Origin: a virus
Virus record (IMG/VR): IMGVR_UViG_3300011271_000002
Span: 40,423-104,422 of that record
Length of the DNA stretch: 64,000 bases
Direction: 5' to 3' (one strand)
In this document: one piece after another, positions 1 to 64,000 of the stretch
Position numbering within the stretch: the stretch's first letter is position 1
Layout of the letters: each line of letters opens with the position of its first letter
Translations under genes and position numbers: made by a program
The notes under the pieces: generated by a model
What the model was told of the DNA's origin: nothing
Databases searched by the model: none
What the model saw: the letters and a program-made list of their open reading frames with translations, nothing else

Positions 1-3000
1 AGCCTGAGCGGCTCATCGCCGTCAAGCGATTCGGTTCCCTGGAGATCATCCGTGAACGCACCAATCAAAAGCTGTTTGCGGACGTAGTTGATGGTCGGAA
101 TCGTGATCGTGCTGACCGATTGCGGATCCGGATTATCACCAATCGGGGTGGATGAGAACGGGAACCAACTCGGGCCAACGATAATCGGAACTGAAGTCGC
201 ATCCATCAACAAGGGTTGATCGAAGGTATAGCCGGTGTGACCATTGGCCACCACTTTCGCGGTTGCCCCGCGATTGAAACCAGCCCAAATAAGCCCGAAC
301 AAACCGACCTCGAAATTTATGTTGAGTCCAGCGTGTGGATTCGGGATACCGGTGATCTGGTCGATGTTCTGCGAATTCGACATGCCGGCATCGGTGAAGA
401 CCGTGTTCGAGCCGCTGTTGTCATAGCCCTTGAACGAAACCGCGAACACGTCGCCGATCAGGATGTCGCTGGGTGTGCGATCCAGAGTGAAGGTGCCGGT
501 CGCCGGATCGAACGCCGTGATGCTGTAAGCGCTGAATGGCGCTGCGGCGTTATTCCGCCCCATCAAGATCCAGAAACGCCCCGCCCAATTATCCGTGAGG
601 CTGACATCCACGCAATCCGGAGAAATTATCGTATTACCGACGATGCTGCCAACCGTGGCACCCTCGACGCCGGCATGACCGATTGGCTTGTATTTCAGGA
701 TCACGTCATTGACCTGATCGTCCGGAAGCGCCCAGGTGGACCGTGCCAGAGGCCCAGTCAGCGTAACGGAACCAGGCGTATAGTTGTCGGGCGGCGAAGA
801 TGCCGTCAATGCACCGGTCGCCTGCTCGCAGATCAGATCATTGAAGTAGGAAGCGAAAATAGTGTAGGTCGTTAGCCCGCCAGCGCTGGGCCAGATAATA
901 TCCGCGCCGCCATAAAACACCCCCATGTTGCCCCAAATCGCAATGCCCGAGGCGGTCAACGAGTTCCCCGCCAAGCCCGCAGTGATAGCCGTGCATTGAA
1001 TGCTCACATTGTCCGCGGCCAACGCCGCCGTCGCGCTCCCATTGGCAGTTGTGGCGGCTGCATAGGCGCTACCGGAGCCAGCGCCAAGATTTACGGCCGC
1101 CGCGAAATTGCTAATGCTGGTAGGAAGGTCGACGCCGATCGCCACATTGCCGTCGACATTGGTCAGCGTGGTCTGAAAAGTGTATAGTTTGCCCGCGATC
1201 TGGACCTGATTGCCATCGCCCGGCTGTGCCGCGAACAGGCCAGCAATCGATGCTTGCGCAGGACCGATCACTATTTTGTTAGTGTTAGTCCCAGCCGGAA
1301 TGCTTACGGCAACTATTTTTGATGGTGGAATTTGATTGCGATTGGCGTCCTGAGCGCCGAGCGCGAGCCAGACAGTTGTGCCGCCCTTTAGAAATCCGCC
1401 GGTCGGCAGCACGCTGATGTTGGACAGCATGAGCGACATCGCGACGGTACCTGGAATGAAAGTGGTGCACGGGAATTTGCCGGTCGCGTTAGCGAACGCC
1501 TGGGCGCTTCCATCGGCCAACATCGTGTAGGTTTGCGAGAGATCGAAAGTCCATTCGCTCGGGAAAAGCGCATCGCTCGCCGAGGCCTGCACCTGGAACG
1601 GCGCCCATTGCCCGATCGGAACGATAGCAACGGGACCGCCTTGCGCGATAACCCAAGCGGAAGGAATGCCGGCGGCGTTCACCGAGCGAATCCGGACGGT
1701 GAATTGCTGGCCGGCTGTCAACCCGGGAATTGGGATGCTGGTTATTTTTGGATCTATCTTGCCGAGCGAGATCCAGATACCGGGCGGCGTCGCCAAAAGC
1801 TGATATTGGGGCTCGAGGTGGCCCCCATTGATGACATAGGAATCCGCCGGCGCCGTCCAGGAAAGGATCACATTGCGTTCATGGTCTCCCGTGACGCGTA
1901 CGTTAGTCGGTGGCGCCGGATTTCTTGTATCGGGAGAGATCGCCTGCTGGAAACCGTCTGGGGAAAGCTCCTCTCCGATTACCCAGGCATAGATTGAACT
2001 ATCCGTTTCCTGAACGTCTATTTCGGTTCCGAGCAGCGTGACATCCTGACCCGAATGCCCCGATTGCCGGTCCATCTTGAAGCGAAACGCCTGAATTTCC
2101 AGCGTCTTGGCGGACCATCCAAAATACGGAAAATCCATTGAGATCACGTCTAGCGGCGCGAGCTGGTAACCGGTCATGTTCAACATGAAACTGCCGGTCC
2201 CCATATTCAATCTGCGCAGCAATTCTATCTTGGCGATTCTTTGAGCGGTCGCGGCGGAATTTGTAAACGGAAGTTGAATATCGAGCCAGCGACGGTCGCC
2301 GCCATCGTAATCTAAATTTGCATCGAATGTCGGGCCCGCTCCCCAGGTGTATCCGTGATACGTGTCCTGGGCATACCTGGGAAAGTCAGCAGCCATCCAG
2401 CCGTTCGAAGGACTGATGTAGGTTCCCTTGACGCCGTTGTACCGATTGGATATTGAGACCGTCGGCCGCCAGCGGGGGCCGCCTGTTGAAAGCGAAAGAA
2501 TCTCCGTTGCTAGCGAGGGCGTGCCGCCAACGCCAATAATGGTAGAGACGCCGGCCCAATGCGCCGGCCAAATCACGAATTGTCCGCCCACGTAAGTTAT
2601 GCGGCCGGCGCAAGAGGTCAGCATGTTGTGGAGAATCTCGCCGCGCTTCATGGTCAATTGAAAACCGCCGTTGCAGGTATAGCGTGGTTCGGTTCCGCCA
2701 GTCGCTAGCGGCACAGCCTCATCGCAAATATTGGCGGCGGCGATCAACGGCGCACTCGGGATGTCGGTGCCATAGTTCGCTTTGAATCCCCATTTCTTGT
2801 TCGCCAAATGATCTGCCGTGCATAACGCGGCGTTTTCGCTGTAACCGGAGGTCGAGGTCCTGGGGTCGAAAATGTCGTTTTTGCCGCGGACCAAAAAGCT
2901 AATCTGCGGGAGTCCGTTAGCGAATACTTCGTCGTTGTAGTGAAGGCGCAAAAATACCGCTGTCATCCCAACCAAAGAACAGTTTGCGGTCCATGGGTTC

Positions 3001-3779
3001 GTGTTGTTGTGAACGAGATTGCCGGCGTCGCCGTCATATGGCGTGCCGTTGATCATGCCATTGAAGGTCTGGCCGAGAGTCTGCGAGCCCAGCATGACCT
3101 CCATATAAATTTTGCCGCGATAGTCAACCCAGGCCGTGTGCGTGTCGCCGGTTTCGGAACCAGGGAACGAGGGAATGCTGATCGCCACGCCGCCGGAAAC
3201 GTAGGTGAATGTAACCGTGTTTCCTGGTCCGTGCGTGACCGTTTGCACCATGACCTTGCCGTTGAGTCCGGCGCTGACCGGATGCACGTTCTGGACGATA
3301 ACGGAATCGCCAACGGATAACAGCGGAATGTCCTTGCTCACGTGAACCGTAACGATGTTCCCAACCCTGGCGATGCTGCTATTCGAAGGATCTTGCTGCA
3401 CCGGACTGAAACTCGTGTTGTTGCGGCCAATTTGAACCTTCTGCTGATCGAAGAGTAGCCAATCGACTGCCTGACACGGATGGCAGGCGAGGACAATTAC
3501 AAGATCGCGGTACTTATCGTTGTCGCCGAAAGAATTGTCATAAACCAGCGTGCCGCCCTCGCGTTTGCGGCCATAGATTACGTTCCACGGCGCAATCGGA
3601 TTGCGTTCGGTGGTGGCAAACCCCTGGAGCGGCCCTTTCTGAAATATGGTGCCGAGTGCGCTGAGGACGAGGCCCGCCGCGGAACTGATGAGAAATTCCG
3701 AGAGCCCAATGATGGCCGCCCCAACACCTGGCGTGGGCGCATAAGCTCCGGCGATTTTTCCAAATATGCCCTTGGACAA
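1..3779 (-). CDS. Tail tip / host-specificity protein (lambda J-like), 3' end runs off the window
   Basis: Missing from the ORF track because no stop falls inside the window. TTG start at 3779, next to the stop of the NlpC-like gene. Translates (M)SKGIFGKIAGAYAP...ERNPIAPWNVIYGRKREGGTLVY...LVIVLACHPCQ, and the frame is still open at base 3 (...DDLQGTESLDGDEPLR). Canonical position after TMP-Dit-hub-NlpC. Confidence 0.85.
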   Translation of the reverse strand, partial: MSKGIFGKIAGAYAPTPGVGAAIIGLSEFLISSAAGLVLSALGTIFQKGPLQGFATTERNPIAPWNVIYGRKREGGTLVYDNSFGDNDKYRDLVIVLACHPCQAVDWLLFDQQKVQIGRNNTSFSPVQQDPSNSSIARVGNIVTVHVSKDIPLLSVGDSVIVQNVHPVSAGLNGKVMVQTVTHGPGNTVTFTYVSGGVAISIPSFPGSETGDTHTAWVDYRGKIYMEVMLGSQTLGQTFNGMINGTPYDGDAGNLVHNNTNPWTANCSLVGMTAVFLRLHYNDEVFANGLPQISFLVRGKNDIFDPRTSTSGYSENAALCTADHLANKKWGFKANYGTDIPSAPLIAAANICDEAVPLATGGTEPRYTCNGGFQLTMKRGEILHNMLTSCAGRITYVGGQFVIWPAHWAGVSTIIGVGGTPSLATEILSLSTGGPRWRPTVSISNRYNGVKGTYISPSNGWMAADFPRYAQDTYHGYTWGAGPTFDANLDYDGGDRRWLDIQLPFTNSAATAQRIAKIELLRRLNMGTGSFMLNMTGYQLAPLDVISMDFPYFGWSAKTLEIQAFRFKMDRQSGHSGQDVTLLGTEIDVQETDSSIYAWVIGEELSPDGFQQAISPDTRNPAPPTNVRVTGDHERNVILSWTAPADSYVINGGHLEPQYQLLATPPGIWISLGKIDPKITSIPIPGLTAGQQFTVRIRSVNAAGIPSAWVIAQGGPVAIVPIGQWAPFQVQASASDALFPSEWTFDLSQTYTMLADGSAQAFANATGKFPCTTFIPGTVAMSLMLSNISVLPTGGFLKGGTTVWLALGAQDANRNQIPPSKIVAVSIPAGTNTNKIVIGPAQASIAGLFAAQPGDGNQVQIAGKLYTFQTTLTNVDGNVAIGVDLPTSISNFAAAVNLGAGSGSAYAAATTANGSATAALAADNVSIQCTAITAGLAGNSLTASGIAIWGNMGVFYGGADIIWPSAGGLTTYTIFASYFNDLICEQATGALTASSPPDNYTPGSVTLTGPLARSTWALPDDQVNDVILKYKPIGHAGVEGATVGSIVGNTIISPDCVDVSLTDNWAGRFWILMGRNNAAAPFSAYSITAFDPATGTFTLDRTPSDILIGDVFAVSFKGYDNSGSNTVFTDAGMSNSQNIDQITGIPNPHAGLNINFEVGLFGLIWAGFNRGATAKVVANGHTGYTFDQPLLMDATSVPIIVGPSWFPFSSTPIGDNPDPQSVSTITIPTINYVRKQLLIGAFTDDLQGTESLDGDEPLR

Positions 3780-3780
3780 T

Positions 3781-4212
3781 CTATACCCGCCACGCCGTCA
3801 CCGCAAAACTGAGCGGAATGCGCAGCAATTCCTTTTTGCCGGGGATGACGATCTGGGCGCCGTTCAAGGCCAATATCCCAATGGAATAATCTCTTGGTCT
3901 TTTTACGACGATCATGTCGCCGCGTCTGGCCAGCCCCGGCGCGGCCTGCTCCATCGAATGTTCCTGAGCTAGCTTTTCCGCAATCCTGGCGACGGATCGG
4001 TGTCCGCAGTATTCCCGAATTCGGCGAATCGCCGTGTTTGCCGAATCGTATCGCCCGCGGAATTTAGTCGCTACATCAACACCCGTCATCACCTGGATTG
4101 CGTCGGCCGCAAACAGACAGCAGTCCCAGCGCCCATACAGAAACGCGCGCTCGCGATTCGCCAAGAAGAAATTGTCCAATAGCGATTCCCAGTTTACAAA
4201 TCGTGTCAGCAT
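3781..4212 (-). CDS. NlpC/P60-like tail assembly protein
   Basis: YGRWDCCLFAADAIQVMTGVD and ARRGD motifs; sits just upstream of the tail tip gene. Confidence 0.8.
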   Translation of the reverse strand: MLTRFVNWESLLDNFFLANRERAFLYGRWDCCLFAADAIQVMTGVDVATKFRGRYDSANTAIRRIREYCGHRSVARIAEKLAQEHSMEQAAPGLARRGDMIVVKRPRDYSIGILALNGAQIVIPGKKELLRIPLSFAVTAWRV

Positions 4213-4213
4213 C

Positions 4214-4795
4214 TCAAATGTTGGTGCTCGAGGACGGAACGCGGCCCCATGGCACGGTGATTTCCTGAATGGAGATCACAAAGAAGAAGCCGCGATCTCC
4301 AGGAGAATCAATTTGCTGATCGTCCTGAGTGTAGCGGCGATCGACCGCCACGTTCATATCGAGCAATCTGTTTTCGCAGTTGATCGAAATCGTCGCAGTA
4401 TCGGCTCCCACTTCAATCGTCGGCTGATCCATCCGCCCGCTCCAGGAAGTGAATGGCGTTGCAATAAGAGTTCCGGAGTTGTCGAACAATCCGAGATAGA
4501 GCAACACTGGTAGGCCCAGTTGTAGATTCTGAAGCGCCTCGGCCAGCATCGCGGGGTCAATGCCGCTGAGCGTTAAGGTGATGCCCTTTGCCTCCACGGT
4601 GTCGCCTTCCTCGATAATGGAGCAGCCGCCGTAGGTCCCGATACCGATCCAACTATGCGTATTCCACACCGTCGTGCCCACGCCGCTCCACACATAGACG
4701 ATTCCATCCGCGAAATGAAGCTCGACAAATATGGCGGGCCTCATCTCGGTCGCCTGCACCGCAGCCAACATCCCACTAGTTAATGAGCGCGGCAC
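4214..4795 (-). CDS. Minor tail / baseplate hub protein
   Basis: WSGRMDQ, INCENRL and RRYT..DQQ..SPGDRGFFFV pattern typical of siphovirus hub proteins; synteny. Confidence 0.75.
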   Translation of the reverse strand: MPRSLTSGMLAAVQATEMRPAIFVELHFADGIVYVWSGVGTTVWNTHSWIGIGTYGGCSIIEEGDTVEAKGITLTLSGIDPAMLAEALQNLQLGLPVLLYLGLFDNSGTLIATPFTSWSGRMDQPTIEVGADTATISINCENRLLDMNVAVDRRYTQDDQQIDSPGDRGFFFVISIQEITVPWGRVPSSSTNI

Positions 4796-5182
4796 TTACT
4801 TGGCCTCGCGGATTTCGAACTGAACCCCGAACACTCGCATCTCAGAGATCGACCATTTTCGCGTGTTGGTTTTCAATCGCCAATAGCGCGAGCCGATACT
4901 GGAAGCATATTGGGTGGCGAAAGCTGACCCGAATTGGAAGACGTTGGCCATACCGTTCAATGCCCGCAGGAAGGTGATCCAGGCTTCCGACTGTGTTTGC
5001 GTTAACGGCGGATAGGCTACGATCGCTTCCTCGGGAAGCGGGCCCCAATTCTGGGTTTGCTGCTGGCCGGTGAACAGACTGATGTTGATCGCTACCGCAT
5101 CGTCAATAATGAATTCGATGGATGCTGGGGCCGGCGGATTCGTCGGTATCGTGATGACGTTCCAGCCGAGATAGGTTGGCAT
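4796..5182 (-). CDS. Distal tail (Dit-like) protein
   Basis: SLFTGQQQTQ.W, AWITFLRALNG and C-terminal FEIREA; position after the tape measure gene. Confidence 0.65.
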   Translation of the reverse strand: MPTYLGWNVITIPTNPPAPASIEFIIDDAVAINISLFTGQQQTQNWGPLPEEAIVAYPPLTQTQSEAWITFLRALNGMANVFQFGSAFATQYASSIGSRYWRLKTNTRKWSISEMRVFGVQFEIREAK

Positions 5183-5219
5183 GGCTTAAAGGATAGTTTG
5201 ACACAAGCTTCGGCGAGAG

Positions 5220-5534
5220 TTGCGTGATTGGTATTCTGTTGAAATGAACAGAAGGTTGTTTTTTAGTCGATTCCTGGCAGCCATCATCAGTCTGAAATCG
5301 CTCTACGGCGTGGGTAGTTTATCAAATCGCGAGAAGATCGCGGCATCGTTAAAAATGTGGGGGCATGTAAAGTTAAGCGATCTCGGGAAGGTAGAGTCGC
5401 GCACCTTTTCGAAACAAGAAATATTTATCCCTGCGCATTGGGGCGATCCGGCTTTGACGAAAAGGCGAGTCGTAATGGGTCTTCTGTCGGCGCATCGTTT
5501 CGATCAAGGAAGATTAGATTGGCGTTTCTTATAG
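5220..5534 (+). CDS. Hypothetical protein in the tail moron (opposite strand; start may be ATG 5244)
   Basis: ORF fills the gap and converges tail-to-tail on 5535..5855. Confidence 0.4.
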   Translation: MRDWYSVEMNRRLFFSRFLAAIISLKSLYGVGSLSNREKIAASLKMWGHVKLSDLGKVESRTFSKQEIFIPAHWGDPALTKRRVVMGLLSAHRFDQGRLDWRFL

Positions 5535-5855
5535 TCAGAACCATCTTCTCCGACGCGGAGCCTGATTCATCACCGGGCGGGGCAACAGCAACTTGTAAAT
5601 GAATTGCGCCTGCTCTGGCGTAAACGCGGCCTTTCTGGCCTCAACAAAGAACTGCTCTTTAGCGTTTTCTTCCGCAAATAACTTAGCAGCGCCTGGACCG
5701 ATAAAATCGGGATGCTGGCGCGGCAACAATGCTCGCCACAAAACTTCCACGGACACATCTCGCTCGCGATGCAATTCTCGAAAGAACTCCAGCCAAGCTC
5801 GCGATTGCTCTTCAGTCAGCGGCGGGAAATAGACGGGCATGCCGAAAACGGTCAT
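5535..5855 (-). CDS. Hypothetical protein (moron)
   Basis: 106-aa ORF in a coupled run of small genes. Confidence 0.55.
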   Translation of the reverse strand: MTVFGMPVYFPPLTEEQSRAWLEFFRELHRERDVSVEVLWRALLPRQHPDFIGPGAAKLFAEENAKEQFFVEARKAAFTPEQAQFIYKLLLPRPVMNQAPRRRRWF

Positions 5856-5937
5856 ATGGTGATCACGGCTCTGAATCCATTGACTGTAGCGCCCAGCGAG
5901 GCATCTTCTGCTTCCTGGCCGACGAAATATTTATCGC

Positions 5938-6225
5938 TCATATAACAATCCAGTCCCCGAGAGGACGGCCTTCGCGTGGGCTGGGGCCATAGCGATCCTC
6001 GCCAAAAACAGTATTGATCCGTTCATTAGGAAACGCCGCGTGTGTCTTCGCGATAGCCTCCTCTGTTGTATTGGCTATAACAACACAGGAAGTAACGCGC
6101 GGCTTCCCCTTTTTCCTGATCAGCGGAATCTGGTCCCCGGTGGCGGCGTATTCGTATAGACTTTCAAAATACACCTTCCAGATACGCCCCCTGTACTTTA
6201 CGGTTTTCGTTCGTTGCTTTTTCAT
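5938..6225 (-). CDS. Hypothetical protein (moron)
   Basis: ATGA overlap with the upstream RHH gene; GGGAG SD. Confidence 0.6.
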   Translation of the reverse strand: MKKQRTKTVKYRGRIWKVYFESLYEYAATGDQIPLIRKKGKPRVTSCVVIANTTEEAIAKTHAAFPNERINTVFGEDRYGPSPREGRPLGDWIVI

Positions 6226-6365
6226 GAGACTCCCTGTTTCTTGGCCATTTCCCGCACAGCCATTTCCATCACGGCGGTCTGCGTGACCCCGAGATTAGCA
6301 GCAAGCTTCACGAGCAGGCGTTTCCCTATCGCGCTGAATCGGATTGCTGTTTGTGTTTTAGCCAC
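6222..6365 (-). CDS. Ribbon-helix-helix (CopG/Arc-like) protein, 47 aa
   Basis: Below the ORF-track cutoff. GTG start, MAKTQTAIRFSAIGKRLLVKLAANLGVTQTAVMEMAVREMAKKQGVS*; alternating strand then helix-G-x-T-helix pattern. Confidence 0.7.
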   Translation of the reverse strand: MAKTQTAIRFSAIGKRLLVKLAANLGVTQTAVMEMAVREMAKKQGVS

Positions 6366-6372
6366 AGCCGGA

Positions 6373-6402
6373 AGTGTATAACGATTGGCTACGCGATGTC
6401 AA
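6373..6402 (-). promoter_or_regulatory. Sigma70-type promoter, probably leaderless transcript
   Basis: TTGACA-N18-TACACT-N7-GTG. Confidence 0.65.
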
Positions 6403-6419
6403 GCTAGCAAGATTGGGGC

Positions 6420-9371
6420 TTAATTTCCGGCAGAGGACAGCGTTCCATAGGGGACGCGTCGAAGGCGATCGGCATTCACGCGTACGGCGGTGCCAACGGC
6501 ATCACGATGCGCCGCGAGTATACCCATCCTCGTTCGTTGCTCGGTGAGCACGGGATCCGTCCCGCGCGCATCGATTGCATAGTATGCATTCGGCCCGCCA
6601 CCGCCGAATGCCCGGCGCGCGGACGCATTGCTCATGATCGTACCTGGGCTATTTGGGAAAAACGGCTCGGCACCGCGCTCTCCGACCAAATAGGCCGACC
6701 CAGGCGAGACTGGACCGCCGCTAGCATGCGGTATCAGCGAGCTCGCCAACAGACTGAAAATCCCACCTCCCTTGTCGCCCTCACCGAATAGTCCCCCAAT
6801 GCTCTTGCCGAGTCCGTCTCTCGCGCCGCCGAGTCCGAGTGAATCGGCTAGCTTCATATAGCCCGGATTGGTTTTTGTGAAATCCGGCTTGCCGCCGCCG
6901 ATGAGATCCGTTAGCCCGCTGAGCTTAGGAAATGCCTTGCCAAGCGCGCCAAGGCCTTTTTGGGCCATGCCCTTGATCTGGCCCTCGACTACATGGCCGC
7001 CAATGTCCTGGAAGACTTTGCTGAAAGACGTTTTCTGGAAGGTCGCCAACTTGGCCAGCTCGCCGGTGACGCGATCAAAGCCCATGTGAAACGCTTCGTA
7101 AATGCTTTCGGCGGCCGATTTACCATCCCGTTGCATGTCCAAGAAAAAGGCCCGGACGCCATCTCGCATGCCACGCATGGCGAGCGATTGTTCCGCGAGA
7201 ATTCGGAGTTGATCGTTGCGGAGATTGCGTAGCGAAAGTTCGATTTCGAAATTCGTGTGCCCGCTGGCAATGATCAGCTCGAGTGTGGTGATCTGCTGAT
7301 TCAGCGCTTCCAACTGATTTTTGTAGATTAGACCGGTGCGCATGGCCTCGGCGGTGATCTGCCGTTGATGTTCCAATCGGGCCTCGCCGGCCTCCGCCAC
7401 AGCCTCTTGCGTCAATCCGCCGGCACCAGGAATCGGAGTGCCACCACTTCTCACGGATTCGATAGCTCTATTTTTTAATGCCGCGCGCCGTTCCGCCTCG
7501 GCGCCTTCCGTGATGGCCGCAGTGAGTCGCTTCGTGGCGGCGATTCTTTCGTTGATGCGTGTCATCGCAGCCGCGGATTGATTGATCCCTCTCGCCTTGA
7601 ATAAATCAAGCTCGGCCTTAATCTGCTCCTTTGTGGCACCGTCCTCTTGCATCTTGGCGAGTTTGACTTGAAGGGTCGCCAAGCGCACCGCTTCCGCTCC
7701 CTGACTTTGGACTTGCGCCAAGCGGTTTTCCAGAGTGATTTCGTCCATCAATTTATCGGAAGCGTTCTTTGCCTGCTCGAGATGCTTCGCTTCATACTCT
7801 GCGGCGTATTTGGATCGCACTGCCGTCACCTCATTCAGGTGGGTGAGCATAAATATTTCATCGTTGTATTTCTCAGCGCCCACGGCCGCGGCCACGCGGG
7901 TTTCCACGTTCGCCTTTTTGATGGCCTCGTATCCTTTCCCGATCGCGGCGGTCAAGGTCTCCTGGGATCGAACGCTATTCCTGATCTGCGCCGTGGTCTG
8001 GGCCAGTTTCGTCTTCCACTTTTCCTCTTCGCCAGTGGTCACGATCTGAAGCTCAATAGCTTTGATGGAATCCTTCTGCGAGGTGCTCAGTTGCGTGTGC
8101 CGACGTTCTAAGGCCTTGTTCACCTCCTCGATAATTTTCAGCGACTCCCCATAAGCTGCGGCAACCGCTTTTTCTGCCTCGCTGAGTCCGGCAGCGTCCA
8201 CCTTCGCCTTTGCCGCCGCTAGTTCCGCCGCCAATTTTTTCATGCGGTCCTGGAACGGGCGATCCAGTTTGGCGTTTTCGGCATCGCTCGTAAGTTTTTC
8301 CTTTTTTGCGGCCAGATCCTCTTCGGCGAACTTTTTAGGAACATACCGGGCTTGTTCGGCCACATAGCGACGGGCTTCCTTCAACTCCTCCAATTCCACG
8401 GTGTTTTCAGTGGTAGCAGCGTGCCCTACGAGGCTTGGCACTCCTTGTGGATTTACCAGCGTACGGGATTTTGGACTAGTCTCGTATCGTAAAGTGTTCT
8501 TTCTGGCTTCTTCCGCATCGGCGATGCGTTTATCCAGGATTGCCAACTTAGCATCGAAGAAGTCTTTCAACTCACTTTTTGTCTTTTCGCGCGCGGCCGC
8601 TATTGCTGCGGTTTGGAGTTTGGGATCTTTAATCGTTCCAGCAGCTTCTATTTTGGCCCGCCCTTGGTCGGTGATAACATCCATTTCGGCCTTCATGCCG
8701 CCACCGCCAGCTTTACCACCGATAAACTCGCGGATGTATTTCGTGCCGGTCTCGCCGAGCAATCGCCGCATGATGCCGACGTCTGATTCCTTGAGTAGTT
8801 TGTAAAGCGCGGAGAGGTCTCTGTCCAGAGCCATCGCTAGATTGTCGGCCGCAGCGCGGGCTTCATCCAACGCTAGTTTCAGCGTGTTCTGTCTTCGCCC
8901 TTCCAATTTGGCGATCTGGTTTTCGAGGCGATCATTCGTCACGTCGAGTTGATCGTTTGTCAATTTTAGCGGAGCATTCAACTCTCGAAACATCAGATTC
9001 ACTTTTTCAGGGGCGTTCTGTATGGTTTTGAAAAATTCGTAAACTTTTTCTCCAATGCCGACGATCAAGCCTGAAAAGGCAACCGCGCCAACGATGGGAA
9101 AGGCAGCCTGCAACACCGGGCTCAGCCCCAGCGTTGTGGACATGAAGCGCTCTACCGCCCGCACGTTGTGGGTGAGATTGCCCTCCATCGTACGGATCGC
9201 GCCGCTCGCCGCCATCATACTCGATGCGGTGTGGCCGCCGAACTCCCGCATGGCCTGCGATCCGGAGGAGCCGAATTTCTTTACACGAACCTCGGCTTGA
9301 TTGATATCGCTGGTGAAGCGGCTGGTGCCTGCGGCGAGATCGATGACCACGGTTCCAATTCTTTTTGGCAC
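6420..9371 (-). CDS. Tail tape measure protein (983 aa)
   Basis: N-terminal IGTVVIDLAAGTSRF, long Ala/Glu/Lys-rich helical body, C-terminal HASGGPVSPGSAYLVGERGAEPFFP motif. Confidence 0.93.
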   Translation of the reverse strand: MPKRIGTVVIDLAAGTSRFTSDINQAEVRVKKFGSSGSQAMREFGGHTASSMMAASGAIRTMEGNLTHNVRAVERFMSTTLGLSPVLQAAFPIVGAVAFSGLIVGIGEKVYEFFKTIQNAPEKVNLMFRELNAPLKLTNDQLDVTNDRLENQIAKLEGRRQNTLKLALDEARAAADNLAMALDRDLSALYKLLKESDVGIMRRLLGETGTKYIREFIGGKAGGGGMKAEMDVITDQGRAKIEAAGTIKDPKLQTAAIAAAREKTKSELKDFFDAKLAILDKRIADAEEARKNTLRYETSPKSRTLVNPQGVPSLVGHAATTENTVELEELKEARRYVAEQARYVPKKFAEEDLAAKKEKLTSDAENAKLDRPFQDRMKKLAAELAAAKAKVDAAGLSEAEKAVAAAYGESLKIIEEVNKALERRHTQLSTSQKDSIKAIELQIVTTGEEEKWKTKLAQTTAQIRNSVRSQETLTAAIGKGYEAIKKANVETRVAAAVGAEKYNDEIFMLTHLNEVTAVRSKYAAEYEAKHLEQAKNASDKLMDEITLENRLAQVQSQGAEAVRLATLQVKLAKMQEDGATKEQIKAELDLFKARGINQSAAAMTRINERIAATKRLTAAITEGAEAERRAALKNRAIESVRSGGTPIPGAGGLTQEAVAEAGEARLEHQRQITAEAMRTGLIYKNQLEALNQQITTLELIIASGHTNFEIELSLRNLRNDQLRILAEQSLAMRGMRDGVRAFFLDMQRDGKSAAESIYEAFHMGFDRVTGELAKLATFQKTSFSKVFQDIGGHVVEGQIKGMAQKGLGALGKAFPKLSGLTDLIGGGKPDFTKTNPGYMKLADSLGLGGARDGLGKSIGGLFGEGDKGGGIFSLLASSLIPHASGGPVSPGSAYLVGERGAEPFFPNSPGTIMSNASARRAFGGGGPNAYYAIDARGTDPVLTEQRTRMGILAAHRDAVGTAVRVNADRLRRVPYGTLSSAGN

Positions 9372-9922
9372 TAGATCGCCGCCTTTATTTTTTCAGAACA
9401 GGGCTTGCCACGCCAGGCATAATCGATCCGCGATTGGGTAAAATAGAAACGGGCCGCGACGAAGTTCATAGCTTCGTGCAGCCCTGACCGATGCGACCGA
9501 TAGGGAGTCACATGGCTACCACCAATACTAAGGGACCAGAGCCGAATAGTGGCTGTTGGCTGTGGACTGGCATGCTCAAGGATAGCGGCTACGGAAAGAT
9601 TCAAACCGGCACGTTCGCCAACCCCAACATGCAGCGGGCGCATCGCGTTGCCTACGAATTGTTCGTTGGCCCAATACCTCCCGGACTGCAACTTGACCAT
9701 CTTTGCCGGGTTTCTAGTTGCGTCAATCCGAATCATCTGGAGCCGGTCACTAATGCAGAGAACACAAGACGCGGAATCGCAGGACAGTGGCAGAAAAACA
9801 AAACACATTGCCCACAGGGTCATGAATACACAATTGAAAATACCATGATGTATTTGGGAAAGTGGAGGCGCTGCCGAACATGCAGCAGAGAGCGTAATCA
9901 TCTTGCCGCTTGACGAGCTCAC
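9371..9922 (-). CDS. Possible bridging ORF, in-register antisense to the HNH gene
   Basis: Start overlaps the gp10-like stop (GTGA) and stop overlaps the TMP start (TAGTG). The protein sequence itself is not recognisable. Confidence 0.35.
   Translation of the reverse strand: MSSSSGKMITLSAACSAAPPLSQIHHGIFNCVFMTLWAMCFVFLPLSCDSASCVLCISDRLQMIRIDATRNPAKMVKLQSGRYWANEQFVGNAMRPLHVGVGERAGLNLSVAAILEHASPQPTATIRLWSLSIGGSHVTPYRSHRSGLHEAMNFVAARFYFTQSRIDYAWRGKPCSEKIKAAI
9512..9913 (+). CDS. HNH homing endonuclease inserted antisense in the tail operon
   Basis: GCWLWTG, AHRVAYELFVGPIP, DHLCRVSSCVNPNHLEPVTNAEN, KTHCPQGHEY; SD AGGGAG before ATG 9512. Confidence 0.9.
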   Translation: MATTNTKGPEPNSGCWLWTGMLKDSGYGKIQTGTFANPNMQRAHRVAYELFVGPIPPGLQLDHLCRVSSCVNPNHLEPVTNAENTRRGIAGQWQKNKTHCPQGHEYTIENTMMYLGKWRRCRTCSRERNHLAA

Positions 9923-10374
9923 GGAATCACCATGCTAGTTGAACCCTGCGGGAATTGCTCCCTTACGGTCTGTGCCAAAGAGTCGGCAAATGCGGCTATG
10001 GCCCGTTCCGCTGAACTATCAAACGCCACTCTCATAAAAGGGTGTGGAGCGATCATCCCCTCCGCTTTTTTTCCCGGCTTGTGGCCGATCATGCGATGCC
10101 CGTATTCCACCCACAGCGCGCGCTGGCCCATTTTGCCATAGCCGATTCTGGCCAAGCCGCCGCGGAGTTGATTGTCGAGAGTGATCTCCATCATCCGCGC
10201 TGCCTTGAGTTTCCCTTCGCGGACCGGTTCTCTGATGTTGAGCTCGCGATTGATTTCCTGCGCGCCGGCGTTCAGTGCTTTAAGGAAACCAGTGGCCACG
10301 ATGATCTTGGGTGCCTCGCGTAGCATCTTGCAGACATCCTCGATGCCGATGATCCGCGAGACCTCGCCAGCCAT
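9919..10374 (-). CDS. HK97 gp10-like tail completion protein
   Basis: PVREGKLK, WVEYGH and PHPFMRVAFD motifs. Confidence 0.85.
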   Translation of the reverse strand: MAGEVSRIIGIEDVCKMLREAPKIIVATGFLKALNAGAQEINRELNIREPVREGKLKAARMMEITLDNQLRGGLARIGYGKMGQRALWVEYGHRMIGHKPGKKAEGMIAPHPFMRVAFDSSAERAIAAFADSLAQTVREQFPQGSTSMVIP

Positions 10375-10383
10375 GAGTTAATC

Positions 10384-10872
10384 TTAGCCGCTTGCGGCAG
10401 CTTCGACCGGCAATGCTTCCGGGTTGGGCGTTGGTGACGCGGGCGGCGGCACTTCCGCAGTCGCAGGCTCGGGCGTTGGCTGTGACGGGGAAGGATTAAG
10501 CAGTTCGTCCAGGCTTTTCGGCTCGTTGCCCATCGAGACATTGTAGGCGTTTGCCAGGGCGGCCATCGCGATCCCGAGCCGATCGACGCGCAGCAGCTTG
10601 CCGGTTTCCTTGAGCGAATCTTTCTTGCTCAATCCAGGGAAAGCCGCCTCAGGCCCAGCTTCCAGCGCGGCGAAGAAAAGCCCGCGCAATTCCGCAGCCG
10701 TGATGCCGCCGCCCTCGCCCGTGATGCGGAGCAGCGCACTGAAAAGATTGCAACCGCAGATTTCCTCTACGTCCACGATGGTGTTGAAATCGTAGGCGAG
10801 CGTCAGTTCCTCGGCATCGTCGTCGTCAAACTTGAATCGATAGTATTTCAGATCGTCTTTCGGTTGTGGCAT
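10384..10872 (-). CDS. Tail assembly chaperone (gpG-like)
   Basis: LTLAYDFNTIVDVEEICG, ELRGLFFAAL; position between tail tube and TMP. Confidence 0.7.
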   Translation of the reverse strand: MPQPKDDLKYYRFKFDDDDAEELTLAYDFNTIVDVEEICGCNLFSALLRITGEGGGITAAELRGLFFAALEAGPEAAFPGLSKKDSLKETGKLLRVDRLGIAMAALANAYNVSMGNEPKSLDELLNPSPSQPTPEPATAEVPPPASPTPNPEALPVEAAASG

Positions 10873-10876
10873 GTGT

Positions 10877-11545
10877 TCACCCTTGTTTTCTAAACTGCGC
10901 AAAATGTCTCATCAGGTATTCGCCAGTGATCGGCTGCTCACGCTGCTTGGCCCAGGGATGCAGCATGAAGGCGTCGGCACGCAACGGCTCCTTCGGGGCC
11001 AATTGGCTGTAGTTCGCGTTGTTGGCGATGACCATCCCAAACATCAGTTCCCATTGTCGTAGATTTTCAATGTGCCGGCGCAGAAGTGCCTGAAGAAGTT
11101 TGGGCGTCAGATCAAGCCATTCGCGATCAGTGAGGCGAAGATTCTCGTGGGCCATCGCCCAAGCTTCTGGCCAACTCAACGATTTGGCCTGTTTCGCGGA
11201 TTCGCCTTCATCGGCATTTTCCGAATCTTCTTCCTCGTTTCTCTCTGGCATCGAGGCCTGCCAGGCTCTGAAAAGGATGTTCCTGACATTCATCACGTTC
11301 CCGAGATGAAGGATTTCGCCGGCAGCCCGAATCGAACAATCAGCGCCAACGTGGGTAAGAATTTCGAAAAGCACGCTGCGGAGCGTTTTAGCCGCTGGGC
11401 GGACAAGGTTCAGATTTCCTGCCAAGACGTCCAGGCCGGTGCTGCTTTCAAGTTTCAACAGAAGCTCGTGCGTGAAGAGAATTCGCCAGCGTCGGCCGCC
11501 GAAAGGCAATTCGATCACCGGGCTGAGAATTTCGGCTATCGTCAC
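10877..11545 (-). CDS. Tail assembly chaperone (gpG-T-like)
   Basis: N-terminal WRILFTHELLLKLESSTG plus C-terminal LRLTDREWLDLTPKLLQALL (gpT-like). Confidence 0.65.
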   Translation of the reverse strand: MTIAEILSPVIELPFGGRRWRILFTHELLLKLESSTGLDVLAGNLNLVRPAAKTLRSVLFEILTHVGADCSIRAAGEILHLGNVMNVRNILFRAWQASMPERNEEEDSENADEGESAKQAKSLSWPEAWAMAHENLRLTDREWLDLTPKLLQALLRRHIENLRQWELMFGMVIANNANYSQLAPKEPLRADAFMLHPWAKQREQPITGEYLMRHFAQFRKQG

Positions 11546-11554
11546 ATGGAGCGA

Positions 11555-11998
11555 TTAGACGACTGTTTCGGTAATGGTCCCGCTGATTTGGACATCGGCC
11601 ATATATTCGATGGCCTTGTTTTGTTCGAATGGGCCGTTCTCGTACTTGGCAATATAGCCGATGCCGGTGCATGTGTAAACCTTGCTGCCCTTATCCACCG
11701 GCGCGGTAATCTTCCACGAAAAAACTGTTTGGGCTTGGGCGAGCGCCAGGAGACTCAACTGCGAGGTGTCCCCGATGAAATTTCCAGCGATTGAATTCAG
11801 GCCAGGCTTGATTAGTCCGGGAATGAATTCCTCCGTTGCGTTCGGAGAAAGCAGATGCGTCGTATCTACCTGCGGAACACTCACCTGCGCAGGCTTGATA
11901 CTTTTCACCTCAAGCATCGCATTGTAGCTGCCAGGACTGGCTACAGTGCCAATGTAAAATACCGCTGTGTTGCCAGTGTTGGCGCGAGATGCTGCCAT
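11555..11998 (-). CDS. Major tail tube protein
   Basis: VDTTHLLSPNATEEFIPGLIKPG and VQISG motifs of lambda V-like tube proteins. Confidence 0.85.
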   Translation of the reverse strand: MAASRANTGNTAVFYIGTVASPGSYNAMLEVKSIKPAQVSVPQVDTTHLLSPNATEEFIPGLIKPGLNSIAGNFIGDTSQLSLLALAQAQTVFSWKITAPVDKGSKVYTCTGIGYIAKYENGPFEQNKAIEYMADVQISGTITETVV

Positions 11999-12068
11999 GA
12001 CATTCTCCTTGTCTTTGGGACTTCTAGCTACCCATCATATCCCTAAAAGCAAATCTGCGTGTAAATGT

Positions 12069-12476
12069 TTAATTCGCCTGATTGAACCAGATCTCGTATT
12101 CGATCATCCGGCGAAAGGTTCGGCTGGCATCGTCATAGGGGAAATCCATCGGTTCTTGTTCCATCAGGCAGCTTTGCACGAACGTGGAATCTGGGTCCGA
12201 TAGCGTCCCCCTGAAATTGTTCAACACTACGTCAATGGCGCTGGCGAGAGTGATCGTGCCCGCCTGATCGTAAGCGTAGCAATCTATCTGTAGACGCCGA
12301 TGCCTTGGTCCTCGTTCGCCAGCCAGCGTGTGATCGGGCGTTCCTCCAACATAGAGATAGGTCCAACTGGGCAGCACCATATCCTTTGGCAACTGGCCCA
12401 GGAAGCCTCCGCTGGCAGCGATCGCGGCCACGGCCGGCGTTCCCTGTACCAGCACGCTGATGCCTTGATCTATCAA
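12069..12476 (-). CDS. Tail terminator (DUF3168 / gp17-like)
   Basis: RLQIDCYA, LNNFRGTL, FRRMIEYEIW; upstream of the tail tube gene. Confidence 0.85.
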   Translation of the reverse strand: MIDQGISVLVQGTPAVAAIAASGGFLGQLPKDMVLPSWTYLYVGGTPDHTLAGERGPRHRRLQIDCYAYDQAGTITLASAIDVVLNNFRGTLSDPDSTFVQSCLMEQEPMDFPYDDASRTFRRMIEYEIWFNQAN

Positions 12477-13213
12477 CCCACAAGGATATCATTGGATTTC
12501 TTCACCCACTGATGCGTGCGCACCAATTCCTCATATTGTTGATGCCAGTTCATTGCCCGTTCGGCAGGATCGTAGCGGGCTATCCGCTCCTGCAATACCT
12601 TTCGGGCGCCCTGAACACTACCGCGGATTGGGTAGTGTTTGAGAACGAAGCGCTCCGGATAGACATGCATTCCGGGGAATGTCGCGATATGCCCGCCGCT
12701 GGAAGTGAGATTGACTCGCTGAGTGTTTCGCCAAGCCTTAACGTGATGAAGCTTCGAATCCAGATGGTCAAGAGTGAAGCTTTGGAAGTGACGCTCGGGA
12801 TCACCTGTATACAGATCATCGGTCGGGTAGAATTGCAAAACCTGATGATCCACTGCGTTATAGCCGGCCGCCTGGACCCGCACGAAGGCGTCCTTCAGTG
12901 ATTCATCAGGCACGGGACTTTTCCGGATTTCATCGGCGTCGTGATGAATGCACCAGGATGCGGTTGATGCCGCCGCTAGTTCTTCCACGCGGGTCAACAG
13001 CGGCCGCCACGAGTAGTATTGCGAAGGCCCGTCGGCCGGAAACTTCTCGAAGCCGACCAGCGGAAACTCCCGCACGAGATCGGGGCTTCCATCGGTGGAC
13101 CAATTGTCGATCACGTAGACGCCGATGCCCTGATTGATCAGATGTTGGATCGTGAAAACAATTATGTCGGCCTCGTTAAAACAAGTCATGAACGCTGCGA
13201 CGGAAAACTTCAT
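12473..13213 (-). CDS. Glycosyltransferase family 2
   Basis: FNEADII, VIDNWSTDGS, WCIHHDADE (DxD), LKHY; ATG 13213 overlaps the previous stop. Confidence 0.85.
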   Translation of the reverse strand: MKFSVAAFMTCFNEADIIVFTIQHLINQGIGVYVIDNWSTDGSPDLVREFPLVGFEKFPADGPSQYYSWRPLLTRVEELAAASTASWCIHHDADEIRKSPVPDESLKDAFVRVQAAGYNAVDHQVLQFYPTDDLYTGDPERHFQSFTLDHLDSKLHHVKAWRNTQRVNLTSSGGHIATFPGMHVYPERFVLKHYPIRGSVQGARKVLQERIARYDPAERAMNWHQQYEELVRTHQWVKKSNDILVG

Positions 13214-14055
13214 GATTTTGTGTCGCTGCCACTGGCGTTCTTTGCACACCACTCTCGCAGGCGCTGGGCCCAATGCTCCGCGTCTTCGCCCTTGAATGGA
13301 GATCGATACAATACGCAGTCCACCGCGTGATGCGCTCCGGGCTCCGGTTTCGGGCGGCCTGGCTGACAATGCAGGCATCTGGTCCTGATGTCGTGAATCT
13401 TGCTCGCGCCGTGAATTATCGCATAACAGGGCAGTGCGTGCCATGGCCGGATTTGATTCCAGGCGTAGACGATTCTAAAATGCCGGGCAACCATGCTCTC
13501 GAATTCAGCCGGCGTGAAATCGTGCCGGTGATGCGGATTGGTCGCCATCGTCGGGACAATCGGAGTCGAGACAATCAAATGCCGAGCTCGCCTGGCCATC
13601 ATGGCCAGGAACTCTTCGGGATTTTCCAAATGTTCCAACACCTCAAACGCCATCGCCCCGTCAAACTCCTCGTCTTCCTCGAGCTGTTCGGGACGCAGGA
13701 AAGTTCCCAGCTTGCCAGGCCGCTGCCGGGCAAGGGTGAGCGCGGATTCAGATGTATCGACGGAAACGACATGGCAGCCCGCGCGGGTCAACATCTCCGA
13801 GCCATAACCGACCCCGCAACCAAAATCCAGAATGCGGCCGCCGGTGAAGCACTTCCGCGCGAATGCGTATCGTTCAATATGGGCGTTACGTTCCCACAGA
13901 TCCGGGCAGCGATCCACGTCAAGGGCACCGCCATCCGGAAGTATCCAATCCAGCGTCGGCAGATCCTCTAAATGCCCCAGTCCGCCGAAGCGAGACCGGG
14001 GAACGCGCCCTCCACCCGGCGCGTGAATATCGACTACTAAATCTGATTGCCCCAT
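13210..14055 (-). CDS. Class I SAM-dependent methyltransferase
   Basis: HIERYAFA, ILDFGCGVGYG, FEVLEHL, VSTP, NPHH. Confidence 0.88.
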   Translation of the reverse strand: MGQSDLVVDIHAPGGGRVPRSRFGGLGHLEDLPTLDWILPDGGALDVDRCPDLWERNAHIERYAFARKCFTGGRILDFGCGVGYGSEMLTRAGCHVVSVDTSESALTLARQRPGKLGTFLRPEQLEEDEEFDGAMAFEVLEHLENPEEFLAMMARRARHLIVSTPIVPTMATNPHHRHDFTPAEFESMVARHFRIVYAWNQIRPWHALPCYAIIHGASKIHDIRTRCLHCQPGRPKPEPGAHHAVDCVLYRSPFKGEDAEHWAQRLREWCAKNASGSDTKS

Positions 14056-14714
14056 ATGTCCAGTCCCCACTTGGCCTTGAATAGCTCATGGTTGGCGCTG
14101 TAATCGCCGGGGCTTCGCGGATCCCCGCGAAACGTGCTCGGCAGACTAAGATGATCCACAAATACGCCATCCAGAATACCGAGCTTCAGTCCAGCCCGTC
14201 GAACCCGCAGGCAGTAGTCGTCGTCATCGCCGCCATAACCGACGAAGCGTTCATCTAACAGGCCAATTTTATTGATCGTGCGCCGCGGTATGAAAACACA
14301 CACGAAGCAACAGACGCGCGGTTCCTCCCTCAGCCCGACGATTCCAGCAAGGGGATTTTGATTTGGATTGCCGACATTATTCGTGGTGGCCGAAACGAGA
14401 CCGTATTCTGGATGCTCCTGCGTCGCGCGCTGCATCGCCGCGAACCCACCGGAGCTTTTCAGGAGTGCGTCATCGTTGAGCAATACCACATCATCGCTGC
14501 CCGCGGATTCAATCCCGATGTTTACATTGCGAGCAAAAACGAAATCTGATTCCACGTCTCTAACGTCGAATCCGTCCGGGGGGATCCAGTCATTTCCTTT
14601 CGAGCGGTCCCATATCACAATGATCCGGGATGTTTCACCGGCCGCGCGGATGGCCGCGACGCAGGCGCGGAGATTGTTCTCTGTTCTCGAAGGAATGATG
14701 ATTGAGAAATTCAA
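14037..14714 (-). CDS. Glycosyltransferase family 2
   Basis: FSIIIPS, FARNVNIG, VVLLNDD, IGLLDERFVGYGGDDDDYCLR; TTG start overlaps the 7TM gene stop. Confidence 0.88.
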   Translation of the reverse strand: MNFSIIIPSRTENNLRACVAAIRAAGETSRIIVIWDRSKGNDWIPPDGFDVRDVESDFVFARNVNIGIESAGSDDVVLLNDDALLKSSGGFAAMQRATQEHPEYGLVSATTNNVGNPNQNPLAGIVGLREEPRVCCFVCVFIPRRTINKIGLLDERFVGYGGDDDDYCLRVRRAGLKLGILDGVFVDHLSLPSTFRGDPRSPGDYSANHELFKAKWGLDIWGNQI

Positions 14715-15385
14715 TGTGGACTGTCTTGCCCTTTGGGCTCGAATCTCGCGCCCGGGGCCCGCCGCCAGAAGGAAAGATACCACAGCAAAAAGCATGCGCC
14801 AGCGATCCACATCAATTTCGTGCTGATCGCGCTGGTCGTCACGGAGAAGTAGGCGGCCGAATTCATCCACAGATACACAGCCAGGATGATCGAATGCCTT
14901 CCTTCGATCTTCATGACATGATGCCGACGGACGGGCAGGAGACTCAACGCCGTGAGTCCGCACGCCAGAAAGCAATCGACGCCAGCCCGAAGTGCATAGA
15001 CGATTTCGAGCCACGATTCCGGCCAGCGCGTTTCGGCGTGAAGCTCCAAGAATATCCAGGTGCTGGCGAAGGCCGACGCGCCGAATACCAATATCATCGA
15101 TTGAAGATGAAAGGGCGTCCGCAAATGCATCCTTCTGGCGGCTTCATAGGAAACGACTCCGCGGAAGGCGATCTGAATCACCATCGCGGTAATGGCGAAC
15201 CGAGCGTAGAATTTATTTCCAGCCCTGAATTCTGCTAGACCGAAGAGGATAACGCTGACGATGAGATCGAACAGTAGATAGAGATAGAATTTCCCGTACA
15301 GTGATCGCCAGGATCGTACTTTCATAGTCAGCGCGAATTCCGCGAAGAGCGACAAGCCCCAGGCGAGAGCCAGATTCGGATCCAT
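14711..15385 (-). CDS. Polytopic (about 7 TM) membrane protein
   Basis: About seven hydrophobic segments; SD AAGGAG. Confidence 0.75.
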   Translation of the reverse strand: MDPNLALAWGLSLFAEFALTMKVRSWRSLYGKFYLYLLFDLIVSVILFGLAEFRAGNKFYARFAITAMVIQIAFRGVVSYEAARRMHLRTPFHLQSMILVFGASAFASTWIFLELHAETRWPESWLEIVYALRAGVDCFLACGLTALSLLPVRRHHVMKIEGRHSIILAVYLWMNSAAYFSVTTSAISTKLMWIAGACFLLWYLSFWRRAPGARFEPKGQDSPH

Positions 15386-15393
15386 CAAAGAGT

Positions 15394-15576
15394 TTACTCC
15401 TTACTGGATGGACTTCCGCTCGGCGGATTTCGTTTCGCTGGCTTTTTACCCTTGGGCTTTTTGGCCTTTGGCGCCGGCACCGGTTTCTTCACGGTGGCGT
15501 CCGGGCATGGTGGCTGATCTGGGCCGCAGGGAGGCGGGAAATCACCGCTCCCCATTTGCATCACTTGACTCGTCAT
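15394..15576 (-). CDS. 60-aa Pro/Cys peptide with Lys-rich tail
   Basis: SD AAGGAG then ATG; DFPPPCGPDQPPCP followed by KKPVPAPKAKKPKGKK. Confidence 0.6.
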   Translation of the reverse strand: MTSQVMQMGSGDFPPPCGPDQPPCPDATVKKPVPAPKAKKPKGKKPAKRNPPSGSPSSKE

Positions 15577-15793
15577 CGCGTTGTCTCCTTTGCCTGATTT
15601 CATTTCTTACGAAATTAAGTGACTCGATGTAGGCTCCCATGAAATATCTTCCGTCTTTGGTTAGAAGCCAGTTCTTGGTACGCTTTTCCGCGCCGCCAGC
15701 CAACCAAATCGATAGCCAGCCGCTCACTACCGCGACCATCGTGATCACGCTTCCGATGGCCTGAATAGCGGCGCCGAACGATTGCCCCTGCAT
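15542..15793 (-). CDS. Small single-TM membrane protein
   Basis: Hydrophobic N-terminal helix and charged tail. Confidence 0.5.
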   Translation of the reverse strand: MQGQSFGAAIQAIGSVITMVAVVSGWLSIWLAGGAEKRTKNWLLTKDGRYFMGAYIESLNFVRNEIRQRRQRDDESSDANGER

Positions 15794-15863
15794 CACAATA
15801 ATGACCGCCGAAATTAGATCTCATTAACGATACCATGAACGGAAAATATGATCGGACTTTTTA

Positions 15864-16067
15864 TCAGGGCTCATCCTCTAGTTGACTGATAAAGTTCAAC
15901 TGCGAGATATCTTCCGAGAACGGGTCGCAGTCGTTGTCGTCCGGCCATTCGTCGATGGAGCCGGGAGCGTTCAGAAAGTCCGGGGCATCGGATCGTTCCT
16001 TGGGCGAGCTATCAAGCTTCACCGGCTTTCTTCCGGGCTTTCGCTTGGGGTCTGGCATGATTGTCAT
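15864..16067 (-). CDS. Hypothetical protein, basic N-terminus and acidic C-terminus
   Basis: Coupled small ORF. Confidence 0.5.
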   Translation of the reverse strand: MTIMPDPKRKPGRKPVKLDSSPKERSDAPDFLNAPGSIDEWPDDNDCDPFSEDISQLNFISQLEDEP

Positions 16068-16270
16068 TTCCCGCTTCGCGCTCTCTCAAGTATACGCGCC
16101 GCGATTTCGCGAGCCGAACGTTTTGGCTTGGGTCCCGGCTTATCGACCCTATTGATAAGCGCATCTTTAATCATGCGCCCATGATCGAGTCTTCGCTGTT
16201 CGGACCATTTCGGATTTCGGGCCTGGAACCGTGCGAGTTTGCGGGCATAGATTTCCGATCCCTTGGCCAT
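16064..16270 (-). CDS. Hypothetical basic protein
   Basis: Coupled at both ends. Confidence 0.55.
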   Translation of the reverse strand: MAKGSEIYARKLARFQARNPKWSEQRRLDHGRMIKDALINRVDKPGPKPKRSAREIAARILERARSGK

Positions 16271-16887
16271 CAGGCCTCGCTGTCCGATGTTTCCGGCGCG
16301 TCGATCTCCTGTTCATCCGGCTCATCGGGCACGAGCGCGAGCTGGTCGCCATCGTCGGGCGGTAGAATTTCGAGGCAGACCTCGATCCTTGGATGCTTGT
16401 GATCAACGTGAAGCCGTGTTCCGTCCCAGTGGCGAATGAGAACGTCATTCTGAATCAGACCTTTATAGACCTTGTTGTCCTTGGCCCCTGGCGGTCGCTT
16501 GTATCCGCCGGCCCTTCCTGTCGGGCAGTGACCGCCCTTGTGCGCTACCGCCGGGCATTCGCAATTAAGGCAATCCGGTTTAATCGAACTGTGCCATTCG
16601 AGGATATCCCCGAGGGCCTGCGTGAAACCGTTCCAGTCTCCGGAATTTTGCTTGCGATAGAATTGGGCCGAAATACAAACGGGATCAGCGATCGGCATCG
16701 GAACGCCGACTGCGGCGAAGTCTTTGCGGAGTTTAGTGATGTGCGGTTTACATTCTCGGAACATGGTGGTGAAAGCTTCGCTGGGCAGGATGCGGACCAT
16801 CCCACCTCTAATAATCTGACTGGCAGGAACCACGGAACTATTTTTCTTGGTTCGGGGTATGCAAGGCAAAGTGAAGCGGATTTTCAA
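16270..16887 (-). CDS. RusA-like Holliday junction resolvase
   Basis: PRTKKNS, PVCISAQFY, GDWNGFTQALGDIL...GLIQND, HPRIEV; acidic motif diverged. Confidence 0.7.
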   Translation of the reverse strand: MKIRFTLPCIPRTKKNSSVVPASQIIRGGMVRILPSEAFTTMFRECKPHITKLRKDFAAVGVPMPIADPVCISAQFYRKQNSGDWNGFTQALGDILEWHSSIKPDCLNCECPAVAHKGGHCPTGRAGGYKRPPGAKDNKVYKGLIQNDVLIRHWDGTRLHVDHKHPRIEVCLEILPPDDGDQLALVPDEPDEQEIDAPETSDSEA

Positions 16888-17147
16888 TTGGTTCCCTGGC
16901 GCAAGAGCCTGCTCCAGCCCTCCATCTCTCGAAGTCGCTGGATCGTTTGCTGGGCGAACTCTCGCTCGTTCAAGCCTAGCTCTGAAGCATTTTTAGCGGC
17001 GGATTCCCACCATTCCAGAGCTGCAAAAGCATAGCGATCATAATCTGGCACGGCATCGTTATCATTCAGCGAAGCCGTGGTCATGTGCGCTTTCATCACG
17101 ATCTGCGCCTCGGGACAATGCTGCAGGATGCGCTCGCGGGCGGTCAT
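16884..17147 (-). CDS. Hypothetical protein
   Basis: Coupled ORF. Confidence 0.55.
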   Translation of the reverse strand: MTARERILQHCPEAQIVMKAHMTTASLNDNDAVPDYDRYAFAALEWWESAAKNASELGLNEREFAQQTIQRLREMEGWSRLLRQGTN

Positions 17148-17359
17148 GTGAGTTTGATCTCCACGCCGCTGATGCTGTCATCATCGAGCAGTAGAGCGTC
17201 CTCAGCGGCCTCTTTCTTCTCCTTGGCCGCCGCAATACAGGACGTGCAGACCTGGCCGTATATTTCCTCGGAGACGAACTTGCCCTCGGTGTTGTGGCCC
17301 TTGATCAGCGTCAGGCAATCGTGGGACGGTACTTCATGGTCGCAAATGAGGCAGATCAA
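17144..17359 (-). CDS. Small zinc-finger-like hypothetical protein
   Basis: CLIC...CTSC. Confidence 0.5.
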   Translation of the reverse strand: MICLICDHEVPSHDCLTLIKGHNTEGKFVSEEIYGQVCTSCIAAAKEKKEAAEDALLLDDDSISGVEIKLT

Positions 17360-17615
17360 TCTACAGGCTCCATGCGATAATATCGCGCACCTTCCACATG
17401 TGACGAATCGTGGGGATTCCCTGAAAGTTCGTTCATTCGTACTATCTGTCGTGCGAATTCAGCGTGTGTCGAAGGCCCGATGCAACGCAGCGCGGTTCTG
17501 GTATCCTCCTCGTAGTAATCGCAACGATGAATCGAGCCGCGTTGGCAGTAGGCATGCATAGTCATGACCAAGAACCCCTGCTCGTTGTAAACTTGCGATG
17601 CTATTTCGTCTCCGC

Positions 17616-18278
17616 TCACGGCCTCACCCATAGAATCGGCTTGGCATTATCCGGCACTCGCATTCGCCCACGTGCCATCGGGTGCAGCGGCTGGCCGGCG
17701 GAATTAACGCCGATGCAATAGAGTCGCTCATCAACATCGGCTCGATCATAGCCAGTTTCGTCCTCGTCCATGCCTGAATAACAATACTGCTTGCCGAGAA
17801 TTTCTGTCGGTTGACTGAACGCTTCCAGGCATTGCTCCAGCCACGGCTCGTTGCGCTTCACGGCCTCGGCACCGAACGCCACGATGCGGATCGAAGCCAT
17901 ACGCGCGAAGCGCTCGATATCCTTCAGATTGGTCTGCATATCGTCGCGAGCGGGATAGTCATCGGTCACTTGCCAGTTAGCGCGAAGCCACATTTCGGGA
18001 GGATCGCTCGTGACAAACGGATAGAGATTCACCGCGATATAGCCGCCATATCCCCAAGCCTTGCTGAAATTTATTATCCGCCTGCTAGTCGGATCCTCTT
18101 TGCTTTCGGATGCGTCCGACGGATTCAGCATCAACCACACCGCCCAGCGGCGAAGACCAACGCCATTATGCGGGCTCAATGGACCGAGCGAACCGCCGTC
18201 CCACCAGCGCGAGAGATGCCGGCGGATCGTGCGGTCGCGCCCGAACATCGCGTCGCCATTGATTGTTGGTGCGCCCAT
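17616..18278 (-). CDS. DUF1643 family protein
   Basis: LSRWW, MLNPSDA...EDPTSRR, NLYPF..SDP, GQPLHP. Confidence 0.85.
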   Translation of the reverse strand: MGAPTINGDAMFGRDRTIRRHLSRWWDGGSLGPLSPHNGVGLRRWAVWLMLNPSDASESKEDPTSRRIINFSKAWGYGGYIAVNLYPFVTSDPPEMWLRANWQVTDDYPARDDMQTNLKDIERFARMASIRIVAFGAEAVKRNEPWLEQCLEAFSQPTEILGKQYCYSGMDEDETGYDRADVDERLYCIGVNSAGQPLHPMARGRMRVPDNAKPILWVRP

Positions 18279-18826
18279 TAGCCCTGCTCGGACATGAAAT
18301 CCTCGGCGGACATGAAATCCTCGGCTTCGCTTGCGTTAATCATGGCGCAAGCTCTACATCCGCACTCGCCATCACACGTCTCATCGCATGATTCCGAACA
18401 GGTGCACTCCGGATCAACATCATCAACAGTAGGCGAACTGAGCGCAAAAGCCGGACCTGGCGCACGCTCGATAAGGATTAACGGGCGCGGCGACTTCCGT
18501 TCGAGAGCCTGACGCGCCGCTTCCTCATTGCAGGGATTGATGGCGTAGAGCGCTCCTGGCGATAATAGTCTGGTCCTCGCTGGACTGGCGGCGCGTTTTA
18601 CTTTGGACCCAGCCGGGCACCATTGCCGCAGGTCGTCATCCACGCTGCCATTCGCATATTCCGGAGCGGTGAGCACAAATTCCCGCTCCGGAAGATCCGG
18701 CGTATCGACGCGAAACATGACCGCCTGACCATAGGCTTCCGTGGTGACGAAGCCGATTTCAATTTGACGGCCGAGAAGCTCAACTATAGCCCAACCCTCG
18801 AATTTATTTTGCAGATTCTCGTTCAT
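18278..18826 (-). CDS. Phage hypothetical protein with Cys-rich tail
   Basis: FEGWAIVELLGR...FRVDTP; C-terminal CTCSESCDETCDGECGCRAC. Confidence 0.7.
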   Translation of the reverse strand: MNENLQNKFEGWAIVELLGRQIEIGFVTTEAYGQAVMFRVDTPDLPEREFVLTAPEYANGSVDDDLRQWCPAGSKVKRAASPARTRLLSPGALYAINPCNEEAARQALERKSPRPLILIERAPGPAFALSSPTVDDVDPECTCSESCDETCDGECGCRACAMINASEAEDFMSAEDFMSEQG

Positions 18827-19473
18827 CCTCTCCTCCTGGACTGGCCAGAACATATTCTTCTGGCGGTGCTGAAATTTACGCCGAACAAAGTCCCAAGAGC
18901 CACGTAGCTTAGTCCTTCTATTCGTTTCTCTTTTAGGCTCTGGATCTGGCGATGATCAAGCGTGGCGGCATGATGGTTTTCGCCGAAAGGCACATTCGGA
19001 ATCCTAAGTCCAGTGCGATAGGCGTGCTTCAAATTATCTGATCGGGTCAGATACTCCAGATTCAACAATTTCGGATTGCCTTTATTGCCATCCTTGTGAT
19101 TCACCTCGAGTCCTTCAGGTGCGGGGCCGAGGAAGGCGCTGGCGACCAGAACGTGGACTTGAAAGTTTGTCTCGTGATTGTCCTTGGATAATTGAACCGC
19201 TAAATATTCCGCGCACCATCCCGGTACCAGTTTACGCATGCGTCCAGTGCGAGCATTTCTGACACGGCCCATGTCGCTGACTTCATAAAGTCCTTCAAAG
19301 TCAACGACTGGTTTCCAGCGCTCTAATGCCTCTGCCAGTTTTAACGCGTTCCAGTCCTCAATGATCTTCCTGGCGCTGCATTCTAGCCCATTCACACAGT
19401 TCATGCAGATTACTGAATCGTGAAGGCGGGCGAGTTCCAGCATAGACTCGCCGGCCCAGTCTCGCGGCTCCAT
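18823..19473 (-). CDS. NUMOD4-HNH endonuclease
   Basis: ERWKPVVDFEGLYEVSDMGRVRN, VHVLVASAFLG, VNHKDGNKGNPKLLNLEY. Confidence 0.9.
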   Translation of the reverse strand: MEPRDWAGESMLELARLHDSVICMNCVNGLECSARKIIEDWNALKLAEALERWKPVVDFEGLYEVSDMGRVRNARTGRMRKLVPGWCAEYLAVQLSKDNHETNFQVHVLVASAFLGPAPEGLEVNHKDGNKGNPKLLNLEYLTRSDNLKHAYRTGLRIPNVPFGENHHAATLDHRQIQSLKEKRIEGLSYVALGTLFGVNFSTARRICSGQSRRRG

Positions 19474-19475
19474 CG

Positions 19476-20018
19476 CTAAGCCTCGACTTCCGCCGTTTCG
19501 TTCTCGGCTTCGGTTTCCTCTGGGACGCTTTTCGATATCAGCCTCAATTGAGCTTCCGCTGCTTTCACGGCCGTCGCATTGCCTGGCTGTATATCGCAAT
19601 CGAATGGATCTTTTCTCATGGCGTGCATCGCCTGGTGCATGGCAGCGTCCTCGTCGATCATTGCGAAGTGAAAAGAAATGAGACACTGCTCGTCGTTCTT
19701 GTGTTTTTTTACCACAAAGCTATCCACCTTCAACGAGCCGAATCTAAGTTCATTATCGATCTTGATTCGCCCATCCGTGGTCGCCTGTTTGGGGCGAATT
19801 ATCAACGACGCCGCAACCATCTCCAAGTCAAGCCCCCAAGTTCGCACCTCGGCATCTTCTTCATTTCGGCGTTTGTAAACCTCCTTGAGGCCCATCTGAT
19901 CGGCCACCAGTTGATCGAATCGAGCGCTTACGGTTACGGTTGTAAGGCAGCTCGATCCCAATTTTAGCGTCGCGCCGCGAAAGTTCGCGTCAAGTAGTCT
20001 GATACGTTTTCTTGCCAT
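19476..20018 (-). CDS. Hypothetical protein
   Basis: SD AAGGAG; 180 aa. Confidence 0.65.
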   Translation of the reverse strand: MARKRIRLLDANFRGATLKLGSSCLTTVTVSARFDQLVADQMGLKEVYKRRNEEDAEVRTWGLDLEMVAASLIIRPKQATTDGRIKIDNELRFGSLKVDSFVVKKHKNDEQCLISFHFAMIDEDAAMHQAMHAMRKDPFDCDIQPGNATAVKAAEAQLRLISKSVPEETEAENETAEVEA

Positions 20019-20033
20019 GATTCTCCTTGGATT

Positions 20034-21832
20034 CTAATCGAACAAATTCCGGTCTGCCCTAACCTCGCCGCGCGGAAGTACTTCAACCAATCCTCTAGCC
20101 TTGAGCCGCTGAATGTATGCATCACGGCTGGACCGGGCATAACCAGTCGGCTCATCCAGCGAATCGCGCTGAAGCGGTTCCCCGGCAGCCGCTATCAGCA
20201 ACGCCAGAATCTTGGCCTCACCGTCGGGGAGCTTGTGCTCCCAATATTCCTGTAGCGCCGAGCCGGTGGGCAGCGGCTCGAAGTCACCTAGCGCAGCGAT
20301 ACCTTCCGGCGTGGCCGTGATGATAGGCCCATCCTCGACGTATCCCTTTTCTCGCAGGCGCTGAATGTAGGCGTCGCGCGAGGAGCGCCTGTAGCCGGTG
20401 AGTACGCGGAGTCGATTGCGTTCGCAGCCTTCTGGATAGGTGGCGCAGGCCGTCAGCACGGCTCGTTCTCCGGGCGGGAGTTTCACATTGCCGTTATTGG
20501 CGGATGGCGGGCGCTGGCTGACCGATCGGGCCGATCGCGGCGGGATCTTTGGCGCTTGTCGGTCAAGTAAAGCTCGCGGCAAGATTGGTGGTCGTTCGAT
20601 TTCTTCCGGCTGCACCGGCAGCGCCTTGTCCACAGCCGCGATCGCCAGGTTGATCGCTTCGACCGCACCTGAGCCAAGATTCTTGATAGTGTGCGATCGA
20701 TCCGCTCCACAGCGGATTTCGACATTGAGCGGCAGGGCGTCATCGATTTCGCGCTTCGCGAGCTTCAGCGTACCAACGATCTCGCCGCGGATGCGTTTGC
20801 GCTCAGCCTTGACGCCACGTTCGTAGGCGGCGATGAGTTTCTCTTGACTCACGGCTTTGGACGGAGATGGCACTGGCGCGGCGATGCTGGCCTTGCTCGC
20901 CAATTGCTTCCTGAGCGTGGATACTTCGGCGCGGAGTTCCTTCTCTGTCGCCAGCTTCTTTTCCGATTCTCCCGGCTCAGCCAATTGTGCAAGAATCCGC
21001 TGGATTTCGGCTGGCGCAGCCGTGGGCGCAGTCATTCTGGAACCGAGTCGAGGTGATTCTGTCACTGTAGGACCGACGAATACCTCCATAACCTCATCAC
21101 TGAAAGCTGGACCGAATGTATAGAAGTGTCCCTTATGGAGCCCACGAATCAACTGCTCGTCCTTCCGTCCGATGCCGAGATATCGCATCGCGCGTGCGAC
21201 ATCAATGTCGAGCGTTGATTTGCCGATCATCATATTATGGGCTTCAGAAATGGCGTTCTTGTCCAGCTTCGAGAGCCGCTGCGTGGCAAGGATCGGACAT
21301 AGCAGCCGCTTCCGCGCTTGGGCCATCAGTGTGATGACTGAATTTCGCGACGCGGCCTCTCCCTCGCCCTTCTCGGGCGCGAACGCATGAGCTTCGTCGA
21401 GCACAACCATGCACGGGTGCCGAAGGTTCTTTGGTGCGTTAAGAAGTGCATCGATAAAGTTCTTGACGAACAGCACTCGACCGTCGGGGTTCAGTTCGTA
21501 CAGATCGATAATGCACGAGACGCGCAGTTCCAAAAGTCGCAACGCCAGACTATCAGCCTTATGCGGATCGGCAGGACAATCGCCATTCTGCCCGGCAAGC
21601 ACATAGGGGAATTTCTCGCGCAAAGTGTAAAACTCGCCCTCGGGGTCGATTACGATCTGCTGCACCTGGCCGTGAGTCTGTTCAAGTATCCGGCGGATAG
21701 CGTGACTCTTTCCGCCGCCCGAAATGGCCGTTAGAACGAGCCTGGTTTCGATCAAGCGCTCGATGTCAATACGAACGTCGGCTCCTTCGACTTTGCTTAT
21801 GCCATCCGTTGCTTTTCCTAGAACTGGCTTCA
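20034..21832 (-). CDS. HerA/DUF87-like P-loop ATPase with two C-terminal winged-helix repeats
   Basis: Walker A AISGGGKS, VIDPEGEF, Walker B VVLDEAH, ATQRLS; repeated TGY.RSSRDAYIQRL. Confidence 0.85.
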
Positions 21833-22197
21833 TTTGCGTTCCTGCCCGCTGGCGGCTGGCAGCAGAAACCGTGCATCGATCTGCCGCTGCGACTCTGTCC
21901 GCGCCGGAATGTCGGCGGAGAATTCGTAATTCACGCTCTCGCGCGGCTTCGGCGCACATTTACTGCACCAGGGCAACAGATCGAGAATCGGCCCGCTCAT
22001 CGGGATTATTTCACTGTGCGGGTTCGGGCGCTTGATCAGATAGGTGCAATTCGGATTCGCGTGGAGATGCCCGACGTTGACGTGGTGATTCTCCGCGTCG
22101 TACAGCCCGCCAGGACCGTGCGCCTGCACTACCGTCAGCCGGGCCCAGGCTCGGGCAAATGGCGCTGGCGTTCGACTGGCTGGAGTCACAGACCGGC

Positions 22198-22482
22198 TCA
22201 CCTAATCCTCCGGATGCTTATCTTTTTAGTTCCGTCCGGCAACGTCTCGATTATCTCGGACATCGCGAACGTCTCGTCGGTCTTGAGGATGTTCAAGGCG
22301 CGGATCTGCTTGTCGGACGGAGAGTAATAATCCTCCAACAAGGCAGACGTGCAGTGCAGATCATCATCAAGACCGAAATCGGCGATAAGGGAAATCTTGT
22401 GCTTTTTGCAGATGGCTAGGATCTGGGCCATCAGTGGCTCGATTTGACTGTCATATATTTCTTCTTTGCTCATGAATGGCAC
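22198..22482 (-). CDS. Phage hypothetical protein
   Basis: KEEIYDSQIEPLMAQILAICKKHKI, a common phage motif. Confidence 0.65.
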   Translation of the reverse strand: MPFMSKEEIYDSQIEPLMAQILAICKKHKISLIADFGLDDDLHCTSALLEDYYSPSDKQIRALNILKTDETFAMSEIIETLPDGTKKISIRRIR

Positions 22483-22937
22483 CCAAGAATCTCTTTCGCC
22501 CTATCTACCGCTTGATCGGTCATGGAAACCAATTGCACGAGTGGGCTAGACGCGTCCACTCTCCGATCACGAAGATGTGAGCAGCAAGCGAAGTGGCGGC
22601 GGCGCTCAGATTTAAGATAGTATTGGCATTTTCGGCAAACTGATCGCGGGACGTAAAAGACGAGTCGTTGTCCTTCGCGTCGCGAGAACATCGGGTATTT
22701 TCCACGACACAGTTCTTGAGCTTCGCAGTTGGAAACCGATTCCTTCAGCGCGGCGCTGGCCTGCTTGCCATCGGCGTCGATGACCGGGTATAGCTTAATG
22801 CCGGATTTGGTAACCGCGCCCTGGTCGCAGAATGCATAGCCTGATCGCACGAAATGTATGCGCCCCAGTTTGAAGTCTCGCTGGTCACGCGCAATCGTGA
22901 CCATTAGTTGTGATAGTGCGCCTTGCCTTCTAGCCAT
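22470..22937 (-). CDS. Hypothetical protein
   Basis: Coupled ORF with Cys motifs. Confidence 0.5.
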   Translation of the reverse strand: MARRQGALSQLMVTIARDQRDFKLGRIHFVRSGYAFCDQGAVTKSGIKLYPVIDADGKQASAALKESVSNCEAQELCRGKYPMFSRREGQRLVFYVPRSVCRKCQYYLKSERRRHFACCSHLRDRRVDASSPLVQLVSMTDQAVDRAKEILGCHS

Positions 22938-22944
22938 ACCAAAT

Positions 22945-24162
22945 TCAGTCTTTCTTCAGGCCAGCCTTCGCCTGCAACTCTTCCTCAAGCCAGCGCATGA
23001 AGGCAATCTTATCGCCGCGAAACTTACCAAGGAACTCCTCGAGCTGAGGGCGATTTTGCGCGTGGCCCAAAGATTTTAGTCCAGCCTGCACGCTCTTAAA
23101 TTCCTCGCTATTGAAAGCGCCAATAGAGATCCCCGTGCTGGTTCCAGATTGTGTCTGCGACTCGCCGCCGTTTGTTTGTTTCTCGGTTGACTTGTCAGTG
23201 GCTGGCGTACTGGCCCCGGTCGGCTGGCTTCCCTTTGCGTCGCCGGCAGGAGCTCCGGTTGCTCTTTTTAATTTATCCTTCAAGGACTCACTGCCTGGTT
23301 CTTCGTCCGCCCCATCCTCGGCACGTTTTGCAGCCATAACGTCGCGCCACGTTGTGTGCCCTTCCCTGATAGCTGTGTACAGTTCACGCAAGGCGGCAAG
23401 CTCCGCAGGCGCGACCTGGCTCAATTCGGTTTCAAGATACTCCTTCAAATGGGATGGGAGAATGTTTAATTTCAGGAACGCGTCGGCGATCTCTTTGCGT
23501 TCCGAATCTGGATCATCCTTGATCTTGGCCGCGATGGTTGTATTGATTGCCAACAGGCATTCTGCTTTCAGATCTGGGGGAATGACGCGTTCAATGCCGG
23601 TGCGTGACGCTTTACTCACCAGCGAATTTTCCTTTGTCAACAATTCTTCGTCGGTCGCCCGGACAATGGCTATCGTGCCGCCATCTGCCTTTTGCCGAAA
23701 GCGCACCACCTCCCTGCCAGCATGATCTTTTCTCTCTATCGTCTTGAGGATTACTACGTCCTTGGTCCAGGTAACATTGCGCTCTAGATCCATGACCGTC
23801 ACGCAAATCGTGCGTTGATATTCATCCTCAACGATACAGGGCGCACTCACATACATATTGCCGAGATGAGCCATAGCGGATTCGGCGAATCTGATCGTGA
23901 ATCCCTCGCCGCGATTTGGAATTTTGTATCGTGCGGCCTTAGCAAACTCAGGGCGCTGACAATCCTTGAGTAGTCTTGCGCGAACGTCATCCATGTCCCG
24001 CCGATTAAGCATGGCCATCGAGTAGCGGGCTTCGACCTCAGCCTTAGCCTTCGCTGCCTGCGCGATGGCAGACCGTTCAGCCTGCATCATCATCTCGCGC
24101 TCGCCAAATCCCTCGCGCACCTTCAAGCTCACCTGGGGTGCGGTAATTTCGGTACTTGCCAT
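22945..24162 (-). CDS. Putative single-strand annealing / recombination protein
   Basis: Directly downstream of YqaJ; conserved-looking N-terminal domain with a disordered linker. Function inferred from position. Confidence 0.55.
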   Translation of the reverse strand: MASTEITAPQVSLKVREGFGEREMMMQAERSAIAQAAKAKAEVEARYSMAMLNRRDMDDVRARLLKDCQRPEFAKAARYKIPNRGEGFTIRFAESAMAHLGNMYVSAPCIVEDEYQRTICVTVMDLERNVTWTKDVVILKTIERKDHAGREVVRFRQKADGGTIAIVRATDEELLTKENSLVSKASRTGIERVIPPDLKAECLLAINTTIAAKIKDDPDSERKEIADAFLKLNILPSHLKEYLETELSQVAPAELAALRELYTAIREGHTTWRDVMAAKRAEDGADEEPGSESLKDKLKRATGAPAGDAKGSQPTGASTPATDKSTEKQTNGGESQTQSGTSTGISIGAFNSEEFKSVQAGLKSLGHAQNRPQLEEFLGKFRGDKIAFMRWLEEELQAKAGLKKD

Positions 24163-24183
24163 GACAATTCTCCTTCTCTTGAA

Positions 24184-25050
24184 CTATTTGAAATTCTTGT
24201 GAAGCCGCCTATGATCTGGGACCACGTATGATCGTGGGCCACCCCGCACCTTCTTGAATGTCACCGTGCCTCCGGACCAGATAAATCCTTCGCTTTCGGC
24301 GATGGCGAATTTAAGCCGCGCTTCTAGGTCTTTCTTGTTTTTTTCCGCGATATCGAATTCTTCATCAGCCAGACGGTAGCAATTCAACAAGTCTTCTTCT
24401 TCTAGCGTGGGTGTTCGCAAGGCCCCATCATTATCAGGGAAACGCTTCTTCAGCCATTCCAATGTTGAATCGGTAGCCGTTATTTCAGGAGCCTTGCCGT
24501 TCAGAACATGATCAACCCAAAATCTTTCGCCCGCCTCGACCAGCATCGCTTCGACTTCCTCGTCGCGAACCACGATATATACCTTCAAGTTGTGCCCGCC
24601 GAAAAGAGCGGCTACGTCCCATCGCTCGCGTTCCGGCAGCGCCGACAGGCTCCAATGGCACTGTAAGGCAATCCTGTCGGGAACTTCCGCGGTACCGGGT
24701 TCGCCGAACTTGCCAGCCTGATCCCAGGCCACATTTTTGCAATCTACGCCGATCGGTTCATGGACCACGAAGGCATCGGGGGTCAGAACTTGATACGGAT
24801 GCCGGCCCAATATCGTTTTGTCGAACCATTCAATTTCGCGATTTGTCTCGATAGCGTAGCCCTGGGCAATCGCTTGCTCCAGTAATCGGCCCCAACGCAC
24901 GCGCGGATTTGAAGCAAAGTCTTCTTGTTCGACCTGGCCGGTCTTAGCGAGCCAGAGATCAAACGCTGAACGCGTGGGATGCAGTCCCACCACGCAGGCG
25001 ATCTCGCTGGCACCTATACCTTTCGAGCGAAGGGCGACATCAACAGGCAT
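24184..25050 (-). CDS. YqaJ-like (lambda-exonuclease family) viral recombinase nuclease
   Basis: RSKGIGASEIA, WGRLLE, TPDA, DCKN, QCHW, ERFWVDHV. Confidence 0.92.
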   Translation of the reverse strand: MPVDVALRSKGIGASEIACVVGLHPTRSAFDLWLAKTGQVEQEDFASNPRVRWGRLLEQAIAQGYAIETNREIEWFDKTILGRHPYQVLTPDAFVVHEPIGVDCKNVAWDQAGKFGEPGTAEVPDRIALQCHWSLSALPERERWDVAALFGGHNLKVYIVVRDEEVEAMLVEAGERFWVDHVLNGKAPEITATDSTLEWLKKRFPDNDGALRTPTLEEEDLLNCYRLADEEFDIAEKNKKDLEARLKFAIAESEGFIWSGGTVTFKKVRGGPRSYVVPDHRRLHKNFK

Positions 25051-25316
25051 TAGCTTTTGGCCTGCTCGAATACATGAAAGACTAGAGAGCCCTCCATCAA
25101 TTGATAGGTTCCGATGTACCGCAGATCGTCACGGATGAACTCGTGCCCGGTGCCGACAATGCGGAAAGATCTGTGCTCGTTTTGTTGTCCGGGATCAACG
25201 ATGGCCCACACTTTGGGCTTATCGCGTTGCGTTTGAACCGCCAATATTTCTGCGCCGCGAGGCATGGCCACGGTTTGAACGTCGGTTGTTTCTAAATCAA
25301 ACTTCCAGATTTTCAT
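25050..25316 (-). CDS. Conserved phage hypothetical protein
   Basis: IWKF, MPRGAEILAVQ, VGTGH, YIGT...LVFHVFE. Confidence 0.75.
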   Translation of the reverse strand: MKIWKFDLETTDVQTVAMPRGAEILAVQTQRDKPKVWAIVDPGQQNEHRSFRIVGTGHEFIRDDLRYIGTYQLMEGSLVFHVFEQAKS

Positions 25317-25318
25317 GG

Positions 25319-25816
25319 CTAGTCCTTCTTCCTTGTGGGATTCTTCTTACATCTCGGCTCGTGATACCGCAATTCCATCGCGCCTTTGAGTTGCCGGCAC
25401 CATCGGCAAGGTTTGCCGTTCTTGATTTCTCCCTCGCGCCGATTCGGATTCTTGCCGCAGTTCGGCAGATGGACGTAGCGGAGCTCGAGCTTGCTCGGTC
25501 GCTTTGAATTGCAGTGCGGACACAGAGCAGTCTGGCCGACGAAGCCGACGCGCGTCTTCCGGAGCGCCGCTGACAGCGCCGACCCGGTGTTGATCCACTC
25601 ATGATCGTCGATGACGCGATGGCAGCGCGGACAGCGGGAATCGTAGGTTGGCTTGCTCCGAAGATTCTGGCGCAGGGCTGCCGCGAGCCGGCCGCCAATC
25701 TGTATCCAAACCTTCGGCGGGATCTCGCGATAACAATGCGGGCACGCGGTTTTTGAAACGCGATCAATCTGGTTCACCCTTTGGGCCTCTGCGGCTCTCA
25801 ACAATAATGCTCCCAT
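25319..25816 (-). CDS. Zinc-finger repeat protein
   Basis: Duplicated CPxC...WI..G..L.AALR module. Confidence 0.55.
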   Translation of the reverse strand: MGALLLRAAEAQRVNQIDRVSKTACPHCYREIPPKVWIQIGGRLAAALRQNLRSKPTYDSRCPRCHRVIDDHEWINTGSALSAALRKTRVGFVGQTALCPHCNSKRPSKLELRYVHLPNCGKNPNRREGEIKNGKPCRWCRQLKGAMELRYHEPRCKKNPTRKKD

Positions 25817-25883
25817 TCGAATCGTTTGTCAAGGCTTGTGGCGGCAATCGTCATTCTGTGCCGCTTTACTGGCTTGTGTGGTT

Positions 25884-26204
25884 TCATTTTAAGTCCCCCT
25901 CAATTCCCAACTCCCTCAGCACTTGTTGGTAATCGTGGCAATGCACTCCCTTGCGCCACTGCTTGTTCTTGACGAACTTGGCAGATGACGGCCACCACTC
26001 CCACGCATCGACTCCGTTGCGAATGATCCAGTGCTGCCCTTCGTTCTTGATTGCCATCGCGAACCCGGCGCGCGCTAACGTCGCGGCGAACTGATCTCGG
26101 GCTTCGAGGTTCGCTCGTAATCGGCGCTCGTGACGATCTGCCGCGGGCTCGTCGCGGACGAAGGGAACGATAACGCTTTTCCCGGCTGATCGGGCGTCAC
26201 GCAT
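25884..26204 (-). CDS. Hypothetical protein
   Basis: NEGQHWII...WWPSSAK. Confidence 0.6.
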   Translation of the reverse strand: MRDARSAGKSVIVPFVRDEPAADRHERRLRANLEARDQFAATLARAGFAMAIKNEGQHWIIRNGVDAWEWWPSSAKFVKNKQWRKGVHCHDYQQVLRELGIEGDLK

Positions 26205-26872
26205 GGCGGCGCTTCACTGGGAATCGCTTCATTCTTTGCCGATCTTGGAGAGTATCACGCTAGGATGCTCTTCACGTTTACCGCGCACCCATGACGTAGC
26301 TCATCTGCGCCGACCACGACAGGTTTGCGGACGAACATCTGCATTTAGTTTCCCGTCCTCCAGAACGCCAGCAATGTCAGCCCAAGCGCGATAACCGCGA
26401 TCCAGAAAAAGATCCACAGATATGGCTGGCAGCCGCTGGTATGCTTCGGCGGGCGAGGCTGCGGCACAGGCGGCTTCATGCGATCCGCTCCAGATTGGCT
26501 GCGCCGTAGCCTTGTGGTTTGCCTTTCGAATTGAAAAGCGGATTGTCCCACTTAACCAGAAGTCGCGAGGGCGCCACCTTCACGATGGTGCCAGGGCCGG
26601 GTCTGTAAAGCGGGTTCACGCTATTCCCACAATAGCGGACGCGGTCGTCCTTCTTTGGATCTTCGATCATACCGCTGGCTGCGCGTTAACAAGTTTTATC
26701 AACGCCTTTTGCGCACTGAGTTTGTCTGGTCTCACAAAATCCGGCGTGTGTGCTCCATCAAGATAGCCAGCCCAAGAACCGCCAGCTGACTCAATGCGTC
26801 CGCAAAGCGTGCCGTTGTGATCGCGCAATGATACAACATCGCTTGTGAAATCTTCTTCCCAGGTCCACATTT

Positions 26873-27271
26873 TTACTTCTCCTCTCTAACTTTCCGCCAT
26901 AACTCCGCGACATCAATCGTGTGGACAGCGCCCTGCTGACAGGCCCACTCTATCGCCTTGCGCTGGTCGGTGTGGCATTTGATGGTCAAGCCGCTCAACA
27001 GCGCATAGAAATGAGGCTGTCTGTTTTCGAAGTTGTCGAAGCTGGACAGGAACTGCTCGAGGATTCGTTTCGAAACCTGCTTCGCCGCCGAGAGCCGCAA
27101 GCCTCTTCTGTGCAGCTCGGCGAAGATCATGATGTTCAGCGTATCGCGATTGCAGAATTCAAGAGGCCCGCGGCCGCAGCGAGCGCTATGGATGTACCGA
27201 TGGTCGCGCCACCACCGAAGCTGGCGGCCGGTGATGCCGGCCAGCCGCATGACATCCACGCTACGAAGCAT
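26873..27271 (-). CDS. MerR-like HTH DNA-binding protein
   Basis: DVMRLAGITGRQLRWWRDHRYI; ELHRRGLRL. Confidence 0.75.
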   Translation of the reverse strand: MLRSVDVMRLAGITGRQLRWWRDHRYIHSARCGRGPLEFCNRDTLNIMIFAELHRRGLRLSAAKQVSKRILEQFLSSFDNFENRQPHFYALLSGLTIKCHTDQRKAIEWACQQGAVHTIDVAELWRKVREEK

Positions 27272-27523
27272 CGCTGCTCCTCTGTAGGTGCGTCCATGGC
27301 TCAGGGCAGACGTGCGCGAATCCCCAGCCGTGAACCTGCCAGCCTAATAGAAATACCATCATGAGCGTCACCGGCCCGGCGGCCGCCGAACCTAAGCCGC
27401 TTCGAAGATCGGAGGAGTAGTGCGAGCAGGCGAGAGCGGGAAACTCTCTCTGAAAATTGCGGACAGCGTAGCCAGCGCCTAAGAGTCCACAGCCTAGCCA
27501 CGCAATCGCGATCAATACCCAAG

Positions 27524-27991
27524 TCATGGCGTGCGGACCCATCGCTGTTTCGGTGTGACCGGATCGGCTTTGCGATTCGGGCGCGAAGCCCAGCCGTAGC
27601 CGCTCTTGTGCGTGCTCATACCGAACGGTGCCCAGCCATCCGCTCGATAGATAGTCCCCTCGTGCCCTTGCTGCGGGTCGCTATAGGAGATGAGCAGTCG
27701 AATTCCGTTGAGCCAAGTGCGCACGTGTTTGCGCATCATCGCGAGCGCTTGAGATTCAACATAGGCGGTCGTATCGTCGATAAAGTAGAGCCGATTCAAT
27801 TCAAGGACAAGATCCGCGTCCAGTCCCCGCGAGGATGGCCGACCGAGGATCATCGCCCCGATCAGTTCTCGACCTTCGACAAATTCCAGCACGTGAACGA
27901 ACCCCGACGGCTTCGAACGCAGATAATGCAATTCGGCGATCCACTCTGCCGTGAGCCGCGATTCGGATGGCTGGCACCGGCGAATGTTCAC
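27524..27991 (-). CDS. Mom-like (GNAT fold) adenine-modification enzyme
   Basis: HYL, LELNRL, LISYSDPQQGHEGTIYRADGW; pattern of the phage Mu Mom family. Confidence 0.8.
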   Translation of the reverse strand: MNIRRCQPSESRLTAEWIAELHYLRSKPSGFVHVLEFVEGRELIGAMILGRPSSRGLDADLVLELNRLYFIDDTTAYVESQALAMMRKHVRTWLNGIRLLISYSDPQQGHEGTIYRADGWAPFGMSTHKSGYGWASRPNRKADPVTPKQRWVRTP

Positions 27992-29424
27992 GGCTTGGTC
28001 CGATCCAGCACCATTTGCGCAGACTCGTTCTGACTCGCCCGCAGATCCTCAACGCTACCAATCTCCCTGGTGCGCAACGGGCCCAGCGCCACTTCGGTCA
28101 TTATGCACTGCATGCCGCTCTCCAACAGTCGCGCAACGAGCCGCTCCTGATGTTCCGGGTCAAGCGCCTGAATCCCATCGACGCAGATGAATCCGAGCTT
28201 GCCAGCCCGCTGCTCGGCGAGGCGCACGGATAGATCGATTCGCTCGGCTTCGTTTAGCCGCTGGAACGGCACGCCCTTAACGAATATCTCGCCGTCGATG
28301 ACCTCGGTTTCCGGAAGTGGATTTTGCTTCAGAAGTTCAGAGCGTCGTGCGGCGATGGCTTCGAGGCGCGCGGAATACTGCGCGGAGATCGCCTCGGCAG
28401 TCTCGGCCTGTTGTTTGAACTTCTCCTGTGCTTGGCGGGATTGTTCGACTGCGCCCCAGTCGGCGAGGGAACGCTCGGCGGCCTCAAGCGATACCCTCGC
28501 TTCGTCGATTGGCTTTTGGAAATCTGTGGCGATTTGTCCTAGGGCTAATTCTTTTGCATGCCCGATGTTTTGCGACGCTTCGTTGAAAATGTTGCTGGCC
28601 GCCAACAACGCCTCTCGATAAACGCGCTCTGCTTCCGCGCAACTGGCGATCTTGACTTCTTCCGCTGATCGAAGCGCGGTTATTGCCTCTCGTCGCGCTT
28701 CATCCATTGCCTCGGTCGCCTTTTGGCGAATCTCTGTCAGGGTCTGACGCCGATTCTCCACTTCCGCCTGCGACACGCCCACAACCGTCAACTTCGGCGC
28801 CGTCTCAGCCAGCGTCTTCATGGTGGCGCGGTATTCTTTGGCCTTCACGTTCTGTTGCTTGCGGAATTCGGTAAGGAATCCATCAGCCTTGCGAAGCGCT
28901 TCCAGTGGATGCTGTTTCATGAGCGTCGCCACATCTGTCGGGGACAGCCCGGAGTCGGCGACCAGATCCTCGGCCGAAAGTTTCAGCGGCATCGATTCAA
29001 GGAGCCAACGCGCCCGCTCCTTGGGGTCCGTGACGGCCAGAAACTCCAGCGGGTTCGCCAGCCGCAGATCGAGAAGATCGTTCAGCCAAGCGGCGCTGGC
29101 CCCGATAACGCCGAATTTTGGGACGCGCACCTTGCGATTGATCTTGCCTGGCCGAATATCCGCATCAAGCTCGCCATGCGGCTCGTCAGGCGTCCGGTCA
29201 TCACTGAAGACGATGAGTACATTGGCCTTCTCGGCGCTAGTCCGGATGAGGGTAGCGTCGGCCACCACTCCTGGGCCACCCAATGCGGACCTGATGGCGG
29301 TTGCCAGGGAACTTTTGCCCGAAGCGTTCCTGCCCTTGACCAAAGTGATTTTCTTGCCCGGCTCCAGGGAGTATTCCTCGAGGCCCAAGGCGTTGATTGT
29401 GGTTATCTTGCTGATGTATAACAT
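27988..29424 (-). CDS. Rad50/SMC-like ATPase with coiled coil
   Basis: Walker A GRNASGKSS, long coiled coil, LNEAER signature-like segment, FICVDG Walker B. Confidence 0.85.
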   Translation of the reverse strand: MLYISKITTINALGLEEYSLEPGKKITLVKGRNASGKSSLATAIRSALGGPGVVADATLIRTSAEKANVLIVFSDDRTPDEPHGELDADIRPGKINRKVRVPKFGVIGASAAWLNDLLDLRLANPLEFLAVTDPKERARWLLESMPLKLSAEDLVADSGLSPTDVATLMKQHPLEALRKADGFLTEFRKQQNVKAKEYRATMKTLAETAPKLTVVGVSQAEVENRRQTLTEIRQKATEAMDEARREAITALRSAEEVKIASCAEAERVYREALLAASNIFNEASQNIGHAKELALGQIATDFQKPIDEARVSLEAAERSLADWGAVEQSRQAQEKFKQQAETAEAISAQYSARLEAIAARRSELLKQNPLPETEVIDGEIFVKGVPFQRLNEAERIDLSVRLAEQRAGKLGFICVDGIQALDPEHQERLVARLLESGMQCIMTEVALGPLRTREIGSVEDLRASQNESAQMVLDRTKP

Positions 29425-29429
29425 GCTTT

Positions 29430-29936
29430 TCACTCTTTCGGTACCAGTCGTAAACTCTTCTCGACAATTTCCTCGAAGCGCCCTTCCTGATGCAGCATAG
29501 CCTTCGATAGAGAGATCATCTTCACCATCAGATCCTCGAAGCTGAAGTATTCGACGCGCAAAATGCCGCAATCGAACGTGATACCGGTAAGCTCGTCGAA
29601 GTTCGGCACGGGCGGCAGTTTGAAACTGGCGTGCCGCGCCGGGCTGATGCTGGCTTCCATTGTCACTACCTTTGCTATTCCAGCCCGACGTCGGCGCTCC
29701 TTCTTGAAATCGCCAACCCTGCTCTCTACATACTTTAGAAGCATCGACGCCGGAATCTTCATATTGCGACCTACCGAGGCGGCACCAGCGATTTTCATTA
29801 CACGGATGGCTTCCGTTTTCCTCACGCTAAACAGATCCTCCACGTTTCTACGATTAAGAGATTGAGTTGGTTCCAAATTCGCCAGTCGCTCAATGATGGG
29901 TTCGGTATTCGCAAACCAATCTGGCTTTCGTGGCAT
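29430..29936 (-). CDS. Hypothetical protein with N-terminal HTH-like segment
   Basis: MPRKPDW...LNRRNVEDLFSVRKTEA. Confidence 0.65.
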   Translation of the reverse strand: MPRKPDWFANTEPIIERLANLEPTQSLNRRNVEDLFSVRKTEAIRVMKIAGAASVGRNMKIPASMLLKYVESRVGDFKKERRRRAGIAKVVTMEASISPARHASFKLPPVPNFDELTGITFDCGILRVEYFSFEDLMVKMISLSKAMLHQEGRFEEIVEKSLRLVPKE

Positions 29937-29939
29937 TAC

Positions 29940-30560
29940 TCAAGCCGCCCTGGTTTTGGCTCTGATCCTATCGAGAGTCTTTTCAAAAGCCTCAATTAGA
30001 TCTAGAAGTGTGTTGTACAGATCAGGCGAGGAGAAAAGTTCCAGTTCCGCCTGGACCTGTTCGCGGAGTTTCACTGATCTCGATTCTTCGATCATTCGCG
30101 ATCTCAAGGATTCGATCCGCAATCGGTCTTGATCGGATCGTTCCCATGCCCAATAAGCCCTGCCGTTTGGAGCGAAAATATGACAAGCGAGACAGAGTGT
30201 CCGGAGACATCCAGGACGATTATCTCGCCAACTATTCACATGATGCACCTGAAAGGAGTCCGGATGTAAATGCTTCAAATTCAGCGTTTGCGGACGAGCA
30301 CATTTTCGGCATTGATAACCATCGCGTGCCAGAATCAATGGGCGAAGTTTACCGAATTCCGATTGATGTAAGGATGCTTTGTCGCGAGGCTGCTTCTTCT
30401 CGTTTATATATCTGGCGAGACTGGGCTTACAGGATCGATTTCTCTTAAGTTGTTGAAACAACTTAGTTAGGCATGATTTGCGGAAGCGCAAAAAGTGCTT
30501 AACGTTTACGGTCGAGCGTCGGCATTGTTTAGGGTCGATCAAGCCGTCGGCGATGCTCAT
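29940..30560 (-). CDS. HNH endonuclease
   Basis: ILARDGYQCRKC, QVHH, NRPGCLRTLCLACH. Confidence 0.8.
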   Translation of the reverse strand: MSIADGLIDPKQCRRSTVNVKHFLRFRKSCLTKLFQQLKRNRSCKPSLARYINEKKQPRDKASLHQSEFGKLRPLILARDGYQCRKCARPQTLNLKHLHPDSFQVHHVNSWRDNRPGCLRTLCLACHIFAPNGRAYWAWERSDQDRLRIESLRSRMIEESRSVKLREQVQAELELFSSPDLYNTLLDLIEAFEKTLDRIRAKTRAA

Positions 30561-30891
30561 GAGTCTTCCTCCGCTTGAATCAGCAGGTCAACATTGGCGA
30601 TAAGGTTCTTCGCCGCCGAGCGCATCGCCTGTAAGTCACCATGCCTGTTTTTGGAAGCGATGATGCCTTTGAACAAATCCGCGATGATAAGCGAGTCCAT
30701 CCACGCCTGATCGAGTGCGTTTAAGGCATTGGGCTTGGGGGCCAACTGTACTTGATTCGGTACAGACTGTTCATTATGCTGAACAGCCGCGCTGTTAGCA
30801 TTGGACTTCTTGGCACGCGGTTTTTGCAGTAATTCATTATGCTGAATTGACTCGGGAGCGGTGGAGAAGCGAATAGAGCGTGAGCCGCCGG

Positions 30892-31263
30892 TCATGGTTT
30901 CGGATTCTCCGTCGGCGGCAAAACTACGAAAATAGTGCTCTCGTCTGGCATGGCCGCCCATGGCGTAGCTGGTGACAAAGGCACTCTCGCCAGCAATTCG
31001 ACGTGCAGGCGACGCATGGTATCGACCGCGTTCTGCATCAGTGCGAGCGCATCGGTGCAGAGTTCCAGAATTTTTCGGTTGCGCCTTTCAATGGCGCGAC
31101 TCGCTTCGTCGTGCTGGCCTTGCGAGTTCAATTGATGAACTTCCGCGACGTTGTCGGCGAACAGATGGATAAGGGTGATTGTCAGCGCACGTGCGTATTC
31201 ATTCGAGACTGGCTTGGCTGGAAGATCGCTCACGTTCGATTCACCCGCCAATAACATTACCAC
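30892..31263 (-). CDS. Hypothetical protein
   Basis: First ORF after the leftward promoter; start uncertain. Confidence 0.5.
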   Translation of the reverse strand: MVMLLAGESNVSDLPAKPVSNEYARALTITLIHLFADNVAEVHQLNSQGQHDEASRAIERRNRKILELCTDALALMQNAVDTMRRLHVELLARVPLSPATPWAAMPDESTIFVVLPPTENPKP

Positions 31264-31329
31264 ACAAGGCTTCTGTCGGCAATAGCTATTTTTTTTACGG
31301 TTGACAATTTCCAGACATCAGTTTAGCTT
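31254..31329. promoter_or_regulatory. Divergent sigma70-like promoters
   Basis: Minus strand TTGCCG-N17-TAATGT (31282-31254); plus strand TTGACA-N17-TAGCTT (31301-31329); AT-rich spacer. Confidence 0.55.
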
Positions 31330-31365
31330 CAAGAAGGAGCCAGGTTCCAGATCTGTTCACCCAAA

Positions 31366-31842
31366 TCAGATTATCTGACTTGGTTCTACCGGGCCCATCT
31401 TCGGCTGGGCCTGGTTCCCCGTTCTTCTCCTCGTGCTGCATCGACCCCGATGATACTGTTTTCGGCCGCAGGCGCATTTTCGCCCGCCGAAAAGATCTTC
31501 GAGCAGGCGATAGGCGTTTCTCGCGGTGTTCCGCCCTGCGCTGGCAGCCCGCGCTGCGCTTCTGATCGCCTCTCCCGCCAAGTAGCAGCTCTTGAAAATT
31601 CTCCACTGGTTAGCCAGTCGCATTCGCCTTTTGTGAAGCTTTGAGCCGGAAGGCGCGATAGCCGACGTAGAAAAGCGTTTACAAGCGTAGCACTGAAATC
31701 TCTGTGCGCCATTTCTCGCATGGCCGTATTTGCGAATGCGATGTCCAGCGAGCACGCAGGCGACAGGCGCACCTCGCGGAGCATCGCCGAGGCCAGCCGC
31801 GATCAGACTGTCTAGCTCGAGGAAAGCTGCCGAACGAGACAC
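31366..31842 (-). CDS. InsA-like zinc ribbon-HTH protein (no transposase catalytic domain)
   Basis: IRKYGHARNGAQRFQCYACKR, IRSAARAASAGRNTA, CACGRKQYHRGRC. Confidence 0.65.
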   Translation of the reverse strand: MSRSAAFLELDSLIAAGLGDAPRGAPVACVLAGHRIRKYGHARNGAQRFQCYACKRFSTSAIAPSGSKLHKRRMRLANQWRIFKSCYLAGEAIRSAARAASAGRNTARNAYRLLEDLFGGRKCACGRKQYHRGRCSTRRRTGNQAQPKMGPVEPSQII

Positions 31843-31846
31843 TAAC

Positions 31847-32560
31847 TCACCAGGTGCTTACGGCCACTCGCCGCCAGGTGCCAGTGTTGACGCATGAATA
31901 ATAGAAGGAGCTATCCACCGCGTATGAGCCTGATACGCACGCCGAGGCGGAGCTTGTCGGCACAGCCACTCTGATCCCGATCAAGGTCAGATCGGCCCCG
32001 AGAGTGGTGATGCCGCCGACGTCCGTCGTCGTCATGCCGGTGCCGGGTTGAATGGCCTTCGTTCCGATAAACGCGCGGAGATCGGTGCCTCCGTTTATAT
32101 CCCATGCGCCGTTCGTCGCCGTCCACTGAAAGAGCGGAACGGAATCGGGAGGGAACGAGTTTACGCCGAGAACGGAAGTGCAGCCCGCGCAGGCGATGGT
32201 CAAGTTATGCCCGACCGTCAGGTTTCCTTGCGGGGTTATGTAGAATAGTGCTGCGCCACTGCCGGCCGAGATCGTCGCTGTCGCGCTGGCGACCAGCGAG
32301 TAGACCAAGCTGCCGAAACGCACATTGCAGGGTGTGGGGATGGAACAGCGCGCGCCGATCGTGAGAATGTGCGGATCTTTGCCGACATCGAAATCCCCAA
32401 GCTGGCTCGCCATCGAAGCGCCGGCGCCGGAAATTGTCACGCTGGCTGGCGCGTTCTTGAGATCCTTAGCGCTGAATTGCGTCGGGCTCTGTGCGAAGGC
32501 CCCGGCGATCGCCAGTAGCAGAATCGAAAGCTTTAAGGATTGGTCTTGTAGTCGAAACAT
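31847..32560 (-). CDS. Signal-peptide protein with fibre-like C-terminal motif
   Basis: KLSILLLAIAGAFA/QSPTQ; C-terminal PTSSASACVSGSYAVDSSFYYSCVNTGTWRRVAVSTW. Confidence 0.75.
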   Translation of the reverse strand: MFRLQDQSLKLSILLLAIAGAFAQSPTQFSAKDLKNAPASVTISGAGASMASQLGDFDVGKDPHILTIGARCSIPTPCNVRFGSLVYSLVASATATISAGSGAALFYITPQGNLTVGHNLTIACAGCTSVLGVNSFPPDSVPLFQWTATNGAWDINGGTDLRAFIGTKAIQPGTGMTTTDVGGITTLGADLTLIGIRVAVPTSSASACVSGSYAVDSSFYYSCVNTGTWRRVAVSTW

Positions 32561-33279
32561 ATCCGGCCATCACCAGGTTGGAACCGTGCGGGGTTGATGA
32601 TCGTCACTGTCGTGCCCGTGAGTCCATAATCCTGCCCCGCTTCCCATTGCTGGCCATTCTCATGGACGTAGAGACTTCCGGAAACAAGAGAAGTTCCGGC
32701 CGCTAGTGCTAACGGATAAGAGCCACTGGCATTCGCCGCGTAGCACTCGCCGCGGACGGTCGATGGTGTAGCGGTCGGCGAGCTAGCCGGAAGCGCCTGC
32801 GGCTCCCAGCGGCCTGTGGTGGCGTTCCAAATGAGCGCCTGCCCTTCCTGTGGCGCATTCGGCGAAACAGGCTTGCCCTGAATCGCGAGCACGGCATTGA
32901 CACCCAGTGTGCCCTGCACGTCGCCGGTTAAGGCGAGCGCCTGCCAGAGCGCATTAACGCCATCGGTCAAGAGAGACTGCCCGACGTGTCCGGCCATCGG
33001 CGGCAGACCGGATCCTCCGGTCGGTGTCACGGTAAAGATTCCAGGTGTGCCGCCAAGCGCAGGCGCGGGCCCGGTCGGCGGCGTGAGCTTTGCGCCGACG
33101 AGAATCGCGCAGCCGCACTGATAGGCCATTCCGTTATTGACTGGCCAACAGGTAAACACCACAGGCTGTGGCGCGAGCGGCACGCAGGAGCCAGGCACGA
33201 TGTCTTTGATGTTGATTTGCGTGGGGGACTGAGCCTGGAGAGTCAAACAGAGCCATATCGAAATGAATGCTGATCTCAT
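32533..33279 (-). CDS. Signal-peptide protein with fibre-like segments
   Basis: MRSAFISIWLCLTLQA/QSPTQ; GQSLLTDGVNALW, GDVQG..V..IQGKPVS...GQALIWN. Confidence 0.75.
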   Translation of the reverse strand: MRSAFISIWLCLTLQAQSPTQINIKDIVPGSCVPLAPQPVVFTCWPVNNGMAYQCGCAILVGAKLTPPTGPAPALGGTPGIFTVTPTGGSGLPPMAGHVGQSLLTDGVNALWQALALTGDVQGTLGVNAVLAIQGKPVSPNAPQEGQALIWNATTGRWEPQALPASSPTATPSTVRGECYAANASGSYPLALAAGTSLVSGSLYVHENGQQWEAGQDYGLTGTTVTIINPARFQPGDGRICFDYKTNP

Positions 33280-33311
33280 GGAGCGCAGTCTAGCACGATC
33301 CGGCAATAACC

Positions 33312-34808
33312 TTAGTGTATCGCTCCTCCAGCCAACACGCTCTTGCTGGATAACTGTCCACCGCCCATCGGGCCGAACACCACCACGGTATTGGAAAACG
33401 TGCTCAGATAGACCTTGCCGTTCGCAACAGTGGGCGAGACATACTTGGCACAATTACCAACGGCGTCTCCAGCCTTGGCGGTTGAATCGTATAGTAGGGA
33501 CAGTGTCGTGCCATCGAAGGCCCGCAGCGCTCCGACCTGTGTAACGTCCAGATTGTATACTTGGCAGGAATTCACCCAAAGTATTCCATTGGAGGCTCCG
33601 TTTGAGCTGTAGGCCACTCCCGACATATAAGTCGGATACACATAGCTAGTAGCAGATGGAGTGGTCGTGAATGTCGTTCCGTTGTATGTGTTGCGTTGGA
33701 TTCCCGCTGGCAGAGCCGGATTGACATGCGAGTTATCAATAGTGTAGAGACCGTTGTTGGCAAAGGCTGAAGCGTCAAAAAGTTCTATCTGCCCTGCCCA
33801 ATCCTGCACCTGAGAACTTGGTGAGGCAGCAACCTGAGTATGTCCCATGTTGCTCTGGTCGGTTATCCACCAAACGCCGTTCTTGCCGCCGGACATCACG
33901 CGCGTGCCGACCAGGATTGGGCGTCCAGAACCTTGATCGGTATCGTTGGTATTGAGCGTGGCCCACCCGGAGTTGACGAGATAATCTTGGACAACCAGGG
34001 AAGAGTTTAGTTTGAGGATGCATTCACCGAAATTGTTGGTGCCGTCGAATGATCCGTTTCCAACTGTACAGTAGACATTTCCAGAACCATCGGCAGCCAT
34101 GCCTCCGCCCGCCTGCCAGATTCCGCCTCTTCCCCCGCTCGTGTTGACTGTGACAAACACGGCAGTTTGAGCAAGCGTCGTTGAATTGTAAGCAAATGCC
34201 CAGCCCTGCCATGTACCGCCGTCGTTGTAGCTGGCAAATCCGAAGTCCACCTTTCCACCGGATAACAGCAGGGCAGTCCTCGCCTGATGGCTGGTGGAAT
34301 CAAAGGTTAACCCTTGGGCGGTACCGGAAATAGTGACGGCGGCGTGGAATGTGGACCCATCGGAGATATTGAGCGCAAAAAGTTTCCACACATCGGTTGA
34401 GTTCACGCAGACTAGATAGATCACGCCAGCCGACGAATCGATGACTGGTGTGCTGGTGCAACCAACCTTGGCTGCCGAGAAGTTCGTATCCGTGGTGGTT
34501 TTCGGAGTGTCGAGATGTTGGCTCCAGATAGCTGATCCGCAGCCATCCGCATTAAAGGCGTAGACGGTATCGTTGTCGGTGGCCACAAAGATCCGATTCG
34601 GGCTCCCACTCATATATAGGACTTGTCCGTAAACCAAACCATCCACCGAGTACGAACATAGTTTGCCAAATGCCCCACTCACTTTGGCGGTAGTTAGTAT
34701 GGTCTCGGTTGTGGTCGCGTTTGTACGCGAATTGTCGTACTGACCGGTGAGTACATCGGCACACGCATGGCAGCCAAACAATAGAAAACTTACAAGCAAG
34801 GTCCTCAT
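33312..34808 (-). CDS. Secreted PQQ-like beta-propeller protein
   Basis: MRTLLVSFLLFGCHACA/DVLTGQYDNSRT; VYAFNAD..IW, TSTPVID, GGIWQAGGG, KYVSPTVANGKVY. Confidence 0.8.
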   Translation of the reverse strand: MRTLLVSFLLFGCHACADVLTGQYDNSRTNATTTETILTTAKVSGAFGKLCSYSVDGLVYGQVLYMSGSPNRIFVATDNDTVYAFNADGCGSAIWSQHLDTPKTTTDTNFSAAKVGCTSTPVIDSSAGVIYLVCVNSTDVWKLFALNISDGSTFHAAVTISGTAQGLTFDSTSHQARTALLLSGGKVDFGFASYNDGGTWQGWAFAYNSTTLAQTAVFVTVNTSGGRGGIWQAGGGMAADGSGNVYCTVGNGSFDGTNNFGECILKLNSSLVVQDYLVNSGWATLNTNDTDQGSGRPILVGTRVMSGGKNGVWWITDQSNMGHTQVAASPSSQVQDWAGQIELFDASAFANNGLYTIDNSHVNPALPAGIQRNTYNGTTFTTTPSATSYVYPTYMSGVAYSSNGASNGILWVNSCQVYNLDVTQVGALRAFDGTTLSLLYDSTAKAGDAVGNCAKYVSPTVANGKVYLSTFSNTVVVFGPMGGGQLSSKSVLAGGAIH

Positions 34809-35695
34809 GGATGTATCCATGCGATTCCTAAATTGTCGGCGTTGTTAGCAAATGCTCCAAGCGTGGCTGGTAGAGTCGTCCCGCTGATGGAATTTGCCAC
34901 TTTTCCAGCAACCCCAAAACTAGTATCTAACAGCAACTCGATGTTCCCCGTGGCATTCACCGCTCCGATAAGGCCTACGCCACTATCCGTGCAACCTATC
35001 GCAGAGTAGTAAAAGCCTGGGTTCAGAACAACCGTGGTGATCGTGGTGGTTTTGACCCCCGTGGCCGCACTGGAAATAGCCCCCGAGGTCAGAAGGAGGG
35101 TGTTGCCCGTATTGTCATATACACCGACCAAGCAATTACTTGCCGCAATGGCGGTCGTAACGAGGATGTCTATTTTGGTGACCGACAGGGTGAATGGAAG
35201 ATTAAATAGAGCGGCTTGAACGCTATTAGAGCCAGGGTTGTTCCAAGGCGTGCCGTTGATAGTGGCAATCGCTGGATTGCCGAACGGTAACAAAATACCG
35301 CAATTGCCGCTTGAGCAACTGAACCCGCCCGCCGCCGTAGTCTGCGGATTTTGCAATTCCCATTGCGTGCCAGTTGTGTTGTAGATCGCACAGGCTTGGG
35401 CAGTGGTGATAATGTCGTTAGCCACGAGAGCGCCGCCTGCCTTGACGATGGGGTGGGCTGTTAGGCCGTTGGGCGAGAAGCTCGGCGCGGCTGCGGTGTT
35501 GGCCGCTGTTGGCTTCCAGCAGACATGCAATCCGTCGTAGAGTCCGGTAATCGCTGGGGAGTAGGTGGCCGTCTGCGCCTGGGCTGTGCCGCCGCCAGCT
35601 ATCCAGTTATGAGCACCGTCCACCGTGCGGGATCCTTCCCTAGTCTGAGCAAGCGTTACTACCGAAACAACGAGGATGATTGCAACTTTTTTCAT
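34805..35695 (-). CDS. Signal-peptide protein with tail-fibre module
   Basis: MKKVAIILVVSVVTLA/Q; GGTAQAQTAT...KPTAANT...NGL...WELQNPQ. Confidence 0.8.
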   Translation of the reverse strand: MKKVAIILVVSVVTLAQTREGSRTVDGAHNWIAGGGTAQAQTATYSPAITGLYDGLHVCWKPTAANTAAAPSFSPNGLTAHPIVKAGGALVANDIITTAQACAIYNTTGTQWELQNPQTTAAGGFSCSSGNCGILLPFGNPAIATINGTPWNNPGSNSVQAALFNLPFTLSVTKIDILVTTAIAASNCLVGVYDNTGNTLLLTSGAISSAATGVKTTTITTVVLNPGFYYSAIGCTDSGVGLIGAVNATGNIELLLDTSFGVAGKVANSISGTTLPATLGAFANNADNLGIAWIHP

Positions 35696-35700
35696 AACGC

Positions 35701-36429
35701 TCAGTGAACCACAAAGACGCTTGGAGTGCTCACATAGCTCAGGGCCGACGTGTCCATTTCAACAGCGACAACGCCGAAAGCGCTCGCCGATGTTCCGCCC
35801 CAAGTAATTGTTGTGCCTGTGAACCCGCTATCACGAGTCTCATAGTCCGCTCCGGTGGAAGGCGTGTTGTATCCAGTGTCGGACTGCCGCGTCCAACTTG
35901 ACGTGACTGTAACGCCTCCTGTGTTGGTACCGTTGCCGACGCAACTGAGCGTTGGGTTTCCGGTGAGAGCCGAACCTGTAAAGGTAGTAGCGGGCGTGCC
36001 GGATGCAGCCTGGTTACTAGACACTTTGGATTGTTTAACGGCGCTGGAACCTTTTCGCGTCATGCCGCTTATGCGAGCCACCATTACGATCGCGCCGGTG
36101 GCGTTGCCGCCAGAAGTGTTGAACGTCACGGTCATTGAGGAATTCGCGGCGAGCGCGTTGGCCACAAAGACGTAGATCGTATCCGCGCTGCTGTTTTTTA
36201 ATGCAGTTGTGATCTGGGTGAAGCCTAGGGACTGGGAGTCGGTGAGACTGCCCGCAGTATTGCCGCTGGATATAACGCAGGCGTACAGGAGATCATTCGC
36301 GGCCGGCGTGAAGGAACCGCTCGCGTAGGTCGAAACGTTGGAAGTGCTGGCCGTAGAAACCCCAGCCGTCACCGCCGCTGCCGAGAGAGAAAGCGAGAGC
36401 GCGAGCAGTATCAACAAGCCGCGCCGCAT
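35701..36429 (-). CDS. Secreted Ser/Thr-rich beta protein
   Basis: MRRGLLILLALSLSLSA/A; SFTPAANDLL. Confidence 0.75.
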   Translation of the reverse strand: MRRGLLILLALSLSLSAAAVTAGVSTASTSNVSTYASGSFTPAANDLLYACVISSGNTAGSLTDSQSLGFTQITTALKNSSADTIYVFVANALAANSSMTVTFNTSGGNATGAIVMVARISGMTRKGSSAVKQSKVSSNQAASGTPATTFTGSALTGNPTLSCVGNGTNTGGVTVTSSWTRQSDTGYNTPSTGADYETRDSGFTGTTITWGGTSASAFGVVAVEMDTSALSYVSTPSVFVVH

Positions 36430-39400
36430 CACCTCATCACCATCCAGTTTAGGGTGATCGCTCCTGGAGTGACGGAAGACCCGGTGTTATTGCACGTCTT
36501 AAAATTCACATTTCCAGAAGTAGGATACGCGATGATAGTCAACATCCCGCTTGTGGATGGGACGTAGCCGGTAACCGCTGTCGGATCGCCGTTAAAGCTG
36601 GCTACCAGTACATCGGTCGATGCCACGCCGGTTGCGGTGGACGTGACTACAGTGGCGCACGCTCCGGAGGAAATCGCTCCAGTTCCCATCGCCGCCGTGC
36701 CGCTGGCAATAGTCTGACTGAGGATATTTGATCCGGCGGCCGTGGGGACCGTGCTGCCATTGATCGAGGTCAGGCTGGCTAGTGTCGAAACACCTGTAGC
36801 ATCCCCGTTCCCGACTCCCTGATGACTGGCGAGCCGAATCAACGGCAAGGTGGTAGAAAGCGTAGGGAATGCTGTTCCATCAGGGAATGTGGGCCAAGTT
36901 CCGCTGGTTGCGATCACCACACCAACCGTAATGCCCGTGCCGCATGGAGTAGTACCGCCGCTATCGGTCACCTTTCCGGCGGTCGTTCCCGCGCACACGG
37001 TATGACCTATCGTGACGGCCGCCGAAGCATTCACCGGTATTTCAGACGGGGCTGCAGCCACTGTGACTTGAATAGTGCTCGACTTTGAAAGCGCTATCCC
37101 GGCGATGACCTTGGGGGAGGCGCTGCAATCCGTCGCTGTCTTTGCAGTAGAGGTATAGCATTCAAGATTCCACTGAGTAACGGTGCCGCTCTGAGCGTAG
37201 GACTCCGCGACCAGGAGTAATCCTTGAAGGCCCGTACTGGTAGCACCGGTGCTAGATCCTGCCAGTAACTCAGCCGACCCACCCGCACTCGCTGTATTCG
37301 TAGCGGCATTCGATCCGCCGGCATGGAGCGCACCGCCGCCCTGTGAAGACGCTCCACCTGCGCCGGTTTCGTTCGCTCCGCGTAGCGTCACAGATCCAAG
37401 GGCCGAGTTTGCCGATGCGTCCTGGCCGCCGATATAAGTGAGCGCCTGTGTAGAGGTCGGCGATTGCAATTTGTTCGTTCCATCCTGAAAACTGGCTAAC
37501 TCAACGTATCCTTGTGACTCGATTCTAAGATGGGTATCGTAAGTCCCGCCTCCTCCGTTGGTAGTAAGAACCCGTCCCAGTATTTGTCCGATGAGAGGAA
37601 CCGTCGCGCCCGCATCGTGACAGTCGCCAGCGGTGGTGGTCGATATCTGTACATAATCGCCAGCGGTGGTAGCCCCGTCGTATATACACTGAGTCATTCC
37701 GGCTATGCTGATTTCGGCGGTGCTAGTAGTGCCACAGCCGGAAACGCAAATGCCTATAACGCCGTTCGTATCGGTAGTGAGTGGCGTAACTGCTGTACTT
37801 GGAGCTCCAGTCAATTTAGCCAACTTGTTCAGTGTCGTCCCCGTCGAACTGGCGTTCGTGTGCGTCATCGTGATCGCCATGTTGCCCACGCTGAGATTGG
37901 TATTCAGCGACGGAAAAACTAAGTTGGATAGAGCCGTGTTCGCGCCGCCAGTACCGCTTCCACTCTTAAGAAGCAAAACGTACCCCGCCGTGGCGGTATC
38001 CCAGTTGATTGTCACATCATACTGCGTCCCGCCCGCCGCCATCTCGCAATGCGCGTCCTTCGGCTGAAGCCACTGACGAGTTGTCCCTGATGTGACCAAG
38101 GTGGTAAAGGACAAATCGCAAGTGCCCAAACCGTGAACCGAGTTGGGGATGCTCCAAGTTGTAGCCGAAGCTTCGGCGGCGGCGTAAGATCCAGATCCGC
38201 CAGAGAAAGGCATCACGCCACCAGAGCGCTGGGTAAACGTATTAGCCGTGACGGCATTGGTGGAAAACGCCACCGTGAAGTCCACGAACAGAGCGGCGGT
38301 TAAATCGATGTTTGAGGATACGGCGGTATTTGTATCTACAAATACTGAGTCTGCTGTAGTCGTCAACGCGCCTAAATCGACAGCCAATGGACCATGGATC
38401 TCAAGGTTCCCCGAGGCCCCGGTGGTAGCAGTATAGCCGAGCACGGCAAGATTCCAGTTGTTATTCGTGACCGCTGCAATGGTGGCGGTGCTGACAATCG
38501 AAACGAGTGTCACCACTGTTCCCGATCCGCAGCCGCTTACGGTGCAAAGTTTGGTCTTGAGAGTAATCGTTGGAGTCTGGGCAGTTTGGGTTGAGTACGT
38601 TCCAGCCCCATCGAACAGAAACGGTTGACGGAGGTTATTCAAATACCCGGTCGGCAAGGCTAGTTCCATTAACGTCTGATCAGATGTCGTATTGGTATTC
38701 ACCGTCACAGCGCTGAGATTAACAACTGCACCACCAGGCGGAGTGATCGGGATATAACCGGACACACTGCTACCTGAAGTTTGCCACGTTACATTAACAT
38801 TACCCCCCGGCGCGGCGGGCGTGGCTGCGTTGAAGTTTGGACTAGAAACCGATCCGCCATTTACTGATACGCTGGTGCCGCCTCCTCCTCCACTGATCAC
38901 TTCGGCAAAGTAGTTAGTGCCATCTGACCAGACGCGCCAGCCAGTAGGAGCCGTTGCCGAGCCCGCCGTGCCGGTAAGATTCGCAGCCGCACCGTTGATG
39001 TTCTGTCCGCTACGCGCAAGTATCACAACGCCAGTTCCATAGTTCAAGATCGTGATGTAATTTCCATTCACAGGTTGAGAACCGGAAGCCACGAGCGTAA
39101 TGGTAAAAGTGCCAGAGGCCACGAGAATAGTTTTGTAGTTGGTGAAGTCGGCGGCTAGGACTTGGTAGGCAGCGGTTTGAGCGTTGGAGGCGAATGGAGC
39201 GCCGAGAACGACCTGGCGGCTTGAGTTCGTGGCTAGTAGAGCGGCAGACAAAGGAAGAATAAGACCATTGGTTCCCGTGATCTGATCGGAGATGTTGATG
39301 TCCACGCCGGATGCTACTACCTGCACTGCCCCGCCATTGTTGTTGTTCATCTTCCAACGATGCGCGGCGCTATCGGCATAGAATAGATCCGAGTTCGCCA

Positions 39401-39851
39401 CGCCAGCAGGCGCGGAGCCTTCCGGTTCCGACACTCCATGCCAACTACTTCCAGGGACTCCCGTCACCACACCCGTCATGTTCGTACCGTCATATGAGAA
39501 AATTTGTTCAGTGCAATTCGTGGTCCCAGCTGCAGGATCAGGCTGGCTACCGCTAAGGATGTTTGAAGAGAACGTGTATGTCCGACTACCGACTGAATCC
39601 TGGCACGAGCGTAGGAGATATAGCCCCGGTCCTTCCGTCGTGGCGCTGAAAGCCAGTGTGGTGTTACCCGCCCCGAAGTCCACCTCGCAGACATTCGTAT
39701 TTAGGAAATTACACGTTGTCGTCCCACCCGAATTGAACGTCGGCTTATTGACATTGCCGTTTGAGAACAATGATGGAACGCCGTTCAAGGTTAAAGTTTG
39801 AGCCGCCATCGGCACGCACGAGATGGTGAGTAGTATTAGGGCTTGGCGCAT
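36429..39851 (-). CDS. Large (1140 aa) signal-peptide, Thr/Gly/Ser-rich multi-module fibre-like protein
   Basis: MRQALILLTISCVPMAA/Q; several modules with paired Cys. Confidence 0.8.
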   Translation of the reverse strand: MRQALILLTISCVPMAAQTLTLNGVPSLFSNGNVNKPTFNSGGTTTCNFLNTNVCEVDFGAGNTTLAFSATTEGPGLYLLRSCQDSVGSRTYTFSSNILSGSQPDPAAGTTNCTEQIFSYDGTNMTGVVTGVPGSSWHGVSEPEGSAPAGVANSDLFYADSAAHRWKMNNNNGGAVQVVASGVDINISDQITGTNGLILPLSAALLATNSSRQVVLGAPFASNAQTAAYQVLAADFTNYKTILVASGTFTITLVASGSQPVNGNYITILNYGTGVVILARSGQNINGAAANLTGTAGSATAPTGWRVWSDGTNYFAEVISGGGGGTSVSVNGGSVSSPNFNAATPAAPGGNVNVTWQTSGSSVSGYIPITPPGGAVVNLSAVTVNTNTTSDQTLMELALPTGYLNNLRQPFLFDGAGTYSTQTAQTPTITLKTKLCTVSGCGSGTVVTLVSIVSTATIAAVTNNNWNLAVLGYTATTGASGNLEIHGPLAVDLGALTTTADSVFVDTNTAVSSNIDLTAALFVDFTVAFSTNAVTANTFTQRSGGVMPFSGGSGSYAAAEASATTWSIPNSVHGLGTCDLSFTTLVTSGTTRQWLQPKDAHCEMAAGGTQYDVTINWDTATAGYVLLLKSGSGTGGANTALSNLVFPSLNTNLSVGNMAITMTHTNASSTGTTLNKLAKLTGAPSTAVTPLTTDTNGVIGICVSGCGTTSTAEISIAGMTQCIYDGATTAGDYVQISTTTAGDCHDAGATVPLIGQILGRVLTTNGGGGTYDTHLRIESQGYVELASFQDGTNKLQSPTSTQALTYIGGQDASANSALGSVTLRGANETGAGGASSQGGGALHAGGSNAATNTASAGGSAELLAGSSTGATSTGLQGLLLVAESYAQSGTVTQWNLECYTSTAKTATDCSASPKVIAGIALSKSSTIQVTVAAAPSEIPVNASAAVTIGHTVCAGTTAGKVTDSGGTTPCGTGITVGVVIATSGTWPTFPDGTAFPTLSTTLPLIRLASHQGVGNGDATGVSTLASLTSINGSTVPTAAGSNILSQTIASGTAAMGTGAISSGACATVVTSTATGVASTDVLVASFNGDPTAVTGYVPSTSGMLTIIAYPTSGNVNFKTCNNTGSSVTPGAITLNWMVMR

Positions 39852-40174
39852 TCAAGCACGTTCTCTTTGGCAAACTTGGCTTCATCCAGTTGGCAGATTG
39901 CTCGAACTACTATCAGATAAGCATCGAATTCTCTTTCCGCCGCGATCCGCGCCGCCTGGGCATTTATTTCGTCGAGCCGCTTCTCCATCATTTTTGCCCG
40001 CTTGCTCCAATAGATGATCTGCATGGGAGCTAGGATGACAGGCGAATCTTTCTTGCTCTCCGGCGTGGCGACTGTTTCTTTCGTGGCGTCGGCCACCGGC
40101 TTTTCGTCCTGTTGCTTCGTTTGGCCAGCAAAGGATAGACTCGCACACAATACGAAAAATAGTAACCGTGTCAT
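39836..40174 (-). CDS. Small secreted helical / coiled-coil protein
   Basis: MTRLLFFVLCASLSFA/GQ. Confidence 0.7.
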   Translation of the reverse strand: MTRLLFFVLCASLSFAGQTKQQDEKPVADATKETVATPESKKDSPVILAPMQIIYWSKRAKMMEKRLDEINAQAARIAAEREFDAYLIVVRAICQLDEAKFAKENVLECAKP

Positions 40175-40183
40175 TCTCGGTTC

Positions 40184-41209
40184 CTACATGTTGATGACGG
40201 AGATGCCGGTAGCGTAAGAATTGGTTCCGTCGTCGAGAAACGATACAACTGTACACTTCGACGCCGTAAGACCGATGTCTGGATGACCCAACATCGTGGC
40301 TGGCCAAACGAAGGTAAAGTTCCCAGTTCCATTTTGGCAGACTTTGATTATTGGCTCAAGGCCGTTCGAATGATTCGATACCGTCGCTCCGGTGACGTTG
40401 CCGGTCAGTGTGATGGTGAAAATGTCCGACAAACTTAGATCAAAATTAGGCGTGGCGGAAAATGACACCGTCGTGCTCTTGTGTGCCATGTTGCCTGGCA
40501 GAATGATGGCAGTAGCCAACGAGATCACCGGAGTTGTACCTCCAGTGCTCGCGATTTGATTGCTCGTACCGTTGACTGCTGTCACGGAACCACCAGCGCT
40601 ACCACAAGCCCCTGACTGAGGATTGAATAGTTGGAATTGAGTTCCATCATAAATGACTTCGGCCACGGCCGCCGTGATCAGATCATTCGCCACAAGAGCC
40701 GTAGTTCCGCACTTCGTGATGGCCGTGGCGGTAAGACCATTGACCGCTAGCGTCGGAGCCGCTCCGGTATTGGCCGCATTCGGCTTGAAATAAAGCGTGA
40801 GACCGGTCGTCAACGCCGTAGCGGCAGGAGCTAGCGTTGCGGTCTGAGCTTGCGCCGTGCCACCACCCGCGATGTAGTCGGTTGCGTTGAGATCAGAGAA
40901 ACTCTTGCCAGCTGGATCGGCTCCCGTCACGCCACTCAAGATAGCTAGGTTCGCAAGCGCTACGCCGCCGATCGCATTGCCAGAAGCTGCGTTAACCGAT
41001 ACGCTATGATTCGCCGCCCCGCTATTGACGTTGCAGGTAGAACCTAAGGTACAGGTCTGGCCATTGACGGTAGTGGAAGCATTACTCAGCGAGCCGTTGG
41101 TAACACTAGCCAGCGTTTGATTTGGGACGCCATTGATGGTGCCGGTACCTTGTGCGAAAGCCGCTATTGCGATTAGCTGCAACGAGAAGGCGAGACGAAG
41201 AGAACGCAT
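40184..41209 (-). CDS. Signal-peptide protein with two tail-fibre modules
   Basis: MRSLRLAFSLQLIAIAAFA/Q; GGTAQAQTAT module and ITLTGNVT...CQ..TG..TF.W module. Confidence 0.8.
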   Translation of the reverse strand: MRSLRLAFSLQLIAIAAFAQGTGTINGVPNQTLASVTNGSLSNASTTVNGQTCTLGSTCNVNSGAANHSVSVNAASGNAIGGVALANLAILSGVTGADPAGKSFSDLNATDYIAGGGTAQAQTATLAPAATALTTGLTLYFKPNAANTGAAPTLAVNGLTATAITKCGTTALVANDLITAAVAEVIYDGTQFQLFNPQSGACGSAGGSVTAVNGTSNQIASTGGTTPVISLATAIILPGNMAHKSTTVSFSATPNFDLSLSDIFTITLTGNVTGATVSNHSNGLEPIIKVCQNGTGNFTFVWPATMLGHPDIGLTASKCTVVSFLDDGTNSYATGISVINM

Positions 41210-41231
41210 TTTGTTTTGTATCCTTCTTGTG

Positions 41232-42029
41232 TCATTGATTGATGAGACCCTTAGCGTAGATTTGATCACCATCCGAAGTGAAATCCTGTGTTGAACATTT
41301 GCTTGCTATCAATCCTACCCCAAAACCGCCGTGCACGCGCGCGGCCCAAGCGAAGGTGTGATTTCCGGCCGGGTCCTGGCAGATCGTTATGGTGATCGTC
41401 TGTCCAGCCAGAACGTTGGGGAAAGTCTGATTCGTCACGTTGCCGGTCAATGTTATTTTGAAGGCGGTCGCCACGCTGAGATCGAATACCGGTGTGGCAG
41501 AATAAGGCACAGTTAAAAAAGTTGGCGGGCTCTGCGGTCCCCATTGCACGACGCCGCCTATCACCTCGAGCGCATAACCATTCGATCCAATCGGCGTCAG
41601 TTGATTTATGTTCAGCGCGAACGGCGTGGCGGGTAAGGCGTTGACCTGAACTCCGGAAAGATCCAGCGTCGTCCCCGTATCCGGCACGCTCCAGAAATCG
41701 CGGTACACGATCCCGTTCGTGTGGTACTCCGCAACGTATCCGAGCGGCGCCGTGGTGGTGCCCGTGGCCGTACTTCCGATCGTTGGTTGCAGATTGACAT
41801 CGAGGTATCCGGTGTTCGCTCCGGATGTGGGGATATCGTATCGGAAAACTGTGGTGGTGACCGCTACGCCACCGGCCGTCCGGAAGGGACGATTTGCCTG
41901 GATCAACACGTAGCCTGTCGCCGGTGCGCTGCCCGGGCCCGCGACATTGAGCAATTGGCGAATGTGCGTGATCGCGCCCAATGGCATGGAGACGCTCAGA
42001 AGAGCAAGTACTGCCAGCCTGTGACGCAT
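41232..42029 (-). CDS. Signal-peptide protein with fibre-anchor-like N-terminus and ITLTGNVT module
   Basis: MRHRLAVLALLSVSMPLGA/I; SD GGAGG. Confidence 0.8.
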   Translation of the reverse strand: MRHRLAVLALLSVSMPLGAITHIRQLLNVAGPGSAPATGYVLIQANRPFRTAGGVAVTTTVFRYDIPTSGANTGYLDVNLQPTIGSTATGTTTAPLGYVAEYHTNGIVYRDFWSVPDTGTTLDLSGVQVNALPATPFALNINQLTPIGSNGYALEVIGGVVQWGPQSPPTFLTVPYSATPVFDLSVATAFKITLTGNVTNQTFPNVLAGQTITITICQDPAGNHTFAWAARVHGGFGVGLIASKCSTQDFTSDGDQIYAKGLINQ

Positions 42030-42101
42030 CGGACGCGCGACCTCCAGTCGGGATTCTTAATTACTCAGTCTACGCTAAGATCGGAACTGGAGGAACATCC
42101 C

Positions 42102-42272
42102 ATGTGGCTCTCGGTGCTCGTGTTCGTGCTCGGCCTCGCTCTTTTCGTGACGGTCGATCAGGCGAAATATCCAAACTTGAAGGAAATCGGAAGGATAATG
42201 TTATTTTCCGGCCTGTTCGTGGCGCTGCTGAAATTCGCTTGGCCGCTGAGTGAGGCAGTGCGGAGATTTTAG
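42102..42272 (+). CDS. Small two-TM membrane protein (56 aa)
   Basis: SD GGAGG; MWLSVLVFVLGLALFV...EIGRIMLFSGLFVALL. Confidence 0.7.
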   Translation: MWLSVLVFVLGLALFVTVDQAKYPNLKEIGRIMLFSGLFVALLKFAWPLSEAVRRF

Positions 42273-42459
42273 TCGGCAAGATCCGCTTCGCCGTGACTCG
42301 CGTTCCAGTGCGGAATCTCGCCACAGGCCGCGCAGTGCACGAACTTGCCCACGGTACCGCCGGGCGCATCGTGGCCGCATTCCAGTGCCACTCTTCGCGG
42401 CGTCATCGACGGGCACTCGCATTTCGTGGATCGCCGGTGGCAGGCAATGCAGAACGCGA

Positions 42460-42882
42460 CTACTTCGCGTAGGAGTTTGAAGGCGCCGGATTTGAAGCCC
42501 ATTTGCTATTCCTCTGAATCTGCCTGTGTTTGATGATTAGTTCCGCCATCACCTCGGGATTTCTGTAGACGATCCTGCTTTTGCATCGCTGGCGCATCGC
42601 ATCGTCGATCTCTTGAACTCCTCGAATCAAATTGCAGTAACGATGGGCCAGTTTAAGATTCTCGCTGACCGTCTGCCCTTTCTTAAAGCGCGGCACAACG
42701 TGATCGAGGGAAGCGCGAACATCGTGGCTCAACGGAAGATGAGAAAGAAACCTACCACGAAATAGCATCGGCAGTTCGCAGATCCAGCACAGCTCGCCGT
42801 GTTCGTGGCGCATCCGCACGAGATTCGAGCGCAGACTTTTCAGCCGATCATCCTCAACTGTTCCGGCCAGTGCTCCGCGCAA
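42460..42882 (-). CDS. HNH endonuclease
   Basis: CWICELP, SLDHVVPRFKKG..SENLKLAHRYCNLIRG. Confidence 0.85.
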   Translation of the reverse strand: MRGALAGTVEDDRLKSLRSNLVRMRHEHGELCWICELPMLFRGRFLSHLPLSHDVRASLDHVVPRFKKGQTVSENLKLAHRYCNLIRGVQEIDDAMRQRCKSRIVYRNPEVMAELIIKHRQIQRNSKWASNPAPSNSYAK

Positions 42883-43436
42883 ATGAATGAGCGGTCATCG
42901 CCAAGGTCGCGGATGTGTCGGAAGCAGCCTGGCTGTCCGCATTGGACGCGCTGTAGGGTCAGGACGACGTCGCTCTTTTTCCAGTAATATTCGTCGACGC
43001 GGCGGTCGCCACCAGACTTGTTCCGCTTCCTCCGGACGATAACGCGCATCGTGTGATCCATGACAACTCCCTGCTGATTGAGGTCCGCGATTTGCAGAAT
43101 GTGGCCCTGGCGAGTTCGCTTCATATTTGAGCATTCGTCGCCAACCTGGAGAAGATCCACGCGCTTGGGCAGGAACAATTCAACCGGCCAGATACAGCGG
43201 CCATCGGCGGCGGCCGCGCACTGGTAGCAGAGCTGATGTTTGCATGTGCAATCGGTGAAAGTGCCCGTCATCGAAACCGTCATCGCGGTGCAAAACTGGA
43301 AAATCTGGCCATGCTCGCGCGGGCAGCGATGGCAGAATGGACGGTCGCTTCGACAGATCGCGCAGAAGGCGGAAGTCATTTGCCTTCCAGGATGCCTCTG
43401 ATCTTGTGAATCCGACATGTGTGATCGAAACTGCAC
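42840..43436 (-). CDS. Cys-rich hypothetical protein
   Basis: Multiple CxxC motifs; start probably ATG 43379. Confidence 0.55.
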   Translation of the reverse strand: MQFRSHMSDSQDQRHPGRQMTSAFCAICRSDRPFCHRCPREHGQIFQFCTAMTVSMTGTFTDCTCKHQLCYQCAAAADGRCIWPVELFLPKRVDLLQVGDECSNMKRTRQGHILQIADLNQQGVVMDHTMRVIVRRKRNKSGGDRRVDEYYWKKSDVVLTLQRVQCGQPGCFRHIRDLGDDRSFICAEHWPEQLRMIG

Positions 43437-43798
43437 GGATCGCCATCTTCGCAGCGATCTAAATTGACGTGATCTCCAATTCTTGAGGCCAGATCGGTAG
43501 GCGGTAAGGCAGGAACGCCACTGCCGCCGCGCGGTGGGACTGGCACCGTCGCCATTTCTACCGCCGCATCAATCGGGCCATCGTGCTCGCGCCCAGCGAG
43601 CCTGTCGATCACCCACGGATCGCGCGCGGCCGGCCACACCTTCGCGGACCGCATCAGCCCGCCGCCGTCCGAGTGCGTCGTCCAACCGAAGACTCGCTCG
43701 GCGCCGGTTTGCGCATCGAAGAAGCGGACCTCGTAGCGCTGGCCGCGGTCACCGCTTATGACGGCAAGAAAACTACACTCGTTTTCAGTCTTCGACAT
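43376..43798 (-). CDS. Hypothetical protein
   Basis: DRGQRYEVRF...VFGW. Confidence 0.6.
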   Translation of the reverse strand: MSKTENECSFLAVISGDRGQRYEVRFFDAQTGAERVFGWTTHSDGGGLMRSAKVWPAARDPWVIDRLAGREHDGPIDAAVEMATVPVPPRGGSGVPALPPTDLASRIGDHVNLDRCEDGDPCSFDHTCRIHKIRGILEGK

Positions 43799-44111
43799 CG
43801 CGCTCTCCAGGGCCGAAAGGATCGAATTGCGTCAGGATGTCAACCGCGAACCGTTTGGCGGAATCGACGTCTATGAACATAAAACCGTCGCACTGGTTGA
43901 GAATTTTTGAGGGTACGCCGCAGCGGAATTCTACTTGGTAATCATATTCATCCTCGGTAGGTTCCTTTATGTCCGCGAGGATTCTGCCGCTGGCATGCAC
44001 CAGGATGTGATTTGAGAATTTATCACCATCACGATCACGTCCGGATTTGAACTGCCAGTCAAGCTCGGCTGCATCGAGGCGGCGGGATTCACTCCCTATT
44101 TTTTCTTCCAT
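43785..44111 (-). CDS. Hypothetical protein
   Basis: Acidic 108-aa ORF with SD GGAGG. Confidence 0.6.
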   Translation of the reverse strand: MEEKIGSESRRLDAAELDWQFKSGRDRDGDKFSNHILVHASGRILADIKEPTEDEYDYQVEFRCGVPSKILNQCDGFMFIDVDSAKRFAVDILTQFDPFGPGERDVED

Positions 44112-44355
44112 TTCAAGCCTCCTGTCAGCCCATGTGTCAGGGCCCGCGCACCGCGTTGCTTTCGCGCATCCGAAGCGGCGCTCGAGTCTCGCGCTCTATC
44201 GATTCCCGATCTACGCATCCAGGCCATGCCGCGAGAGTGCGTCTGGCAGCGCCCGGTGATTGGATCGGCTGGGAACACACAGCCCTTTACCGCCGTGCAG
44301 CGCGGGCCGGGATCGACCGGGGAGTCCGCACGCATCGCTGGGGCCATGTTGGGCA

Positions 44356-45231
44356 TTAGGCAGTTCTCCATGCTGCGTGGATGATCGCCGGCCTAGCCCA
44401 GCGCCGCTGAAATCGGCGCCACTCCAGACCAGGCCTATACCTCTCCGCGCTGGCAGTCTCCGGATCCCATAGCATCGCGTGTGGAGTGAAACCGATTTCC
44501 AGCATTTCGCGCAATCGTTTTTCGGCCGCCGGAAAAGTGTCTTTGGGGTAGCCGATTAGAACGTAAACGCGTAAACGATGCGAACGCGCGGTGAAGCCGG
44601 CCGCGAGTAGCCGATCAGCCGCACTCTTCAACGTCTCGAATGGATCGCCAGGATCATAGGCGAAGAAACAATTCGGGCGTGGCTTCAGATCGGCCAGTAG
44701 CCCGACCTGATAGTCCTCTAACGCCAAGGCCTCGAGCCCACCCGTGAATTCTACCCGTCGACGTTGGCGTGTAAGCATAGCGAACACCGCGCGCACGTGT
44801 GGCTCTGGACACGCTAGCAGATTATCATCGAGGATGTTCCAGCCGTCCTGAATCGGTAGCAGACGTGGAATTGGATCTCTTTTCCACACTGAACAGAACC
44901 AGCAACGTCGCGGGCAGCCACGCGACGTGAAGGTATAGCCGGTCTTGATGTACCGCCCTGGAATGAATTCGGCGCCGGGATCTTCGTACGCCACGCCGCC
45001 AAGCTTGATCGTCGCCACATGCCGCCATTCTTCGGCGAGCCGCTCAGCTCGCGCCTTGTCGGCGGTGAAGGTCACGTCGATGTGCACCTCGTCGGCCTCA
45101 ACGAACAGGTTTGGCGGGCCGAAAAAGGCCATCGCATCATCGGGGCTCGCCTTCGTTCGACGCGGGAACACGCGGGCCATAAGCTTCGGCTCAGGCGGCT
45201 GGCCCAGGATGGGAAAAGTTGGAATAATCAT
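44356..45231 (-). CDS. Radical SAM superfamily protein
   Basis: TSRGCPRRCWFC (CxxxCxxC), ILDDNLL, YVLIGY. Confidence 0.85.
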   Translation of the reverse strand: MIIPTFPILGQPPEPKLMARVFPRRTKASPDDAMAFFGPPNLFVEADEVHIDVTFTADKARAERLAEEWRHVATIKLGGVAYEDPGAEFIPGRYIKTGYTFTSRGCPRRCWFCSVWKRDPIPRLLPIQDGWNILDDNLLACPEPHVRAVFAMLTRQRRRVEFTGGLEALALEDYQVGLLADLKPRPNCFFAYDPGDPFETLKSAADRLLAAGFTARSHRLRVYVLIGYPKDTFPAAEKRLREMLEIGFTPHAMLWDPETASAERYRPGLEWRRFQRRWARPAIIHAAWRTA

Positions 45232-45554
45232 GGCTTTTTGGCTCTTCGTATACGAGCCGTACAGAAGCCGGCCGTCTCCCGCCCGAACTCATTTTGGCAG
45301 TGTAGCCCAGGATCAGCTTTGCAATGTGGACATGGGAACGCTAATGGATCTACCTGATCCATGCATGCGGGATCGCTACAACGTGCGGCATATTGACCAT
45401 TCGAGCACGTTGTGTGACCGCATTCCAATCGGACACGCGGCCGATCAAAGATGCTGTTGGATACCGTCAGGACCTCAACTATTTTACGAAGCGGCCCGCG
45501 GCGCTGAGCGGAATTTCCGCCAGTCCTTCCCTTCAGGTGTCCCTGACGGCTCAT
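45228..45554 (-). CDS. Zinc-finger hypothetical protein
   Basis: LECGH, CPHCKADPGLHC. Confidence 0.6.
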   Translation of the reverse strand: MSRQGHLKGRTGGNSAQRRGPLRKIVEVLTVSNSIFDRPRVRLECGHTTCSNGQYAARCSDPACMDQVDPLAFPCPHCKADPGLHCQNEFGRETAGFCTARIRRAKKP

Positions 45555-47101
45555 GCGGATGCCGCCTCTCGCAGTTCTCGCGCCTCGCGCTTCGTGGTGA
45601 CCCAGCGGGCAAGTTCCTCAAGCACGGCCTTTACCCATCCCCATGAACGGGGCCGTAAATCAGCTTTTTCAATGCAAAGCTTATAGCGATTGTATAGCCT
45701 GGAGACCGCGACCTCTGTCGGTATTTCGCAACGAGTGATGATCCTAATCGCGGCGCGCATGATTTTAGTATCGGCCTCAAGCTGCACTTTTATCCAGGGT
45801 TGGAACTGTAGCAGCCCACGCCGTAGAAGATCGATATCTTCTGATTCCAGAAGTTGCCCGTATGCCGGCGGTTTCCGCGGGGGTTGGGTTTTGGTTTGGG
45901 GTTGAGTTGGATTTATGAGTTCGGCTGAATCAAAGGTTTTCAGATTAGAGAAACCCACTAATGATACGGGCATGAGTGGATCGGACAAAGTGTCCGATGG
46001 ACCAGTTGAGATATTCTCTTTATCCACAGGCTTTTCAACAGGCTTGGCGGTGGATCGCAGGAAGTACAACGAAGCAGACCGATAGCGCCTTTTGATCCAA
46101 ATCAGACCCTTCTCCACAAGTTCTTGTGTCCAGCGAGTTACTGACCGGCTCGAACTTTCCAGTTTAGCGGCAAGCCACCGCTGGCGAGGATTGCAGGTCT
46201 CGAGGCCGCGCGATACTCGGACAAGCAGCGCCATAAGCTCCCGTGCGCCACGGCTGAGTCCGCGGCCGGCCCAGGCGTCATGCAAGACAGTGCCCGGGCC
46301 TTTGGGGTAGCCTTTCTGTGTCGGCCATGGCGGGCGCTGTACGGGCGCTGCGCTGGGGACTGCCGCTATACATTCCACCATGCCTATGTATGGTGGAGAC
46401 TGCTCAAGTTGTTGATTCTTGGTTTCCGAAACCATACATCTGCATTCCGTGCTGATATTATCAGACGGTTCTGCAGTCTCACGGAGCTCGAGAACCTGCT
46501 GGCTACCATCAGGGAGGATGTGGGAGGATGTGGGAGGATGTGGGAGCGGTTGGGAAGATTCAGTAGTATCTAACAGTTGAGAGGAGTCGACTTCCACTTT
46601 TTCTCCTTCATTTGAGGCCGTCGATTGGGGTGTCGCGTCGACACCCTGGCTCACTTGACCGCACGCGCCGGGGTCCAGCGCCTCATCGCCAGCATCGCAG
46701 CCGCCGATTCGGGCCGCGATCCGTTCGATGGTCGACGCTGCGCTCATCATCCCTCCGCCGCGACTTCCGGTAAAACGCGGTAAATCGGTGGCGCAGAGTG
46801 GAACGGTTTCCGACATAGATCGTTGATTCGATTCATTCGAATGCTGGGCACAAGGTGGTAGTGACTGGCGGTAAAACGCGGTAGAAACAGCGGCTGGCGG
46901 TGGCGTCGTGCCTGAAGGTGTACAATCGTGGTAAAGCTGACTTTTTGAGCTAGGCGTTGATTGCGGGTAGTTCTGGCGGGCTCGCCACCGCGCCTGCTGT
47001 TCCTGGTAGATCTGGTCTGCCTCGGCCCTGGTGACGCGCTCGCCAGTGGGCAGGACTACAAAGGTATGGCTTTTTGGATTAGAACCAGTTATAATTGGCA
47101 C
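45551..47101 (-). CDS. Replication initiator with winged-HTH domain and long disordered N-terminus
   Basis: SD AAGGAGG before GTG 47101; CNPRQRWLAAKLESSSRSVTRWTQELVEKGLI HTH; PVEKPVDK linker; C-terminal RSWGWVKAVL. Confidence 0.7.
   Translation of the reverse strand: MPIITGSNPKSHTFVVLPTGERVTRAEADQIYQEQQARWRARQNYPQSTPSSKSQLYHDCTPSGTTPPPAAVSTAFYRQSLPPCAQHSNESNQRSMSETVPLCATDLPRFTGSRGGGMMSAASTIERIAARIGGCDAGDEALDPGACGQVSQGVDATPQSTASNEGEKVEVDSSQLLDTTESSQPLPHPPTSSHILPDGSQQVLELRETAEPSDNISTECRCMVSETKNQQLEQSPPYIGMVECIAAVPSAAPVQRPPWPTQKGYPKGPGTVLHDAWAGRGLSRGARELMALLVRVSRGLETCNPRQRWLAAKLESSSRSVTRWTQELVEKGLIWIKRRYRSASLYFLRSTAKPVEKPVDKENISTGPSDTLSDPLMPVSLVGFSNLKTFDSAELINPTQPQTKTQPPRKPPAYGQLLESEDIDLLRRGLLQFQPWIKVQLEADTKIMRAAIRIITRCEIPTEVAVSRLYNRYKLCIEKADLRPRSWGWVKAVLEELARWVTTKREARELREAASA
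46020..46040 (+). promoter_or_regulatory. DnaA box plus degenerate second box
   Basis: TTATCCACA at 46020-46028 and TTTTCAACA at 46032-46040, inside the rep gene. Confidence 0.6.
46512..46546 (+). repeat. 10-bp tandem repeat, iteron-like
   Basis: GGGAGGATGT x3 plus partial GGGAG. Confidence 0.7.
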
Positions 47102-47165
47102 GTCAAGCCCTCCTTGGGCCGACTCCGCGATTCGTCGTCGCGGGTGATCTGTGGTCTTGGATTCG

Positions 47166-47189
47166 GGCCGGCCTTCGGGTCGGCCTTTT
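47166..47189 (+). terminator. Rho-independent terminator
   Basis: GGCCGGCC-TTCG-GGTCGGCC-TTTT. Confidence 0.6.
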
Positions 47190-47309
47190 GCTTCTAAGGC
47201 GAAAATAAACTGTACACCCACTCCAGCCGATTTGCAAATTTATCTATTAGTGGGCTGGCTCAAGTCAGGACACGCCGCTAATTGTGGCGCTGCCGATTTA
47301 CCACTTATT

Positions 47310-47813
47310 TTAATGGAATTTTTTGTTACTCACTAGAGAGGCCATCAGCCCGATCCTGAGACCAGCCTCAAAGGACGCGGCGGCCTGCTGATGGATGAAC
47401 ATTCCGGCCGTCTTGCGCTGCTCAATAGTGAGAGTCCGAAATTGCTCTGACAACGCACTTCTCTGTTTTTCGACACACTCGCCCCAATCATCGCCCCACA
47501 GCCGCTTCTTGGCGTAGTACAACACCCCGTAGGCTGCGAACTCACCGAATCCCTCGCAATGCAGTGCGGCCGCAATAGGCGCAAGTGATTTCGTATGGCG
47601 CTCCCGCTCGGATCTAGCGGCGGCTTCCTCGCGTTCTTTTGGATCAGTCGATTTACGGGACGGGCGCTTCTTTCCTTTCGCGCCCAACAATGCCGCATTC
47701 GGGCCGATCAATTCCTCAATCAGCGCAGAAGCTGCGGATCCCGGAACTCCAACTCCTGACCGCTGAAGCGCGTCCTTCATCGCGTCATTGCGCCTGATTT
47801 GTGCTTTGTTCAT
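47310..47813 (-). CDS. Hypothetical protein
   Basis: ATGA-coupled to the RHH gene. Confidence 0.65.
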   Translation of the reverse strand: MNKAQIRRNDAMKDALQRSGVGVPGSAASALIEELIGPNAALLGAKGKKRPSRKSTDPKEREEAAARSERERHTKSLAPIAAALHCEGFGEFAAYGVLYYAKKRLWGDDWGECVEKQRSALSEQFRTLTIEQRKTAGMFIHQQAAASFEAGLRIGLMASLVSNKKFH

Positions 47814-47953
47814 AATTTGGCTTTCAGCGCCCGCGCCATCAACACAAGAATCATCTGACTGCGATTGCGCGATTCGAGCTTAGCCGCCTGATCGAGCAGG
47901 CGAAGCAATTCGCGAGGAATACGAAGTGATACCGGCATACTGGGCGACGTCAT
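47810..47953 (-). CDS. Ribbon-helix-helix (CopG-like) repressor, 47 aa
   Basis: MTSPSMPVSLRIPRELLRLLDQAAKLESRNRSQMILVLMARALKAKL*; below the ORF-track cutoff. Confidence 0.8.
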   Translation of the reverse strand: MTSPSMPVSLRIPRELLRLLDQAAKLESRNRSQMILVLMARALKAKL

Positions 47954-47960
47954 ACAGTAC

Positions 47961-47990
47961 ATCGTAAGACAACGCATGGCAAAAAGGCAA
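47961..47990 (-). promoter_or_regulatory. Promoter for a leaderless RHH transcript
   Basis: TTGCCT-N18-TACGAT-N7-ATG. Confidence 0.5.
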
Positions 47991-48097
47991 GGGGCGGTGG
48001 TGCTGAATGAACGAATGAACTATGTGTTAACGTAGTTCGAAGGGGTTCGAACACCCCCCCCACTCGAACTACATTTCACGCAGTATCAAGGCGACTT

Positions 48098-48394
48098 TCA
48101 CGGCAGGCTCTCCCAGAACGCTTCGAAGCGCTCTGCAGTCAGCCCGCCGGTCGCCGGGTAGAGTAGAACGCGGTCCTTCGAATGAAACACGCACTGACCA
48201 GCCGAATTGAAGATCTGCACCTCGCGGCCTCGCCTGATGTCGTCGCGCACGAAGGCCCGCTCAAGTCCCGAGATTATCTCGACCGCGCGGTCGGTTGGCG
48301 TGCGCCGCGTGTAGCTCGTGCCGACAGGCCTGTCCGAGTTCTCGTGAAAGGTCAAGACAGTGAGGCGGCCGGCGCGTGAGTCGCTATAGGTCAC
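48098..48394 (-). CDS. Hypothetical protein
   Basis: GTGA-coupled ORF. Confidence 0.6.
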   Translation of the reverse strand: MTYSDSRAGRLTVLTFHENSDRPVGTSYTRRTPTDRAVEIISGLERAFVRDDIRRGREVQIFNSAGQCVFHSKDRVLLYPATGGLTAERFEAFWESLP

Positions 48395-48795
48395 TGCTTA
48401 CGCCGACTTGCCCATCTAGCCGAACACATTCCTTTATGTTGAGCCGGGGCGCCACACGAACATGGAGGGCGGGGAATATACTTTCCGAGCAATTTGTAAA
48501 CATGACAAATTCTTCGACGCGATAAACCAGAGAGGCGCGCCGCTTCATAAAAGCCAACGCCGGCCCGATAGAGAGGCAGAACATCGATAGCGCATGCAAA
48601 CAGATTCCGTCTGACGTACCGGGCATTCTGGATGTACGTTTTTCCACAATACGCGCATCGATATCTTTGCCTATGGCCGTATTTTCTGGTCTTGTGAAAT
48701 CCAATCTTCCAGAAATGATGAGTGCAGTTGGACCCGAAGCGAGCGGACTCAAGGCGATGCAGCAATTGCTGCTTGTGCTGCTGATCTAACTCCAA
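48391..48795 (-). CDS. InsA-like zinc ribbon-HTH protein (paralog of 31366..31842)
   Basis: RKYGHRQRYRCAYCGKTY, EAARLSGLSRRRI, CSCGAPAQHKGMC. Confidence 0.65.
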   Translation of the reverse strand: MELDQQHKQQLLHRLESARFGSNCTHHFWKIGFHKTRKYGHRQRYRCAYCGKTYIQNARYVRRNLFACAIDVLPLYRAGVGFYEAARLSGLSRRRICHVYKLLGKYIPRPPCSCGAPAQHKGMCSARWASRRKQ

Positions 48796-49453
48796 TTAAA
48801 TTTCCAATCCGTCTGGTGATCCCGATACGGCGCCTCCTTATCGCAGTTGGTCTGTCTCGGCCTGGTGGTCACCGGACTATTTTAGACGCTTGATCCAGCA
48901 AGTAGTCCAGCCCGACAATGGTGCGCGGAATTCTACGGCCTCGGAAAAGTTTACGGGCTCGTAAAAATTTAACCGTCATTGTCGGTGGCGACTCCCAGCG
49001 ACTTCAGCACGGCCCTGCAGGCGTCCTGAAACTGGCTCGTCGCTGCCTGATCGGGCAGGTACATCAGTCCATCAACAGGAGCGACTGGCAGCCCTTCCGC
49101 CTTCGCTTGGTCCACGAGCTTGGAGAAAGCGCATTCGGTTGCGAAATTGACCTTGCTCGCATCGCTCTTTTTTGGTTTTGCCACATTGATTGTTCCCATG
49201 TATAATCTCCGTTAGGTCAAATTTTTCACTGAGCGTCTATAAAATCCAACTTTCCTAGAGCATTGCGACGCAGCGATCCGAGCATCTCATTTTGATGTTT
49301 CCAGATAGGATCCGGTATTCGCCTGGGCCATACGTTAGCGAAATTAAGACCAAGCTCATCGGCTACTTTCCGTCCCTGTTCGATGCTGCGAATTGTCTTC
49401 TGCCCCGGCTCTCCATTTCCGCAACGTCCACTCCATTCCATCCACATATAAAG

Positions 49454-49741
49454 TCAATCCCAGTCCGGAATCTCCACCGTCTGCCCGGCGAGTTTATGCC
49501 AGCAGTCCGATAGAAATTGGATCCGCCCGTCAGTCACGAACGAGTGGCAGCGCCGCGCCGGATCATCGCCGTCGCATAGCAGTGACGGGTTGAATGTCGG
49601 CTTGTCGAAGGAGCCGTTCCAGGTCCATCGCGGTACATGAAAGCCGTGGCCGCGCTCGCAGCCTGGGCAATGAAAGACATACAGCGTCTGCACGCCTTGA
49701 TTACCGGTGTCGCCAGTGCCCGCCTCGTGAATCTTCGCCAT
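49454..49741 (-). CDS. DUF6527-like Cys/His protein
   Basis: FHCPGC..H, WTWNGSFDKPTFNPSLL, RCHSFVTDGRIQFLSDCWHKLAGQTV. Confidence 0.75.
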   Translation of the reverse strand: MAKIHEAGTGDTGNQGVQTLYVFHCPGCERGHGFHVPRWTWNGSFDKPTFNPSLLCDGDDPARRCHSFVTDGRIQFLSDCWHKLAGQTVEIPDWD

Positions 49742-49960
49742 ATCACTCCACCCGCACGAGATCCCGCAACGCCTCTACCAACGAATCGCGCAGTGCCGCG
49801 TGGTCCGCTGGCGAAAGCCGGTCATCGGCTGAAAGGGCAATCGGCTCGAAGCGGCCCTCAAGATTTACGCGGCCCGTGATATTTGCTTCGTGAATGCGCG
49901 AAGGAAGGATACGACGGCCGGAATTGTCGCAATGCGGTTCGTCGATTGTCGAATCGTGGC

Positions 49961-50419
49961 TCATTTGCTTTTTAGGCCAAACAAAAAACGCACTCCGATG
50001 ATAACGCAGATCGCGCACACGAGGCGTCCGGATATCAGCCAGGCTTCGTATTCGGTGGTGGGCACGATAGTTTTTTGCAGATCGGCAAGCGAGCCAATAG
50101 CAACACTGACTTGATTGTAGGTGAGCTGTTGACGTATCAGCTCTATTTTCGATTTGATCAGATTGCCAGAAGGACGATACTGCATCGCGATGATCGCGGT
50201 GATTCGCTCGATCATCATTCCAGAAAGCACCCAACAGAAACCGGCGGCAAGATCGCCGCGATCTTTAACCCGGAAGATCCTCCAGACGCCGGCGGCGCAG
50301 AACACAATCTCGCTGGCCAATATTAGCAAAAGCAAAACTACAATCGGCCCTCTCATATGTGCCCGCCATTGGTCGCAATTCGCAAGAGAAGGCCAAGGAT
50401 AGACACGGCGGCCGCCCAC
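49961..50419 (-). CDS. Three-TM membrane protein
   Basis: Hydrophobic segments; real start probably MRGPIVV. Confidence 0.6.
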   Translation of the reverse strand: MGGRRVYPWPSLANCDQWRAHMRGPIVVLLLLILASEIVFCAAGVWRIFRVKDRGDLAAGFCWVLSGMMIERITAIIAMQYRPSGNLIKSKIELIRQQLTYNQVSVAIGSLADLQKTIVPTTEYEAWLISGRLVCAICVIIGVRFLFGLKSK

Positions 50420-50831
50420 AACAAATAAGTCTTCAATTCAATTCCAGCGATAGTCACTTTCTGCTGCGTCTCCTCTTTTGCCGTGATTCTCTGCGTCTCC
50501 GCGTCAACCATCAATTGCGCGATCTGGCGATCCTTGGCATCCAGCTTCGTCTCGAACCCTTGGGCCGCGATCTTCCCTGTTATTTCGGCGTTCTGGCGGG
50601 AAACTGCCGCCTCGACATTCATTACCTTCTCCTTGATGTCGGAAGAAACCTTAGCCTGCTCTTCGAATTTTAAGCGGATAGCCTTCGCATCTTCTTCCCG
50701 CTTTTTCGCATCCTCCTCTTGCCTTTGCGCGATGGTATCCAGCCGTTTGTCTAAGCCGGCCAGCGTGCCGTGCAGTTGGTCGAGGGACGATTTATCGAGA
50801 TCACGGCCTGCCAGATAGACTCCTCGTCCAA
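50353..50831 (-). pseudogene. Coiled-coil protein with C-terminal TM, apparent 1-bp frameshift near 50788
   Basis: The coiled-coil frame extends about 70 codons upstream of ATG 50622 without a canonical start; a TTG-started frame joins it if one base is restored. Confidence 0.4.
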
Positions 50832-50907
50832 CGTCGAACGGCTTGGACTACTTCCTATTTTCGCATGGGCTTCCAGCCAGCCCGCGCCAGTTCAAGTAGC
50901 CCCTGGT

Positions 50908-51612
50908 TCAAGTAGCCGCTGTCTTCGCCGCTATCGCCTCATCGAGCTTCGCTGCAGTGATGGGCTCCTTTGAAGGCAACGATGGTGGTCTGTGTCCACG
51001 GCGAGGGCTGGAAGTCAGCGCAAGTTCGATAGTCCACCCACGGGAAAGTCTCCTCCTCACAGTAGATTGATTGAGCGACGTCTTCTCAATCATGCTAACA
51101 AAAACATCGGTCTCGCCGCGAAAGCTAACGTACACATTTGTACAAGCGTTGCGCATTTGCTGGGACTGGGTCGCCCAACGGACGTTTCCGGGCTCGTAGT
51201 TCCCATCGTTGTTCGGGAATCGGTCAAGCGAATGCTGTTTGCTCGGTCGTTTGCCAACATCGGCCAGAAAGTTCGGGAAAGAATGTAGCCATCTTTCGCA
51301 TACGTTAATTCCGCGCCCACCGTAGCGGTCATAGTGTTTATTTTTCGGGTTCAGGCATCTCTGCTTGATTCCCTTCCAGATCGTGTATTCTGTGGTTTCG
51401 ATGCCGCCGTGCTTAGTTTTGTGCACACACCCGCACGAAACCGAAGATCCGTTTTCGATGTTGCCCGCTTGAACATCGCGAATCAAACCACAGATGCAGC
51501 GACATTTCCAATATAGCGGCGATCCGGGCGGTCTCGGTCTATCCGCCGGCCCCTCAATGAACCAATGGTTAACCCATTGTCCCGTTCTGTTTGGTAATCT
51601 GTGGTAGGCCAT
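50908..51612 (-). CDS. HNH-like homing endonuclease (YGGRGI family)
   Basis: WKCRCICG, SCGC, IWKGIKQRC, YGGRGINVCERW, SLDR..NNDGNYEPGNVRWAT. Confidence 0.85.
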   Translation of the reverse strand: MAYHRLPNRTGQWVNHWFIEGPADRPRPPGSPLYWKCRCICGLIRDVQAGNIENGSSVSCGCVHKTKHGGIETTEYTIWKGIKQRCLNPKNKHYDRYGGRGINVCERWLHSFPNFLADVGKRPSKQHSLDRFPNNDGNYEPGNVRWATQSQQMRNACTNVYVSFRGETDVFVSMIEKTSLNQSTVRRRLSRGWTIELALTSSPRRGHRPPSLPSKEPITAAKLDEAIAAKTAAT

Positions 51613-51685
51613 TTGATGAACCCTCCTACGGTTCTTCATGGTTGGTCTCGCGTTCTGTGTGAAGCAGTTCGCGAGACCGCTTCGT

Positions 51686-51988
51686 TTAGCTTATCAATTT
51701 TGAAGCGTTTTTGTCCGGAAAGATGGCGTTCGGGGCGGGAGCCTGATTCGCCTCGGCCAGCGCTTGCGGCGTTGACGGCACGCCGACATTTCCACCAGTC
51801 ACGTTATGATCCTTCGCGAAAAACCCCAAAAGCGCAACCAGGATTGCCATCTGCACCTTGCCGTCATGCAGGATCGTGCCGACGTTGCCATCACCGCTAG
51901 CCTGAACGATGCCGAGTATTAGCGAGATCGCACCGAACGCAGTGGTCTTCCAATTCTTGATGATGGGGACAGGAATGTTGATCGTCAT
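51686..51988 (-). CDS. Holin-like small membrane protein
   Basis: SD AAGGAG; NWKTTAFG, two hydrophobic helices, LGFFAKD. Confidence 0.55.
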   Translation of the reverse strand: MTINIPVPIIKNWKTTAFGAISLILGIVQASGDGNVGTILHDGKVQMAILVALLGFFAKDHNVTGGNVGVPSTPQALAEANQAPAPNAIFPDKNASKLIS

Positions 51989-52626
51989 TCGACTATTGCT
52001 CCTTTTGGATCGGCTTGGACTCAGTCTACCGCGAATTGTTTGTGCTATGCTGCCTTCAACTGGCCGCGAGGCCAAATTCAAACGTTAGGGAGAACCAATC
52101 ACTCAATGAAGAACGCAACGAAGAAAAGTTCGAAGGCGGCGCCCGCAAGAAAGAAGAAGTAACGAGGCGCCCTGAGGGCTTGCAGTTGAATTAGGGTTCA
52201 TGCAATCGGGCTGGAGAGATCTGGCCCATTTTTATGCCACTATACATGCGCGGCGTGCCGCCTGAGGCACTCTGGATCAACATGGGCAAACCGAGCAAGC
52301 CCGCGGGCACAGTGATCTTTCCAGGACCTCTGCCTAAAGGCACATGCAGGCACATGCAAGATTGCGCCGAGAGGCATTCTGTTCCGGAATTACAGGCCCG
52401 ATTACGACGGGCCACTGGTCGATTGCTGGTTACGACACTGCGGCATATTCCAATCTGGCAGAAACGCTCGTGCTTCTTAGCTAAAAACAGCAACGGCCCC
52501 GATCGCTCGGAGCCGCGCTGCATCAGATTGAAAATCACTGTTAGCTCAGGCTTGTTTTCCGCGATAGAACTCCTTTCGTTCAAGGATGGTAACACTGCGT
52601 GGTAGGCTTACAGGAAAGGAGTCGCC

Positions 52627-54156
52627 ATGAAACTATTTACCGCCCCGTCTACGTGCGGGCCCAAGCGGAGTGCTCAGGCTTTTTTCGATAGTCCAACCCA
52701 AACGCAATCTACGATGCAACGCCCCGAGATTAATTCCGGAATGCCTCCCCCACTCGGGAAGGGTCTTGCTAATCCCGTCGATAGTAAAAACGTGCGCCAG
52801 CATACGCCTTGGGGCCGTCAGCGCCTTTTCCTGCGTCCATCCATGTCTCAGCCGCCTGATCAAAAACTTTCGATTGACTCCAGTGGTTTTTGCCCACTCA
52901 CTCGTACGCCTAGTCTCTCCGTTAAGCGTCACGAGAAGATCTGGAATCGCTCTGACGGGCTTCGGAGAAGTAGTGAGTGTCCGCTCTTCACTCCAGCCGC
53001 GAACAAGACGCCGCCGCAATGTAGCATCCTTTATTCCCGTCACTTCACACCATTCGGTCAGCGTTCTAGTAACTTCGCCAAGAGTCAAGAAAACAGTGGT
53101 GCGTTTGTTTCTTCCTTGCTCAAGCTTCGTTCCCCATTTGCAATTGTCGGGACTGTATGGGCCATTGTTGTTGACTCTCTCAATGCTGTGCTCAGGCGTT
53201 GGACGGGGACCCATATCGGCGAAAAAAGCGGCGAAATCGTGCCATCGTTCGCAGAGCGTGATGCCTCTCGCTCCATAGTTCTTAAAAGCTTTATTGCTCG
53301 GAGTTTCGCATCGGGATTTCATTTGATGCCACGCGCCATACTCTGGCCTATCGTGAAGTCCGTGGCGATGGTACGATATCTTGGGCATCGGGGAAATTCA
53401 TCCTTTTCTCGGTGCAATAGGGCCGCGCTGCTTACAACAGTAGCGACTCTGTGCATTTTAACAGGATTGTGCCCTACGACAACGGCCCAAACGGTCACGG
53501 TACCAGTAAGAATTGTCTCAACCTTCGAATCGATCGGCACGCTTCGCGCTGTGACTAACGCGAAGAATATCGGCAAGCACAATCTCAGCTTTTGTAACGA
53601 TGGGCAATTTCCGGTCGATCTGCCGCCCGAGCGGATTCTCCAGGCCTTGCCGGATCTACCAATGCTCGACGTTGCGGAAGCGATTACCCTTATGCGCCTG
53701 GCCTACAGTCGCAATTGGAAATTCAGCATCGCCCGATATGCGGAATACGCTCTGATCATCGTGGGAGCCGTGGCTTCAGGTGGCGCGACCGCAGTTTTCG
53801 TAATCTCAGCCAAGGGGCTTTCTAAGATAATTGCCGCGATAGGAATCATGCACGTGGTCGGCGACAAGTTGAAAGGGGAAGTGCCTCCACTTGAGGACTT
53901 CGTTAAAAACGCGCTAATCGATACGATCCACCTTGGCCCGGCCGGCAGCATCAATCAATGCGCGCGTCGCGTCGCATTCACTGGAATTATACATGGGGTC
54001 CACGGCTACAATGTCGTGGTGCAGGTTCCAGTGGCGCCGGCGGCCGCGATTCGAGTTGCCGAAGTTGCACCAGCACCGGCACAGAAGCCGATCCAAGCCG
54101 AAGAGGTTCGCCAGCTCGTGGCTTCCGCGATGAGCCTGGCGCTGTTCAATAATTAA
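52627..54156 (+). CDS. Exported/membrane protein whose 5' end carries an in-frame antisense HNH insertion
   Basis: SD AAAGGAG before ATG 52627; protein-like sequence begins at about 53430 (LLTTVATLCILTGLCPTTTAQTVTVPV); true start uncertain. Confidence 0.5.
   Translation: MKLFTAPSTCGPKRSAQAFFDSPTQTQSTMQRPEINSGMPPPLGKGLANPVDSKNVRQHTPWGRQRLFLRPSMSQPPDQKLSIDSSGFCPLTRTPSLSVKRHEKIWNRSDGLRRSSECPLFTPAANKTPPQCSILYSRHFTPFGQRSSNFAKSQENSGAFVSSLLKLRSPFAIVGTVWAIVVDSLNAVLRRWTGTHIGEKSGEIVPSFAERDASRSIVLKSFIARSFASGFHLMPRAILWPIVKSVAMVRYLGHRGNSSFSRCNRAALLTTVATLCILTGLCPTTTAQTVTVPVRIVSTFESIGTLRAVTNAKNIGKHNLSFCNDGQFPVDLPPERILQALPDLPMLDVAEAITLMRLAYSRNWKFSIARYAEYALIIVGAVASGGATAVFVISAKGLSKIIAAIGIMHVVGDKLKGEVPPLEDFVKNALIDTIHLGPAGSINQCARRVAFTGIIHGVHGYNVVVQVPVAPAAAIRVAEVAPAPAQKPIQAEEVRQLVASAMSLALFNN
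52633..53388 (-). CDS. HNH-like homing endonuclease (YGARGI family) with three C-terminal HTH repeats
   Basis: WHQMKSRC, YGARGITLCERW, SIERVNNNGPYSPDNCKW; three copies of T..G.T.TL.EW...GI....L.RRL..GW..EK.L. Confidence 0.85.
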   Translation of the reverse strand: MPKISYHRHGLHDRPEYGAWHQMKSRCETPSNKAFKNYGARGITLCERWHDFAAFFADMGPRPTPEHSIERVNNNGPYSPDNCKWGTKLEQGRNKRTTVFLTLGEVTRTLTEWCEVTGIKDATLRRRLVRGWSEERTLTTSPKPVRAIPDLLVTLNGETRRTSEWAKTTGVNRKFLIRRLRHGWTQEKALTAPRRMLAHVFTIDGISKTLPEWGRHSGINLGALHRRLRLGWTIEKSLSTPLGPARRRGGK

Positions 54157-54157
54157 A

Positions 54158-54267
54158 AACCTGGGGCTCCGATTCTAACGGAACGCTGGACCGCTTCGCG
54201 TGTATACCCGCTAATCGTCACTGACGTCGGTTCGTAGCCGACCGCTCTCGCACTGAGCTACCCAGGC
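54158..54267 (-). tRNA. Atypical tRNA-Arg(ACG) or tRNA-like RNA with a 42-nt variable region
   Basis: Acceptor GCCTGGG/CCCAGGT; D-arm GCTC-AGTGCGA-GAGC; anticodon arm GTCGG-CTACGAA-CCGAC; T-arm TTCCG-TTAGAAT-CGGAG; no encoded CCA. Confidence 0.7.
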
Positions 54268-54276
54268 AGTATTATT

Positions 54277-54591
54277 CTACACCGTCGGGGCTGGCGCGGC
54301 CGGCGTGTTTGCGGCAACGGCGGCGGAAAGCTCGTTGTCGTTGGCGACTAAGCTAGCCCGAAGTTGTGCGAGTTTAACTGGATCTGTACCCGCAGCGGCT
54401 AGTTTAGCTGCTAACCCCTGAATCAGTGCCAATGCGGATTTTTCGACGCTAGTATTGCGTGTAACTTCCGCTGTTAGATCATCAAGTTCCTGTGACATTA
54501 GTTTCTCCTGTGCCTTAAAAGTTTCTATCAGTGTGGCCAACGATGTTTCTATTGCGTCCAGTCTCGAAAGCACCTGTCGCCGCCACCACAC
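54277..54591 (-). CDS. Small coiled-coil phage protein
   Basis: MSQELDDLTAEVTRNTSVEKSALALIQGLAAKL...AVAANTP, a common phage family. Confidence 0.75.
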   Translation of the reverse strand: MWWRRQVLSRLDAIETSLATLIETFKAQEKLMSQELDDLTAEVTRNTSVEKSALALIQGLAAKLAAAGTDPVKLAQLRASLVANDNELSAAVAANTPAAPAPTV

Positions 54592-54873
54592 GCCATCAAG
54601 GTTAGCATTGTAGTCAGCCCATGACCAGGGACGGCTCGTGCTCGACCTTCTTCGAAGCTACCGCAGAGCAAAGGACAATGAGCCGCGCATCGCAATCACT
54701 CTGGATGTATGTTTGGATCAAGCAAATGCGCGCGCCCGGTTATCGGCTGCCAACAAATCATGCAGTCGCCGAATACAAATTCTGTGCGCACGCAGCGATC
54801 TGTGGCCTTGACGGGCATAGCATCTGCCACCAGTATACGGTGAATTAGGACGATTTCGAGCTAGGGAAAATAC

Positions 54874-55509
54874 TCAGATTACCCGGAAGCACAGAACCCA
54901 TACCCAGCAGTTCTTCTCCCAGGGCATCGTCTTGCCGTTGATCTTATCCCAGATGTGCCGATAGCCCGCGCGATAGTTCGGCGGACCAGTCTCATCATGG
55001 CGCGAAAACAGACTCGCACCCTCAGCCTTCGCGTCTTCCTCCGTGATGTCGTGCAGTCGCTCGCCGCGGACTTCGGTAAGCTCCAGCCGCGTCCTGCAGG
55101 CCCAGCGTGGCATGAATATCGAGGGGCAGTAATCCTGTTTTCTTGTGGTGCGCCCAAGCATGGCCGTCTCGTCTTCTTTGGCGACCATCACGGGCTGATT
55201 GTCGGCGGCATAGAGCCACGGATCGCCGTCCGGCCGGATCAGCTTCTCACGCACCCACAAGCGGTCGCCGGTCCAGCCGTGCGGGCAGAAGAAGGGATTG
55301 CTCGAATAGCAGACCCCGTTGGTCTGCCAGTAATAAGCCTGGCTGGCTGCCGGAACATCCGTAGTGTAGGCGGCCACTTGGGACACCGGACGGCCCTTCG
55401 CGTTAGTCTGATCCGGCTGCGGCTTGATGATCCGGCGAGTCTCGGTCTTCAGCCCCTGGAGAATCAAGAGCGAGTTCTCTGGCGTGAATAATATGGGCGT
55501 TTCTTTCAT
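54874..55509 (-). CDS. ASCH-like domain protein
   Basis: MKETPILF...ILQGLKTETRRIIK, GDRLWVRE, PSIFMPRWACR, ERLHDITEEDAKAEG. Confidence 0.85.
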   Translation of the reverse strand: MKETPILFTPENSLLILQGLKTETRRIIKPQPDQTNAKGRPVSQVAAYTTDVPAASQAYYWQTNGVCYSSNPFFCPHGWTGDRLWVREKLIRPDGDPWLYAADNQPVMVAKEDETAMLGRTTRKQDYCPSIFMPRWACRTRLELTEVRGERLHDITEEDAKAEGASLFSRHDETGPPNYRAGYRHIWDKINGKTMPWEKNCWVWVLCFRVI

Positions 55510-55589
55510 TGGGCGCTTCGCTGATTGCTCAAAACGCAGATGACGATTAACGCTCTGATAATCAGGCTCATATGTCTGCACATCCCTAG

Positions 55590-58358
55590 TCATGTGATCA
55601 CCGCGATCTCTTGCGGAATAGGTTCAAGCGCTTCCACTTCCAATAAATCGAATAGCGTCGGCGTGGCGCGTTTTTGTTCCTCAGCCTCGCAGTACATGCA
55701 ATTGTCAAAATAGTAGCTTGTGGAAAGCTCGACACCGATGCCGTTACGCCCGAGCTTGACGGCGCGAGAGGGGACGCTCCCAATTCCGGCGAACGGATCA
55801 AAAACGGTTTCTCCGGGCATCGACATTTGCGCGATGACCCGATCAACCAAATCGATTTGCATCGCGCAAAGATGCTGCTCCTTGCCCTTCTGAACCTGCG
55901 AACTGTTGAGCGTTCGCATTCTGGTGATGTCCGTCCAAACATCCGGGTGCCAGGACTGCGGCTGCAAGAGCATGAACGTGACCGGCAGAATTCCCTTGGC
56001 TTCCAGTTCCTCGCCTAGCCGCACGTGTTGTTCAAAGTCGTAGACTTTTTCGAGAGAGTACTTACGAAAGACCTTGAAGATTTGAGCATGAGTCAGGCCG
56101 TTGAGATCCTCGGGCTGCAAGAGCCGATTGCCATTCGAGCGCATGTAGCCATGCGCGTCAATTTGCCAGCGCGATCGCGAATAGCCGGAACCAGATTGAA
56201 TCGGAAGATCACGGTTGAAGGGGACAATCTGCCCGCTATCGTCAATACACAACGGTTTGTTTTTCTCCACCGGCACGTCCGCGTAGCTGTTGATACTGTC
56301 AGTCGGAGGCTTGCGGAAGAACAGGAGATACTCTGGCAGCCCATAGCCCATTTTGCTCGCGTCCTTACACTGCTCGCTCCAACCCAGCCGATAGGTCTGA
56401 TTGTTCTCTCGGACCACATCTGTGACCACCGTCTTGATGCCGATCAGCCCGAAACCGTGTTTGGTGAAGTGCGTGATGGTATCGAGATGAAAGGGATAGA
56501 TGGTTTGAAAACCTAAGCCCGAAACACCGCCCGGTATCACCCGATCCTTAACGTGCATACAGGCGATCCGGCCTGGTCGAAGGACGCGGAACAATTGCGG
56601 GATTAGAAAGTCCATCTGCTGCCAGAAGTGTTCGTTGGAGTCGCTGTGTCCCATATCGAAATAGGACGGGCTGTACTCGTATTGATGGGAAAATGGCGGC
56701 GAGCTAAGAATCAGATCGACGGAGTTTTCCTCCATCTCGAACGCTTCCAAAACGCAGTCGTTGTTGACTATCCGGTGATTGGCGCCACTCGATTCTAGCC
56801 GCACGATGTCGATTGATCGTGTCAGCGCTGCTTTCAAGGCCTCACGCGCCAAACCGTATTCTCGAATGATCGCGCTCATTTTGACGCACTGCTGTTTGTA
56901 GCGCTCCCATTTATCCATGAGCGTGTCGAGCACGGCCTTTTCGCTTTCGGCGTAGATCAGATAGATCACAACGTCCCGCCCTTGCAAGAATCGATAGATC
57001 CTGTGAATCGCCTGAATCAACTGCCGGAACGAATAGCCGATGCCGCAGAATATTGCCCGCGCGCAGTGTCTCTGGAAATTACAGCCGGCGGAAAACATCT
57101 TTGGCTTCGCGGCGAGATACTGGATGCGCCCCTCTGCGAAATCGCTTAATGCACGTTCCAGTTGCTCGGTTCCGGTCCTGGACGCGCGTTGCATTCCGAA
57201 TACGTCCACCGCGGCCGGGATCAGCTTCTTGATTGCCCGCCGTTCATCTTCCAGATCATGCCACAGAATAAAATGCTCATTAGGCTCAGCGTCCACGATC
57301 CGCTTCATCTCTGCCAGCCGAATATCCAGAGTGTCCCGCTTCTCCGTCGCGGCCTCGCTCAGCCCATGCGCGGCATTGCGATACATTCGGCCCTGACCAT
57401 CGCGTTCTGGCCTGGCACCAGCATGATCTACCTTCAGCTCGTGGAATCTGATGTCCAGCGGCGGCTGCGTGTAGCCTTCATCCGAAAATCCTTCGCCAAG
57501 ATCCGATGGAGTTTGCAAAAATAGAGCCCAGGTTGAGAGCCACATAAACCATTCGCGCTCCTTATGCGGATGAATCGTAAGATGATCCGCCTTCGTACTG
57601 TCACGCTTAAAGAAGCGCGTCTTGCCGGCAGAAACATCGAGGATGCCGAGGAACGCAGCGAAGGCCAGAAGCTCAATATATTCGTTCGGGTCAGGCGTTG
57701 CGGTCGCCACAAAACGATACTTCACGCATTCGAACTCACGCATGAATTCCCGGAAGGTCTTAACGCCGCCAAATCCGGCAAGGATGTCGCACTCATCAAG
57801 CGATGCCGTAGCGAAATGCTTCGTAGAAAGCTTGCCGTCCCGCACGCTCTCGTAATTGGTCAAGTAGATGCCGTCGCCACCAACTTCGGCATCTGTCCTG
57901 ATAAATTTAACCGTGATGCCGAGCTCAAGCGCTTCGCTTTCGAATTCCTGCCTGACTCCGAGAGGCATCACTTGTAATGCGCGGCCGCCTGTGCGCGTGA
58001 GGATCAATCGGAGGACTTCGAGTTGCTGTCTCGTTTTGCCCGCACCGAAAAATTCAAAGAGCGCACGGCGCCCGCCTCTCACCATCCAGCGCACACCGAC
58101 CCGTTGATGCGGTTTCAATGATGGATGGATCTCTGAATCGTCAACCTCAAACCCAAAATCATCCGAGAGAAGCACCTTGTCGTGAATGAATTTGCGATAG
58201 GCTTCCAGGCTGTAATCGGTATTGCCTTCGTCTGGCGCGTGAGCACGGGAACACTTCGCTCGATGCCCACGATGCAATTTGCATTCCGGGCAGATAGCCC
58301 CGGTGAGCATGTGTTTGGTAGCTGGCTGGCGTTTAGATAGTTCTGGTACGGAATTCAT
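55590..58358 (-). CDS. SF2/SNF2-like helicase fused to an N4/N6 DNA methyltransferase
   Basis: GAGKT, SLDE, TATPDPN, QAIHRIYRF; MTase motif IV SPPF precedes motif I FDPFAGIGS (beta order). Confidence 0.9.
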   Translation of the reverse strand: MNSVPELSKRQPATKHMLTGAICPECKLHRGHRAKCSRAHAPDEGNTDYSLEAYRKFIHDKVLLSDDFGFEVDDSEIHPSLKPHQRVGVRWMVRGGRRALFEFFGAGKTRQQLEVLRLILTRTGGRALQVMPLGVRQEFESEALELGITVKFIRTDAEVGGDGIYLTNYESVRDGKLSTKHFATASLDECDILAGFGGVKTFREFMREFECVKYRFVATATPDPNEYIELLAFAAFLGILDVSAGKTRFFKRDSTKADHLTIHPHKEREWFMWLSTWALFLQTPSDLGEGFSDEGYTQPPLDIRFHELKVDHAGARPERDGQGRMYRNAAHGLSEAATEKRDTLDIRLAEMKRIVDAEPNEHFILWHDLEDERRAIKKLIPAAVDVFGMQRASRTGTEQLERALSDFAEGRIQYLAAKPKMFSAGCNFQRHCARAIFCGIGYSFRQLIQAIHRIYRFLQGRDVVIYLIYAESEKAVLDTLMDKWERYKQQCVKMSAIIREYGLAREALKAALTRSIDIVRLESSGANHRIVNNDCVLEAFEMEENSVDLILSSPPFSHQYEYSPSYFDMGHSDSNEHFWQQMDFLIPQLFRVLRPGRIACMHVKDRVIPGGVSGLGFQTIYPFHLDTITHFTKHGFGLIGIKTVVTDVVRENNQTYRLGWSEQCKDASKMGYGLPEYLLFFRKPPTDSINSYADVPVEKNKPLCIDDSGQIVPFNRDLPIQSGSGYSRSRWQIDAHGYMRSNGNRLLQPEDLNGLTHAQIFKVFRKYSLEKVYDFEQHVRLGEELEAKGILPVTFMLLQPQSWHPDVWTDITRMRTLNSSQVQKGKEQHLCAMQIDLVDRVIAQMSMPGETVFDPFAGIGSVPSRAVKLGRNGIGVELSTSYYFDNCMYCEAEEQKRATPTLFDLLEVEALEPIPQEIAVIT

Positions 58359-58559
58359 CTTCGGTTCACCCTCACTGATTATAGTGGCCCTAGAGATCCG
58401 CCACAAGCTTGATCTCGCACCTGGTCTTGCTGCCCGGTTTCGGCACGTCCTTCGCTTCGACATCGGTGAACCAGGTAACCTCGATACCGCGCACCCACAC
58501 GCCCTGCTTCTGGAGCTGCTCGAGAACGTCGATGATGGTGGCCTTGCCTTCGGTGACGG

Positions 58560-58847
58560 TCAAAATCGGTCCTGTAGATCGTCAACAATTTCCTTCACCA
58601 TCGCGGCGGCGTCCGTTCTCATGGTTTCGAATAACAGATAAGCGGCGCGGCAAACCGCGAGCGGTAGCCGTGATGCGATGGCTGGCGTCGCGGATGATCT
58701 GGTGATGGCGGTCACCCGGCGAAGGATGGCGGTGTGTTCAGCGCGAAGTGTATGCGCCTCTATCGCCGTTTCGATAGCGGCGATCCTTTCCGTAGTGCTG
58801 ACACGTTTCTCGCCGAAGTGATCTGGATATCCGCAGGCGTCACACAT
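58560..58847 (-). CDS. Hypothetical protein
   Basis: Coupled small ORF. Confidence 0.5.
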   Translation of the reverse strand: MCDACGYPDHFGEKRVSTTERIAAIETAIEAHTLRAEHTAILRRVTAITRSSATPAIASRLPLAVCRAAYLLFETMRTDAAAMVKEIVDDLQDRF

Positions 58848-59048
58848 TTCGCCTACCTGCCGCCATATGTTTCAGTTCCTCGCGGAGTCCCGCCAGCCCC
58901 TCGGTAACTCTCTGCAAGGCAATCGAGCAGGACGAAGTCGTTATGGTGGCTAGCGAGATGGCTTTGGCGAATCGCCTCAACTTCTGCTTTTCGGTTTCCT
59001 TGTAACTTTCCTTTCGATAGCGCAGACGCTTTCCATTCGGCATTTGGT

Positions 59049-59621
59049 TCACTTCCCTTCAAGAACGGCTTTCTCTATCAATGGCCACTCTTCGAGATGA
59101 TGCGCTAGATACTCGCCACCGTCATATCCTCGGATGGATGCTGTGTTTCCATCGAACAATTTTCTATAAAACGGCAGTCTTTGTTCTGGGGTTAGAGCTT
59201 TCCAGCAACTATCGCACAGCGGGAAGCACCCGCTACTCTCGGTGTAGTTTGTGGCGTGGCCCTTGACCCATTTCCAGGATCGATTGCAACGGCCGCATCG
59301 ACCGAATACCTGATCCGGAATACCTGGATGAAGATCGCGAACATCTTCCCCTTTTGGCGGCTTGCCCAGCGGAACGCCCAAGGCCTGATAGTACAAGCGA
59401 TCCTCAACCCACACGCCAGCTATGAGACTAAAGGAGCCATTGGAAACGTTTTCCGGAATGTGCCGACCAGTATCGGGTAGCTGTGGATGTCGGCGATCGC
59501 GGTCGATCAAATCGCGTATCTCGATAAGCTGCTTTTGTTCCGGAGAACTGTTGCATCCGAAGACGCCAAGAATGGATGCCCACGATAAAAACATTTTCGG
59601 TTTAGACATTTTTCGGTTCAC
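59049..59621 (-). CDS. Hypothetical protein with Cys motifs
   Basis: CGRC..W, GCFPLCDSCW..LTPEQRLPFYR. Confidence 0.65.
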   Translation of the reverse strand: MNRKMSKPKMFLSWASILGVFGCNSSPEQKQLIEIRDLIDRDRRHPQLPDTGRHIPENVSNGSFSLIAGVWVEDRLYYQALGVPLGKPPKGEDVRDLHPGIPDQVFGRCGRCNRSWKWVKGHATNYTESSGCFPLCDSCWKALTPEQRLPFYRKLFDGNTASIRGYDGGEYLAHHLEEWPLIEKAVLEGK

Positions 59622-59749
59622 CCTTTAGGGACGCGGCCCGGTCTGCAATTCCGAGCCGCGCATGACCCCAACACTCATTCGCCGCGATGACGGCCCACCC
59701 AGCAACCAGGATGGCTGCCTATCCCGGCCCTTGTAAGCCGGAAATATCG

Positions 59750-60667
59750 TTACGCCGCCGGCGGAGCCGCTATCGCTAGGGCCAGAATCTGATCGACAAC
59801 TCGAACCACGTGTTGCAGGTTGTGATCTTGCGCCGCCGTCATGCCGCCGCCCGCGCTAATGCCGGCCGCTGGCGAACTCGGTGCCGCCATATCCGTGCGG
59901 TGCACCACGAAGCCCTGGCCGCTCATGAACGCGTTTGAATCCGTCAGGAATTCCTCGCCCGCCTTCAGACGCCGCTGCGGTATCGGCAATTGCGGATGGA
60001 CAGGCCCTGTCTCGCCGGTGTCCGGCCAGTCGAACGCAATCACCGGCTCCTGGTTGGTATCCGCCTGTAAAACCCAATGATAAGGCACGCCGATACCACG
60101 GGAGTTTATCTGATTTATTTTGCGCCCGGCGACCAATTGGAGCATTGGCGAGTAGTTGATTTCCCACACCTTTCGCAATTCGTCAGGGGGATACAGATAC
60201 TGGAATGGTTGGTTCGCGGTGTTCTCTTGAACGTCGTCTTTGGTGCGTCCCAGCTCAATCGCCAGCGCTACGGCTTGTTCCTTGGTGCTTAGATCCAGCG
60301 GATCTACCGGCCAGCCTCCGAGCGTTGCATGCGTAGGCGCGGGCGCGTAGGGCGGATAGTGATGGGCCCCAGTCAGATTCACCTTCGCCGCTTGACCGGC
60401 CGTCATGTTCATGGCGACTTCGTGAACCTTGCCGTCCGTTCCCAGCTTGTAATAGATGTATTGCGCTGGCGAGCTCGTATCGGCGCCGGCGAAACTATCG
60501 TCCTTCCATTTCTTGATTGGCAACGTCTTGTCGAAGTCCGGCGCCTGTTCGCCGAAACGAGCTTCATAGGCGGCGCGATCCAGTGATTCGGTGAATAGAT
60601 CGAGCAGGCCAGCGCCGTAAACGGGCTGATTTGGTTGCGGCTGCTCGGTCGGTAGAGATTGATTCAT
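59750..60667 (-). CDS. Pro-rich hypothetical protein (305 aa)
   Basis: SD GAGGA; strong coding character. Confidence 0.75.
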   Translation of the reverse strand: MNQSLPTEQPQPNQPVYGAGLLDLFTESLDRAAYEARFGEQAPDFDKTLPIKKWKDDSFAGADTSSPAQYIYYKLGTDGKVHEVAMNMTAGQAAKVNLTGAHHYPPYAPAPTHATLGGWPVDPLDLSTKEQAVALAIELGRTKDDVQENTANQPFQYLYPPDELRKVWEINYSPMLQLVAGRKINQINSRGIGVPYHWVLQADTNQEPVIAFDWPDTGETGPVHPQLPIPQRRLKAGEEFLTDSNAFMSGQGFVVHRTDMAAPSSPAAGISAGGGMTAAQDHNLQHVVRVVDQILALAIAAPPAA

Positions 60668-60726
60668 ATTTTATTTATCCTCTCGGGTTGATTGCTGTTA
60701 CGGTTGAGACCGGAACGCCGGTCAAA

Positions 60727-61230
60727 TTATTTCCCTGCTTGACTTTGCGCCGGACAGGCCTCATCGACCGATCTGGTCGATTGCACCTGAACCGCCAGAA
60801 GATGACCGCGGCCCATATTTACAAAATGGTGCCCGAGCCCGGTCTGCCTTTCGAGCGGCGTTAGCGAGTAGGTCACCGCGAATGGTCTTTCATCGCCTTC
60901 ACTGTTTCTGCCGCCGTCCATAAGGTGAGCCGTGACGGTGATGCTTTCGATACACAATGGATGGCCCATCACTTCTGGCGTGCTGAGTGCAAATATGTTC
61001 TGCGGCGGATTGAATTGCCGGTCCCAGTGAACATCGCCGAATTTTAAGTGATCCAGTTTGTTGGGCACGGACACATAGGGGGCGGTTGGGACCGTGGCGG
61101 TCTGCTTTCGATGCGGGCCGCAGTCGTTAAGGAAAAGGGAGCATATGATGATAAACAGCACGCTCAAAAATCCGAAGACGCATGTGACCACAAAGCTATC
61201 CTTCATGCCTTGAACTGTTTCTTTTGTCAT
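60727..61230 (-). CDS. Membrane-anchored hypothetical protein
   Basis: N-terminal TM helix. Confidence 0.6.
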   Translation of the reverse strand: MTKETVQGMKDSFVVTCVFGFLSVLFIIICSLFLNDCGPHRKQTATVPTAPYVSVPNKLDHLKFGDVHWDRQFNPPQNIFALSTPEVMGHPLCIESITVTAHLMDGGRNSEGDERPFAVTYSLTPLERQTGLGHHFVNMGRGHLLAVQVQSTRSVDEACPAQSQAGK

Positions 61231-61248
61231 CTTAAATTTCCTTTCAAA

Positions 61249-61653
61249 TCACGGATGCGCCGGGGCGGAAGCCGCTTGCGGTCCTAGTATAAAGTTACCC
61301 ACGCTCACGGCGTCCACCTTGGTCTTCAACGCCTGCTCCAGCGACTTTTGCTTGGCGACCGCGGCGCGGACCTGCGCTTGCGAACTGCTCAGTCCAGCCA
61401 GCGCTTCCGCAGCCTTCGCGCGAAGCTCGGTCAATTGCTTGGCATGAGCTGCGTTCAGGGAGCGCTGGGCGTCAACTGTTTTCCACAGGTCCGAGATCGC
61501 CGTCTCGTGGCTGGCGCCGGCCGCCTTGATATTCCGTAGTTCGCCGACTAGGGCCCAACACAAACCGGTGAGTAGCAGAACCCACAGGGCGATTACGCCG
61601 ATCGCCAGATGACTGCCGGCGAAGTTGACCTTGAATCCTTTAACGAGTAGCAC
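61249..61653 (-). CDS. TM plus coiled-coil protein (spanin-like architecture)
   Basis: N-terminal TM followed by an Ala/Lys/Gln coiled coil. Confidence 0.5.
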   Translation of the reverse strand: MLLVKGFKVNFAGSHLAIGVIALWVLLLTGLCWALVGELRNIKAAGASHETAISDLWKTVDAQRSLNAAHAKQLTELRAKAAEALAGLSSSQAQVRAAVAKQKSLEQALKTKVDAVSVGNFILGPQAASAPAHP

Positions 61654-62470
61654 TGGCGATCTCCTCTACTGGAGCATCCGGAAGATAAACACCGACGTAT
61701 CCTTGCGCCTTCAATTGCTCCACGGTATAGGAAGCGGTCGCCTGAGGCTCACCGATGACCTTGCCCTTGAGCCACTGTCTTTGGCGCTGAATGGCGTGAT
61801 CGGACGTCTCGTTAAGACCGACCGCAATGTATCTCTCGTCAGGATGATGATTTGTCAGCCACTTCATTATTTCCCTCCAACCATTTCCTCTATCAATACC
61901 GGCATCTCGAAACCTGGGCAATCGCATCCCGGCACAGAACACTTCCCGCCGCAGAACGCATGGCCATTCAATTCATGATGGCATCCTGAGCGAACGCAGA
62001 GGAGTTCCTGTTCGGCGTAAAACTCGCGGGGCGAGGCGCTGGTCTTTGGTCATCGACCCACTCTCCGTCGCCGCGCCCGCTTGCTCATGGGCGGGATTGG
62101 GCAATTCTTCAATTCGTGCGGCCCATAACACCGTACGCATTTGTTCTCCTCGTCCGCAGTCCCAAGAATATGCGCCACGCGCTCATCGAATGCGTTGGCC
62201 AACTTCGCGGCACGCTCGTCTTGGCGGCGTTGGGACTCAGTATAGGGACAGTGATGGCGGGGTCGGTTCATGCGCCTCTTTGCGTTAACGCGATACGGCG
62301 ATGGTCGTCTAGTGTCTGCTTTAGGCGATCAAGCCATTGATTCATAAATTCCTGCTGGGAACGGCAGCAGTCCGCATAGGAAGTCGCCGCCTGTTCCATT
62401 TGATCCGCCGCGTTTTTGATGTTCCTGCCGGCGTTTCCAACTTCTTCACTACCAATCAAAATTATGTTGT

Positions 62471-63754
62471 TCATCGCCATATCCTATGAGTGCCTTGCGG
62501 CGTTTGAATGTGGCACCATCTCGATCCCAGCGCCGGACAATCCCGCCGGATTTCCTCTGTGTACACATTCCCGCCTTCAGCCCAACGCACTACCTTAACT
62601 TCCTGCTCAATGATCCCGCCAATGTGGGACCGCATGAATTCTCTGATGTCGCGCAAACGAGAACCGACATGCCGTGTCGCCCACGCGTGGCCGAATTTGT
62701 AGCCAAGATGCCGCGAACCTCCGTGACTGTTAAAATGCCAAGCGCCTGACAATAGGCTTAGAAGCATTTTATGGTGCCAGAAATCGTAGATCCGAAAATC
62801 ATCGGAATCGAATGCCCGAAGCCAAAACACCGTCCAAGCGGACGGCGCAACCATCGGAATATGCATATCGCTATAGCTGCCGCTAATGCAGCCGTTGAAA
62901 GCCAGCGAGAAGCCCTCTTTGATCAGCGCTAAATCGTCAGCGTCGAATCGCTCCAGATCCTGCCGCCTGCGTCTAATGCGCTTCGTGAAGTTCTTGCCGC
63001 GAAGACCGTTGACGTAAATGCCGGGGTTGGCCGGCCTCCAGTAATAATCGTTTCCGCGCACCCCGCGCCTATCAACCTCGATAACCTGAGCGCGACCATA
63101 TTTTGTGTGGTCGGTATCAAGCACCAAGGCGCATGGCGCGGGATAGCGCGTGCTCTTGGAGCGAAGCTCAAACACTCGACCTGCTGCCAATTGGGAACGC
63201 CAGGAAGAGCGGCTCATCGGAACAGTCCCAACCAAGAGGCCCGCGAGCCAATCATCTTCTCCAGTTGCGGGCTCGGATATCCCAAGAACGGTTAGAGCCT
63301 TTGAGATCTCCTGGTGGTAAGGCTCCCACGCTCGTGCTGAGTCGTATTTACCGTTGTCGCTCAGATCGGTGAAAGTACAAGCCGGAAACATTTCATTGGG
63401 CACTAGAAGCCGACAGACGATAGGACGTTCGCCATGCGACAGCGTGCAGCCAGAGGCCCCAAGGAAAATGCAGCGACCGCCATAACTATAGTCAATGACG
63501 GTCTTGCTCTTTGTGGTGGCTGGCCGAATAAATTGGCCACCACCTTCACCTTCCCAGCCATCCCAACGATCAACACTCCACTTCCCGGACCCGAGCAACT
63601 GGACAATACCGGACAGTAGTTTATCTCTGTCCGGTGCGCCGAATTGCTCTGGCCACGCTGCGCCAGGAAGATCCTGACAGCATCGACCAGCGCATCGCCC
63701 GCAGAGTGCATTGTTGGTGTAGTTCTTTGCAGCTAGAATATTAAAGGCTTCCAT
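62471..63754 (-). CDS. YkgJ-like Cys-cluster domain fused to an unknown domain
   Basis: CGRCAGRCC, CIFLGASGCTL...RPIVCR. Confidence 0.7.
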   Translation of the reverse strand: MEAFNILAAKNYTNNALCGRCAGRCCQDLPGAAWPEQFGAPDRDKLLSGIVQLLGSGKWSVDRWDGWEGEGGGQFIRPATTKSKTVIDYSYGGRCIFLGASGCTLSHGERPIVCRLLVPNEMFPACTFTDLSDNGKYDSARAWEPYHQEISKALTVLGISEPATGEDDWLAGLLVGTVPMSRSSWRSQLAAGRVFELRSKSTRYPAPCALVLDTDHTKYGRAQVIEVDRRGVRGNDYYWRPANPGIYVNGLRGKNFTKRIRRRRQDLERFDADDLALIKEGFSLAFNGCISGSYSDMHIPMVAPSAWTVFWLRAFDSDDFRIYDFWHHKMLLSLLSGAWHFNSHGGSRHLGYKFGHAWATRHVGSRLRDIREFMRSHIGGIIEQEVKVVRWAEGGNVYTEEIRRDCPALGSRWCHIQTPQGTHRIWR

Positions 63755-63763
63755 GCAAGACTC

Positions 63764-63958
63764 CTACGCCGCCTCTTCCGCCTTCGGCTTGTTCTTGCTA
63801 CCAGGCGGACGGCCCGGGCCCCGATGCTTGCTCATCCAATTCGGCGGACGGCCCCGGCGCTTAGTGGATCCGGCAGCATAGAGCCGCCCCGCCTCGATAA
63901 ACAGGTCGAGCCTGCGTCTTTGTTCCTCTGCCTCAGCGAGGATCTTATTGATGTTCAT
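63764..63958 (-). CDS. Small coiled-coil plus AT-hook DNA-binding protein
   Basis: KRRGRPPNWM and RGPGRPPGSKNK. Confidence 0.75.
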   Translation of the reverse strand: MNINKILAEAEEQRRRLDLFIEAGRLYAAGSTKRRGRPPNWMSKHRGPGRPPGSKNKPKAEEAA

Positions 63959-64000
63959 TATGGTTCACCCTTTCTGATTTTACTGACTTACGCTCATATC

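Follow-up and report, generated by a model that had tools for sequence, protein, structure and literature searches.

How can a selfish gene lie backwards between two tail genes of a phage operon and be tolerated there? The question is raised by a locus in the window (the whole stretch of DNA analysed, 64,000 nucleotides), where a free-standing HNH cassette has been inserted backwards, exactly between the stop codon of a gp10-like gene and the start codon of a putative tape-measure gene. The cassette resides in a soil phage of 104 kb that probably infects Acidobacteria. The features concerned are the following.

6420 to 9371, minus strand: putative tape-measure gene (983 aa, GTG start), downstream of the insert in the operon, with weak C-terminal PHROG tape-measure matches (1.9e-5 and 1.7e-4)
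9371 to 9922, minus strand: bridging ORF (183 codons, GTG start), sharing its codon register with the HNH gene and belonging to no Pfam or PHROG family
9372 to 9918, no strand assigned: inserted cassette (547 bp), between the gp10-like stop codon and the tape-measure start codon and absent from this junction in relatives
9374 to 9511, minus strand: part of the bridge over the HNH leader (46 codons, outside the HNH codons), open in the bridging frame
9379 to 9385, minus strand: SD-like motif AAGGCGG, within the end of the bridge and 7 nt ahead of the tape-measure GTG, its function predicted from sequence
9512 to 9913, plus strand: predicted HNH_3 homing-endonuclease gene (133 aa from ATG 9512; PF13392, 1e-14; phrog_826, 2.7e-51)
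9919 to 10374, minus strand: gp10-like tail-completion/Neck1 gene (151 aa; phrog_5, 5.3e-12), upstream of the insert in the operon
9926 to 9931, minus strand: SD-like motif GGTGAT, in the 3' end of the gp10-like gene and 3 nt ahead of the bridge GTG, its function likewise predicted

The plus-strand gene is an intact HNH_3 endonuclease gene, with the bridging minus ORF on its opposite strand, and it exceeded the Pfam gathering score (54.3 bits, cutoff 24.8). The longest HNH ORF spans 9491 to 9913 (plus strand), beginning upstream of ATG 9512; the latter, with GGGAG before it at 9503 to 9507, is the likely start. The original prediction had given this gene a promoter of its own. The gene was borne out and the promoter was not confirmed: a consensus scan of 9000 to 10500 returned no sigma-70-type match, using a consensus that may not be that of the host, and a scan of the same interval returned no terminators. 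The closest homologs of the cassette in IMG/VR and JGI metagenomes were 56 to 58% identical, and no near-identical cassette was found in the phage collection. Soil-DNA contigs from three studies, some of which possibly represent the source sample, carried the stretch unchanged and yielded no empty-site form.

Relatives of this phage show what the junction looks like otherwise. The gp10-like gene adjoins the tape-measure gene in them too, and in more than 30 related phages without the cassette the distance from the gp10-like stop to the tape-measure start was −11 to +9 nt. Because the two genes abut in so many relatives, the cassette is to be read as having been inserted where two genes are tightly coupled. 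The tape-measure start at GTG 9371 is supported by the alignments of relatives, which begin at residues 1 to 6. Where relatives carry same-strand inserts, the tape-measure start lies 52 to 300 nt past the preceding stop, so that strict coupling by re-initiation is not obligatory. The same junction in relatives also holds small membrane-protein genes and a collagen-like gene; such placement of extra genes between conserved structural genes recalls phage morons, which are co-oriented, have their own signals and carry no reverse-strand bridge. In one relative (L005) the junction is occupied by an IS1595 element, also backward, whose operon strand carries an ORF of 495 codons from inverted repeat to inverted repeat. 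The existence of relatives with nothing between the two genes led us to reject the minus ORF as a programmed-frameshift tail chaperone.

On the operon strand, the in-register frame of 183 codons was borne out as open from end to end. Its GTG (9922-9920) overlaps the TGA (9921-9919) of the gp10-like gene as GTGA at 9922-9919, and its TAG (9373-9371) overlaps the tape-measure GTG (9371-9369) as TAGTG at 9373-9369; both of these predicted overlaps can be read in the minus-strand text (...ATTCC-GTGA-GCTCG... and ...GATC-TAGTG-CCAAAA...). Since the two frames share codon boundaries, minus-strand stops could come only from TTA, CTA or TCA codons of the HNH gene, which contains 0 of each. Across the bridge stretch the bridging frame had 0 stops, whereas the two remaining minus frames had 10 and 8; for the leader part alone their counts were 1 and 3. 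The late-operon messenger would thus contain one uninterrupted 183-codon ORF, because the cassette lacks TTA, CTA and TCA and its leader is open in the same frame.

Chance alone makes such a frame uncommon at this locus. Given the HNH amino acids and phage codon use, the probability of no antisense stop over the HNH codons was about 0.09 to 0.10; that of an open leader was about 0.21, for a joint chance of about 0.02 at a locus that was chosen after the fact. The in-register antisense frame was fully open in 1 of 48 other genes of the window. A second backward HNH gene in the same genome had 1 antisense stop versus 4.3 expected, with an ATG two codons later, and its bridge ended 130 nt short of the next gene.

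Weightier evidence than this single locus provides comes from comparison: the question could be put more broadly to 226 non-redundant homologous HNH loci, with flank strands assigned by ORF heuristics, not curated gene calls. Stop-free loci numbered 14 of 35, versus 7.1 expected (P=0.0017), where both flanks lay on the opposite strand, and 9 of 77, versus 7.8 expected, where both lay on the same strand; the latter fits the null. The original prediction was to fall if open antisense frames were no commoner than codon bias would make them, and this comparison favoured it: an excess of open frames was seen only for HNH genes backward to both neighbours. The anticipated depletion of reverse-stop codons in antisense-inserted genes was likewise found in the backward group (62 antisense stops versus 87.7 expected) and not in the same-strand group (338 versus 281). 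Among informative loci, defined by a chance of zero stops below 0.2, 8/21 with opposite flanks and 4/65 with same-strand flanks were stop-free (Fisher p=0.001); with flank strands checked by codon-position GC, the informative loci gave 4/9 (0.37 expected) versus 0/39 (p=0.00065). The strongest cases were AT-rich: one locus (L061) had an antisense stop in 0 of 261 codons (P0=3e-7), a second (L041) had P0=0.004, and the tail and head flanks of these two were confirmed by PHROG. GC3 of the HNH genes was lower than that of their flanks, so that avoidance of stops cannot be put down to general codon bias, and the chance estimate for the locus in the window is if anything generous. The bridge cases can be taken as independent: they have unrelated flanks, and identity among the HNH proteins is 33 to 57%. 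About 60% of backward HNH homologs did contain antisense stops, and a bridge is accordingly not a requirement.

The bridges also end where the reading would have them end. The distance between the bridge stop and the following gene's start was −35 to +32 nt in 16/16 cases and within 10 nt in 11 of the 16; NTGA-type overlaps recurred where bridges start. In the bridging frame, 9/14 non-HNH spacers were open, the remaining 5 containing the bridge's own terminal stop, as against 2/14 and 4/14 in the other two frames. Bridge length (162 to 317 codons) tracked the gap from neighbour to neighbour, not the HNH gene. No cultured phage of the same design was found among the best INPHARED matches inspected, all of which were co-oriented with their neighbours, namely an unannotated HNH gene in Clavibacter phage CN1A and the Ralstonia phage Gervaise endonuclease.

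We therefore favour, with a probability of roughly 0.6, the reading that the backward HNH cassette carries a stop-free operon-strand bridge for the passage of ribosomes across the insert. That the bridge is translated, and to the benefit of the phage operon, is inferred. A ribosome that completes the gp10-like gene could re-initiate at the GTG within the GTGA overlap, read through the bridge and stop on the first base of the tape-measure start codon. In this way some 550 nt of foreign antisense RNA would never be left untranslated, and this is probably where the advantage lies: the operon would be spared transcriptional polarity or mRNA decay, and ribosomes would be brought to the tape-measure start. 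The 183-aa product itself would probably be a by-product. Classic Rho loading sites are C-rich; judged by base skew, minus-strand RNA over the cassette carried no C-rich signal, a result of little informative value. The original prediction had proposed that the insert preserves translational coupling and avoids polarity. It is supported in part: the orientation-specific excess and the ending of bridges at the next start agree with it, and against it stand the SD-like motif of the tape-measure gene and the stop-to-start distances in relatives with same-strand inserts.

A frame apparently under selection, with a start codon and an SD-like motif, might also encode a functional protein from the strand opposite the HNH gene; antisense overlapping genes exist. 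Such a protein might, for instance, regulate or inhibit the nuclease, or serve in the virion or its assembly. We consider this unlikely, although it survives better than the other alternatives. The 183-aa product matched no family in Pfam or PHROG, intein and Hint families included, and it is rich in Cys, Ser and Ala, as the reverse reading of a gene would be. The lengths of the bridges are set by the gap between neighbours and not by the HNH gene, and the frame stays open over non-homologous leaders too.

The stop-free reverse frame could instead have been inherited, if the cassette lineage once lay backward inside coding sequences or inteins and later moved to an intergenic junction. Inteins with an antisense homing endonuclease ORF have been published (Gorbalenya 1998; Gogarten 2002; both as cited in bioRxiv 10.1101/2025.01.02.630785), and two homologs here (L074 and L066) lie within very long open minus frames (>1000 and 735 codons). 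Such inteins resemble the present locus in having the endonuclease on the opposite strand and a host-strand frame open across it; they differ in that their open frame is an intein spliced from one host protein, and here it is a separate ORF between genes. We regard inheritance as rather improbable: neither the open 46-codon leader nor the precise overlap with the flanking stop and start codons is explained by it, the bridge matched no intein family, and at 33 to 57% protein identity synonymous sites would regain stops absent continuing selection. An intein at the locus itself was rejected, there being no intein or Hint match and the bridge being bounded by the neighbours' stop and start in a frame different from both. 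Least probable, and in our view very much so, is that the open frame in the window has no function and follows by chance from amino-acid composition and codon usage: the chance values above, the further window gene with a fully open antisense frame, the choice of locus after the fact and the stops in most backward homologs speak for it, but it accounts neither for the overlaps with neighbouring stop and start codons at both ends nor for a stop-free excess limited to the backward orientation.

Known systems share parts of the proposed bridge. The free-standing homing endonuclease genes of T4-type phages (seg, mob) are likewise selfish genes among conserved phage genes, fitted into the host expression programme; as reviewed (PMC2988022), same-strand examples use stop/start overlaps (UAAUGA in mobE), and segD alone is not co-oriented with its neighbours, being described as flanked by terminators and as having no bridging frame. 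The present gene differs in being backward, with a stop-free ORF on the operon strand. The hidden HNH genes of the ShiLan type, in actinophage methylase genes, also leave a host reading frame without stops, with no detectable splicing (PMC11855218). Those genes are nested within a host gene, sharing its strand but not its frame, whereas the HNH gene here lies on the opposite strand, in register and between two genes, and it is therefore not of that type. Ambigrammatic narnaviruses keep an in-register reverse frame stop-free by avoiding UUA, CUA and UCA; according to the papers cited, translation of the reverse frame matters and its product is argued not to be a functional protein (PMC6884476, PMC8316113, PMC8155312). 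Backward HNH homologs resemble them in a stop-free in-register reverse frame beyond what codon use predicts (14/35 versus 7.1), but narnaviruses are eukaryotic RNA viruses whose reverse frame, as described there, is genome-wide, with no operon and no link to neighbour genes. Among CC-licensed PMC papers and bioRxiv preprints, we found no published account of bridging ORFs over backward endonuclease genes.

A broader proposal, advanced tentatively and judged a little short of even, is that selfish genes inserted backward into phage operons, comprising HNH cassettes as well as at least one family of IS1595-type transposons, are "ambigrams", selected for a stop-free ribosome bridge on the host strand that makes insertion in the wrong orientation tolerable without splicing. 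If true, this would be a third route, besides introns and inteins, by which a selfish gene can sit harmlessly in essential phage operons, the insert merely being translated through as a throw-away ORF. It would explain the frequent "hypothetical protein" calls opposite HNH genes in annotation pipelines and would provide a sequence signature that separates tolerated from damaging insertions. Polarity and coupling in late operons would become testable by single changes that are synonymous in the nuclease and, in phage engineering, reverse-oriented cargo could be placed without silencing downstream genes.

The virus record is complete (104,422 bp with terminal repeats), the window being one part of it, and the minus strand holds nearly all window genes from 14 kb onward. 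On that strand the tail genes run in the order tail terminator, major tail protein, two phrog_2115 tail proteins, gp10-like protein, and putative tape measure, with an HNH gene on the opposite strand:

12473-13444, minus strand: family-2 glycosyltransferase gene (PF13704, PF00535)
10877-11545 and 10384-10902, minus strand: two adjacent phrog_2115 "tail protein" genes, overlapping by 26 nt
9919-10374, minus strand: gp10-like tail-completion/Neck1 gene (phrog_5 at 5e-12)
9371-9922, minus strand: bridging ORF of 183 codons, sharing its codon boundaries with the HNH gene
between the gp10-like and tape-measure genes, plus strand: intact HNH_3 endonuclease gene (54.3 bits, Pfam cut-off 24.8; phrog_826 at 2.7e-51)
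6420-9371, minus strand: putative tape-measure gene (983 aa), next after the gp10-like gene in minus-strand order

The glycosyltransferase gene is located in the structural module, shortly before the gene for the tail terminator. The phrog_2115 pair, between the major tail protein and gp10-like genes, occupies the usual position of tail-assembly chaperones. Having a gp10-like neck protein immediately ahead of the tape measure is unusual, but this order is kept across the phage group.

The minus-strand ORF is real as originally described: it is in register with the HNH gene (likely start ATG 9512, preceded by GGGAG), its GTG start overlaps the gp10-like TGA as GTGA, and its TAG stop shares its G with the tape-measure GTG, as that codon's first base. 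The remaining two minus frames over 9371-9922 carry 10 and 8 stops. No match to any protein family was found for the bridge product in Pfam and PHROG comparisons.

IMG/VR contigs keep the gene order from major tail protein through p222, p172, and gp10-like to tape measure, as do Edaphobacter, Granulicella, and Terracidiphilus prophages, an indication that the host is acidobacterial. More than 30 of these relatives have only -11 to +9 nt between the gp10-like stop and tape-measure start (e.g., ATGA or TAAnATG), so the 547 bp at 9372-9918 are an inserted cassette. Relatives' tape-measure proteins align from residues 1 to 6 of the window protein, supporting the start at GTG 9371. Some relatives carry other inserts in this junction (same-strand membrane-protein genes, a collagen-like gene, and a backward IS1595-type element); it is an insertion hot spot among the related loci compared (L-numbers):

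L017:4245-4478, L163:4534-5288, and L148:4456-5267, same strand: junction inserts
L018:4559-5713, same strand: junction insert, a 384-aa collagen-like (GPT repeat) gene
L005:4474-5979, backward: IS1595-type element with 13-bp inverted repeats and an 8-bp target duplication, TAACAAAT

The small same-strand inserts carry a C-terminal membrane helix.

Could the open frame at this one locus have arisen by chance? TTA, CTA, and TCA, which place stops in the in-register antisense frame, make up 2.3% of codons across 48 window genes, only one of which has that frame fully open. Given 9 Leu, 5 to 6 Ser, and phage codon use, the probability of no antisense stop in the HNH gene is 0.09 to 0.10, and that of an open 46-codon leader about 0.21; jointly the chance is about 0.02, not counting the two overlaps. 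For a feature chosen after the fact, this value is suggestive but not decisive.

The same question was put to homologous HNH_3 genes at 226 non-redundant loci drawn from IMG/VR and JGI metagenomes. Each locus was classed by which strand carries the closest long ORF to its left and to its right; observed TTA+CTA+TCA in each HNH gene was compared with the expectation from its own Leu/Ser content and the locus codon use. The depletion predicted for backward relative to same-strand HNH genes was found. With both flanks on the opposite strand (35 loci), 14 genes were stop-free versus 7.1 expected (P=0.0017), with 62 antisense stops against 87.7 expected; with both flanks on the same strand (77 loci), 9 were stop-free versus 7.8 expected (P=0.38), with 338 stops against 281. 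Mixed-flank loci fit the null. Among informative loci (chance of zero antisense stops <0.2), 8/21 with opposite flanks were stop-free versus 4/65 on the same strand (Fisher p=0.001). Long shadow ORFs in GC-rich contigs may mislabel flank strand; we therefore restricted the comparison to loci with flanks in which GC varies by codon position as it does in real genes, and there 4/9 informative loci were stop-free (0.37 expected) versus 0/39 (p=0.00065). The two strongest cases, L061 (37% GC; 0/261 codons, chance 3e-7) and L041 (38% GC; stop-free by chance 0.004), are both AT-rich, and by PHROG their HNH genes adjoin baseplate/tail and head genes. The L061 HNH gene has no TTA and no TCA, its flanks using TTA for 25/64 Leu and TCA for 25/54 Ser, and GC3 of HNH genes is below that of their flanks; the avoidance is thus specific to the three codons rather than a general codon bias. 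Because about 60% of backward homologs do carry antisense stops, the stop-free design is frequent, not universal.

In stop-free backward cases the open frame extends past the HNH codons. The bridge stop and the start of the following gene are -35 to +32 nt apart in 16/16 cases and within 10 nt of each other in 11/16, several as ATGA-type or 1-nt overlaps, and the first start of the bridge is often a 4-nt overlap with the previous gene's stop. Outside the HNH codons, the spacer is free of stops in the bridging frame in 9/14 cases (the remaining five have only the bridge's terminal stop), compared with 2/14 and 4/14 for the alternative frames; in same-strand controls no frame is favored. With unrelated flanks and HNH proteins only 33 to 57% identical, these cases are independent.

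The phage carries a second backward HNH gene outside the window (genome 21657-22367, L185:1309-2019, plus strand; phrog_826 at 2.8e-26). It has one antisense stop (CTA, codon 134) against 4.3 expected (P of one or fewer, 0.058), and an ATG two codons past that stop yields two relay ORFs, the second ending 130 nt short of the next gene. Other homologs lie backward within very long open frames (L074:3-3041, >1000 codons; L066:1189-3396, 735 codons), which suggests HNH genes nested antisense in large genes or inteins. In Clavibacter phage CN1A (NC_023549.1 8819-9139; L540:2501-2821), a 56% identical homolog falls between CN1A_15 and CN1A_16 in a 578-bp gap that lacks annotation, and is co-oriented with the adjacent genes. 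A 509-aa window ORF amid minus-strand genes (52627-54156, plus strand; no family match) has an in-register antisense frame open for only 251 codons and, if a real backward gene, would not be fully bridged.

The L005 IS1595-type element is an insertion, given its repeats, its target duplication, and the empty site near position 4250 of L006. Its operon strand has a 495-codon ORF with one end within each inverted repeat, the other two frames carrying 17 and 11 stops. Of 54 related transposase genes (L234-L304), 33 have no stop in the in-register antisense frame over about 305 codons (per-locus chance 1e-5 to 0.05), and six short IS1595-type copies have it open or almost open all the way between their repeats.

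A review of T4 homing-endonuclease genes describes all but segD as co-oriented with their neighbors, whereas the window HNH gene is backward; coupling is treated there only for same-strand genes (PMC2988022). Antisense endonuclease ORFs inside inteins are published, the open frame belonging to the spliced protein (bioRxiv 10.1101/2025.01.02.630785), but the window case involves no intein. The HNH gene inside the ShiLan methylase gene is same-strand and out of frame (PMC11855218). Ambigrammatic narnaviruses likewise keep stops out of the in-register reverse frame, whose translation matters (PMC6884476, PMC8316113, PMC8155312). A stop-free bridge between two genes over a backward endonuclease gene was not found among CC-licensed PMC papers and bioRxiv preprints. 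The window case joins two kinds already known, a free-standing homing endonuclease and a reverse frame of the ambigram type.

The original interpretation, that the bridge keeps ribosomes moving across the antisense insert, is supported only as to selection: the excess, seen only in backward HNH loci, supports selection for a stop-free bridge over backward HNH genes, and the mechanism is a proposed one. The 183-aa peptide itself we take to be a by-product, since it matches no protein family and looks like a gene read in reverse, and since bridge length tracks the gap between neighbors. Ribosomes leaving the gp10-like gene would restart at the overlapping GTG, which has an SD-like GGTGAT 3 nt upstream, translate across the bridge, and stop where the tape-measure gene begins, so that the foreign antisense RNA would never be a long untranslated stretch. 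Because the tape-measure gene comes with an SD-like AAGGCGG of its own (7-nt spacing) and relatives with same-strand junction inserts tolerate 52 to 300 nt from the preceding stop to the start of this gene, the benefit to the phage is more likely protection against polarity or mRNA decay than obligatory re-initiation.

Follow-up and report, generated by a model that had tools for sequence, protein, structure and literature searches.

What would a phage do with nine consecutive genes whose products start like secreted proteins and, in several cases, continue like tail fibres? Tail fibres fold, according to the textbook view, in the cytoplasm, and to our knowledge an extracytoplasmic folding route has not been described for the fibres of tailed phages. 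New in the present case is a complete phage with fibre-module proteins that bear conserved leaders together with conserved cysteine pairs, and we consider it very likely that the nine proteins are exported and that most of them have a fibre architecture.

The block and its genomic setting

The source genome is that of a complete 104-kb soil phage, listed in IMG/VR with direct terminal repeats and a CheckV completeness of 100%, and its host is probably a member of the Acidobacteriota; the window analysed here comprises 64,000 nucleotides of it. All nine ORFs put forward in the initial annotation, here named P1 to P9, are present on the minus strand between 31847 and 42029, and they are tightly packed, being separated by gaps of 4-33 nt or overlapping (P3/P4, P4/P5, P6/P7 and P8/P9). 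Two starts had to be corrected, that of P2 to ATG 41209 instead of 41272 and that of P8 to ATG 33279 instead of TTG 33453, and P7 possibly starts at Met5 (34808). The distance of about 20 kb to the tail module, likewise claimed at the outset, was also found. The block is surrounded by DNA-metabolism genes of early/middle type, and it is thus not encoded inside the tail or baseplate module, a location used in recognising fibre and receptor-binding proteins. The tail module has J-like and fibre-like genes of its own, all of them leaderless, and none of the nine block proteins resembles these. An opposite-strand gene (42102-42272) sets the block apart from the minus-strand genes upstream, and the divergent intergenic region of 72 nt between this gene and P1 (42030..42101) is the only possible place for a block-specific promoter. 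No significant sigma-70 consensus was however found in this region, and the promoter-like sites that had been ascribed to the block did not hold up, since the 4 sigma-70-like sites are not above chance when compared with 6.8 +/- 3.0 in shuffles.

Leaders, cysteines and export

Leaders were called by a heuristic of our own, which asks for a basic n-region, an uncharged hydrophobic h-region of 7-15 residues and small residues at positions -3 and -1. By this measure Sec-type leaders are found on all nine block genes but on only 7 of the 143 other ORFs of the 104-kb genome (Fisher p = 1.2e-10), and several of these seven can be put down to membrane helices or to wrongly called starts, while one is a homing endonuclease ORF. 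The signal peptides initially described for all nine are thereby recovered, each with its basic n-region, hydrophobic core and small-x-small site. As had also been noted, Gln occupies the predicted +1 position in five of them, namely P2 (...AIAAFA/QGTG), P4 (...CVPMAA/QTL), P6 (MKKVAIILVVSVVTLA/QTR), P8 (MRSAFISIWLCLTLQA/QSPTQ) and P9 (...AIAGAFA/QSPTQ), the last two sharing the mature start QSPTQ, and possibly in P3 (...SLSFAG/QTK) as well; the remaining predicted sites are those of P1 (MRHRLAVLALLSVSMPLGA/ITH), P5 (MMRRGLLILLALSLSLSAAA/VT) and P7 (...LFGCHACA/DVL). Among 71 leader-like ORFs sampled from one acidobacterial genome 26 have A-x-A/Q sites, a host style that the predicted block leaders fit, and judged from these sequences signal peptidase I substrates of the Acidobacteriota may also follow the 'Bacteroidetes Q-rule'. 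By a crude test, the leader is furthermore kept in 77 of 120 homologues of P2, in 106 of the best 150 of P4 and in 74 of 120 of P9.

Two other export routes were considered and rejected. The lipobox of signal peptidase II substrates, [LVI][ASTVI][GAS]C, is absent from the end of the h-regions as read by eye, P7 alone having a loose L-F-G-C whose cysteine is missing from the consensus of its homologues. Tat substrates are made unlikely by the absence of both the S/T-R-R-x-F-L-K motif and a long n-region, and the only RR, in P5 (MMRRGLL), is found without the rest of the motif.

The cysteines point in the same direction as the leaders. The mature proteins P1 to P9 contain 2, 6, 2, 18, 2, 6, 8, 6 and 6 cysteines, respectively, and the parity is even throughout only after removal of the predicted leaders, which themselves hold 0-2; among the leaderless genes, by comparison, the three fibre-like ones after J encode 3, 0 and 0 and J itself 12. 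The earlier description of the block proteins as Thr/Ser/Gly-rich with paired cysteines thus stands, with Ala to be added to the composition. In the P9 family exactly 8 mature cysteines are found in 99 of 102 homologues, whereas the leaders hold a variable number (0-3). The pair C167/C202 of the fibre module is almost always either wholly present or wholly missing; of the proteins with an export signal 33 of 60 have it, of those without one 6 of 36 (p = 2.3e-4). Conservation of the leaders, parity of the cysteines and coupling of the cysteine pair to the export signal are together in agreement with the initial proposal that these proteins are exported and folded with disulfides, and since fibre parts, secretion signals and paired cysteines coincide, P1 to P9 very probably fold outside the cytoplasm.

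Fibre modules and a beta-propeller

The fibre architecture is most evident in P2 (40184..41209, 341 aa), the AF2 model of which has two domains (pLDDT >90), residues of about 110-200 forming a conserved 'bead' module and residues 245-340 a C-terminal beta-sandwich. The first matches residues 235-339 of the Pa193 tail fibre gp47 (Z 9.4, rmsd 3.7, 99 aligned, 28% identity, VIA; 34% identity and prob 1.0 by Foldseek), a stretch that on our reading of the published description includes 'bead III' of the fibre shaft, and the second matches the C-terminus of the Solidus tailspike gp83 (Z 9.2, rmsd 2.4, 87 aligned). A search of BFVD with P2 gave 233 matches at E<=1e-3 with tail fibre proteins on top. 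Residues 100-341 are predicted to form a homotrimer with a score of 0.94, as against 0.26 for the best of three controls (pLDDT 91, at least 90% of contacts agreeing between runs). In calibration, 20 of 30 proteins with structures solved as pairs of one chain attained the score mark, as did 1 of 23 solved as single chains; the P2 run departed from that set-up in relying on an alignment of our own and on three copies, and passing the mark may reflect likeness to solved fibres. The trimer modelling and Foldseek comparison proposed in the initial annotation are accordingly in line with the fibre assignment.

That modules are common to several of the block proteins, as had been claimed, was borne out by BLASTP. 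Residues 4-123 of P6 (34805..35695, 296 aa), which carries a bead module of the P2 type immediately behind its leader, are 53% identical to P2 106-224, and P1 173-262 is 49% identical to P2 268-357 (P2 residues in the numbering of the 362-aa ORF), the C-terminal domain of P1 (41232..42029, 265 aa) at about 145-262 being homologous to the P2 tip domain. The C-terminal part of P6 furthermore matches phrog_25864 (E 1e-4). P4 (36429..39851, 1140 aa) is a mosaic of widely shuffled modules, and its C-terminal domain recurs at the C-terminal end of numerous further proteins, some of them leaderless. P9 (31847..32560, 237 aa) has 277 homologues, most of them leader-bearing, and its last 70 aa match the C-terminal end of phrog_17312 'tail protein' (E 1.5e-9), while P8 (32533..33279, 248 aa) gives only a weak match to phrog_11585 (E 0.004). 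P1, P2, P4, P6 and P9, and perhaps P8, therefore appear to draw on the module pool of tailed-phage tail fibres. The initial description of the block as mostly tail-fibre-like was nonetheless overstated, since it holds for the fold and predicted trimer of P2 and for the modules of P1, P4, P6 and P9, but not for P3, P5 and P7. The Ser/Thr-rich P5 (35701..36432, 243 aa), whose start overlaps the stop of P4, gave no family match, and P3 (39836..40174, 112 aa), for which no homologue was found, is a small helical protein with a charged linker after the leader followed by a helical C-terminal half; with a fibre-like gene on either side, it is reminiscent of fibre-assembly chaperones, though by position only. 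At E<=0.1 no Pfam family was assigned to any of the nine other than a single match on P6 at chance level, and the same search gave no C-terminal YadA-type beta-barrel, the anchor of trimeric autotransporter adhesins.

P7 (33312..34820, 502 aa) is predicted to be a PQQ-like beta-propeller (AF2 pTM 0.89), and its nearest folds by Foldseek are all extracytoplasmic, namely periplasmic quinoprotein dehydrogenases, BamB and tetrathionate hydrolase (E 1e-15 to 1e-12, TM 0.5-0.65). It thus shares the fold and the predicted location of the 8-bladed PQQ-like propellers, among them also YxaL, but it is only 12-16% identical to them. No Pfam PQQ family was found on P7 itself at E<=0.1, although PF13360 is found on some of its homologues. 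These form a secreted family common in bacterial genomes, in which full-length homologues often carry RicinB, CBM6, F5/8C or legume-lectin domains as fusion partners.

Relatives of the fibre modules occur in two quite different settings. In IMG/VR, the bead module is found in a leaderless fibre directly after the tail genes in 68 of 76 loci, and the similarity of such fibres to P2 mostly begins near residue 100 or beyond, no attachment domain common to them and P2 being recognised. In Acidobacteriota chromosomes, on the other hand, three loci encode giant proteins of 1200-3300 aa with a bead module of 52-61% identity, which like the block proteins have a leader and Q at +1. They differ from the block in their size and rarity, in being found outside any phage and in adjoining genes for polysaccharide synthesis or O-acylation: a Polysacc_synt flippase, methyltransferases and PMT_2 at one locus (L085), MBOAT and a GDSL-like gene at another (L099), the third being L083. 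The initial annotation had allowed for the modules being those of ordinary host surface proteins with no fibre homology; the homology to fibres is present, yet the modules do also occur in these giants.

Possible sites of action

We tentatively favour the reading that the block is an exported fibre operon acting on the surface polysaccharide or the receptors of the infected cell. The host Sec pathway would export the proteins, signal peptidase I would cut the leaders, mostly leaving Gln exposed, and the mature proteins would form disulfides and fold in the periplasm, P1, P2, P4, P6, P9 and perhaps P8 as trimeric beta-fibres made from the fibre module pool, and P7 as a secreted propeller whose family is associated with carbohydrate-binding modules. 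They may then act outside the cytoplasm, apart from the cytoplasmic assembly line of the virion, and bind, mask or remodel EPS or LPS, which could result in less superinfection, less loss of progeny on debris or easier release. The step to surface glycans or receptors is suggested by the neighbourhood of two of the host loci and by the domain fusions of the P7 relatives. Receptor masking and superinfection exclusion by phage-encoded envelope proteins are well known (T5 Llp, phi80/N15 Cor, T4 Imm/Sp), and these proteins are likewise exported and act on receptors, the same function being suggested for the block; they are however small lipoproteins or membrane proteins and not fibre-like trimers, and have no homology to the block. 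If surface action is correct, soil phages would have a hitherto unrecognised means of masking or remodelling the polysaccharide of their hosts. It should also be mentioned that ten kb is a large outlay for exclusion or masking, that trimeric fibres would have to pass the outer membrane before lysis, and that the modules are bona fide virion modules, as seen for the bead module in the leaderless IMG/VR loci.

This last point leads to the main rival, which we regard as doubtful, namely that the proteins are virion appendages which mature in the periplasm (disulfides, pyroGlu) and dock at lysis as accessory receptor-binding fibres or enzymes, holin, endolysin and spanin breaching the envelope such that periplasmic proteins meet cytoplasmic particles. 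T4 particles without fibres and P22 heads without spikes accept fibres or spikes in vitro, and such late docking is therefore biochemically plausible. The block has the same domain folds as virion fibres and tailspikes (Pa193 gp47 shaft beads, Solidus gp83 C-terminus, CBA120 TSP4 N-terminal domains, PDB 6o38), with 28-34% identity to gp47 235-339, and shares with them a predicted intertwined homotrimer and mosaic shuffling. The leader-bearing mosaic family is moreover large and fast-shuffling, as is typical of receptor-binding proteins, with 5078 clusters at 50% identity matching P4 and leaders on most of the best 150. Furthermore, the cultured Cellulophaga phage phi10:1 (KC821618) has, like the block, consecutive genes with Sec leaders and Q at +1 (gp091-gp095) as well as an enzyme-like member, a pectate lyase that may be compared with P7, and since these leader-bearing proteins stand in tail-fibre position and gp091-gp094 are annotated 'structural protein, based on experimental MS/MS proteomics', they favour docking at lysis. 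In phi10:1, however, the genes directly follow the tail genes, the host belongs to the Bacteroidota and no sequence similarity to the block was seen, whereas the block stands far from the tail genes in a genome that also has leaderless fibre-like genes; the MS signal in virion preparations could, in addition, stem from co-purifying secreted proteins. The block differs from virion fibres in its Sec leaders, its conserved paired cysteines, its location outside the tail module and its lack of a recognisable baseplate-attachment domain, while leaderless relatives in other phages directly follow J or tail genes. A virion role is disfavoured by the distance to the tail module and the setting among DNA-metabolism genes behind an opposite-strand gene, by the leaderless fibre genes found there and by their lack of resemblance to P1-P9, as well as by the bacterial secreted family of P7 and by the chromosomal homologues, which function without a virion. 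Slightly more doubtful still is the general notion that tailed phages of several phyla send part of their host-recognition gear through Sec, in a two-compartment virion assembly completed by joining at lysis. Joining of the virion, if true, would change the view of tailed-phage assembly. Predictors of receptor-binding proteins and host-range engineering would need to allow for leader-bearing fibres, and recombinant expression of fibres of the block type would need an oxidising compartment.

It is unlikely that the block is instead host-type surface cargo, a moron or auxiliary set derived from surface-protein or EPS loci of Acidobacteriota with adhesion or matrix functions and no direct role in infection. 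The giant chromosomal proteins beside polysaccharide genes, the P7 relatives common in bacteria and the host style of the leaders all fit such an origin, and there are precedents. PblA and PblB of phage SM1 are tail-fibre-like phage proteins that serve as adhesins on the bacterial surface. For PblB of this Streptococcus mitis phage adhesion is documented (PMC4508584), and Porphyromonas gingivalis phages encode Q-rule proteins with SPI leaders exposing Gln, for which a part in modifying the host envelope has been suggested (Matrishin et al. 2023, PMC10367356). PblA and PblB are however leaderless, reach the surface via phage lysis and belong to a Gram-positive host, and the P. gingivalis phage proteins are single genes without assigned function or fold, as opposed to a nine-gene operon of fibre modules. 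Furthermore, neither a tyrosine nor a serine integrase was found in the complete, terminally repeated genome, which therefore offers no indication that the phage persists for long in a carrier cell. The bead module occurs in only 3 of 301 sampled Acidobacteriota, two of the three being genomes already known to carry it, and the P9 family in 1 of 301, as against hundreds to thousands of clusters of the block module families in metagenomes. A related phage also keeps a similar block, since in a viral contig of 63 kb (L093) a leader-bearing block, P4-like and then P7-like, again adjoins methylase and HerA-like genes, a setting that likewise speaks against a virion role.

Quite improbable is the alternative that the proteins are ordinary cytoplasmic virion fibres whose hydrophobic N-termini arose by chance, serve as helices in assembly or anchor the protein in a membrane. 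Structural proteins of phages can indeed be called as signal-peptide-like, as noted for capsid proteins (PMC10367356), our heuristic also called the homing endonuclease ORF, and some homologues have longer N-terminal anchors instead of cleavable leaders. This is nevertheless in poor agreement with canonical n-h-c regions and A-x-A/Q sites in nine of nine consecutive genes, with a cysteine parity that is even only without the leader and a count that is fixed in mature P9 homologues but variable in their leaders, with the link between cysteine pair and export signal, and with the extracytoplasmic fold relatives of P7.

Finally, that a host island was artificially joined onto the phage contig is hardly credible: related modules do exist in host genomes and in three runs the Logan contigs are interrupted at 31898-31927, but phage genes flank the block on both sides, four runs from three soil studies, some of which may be the assembly's own source, contain 100% of its words at a depth that is even over block and flanks, and both junctions are bridged, one contig covering 31898-45000 and one of a fifth run 31480-32023, which together with the terminal repeats and the similar block in the 63-kb contig excludes the misassembly that the initial annotation had allowed for.

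The gene block and its place in the phage genome

The nine adjacent minus-strand genes at 31847-42029, P1 at the upstream end to P9 at the downstream end, very probably encode proteins with predicted host-style Sec/SPI leaders and conserved disulfide patterns, most of them being predicted trimeric fibre-module proteins. Their ORFs overlap or are spaced by 4-33 nt, and inspection of start codons placed the P2 start at ATG 41209 and that of P8 at ATG 33279. Comprising nine genes and 10 kb outside the late operon, the block is an unusually large instance of its kind, phage-encoded and probably exported proteins built from tail-fibre modules.

The source is one virus record of 104,422 bp, whose bases 40423-104422 form the window; it has direct terminal repeats, and CheckV puts its completeness at 100%. 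Its phage identity is clear from the presence of a large terminase (phrog_9, E 1.4e-94), a tail module at 3-11545 with a J-like central fibre (J; phrog_5616, E 1.8e-63), tape measure and tail completion genes, and genes for a YqaJ exonuclease, a HerA-like ATPase, HNH proteins and a DNA methylase; a search of the phage genome for a tyrosine or serine recombinase found none. The worry raised in the initial annotation, that a host island had been misassembled into the phage contig, can be dismissed and the block belongs to the phage, since the record has terminal repeats, phage genes lie on both sides, and soil-metagenome contigs carry the region: sampled words of the block are 100% present in four runs from three studies, at a depth that stays even from the block into its flanks, a single contig reaches from 31898 to 45000 and a contig of a fifth run spans 31480-32023, some of these runs possibly being themselves the source of the assembly. 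The GC skew of the plus strand is positive across the block (30001-42000) and the J-like gene (1-4000) and negative elsewhere, a pattern in keeping with the codon content of fibre-like genes, rich in Thr/Ser/Ala and poor in acidic residues, and no sign of foreign origin. The flanking SMC-like gene, searched against viral contigs, returned no relative. Logan contigs from three runs all end at 31898-31927, within the last codons of P9 (YYSCVNTGTWRRV...), and one run holds several low-depth variant contigs there; these breaks and variants suggest a short sequence that further genomes of the sample also contain, perhaps a junction at which C-terminal modules recombine.

Upstream of the block, the sole plus-strand gene of the region (42102-42272) runs divergently behind a strong GGAGGA Shine-Dalgarno sequence and encodes a 56-aa two-helix membrane protein (MWLSVLVFVLGLALFV...), which could be a membrane partner, an immunity protein or a regulator. 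Since it stands between the block and the HNH gene upstream, the block must have its own promoter in the 72-nt gap. The promoter-like sites previously ascribed to the block are nonetheless not above chance, as the scan found 4 sigma-70-like sites vs 6.8 +/- 3.0 in shuffles; the terminator scan likewise did no better than chance, and there is no RNA run among the sequencing runs listed as carrying the block. A pair of small, Cys-rich paralogues (29.5% identity), with a C..C motif like that of a zinc ribbon, is encoded at 31366-31842 and 48391-48795 (minus strand), and the former gene begins 4 nt past the P9 stop and is therefore probably co-transcribed with the block.

Leaders and cysteines

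A leader rule of our own, requiring a basic n-region, an uncharged 9-residue window with a Kyte-Doolittle mean >=2.2 and a small-x-small site, was positive for 9/9 block ORFs vs 7/143 other ORFs (Fisher p = 1.2e-10), the latter seven including membrane helices and a homing endonuclease ORF, and the initial observation of nine leader-bearing genes in a row is thereby borne out. By a crude test the leader is kept in 77/120 P2, 106/150 P4 and 74/120 P9 homologues, and since a small-x-small|Q site is found in 60/72, 86/102 and 67/69 of the leader-bearing members, Gln at the predicted first mature position (+1) is the rule in these three families. In a 400-kb chromosome sample of an acidobacterial genome (G282, L102-L121) 26/71 leader-like ORFs, again by a crude test, have such a site (for example VAQA/QT, LLA/QS and AFA/QP), and the leaders of the block can for this reason be regarded as host-style. 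Gln at +1 has been described as Bacteroidetes-specific (PMC5837995); judging from these sequences it may be common in Acidobacteriota too. Reading the C-termini by eye revealed no sorting domain of the PEP-CTERM or T9SS type. The conserved domain at the C-terminus of P4 is also found at the end of many other proteins, some leaderless, and one with the bead module described below as well, which marks it as a fibre tip rather than a sorting signal.

The notion that the leaders arise by chance is made unlikely by three independent lines of cysteine evidence. Firstly, the mature Cys counts of P1-P9 after predicted cleavage (2, 6, 2, 18, 2, 6, 8, 6 and 6) are all even, which in P3, P4 and P8 depends on one Cys falling in the leader; by comparison, J itself has 12, and counts of 3, 0 and 0 are found for the trio of leaderless fibre-like genes that follows it. 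Secondly, P9 has 277 matches, several in Bryobacteraceae MAGs, and among the 102 homologues in which a leader could be recognised ahead of a Q..(D/N)L start, exactly 8 mature Cys are found in 99, although their leaders hold 0-3 and the totals range over 7-11. Thirdly, C167 and C202 (P2 numbering) of the module common to P2 and P6, predicted to form a disulfide in P2, are nearly always both there or both absent, and the pair occurs in 33/60 proteins with a leader or anchor vs 6/36 without (p = 2.3e-4), some of these six looking like truncated starts.

Fibre modules and their relatives

AlphaFold2 (45 sequences) predicts two confident domains in P2, at residues 110-200 and 245-340 (pLDDT >90 each). 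The first, here termed the bead, comprises about 90 residues conserved at 60-70% identity over hundreds of proteins, with the consensus Y.AGGGTAQAQT...AANTAAAPTLAVNGLTA..ITKCGTTALVANDL...IYDGT.FQL.NPQ, and it matches residues 235-339 of the Pseudomonas phage Pa193 tail fibre gp47 by Foldseek (89 columns, 34% identity, prob 1.0) and by VIA (Z 9.4, rmsd 3.7, 99 aligned); the Pa193 paper (PMC11456595) likens residues 1-340 of gp47, part of a trimeric shaft, to three 'beads on a string'. For the second domain the matches are the C-terminal part of the Solidus gp83 tailspike (Z 9.2), residues 79-180 of CBA120 TSP4 (Z 7.3), 6o38, an entry titled 'chaperone-substrate complex' (Z 7.4), and further baseplate or spike chains of phages, and a BFVD search with P2 gave 233 matches at E<=1e-3 with 'tail fiber protein' at the top. 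Furthermore, P2 100-341 modelled in three copies gives a predicted intertwined trimer (score 0.94 vs 0.26 for the best of 3 controls; pLDDT 91; at least 90% of contacts agreeing between runs), a mark reached in calibration by 20/30 proteins solved as one-chain pairs and 1/23 solved as single chains; unlike the calibration, the P2 run used its own alignment and three copies, and resemblance to solved fibres may account for its pass. Sequence searches of the PDB with P2, P4, P5, P7, P8, P9 and the module profile gave nothing significant, Pfam and NCBIfam searches with the nine proteins nothing useful, and tblastn of P2, P4 and P7 against 50,697 GenBank phage records no match, some of which the BLAST low-complexity filter may conceal.

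In P6 the bead directly follows the leader, whereas P1 has the P2-type C-terminal tip. PF26209 is recorded on some homologues of this tip, and both the tip and the P9 C-terminus, which matches that of the phrog_17312 'tail protein' (E 1.5e-9), recur in further leader-bearing proteins. At least six modules in a row make up P4, and each recurs in a different set of the 5078 clusters (50% identity; 626 at E<=1e-30); Atlas gave P4 weak viral leads (score 0.84). The earlier view of exported fibre-like proteins holds as regards export and fibre architecture, the latter not extending to every member: P8 has a weak PHROG match alone and P5 no match, P3 is a small, charged, helical protein, and P7 is modelled as an 8-bladed PQQ-like β-propeller (AF2 pTM 0.89). 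P7 resembles Acidobacteriota and Verrucomicrobiota clusters in Atlas (TM 0.87-0.91), and its nearest solved folds, at 12-16% identity, are periplasmic quinoprotein dehydrogenases, BamB and tetrathionate hydrolase; its 677 homologues, many on megabase bacterial contigs, are frequently fused to RicinB, CBM6, F5/8C, legume-lectin or Ig-like domains. Overall, the initial interpretation of the block is supported in part.

In IMG/VR the bead mostly occurs in leaderless proteins of about 310-420 aa (68/76 loci), one of which (L027) directly follows homologues of the distal tail and J proteins of this phage, the canonical fibre position. Leader-bearing bead proteins are found on fewer viral contigs (L001, L002 and L093). 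The 63 kb contig L093 encodes leader-bearing proteins of 271, 323, 784 and 519 aa, of which the 784-aa protein is 80% identical to P4 over 195 aa and the 519-aa protein 34% identical to P7 over its full length, and they adjoin homologues of the methylase and HerA-like genes of this phage; the pairing of P4-like and P7-like proteins and the non-structural neighbourhood hence recur in a second phage. On the 119 kb contig L001 three consecutive leader-bearing giant proteins lie directly behind a sigma-factor-like or HTH gene (9099-9662), which overlaps the start of the first and hints at a dedicated regulator for such blocks. PHROG left the neighbours in L001, L002 and L094 mostly blank, though it marked a single upstream ORF of L094 as structural-like.

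Across 185,579 species genomes the bead was found at 14 loci, 11 of them in Acidobacteriota MAGs. At one (L080) it lies in a prophage tail module and is without a leader; at others it is part of giant leader-bearing proteins of 1200-3300 aa. Two such loci, with proteins of 1000-1300 aa, lie in ordinary chromosomal surroundings beside genes for polysaccharide export, methylation and O-acylation, L085 (6782-17929) next to a Polysacc_synt flippase, methyltransferases and PMT_2 and L099 (7377-10988) next to MBOAT and a GDSL-like gene; one of these proteins also has a Laminin_G_3 domain and another a PKD domain. Both families are rare in hosts, since evenly sampled Acidobacteriota genomes have the bead in 3/301, including two already known to carry it, and the P9 family in 1/301.

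Possible roles after export

We favour the view that the exported proteins act on the surface polysaccharide or receptors of the infected cell, which they would bind, mask or remodel independently of the virion assembly line. This is suggested by the distance of the block from the tail genes, an arrangement repeated in L093, by the phage having leaderless fibre-like genes of its own, by the absence from the block proteins of an attachment domain common with leaderless fibres, by the ties of P7 relatives to carbohydrate-binding modules, and by the occurrence of the host versions at polysaccharide loci. As the main rival, the exported proteins could instead attach to particles when the cell lyses, and the odds of this are raised by the cultured Cellulophaga phage phi10:1 (KC821618), in which gp091-gp095 all have a leader with Q at +1 and gp091-gp094 are annotated as 'structural protein, annotation based on experimental MS/MS proteomics analysis'. 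Unlike the block, however, these genes lie directly behind the tail genes; our literature search found no discussion of this.

The usual expectation is indeed that such proteins lack leaders, since in a study of Bacteroides phages the absence of a signal peptide separates phage DGR targets from surface-displayed bacterial ones (PMC6199706). Our literature search turned up no direct precedent for tail fibres with signal peptides other than the nearest published statement, which is on P. gingivalis phages: these encode five proteins with Q-rule leaders, of unknown function and possibly modifiers of the outer membrane (PMC10367356).

Two family-2 glycosyltransferases are encoded just upstream of the tail genes (12473-13444 and 14037-15014, minus strand), and given the very Ser/Thr-rich fibre-like proteins, glycosylation of the virion or the surface is a possibility. 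Downstream of J, two leaderless genes at genome 34908-36974 (before the window; L096:8909-10975) have a 127-aa N-terminus in common at 61% identity and differ in their C-termini, by analogy resembling alternative receptor-binding fibres on a common anchor.
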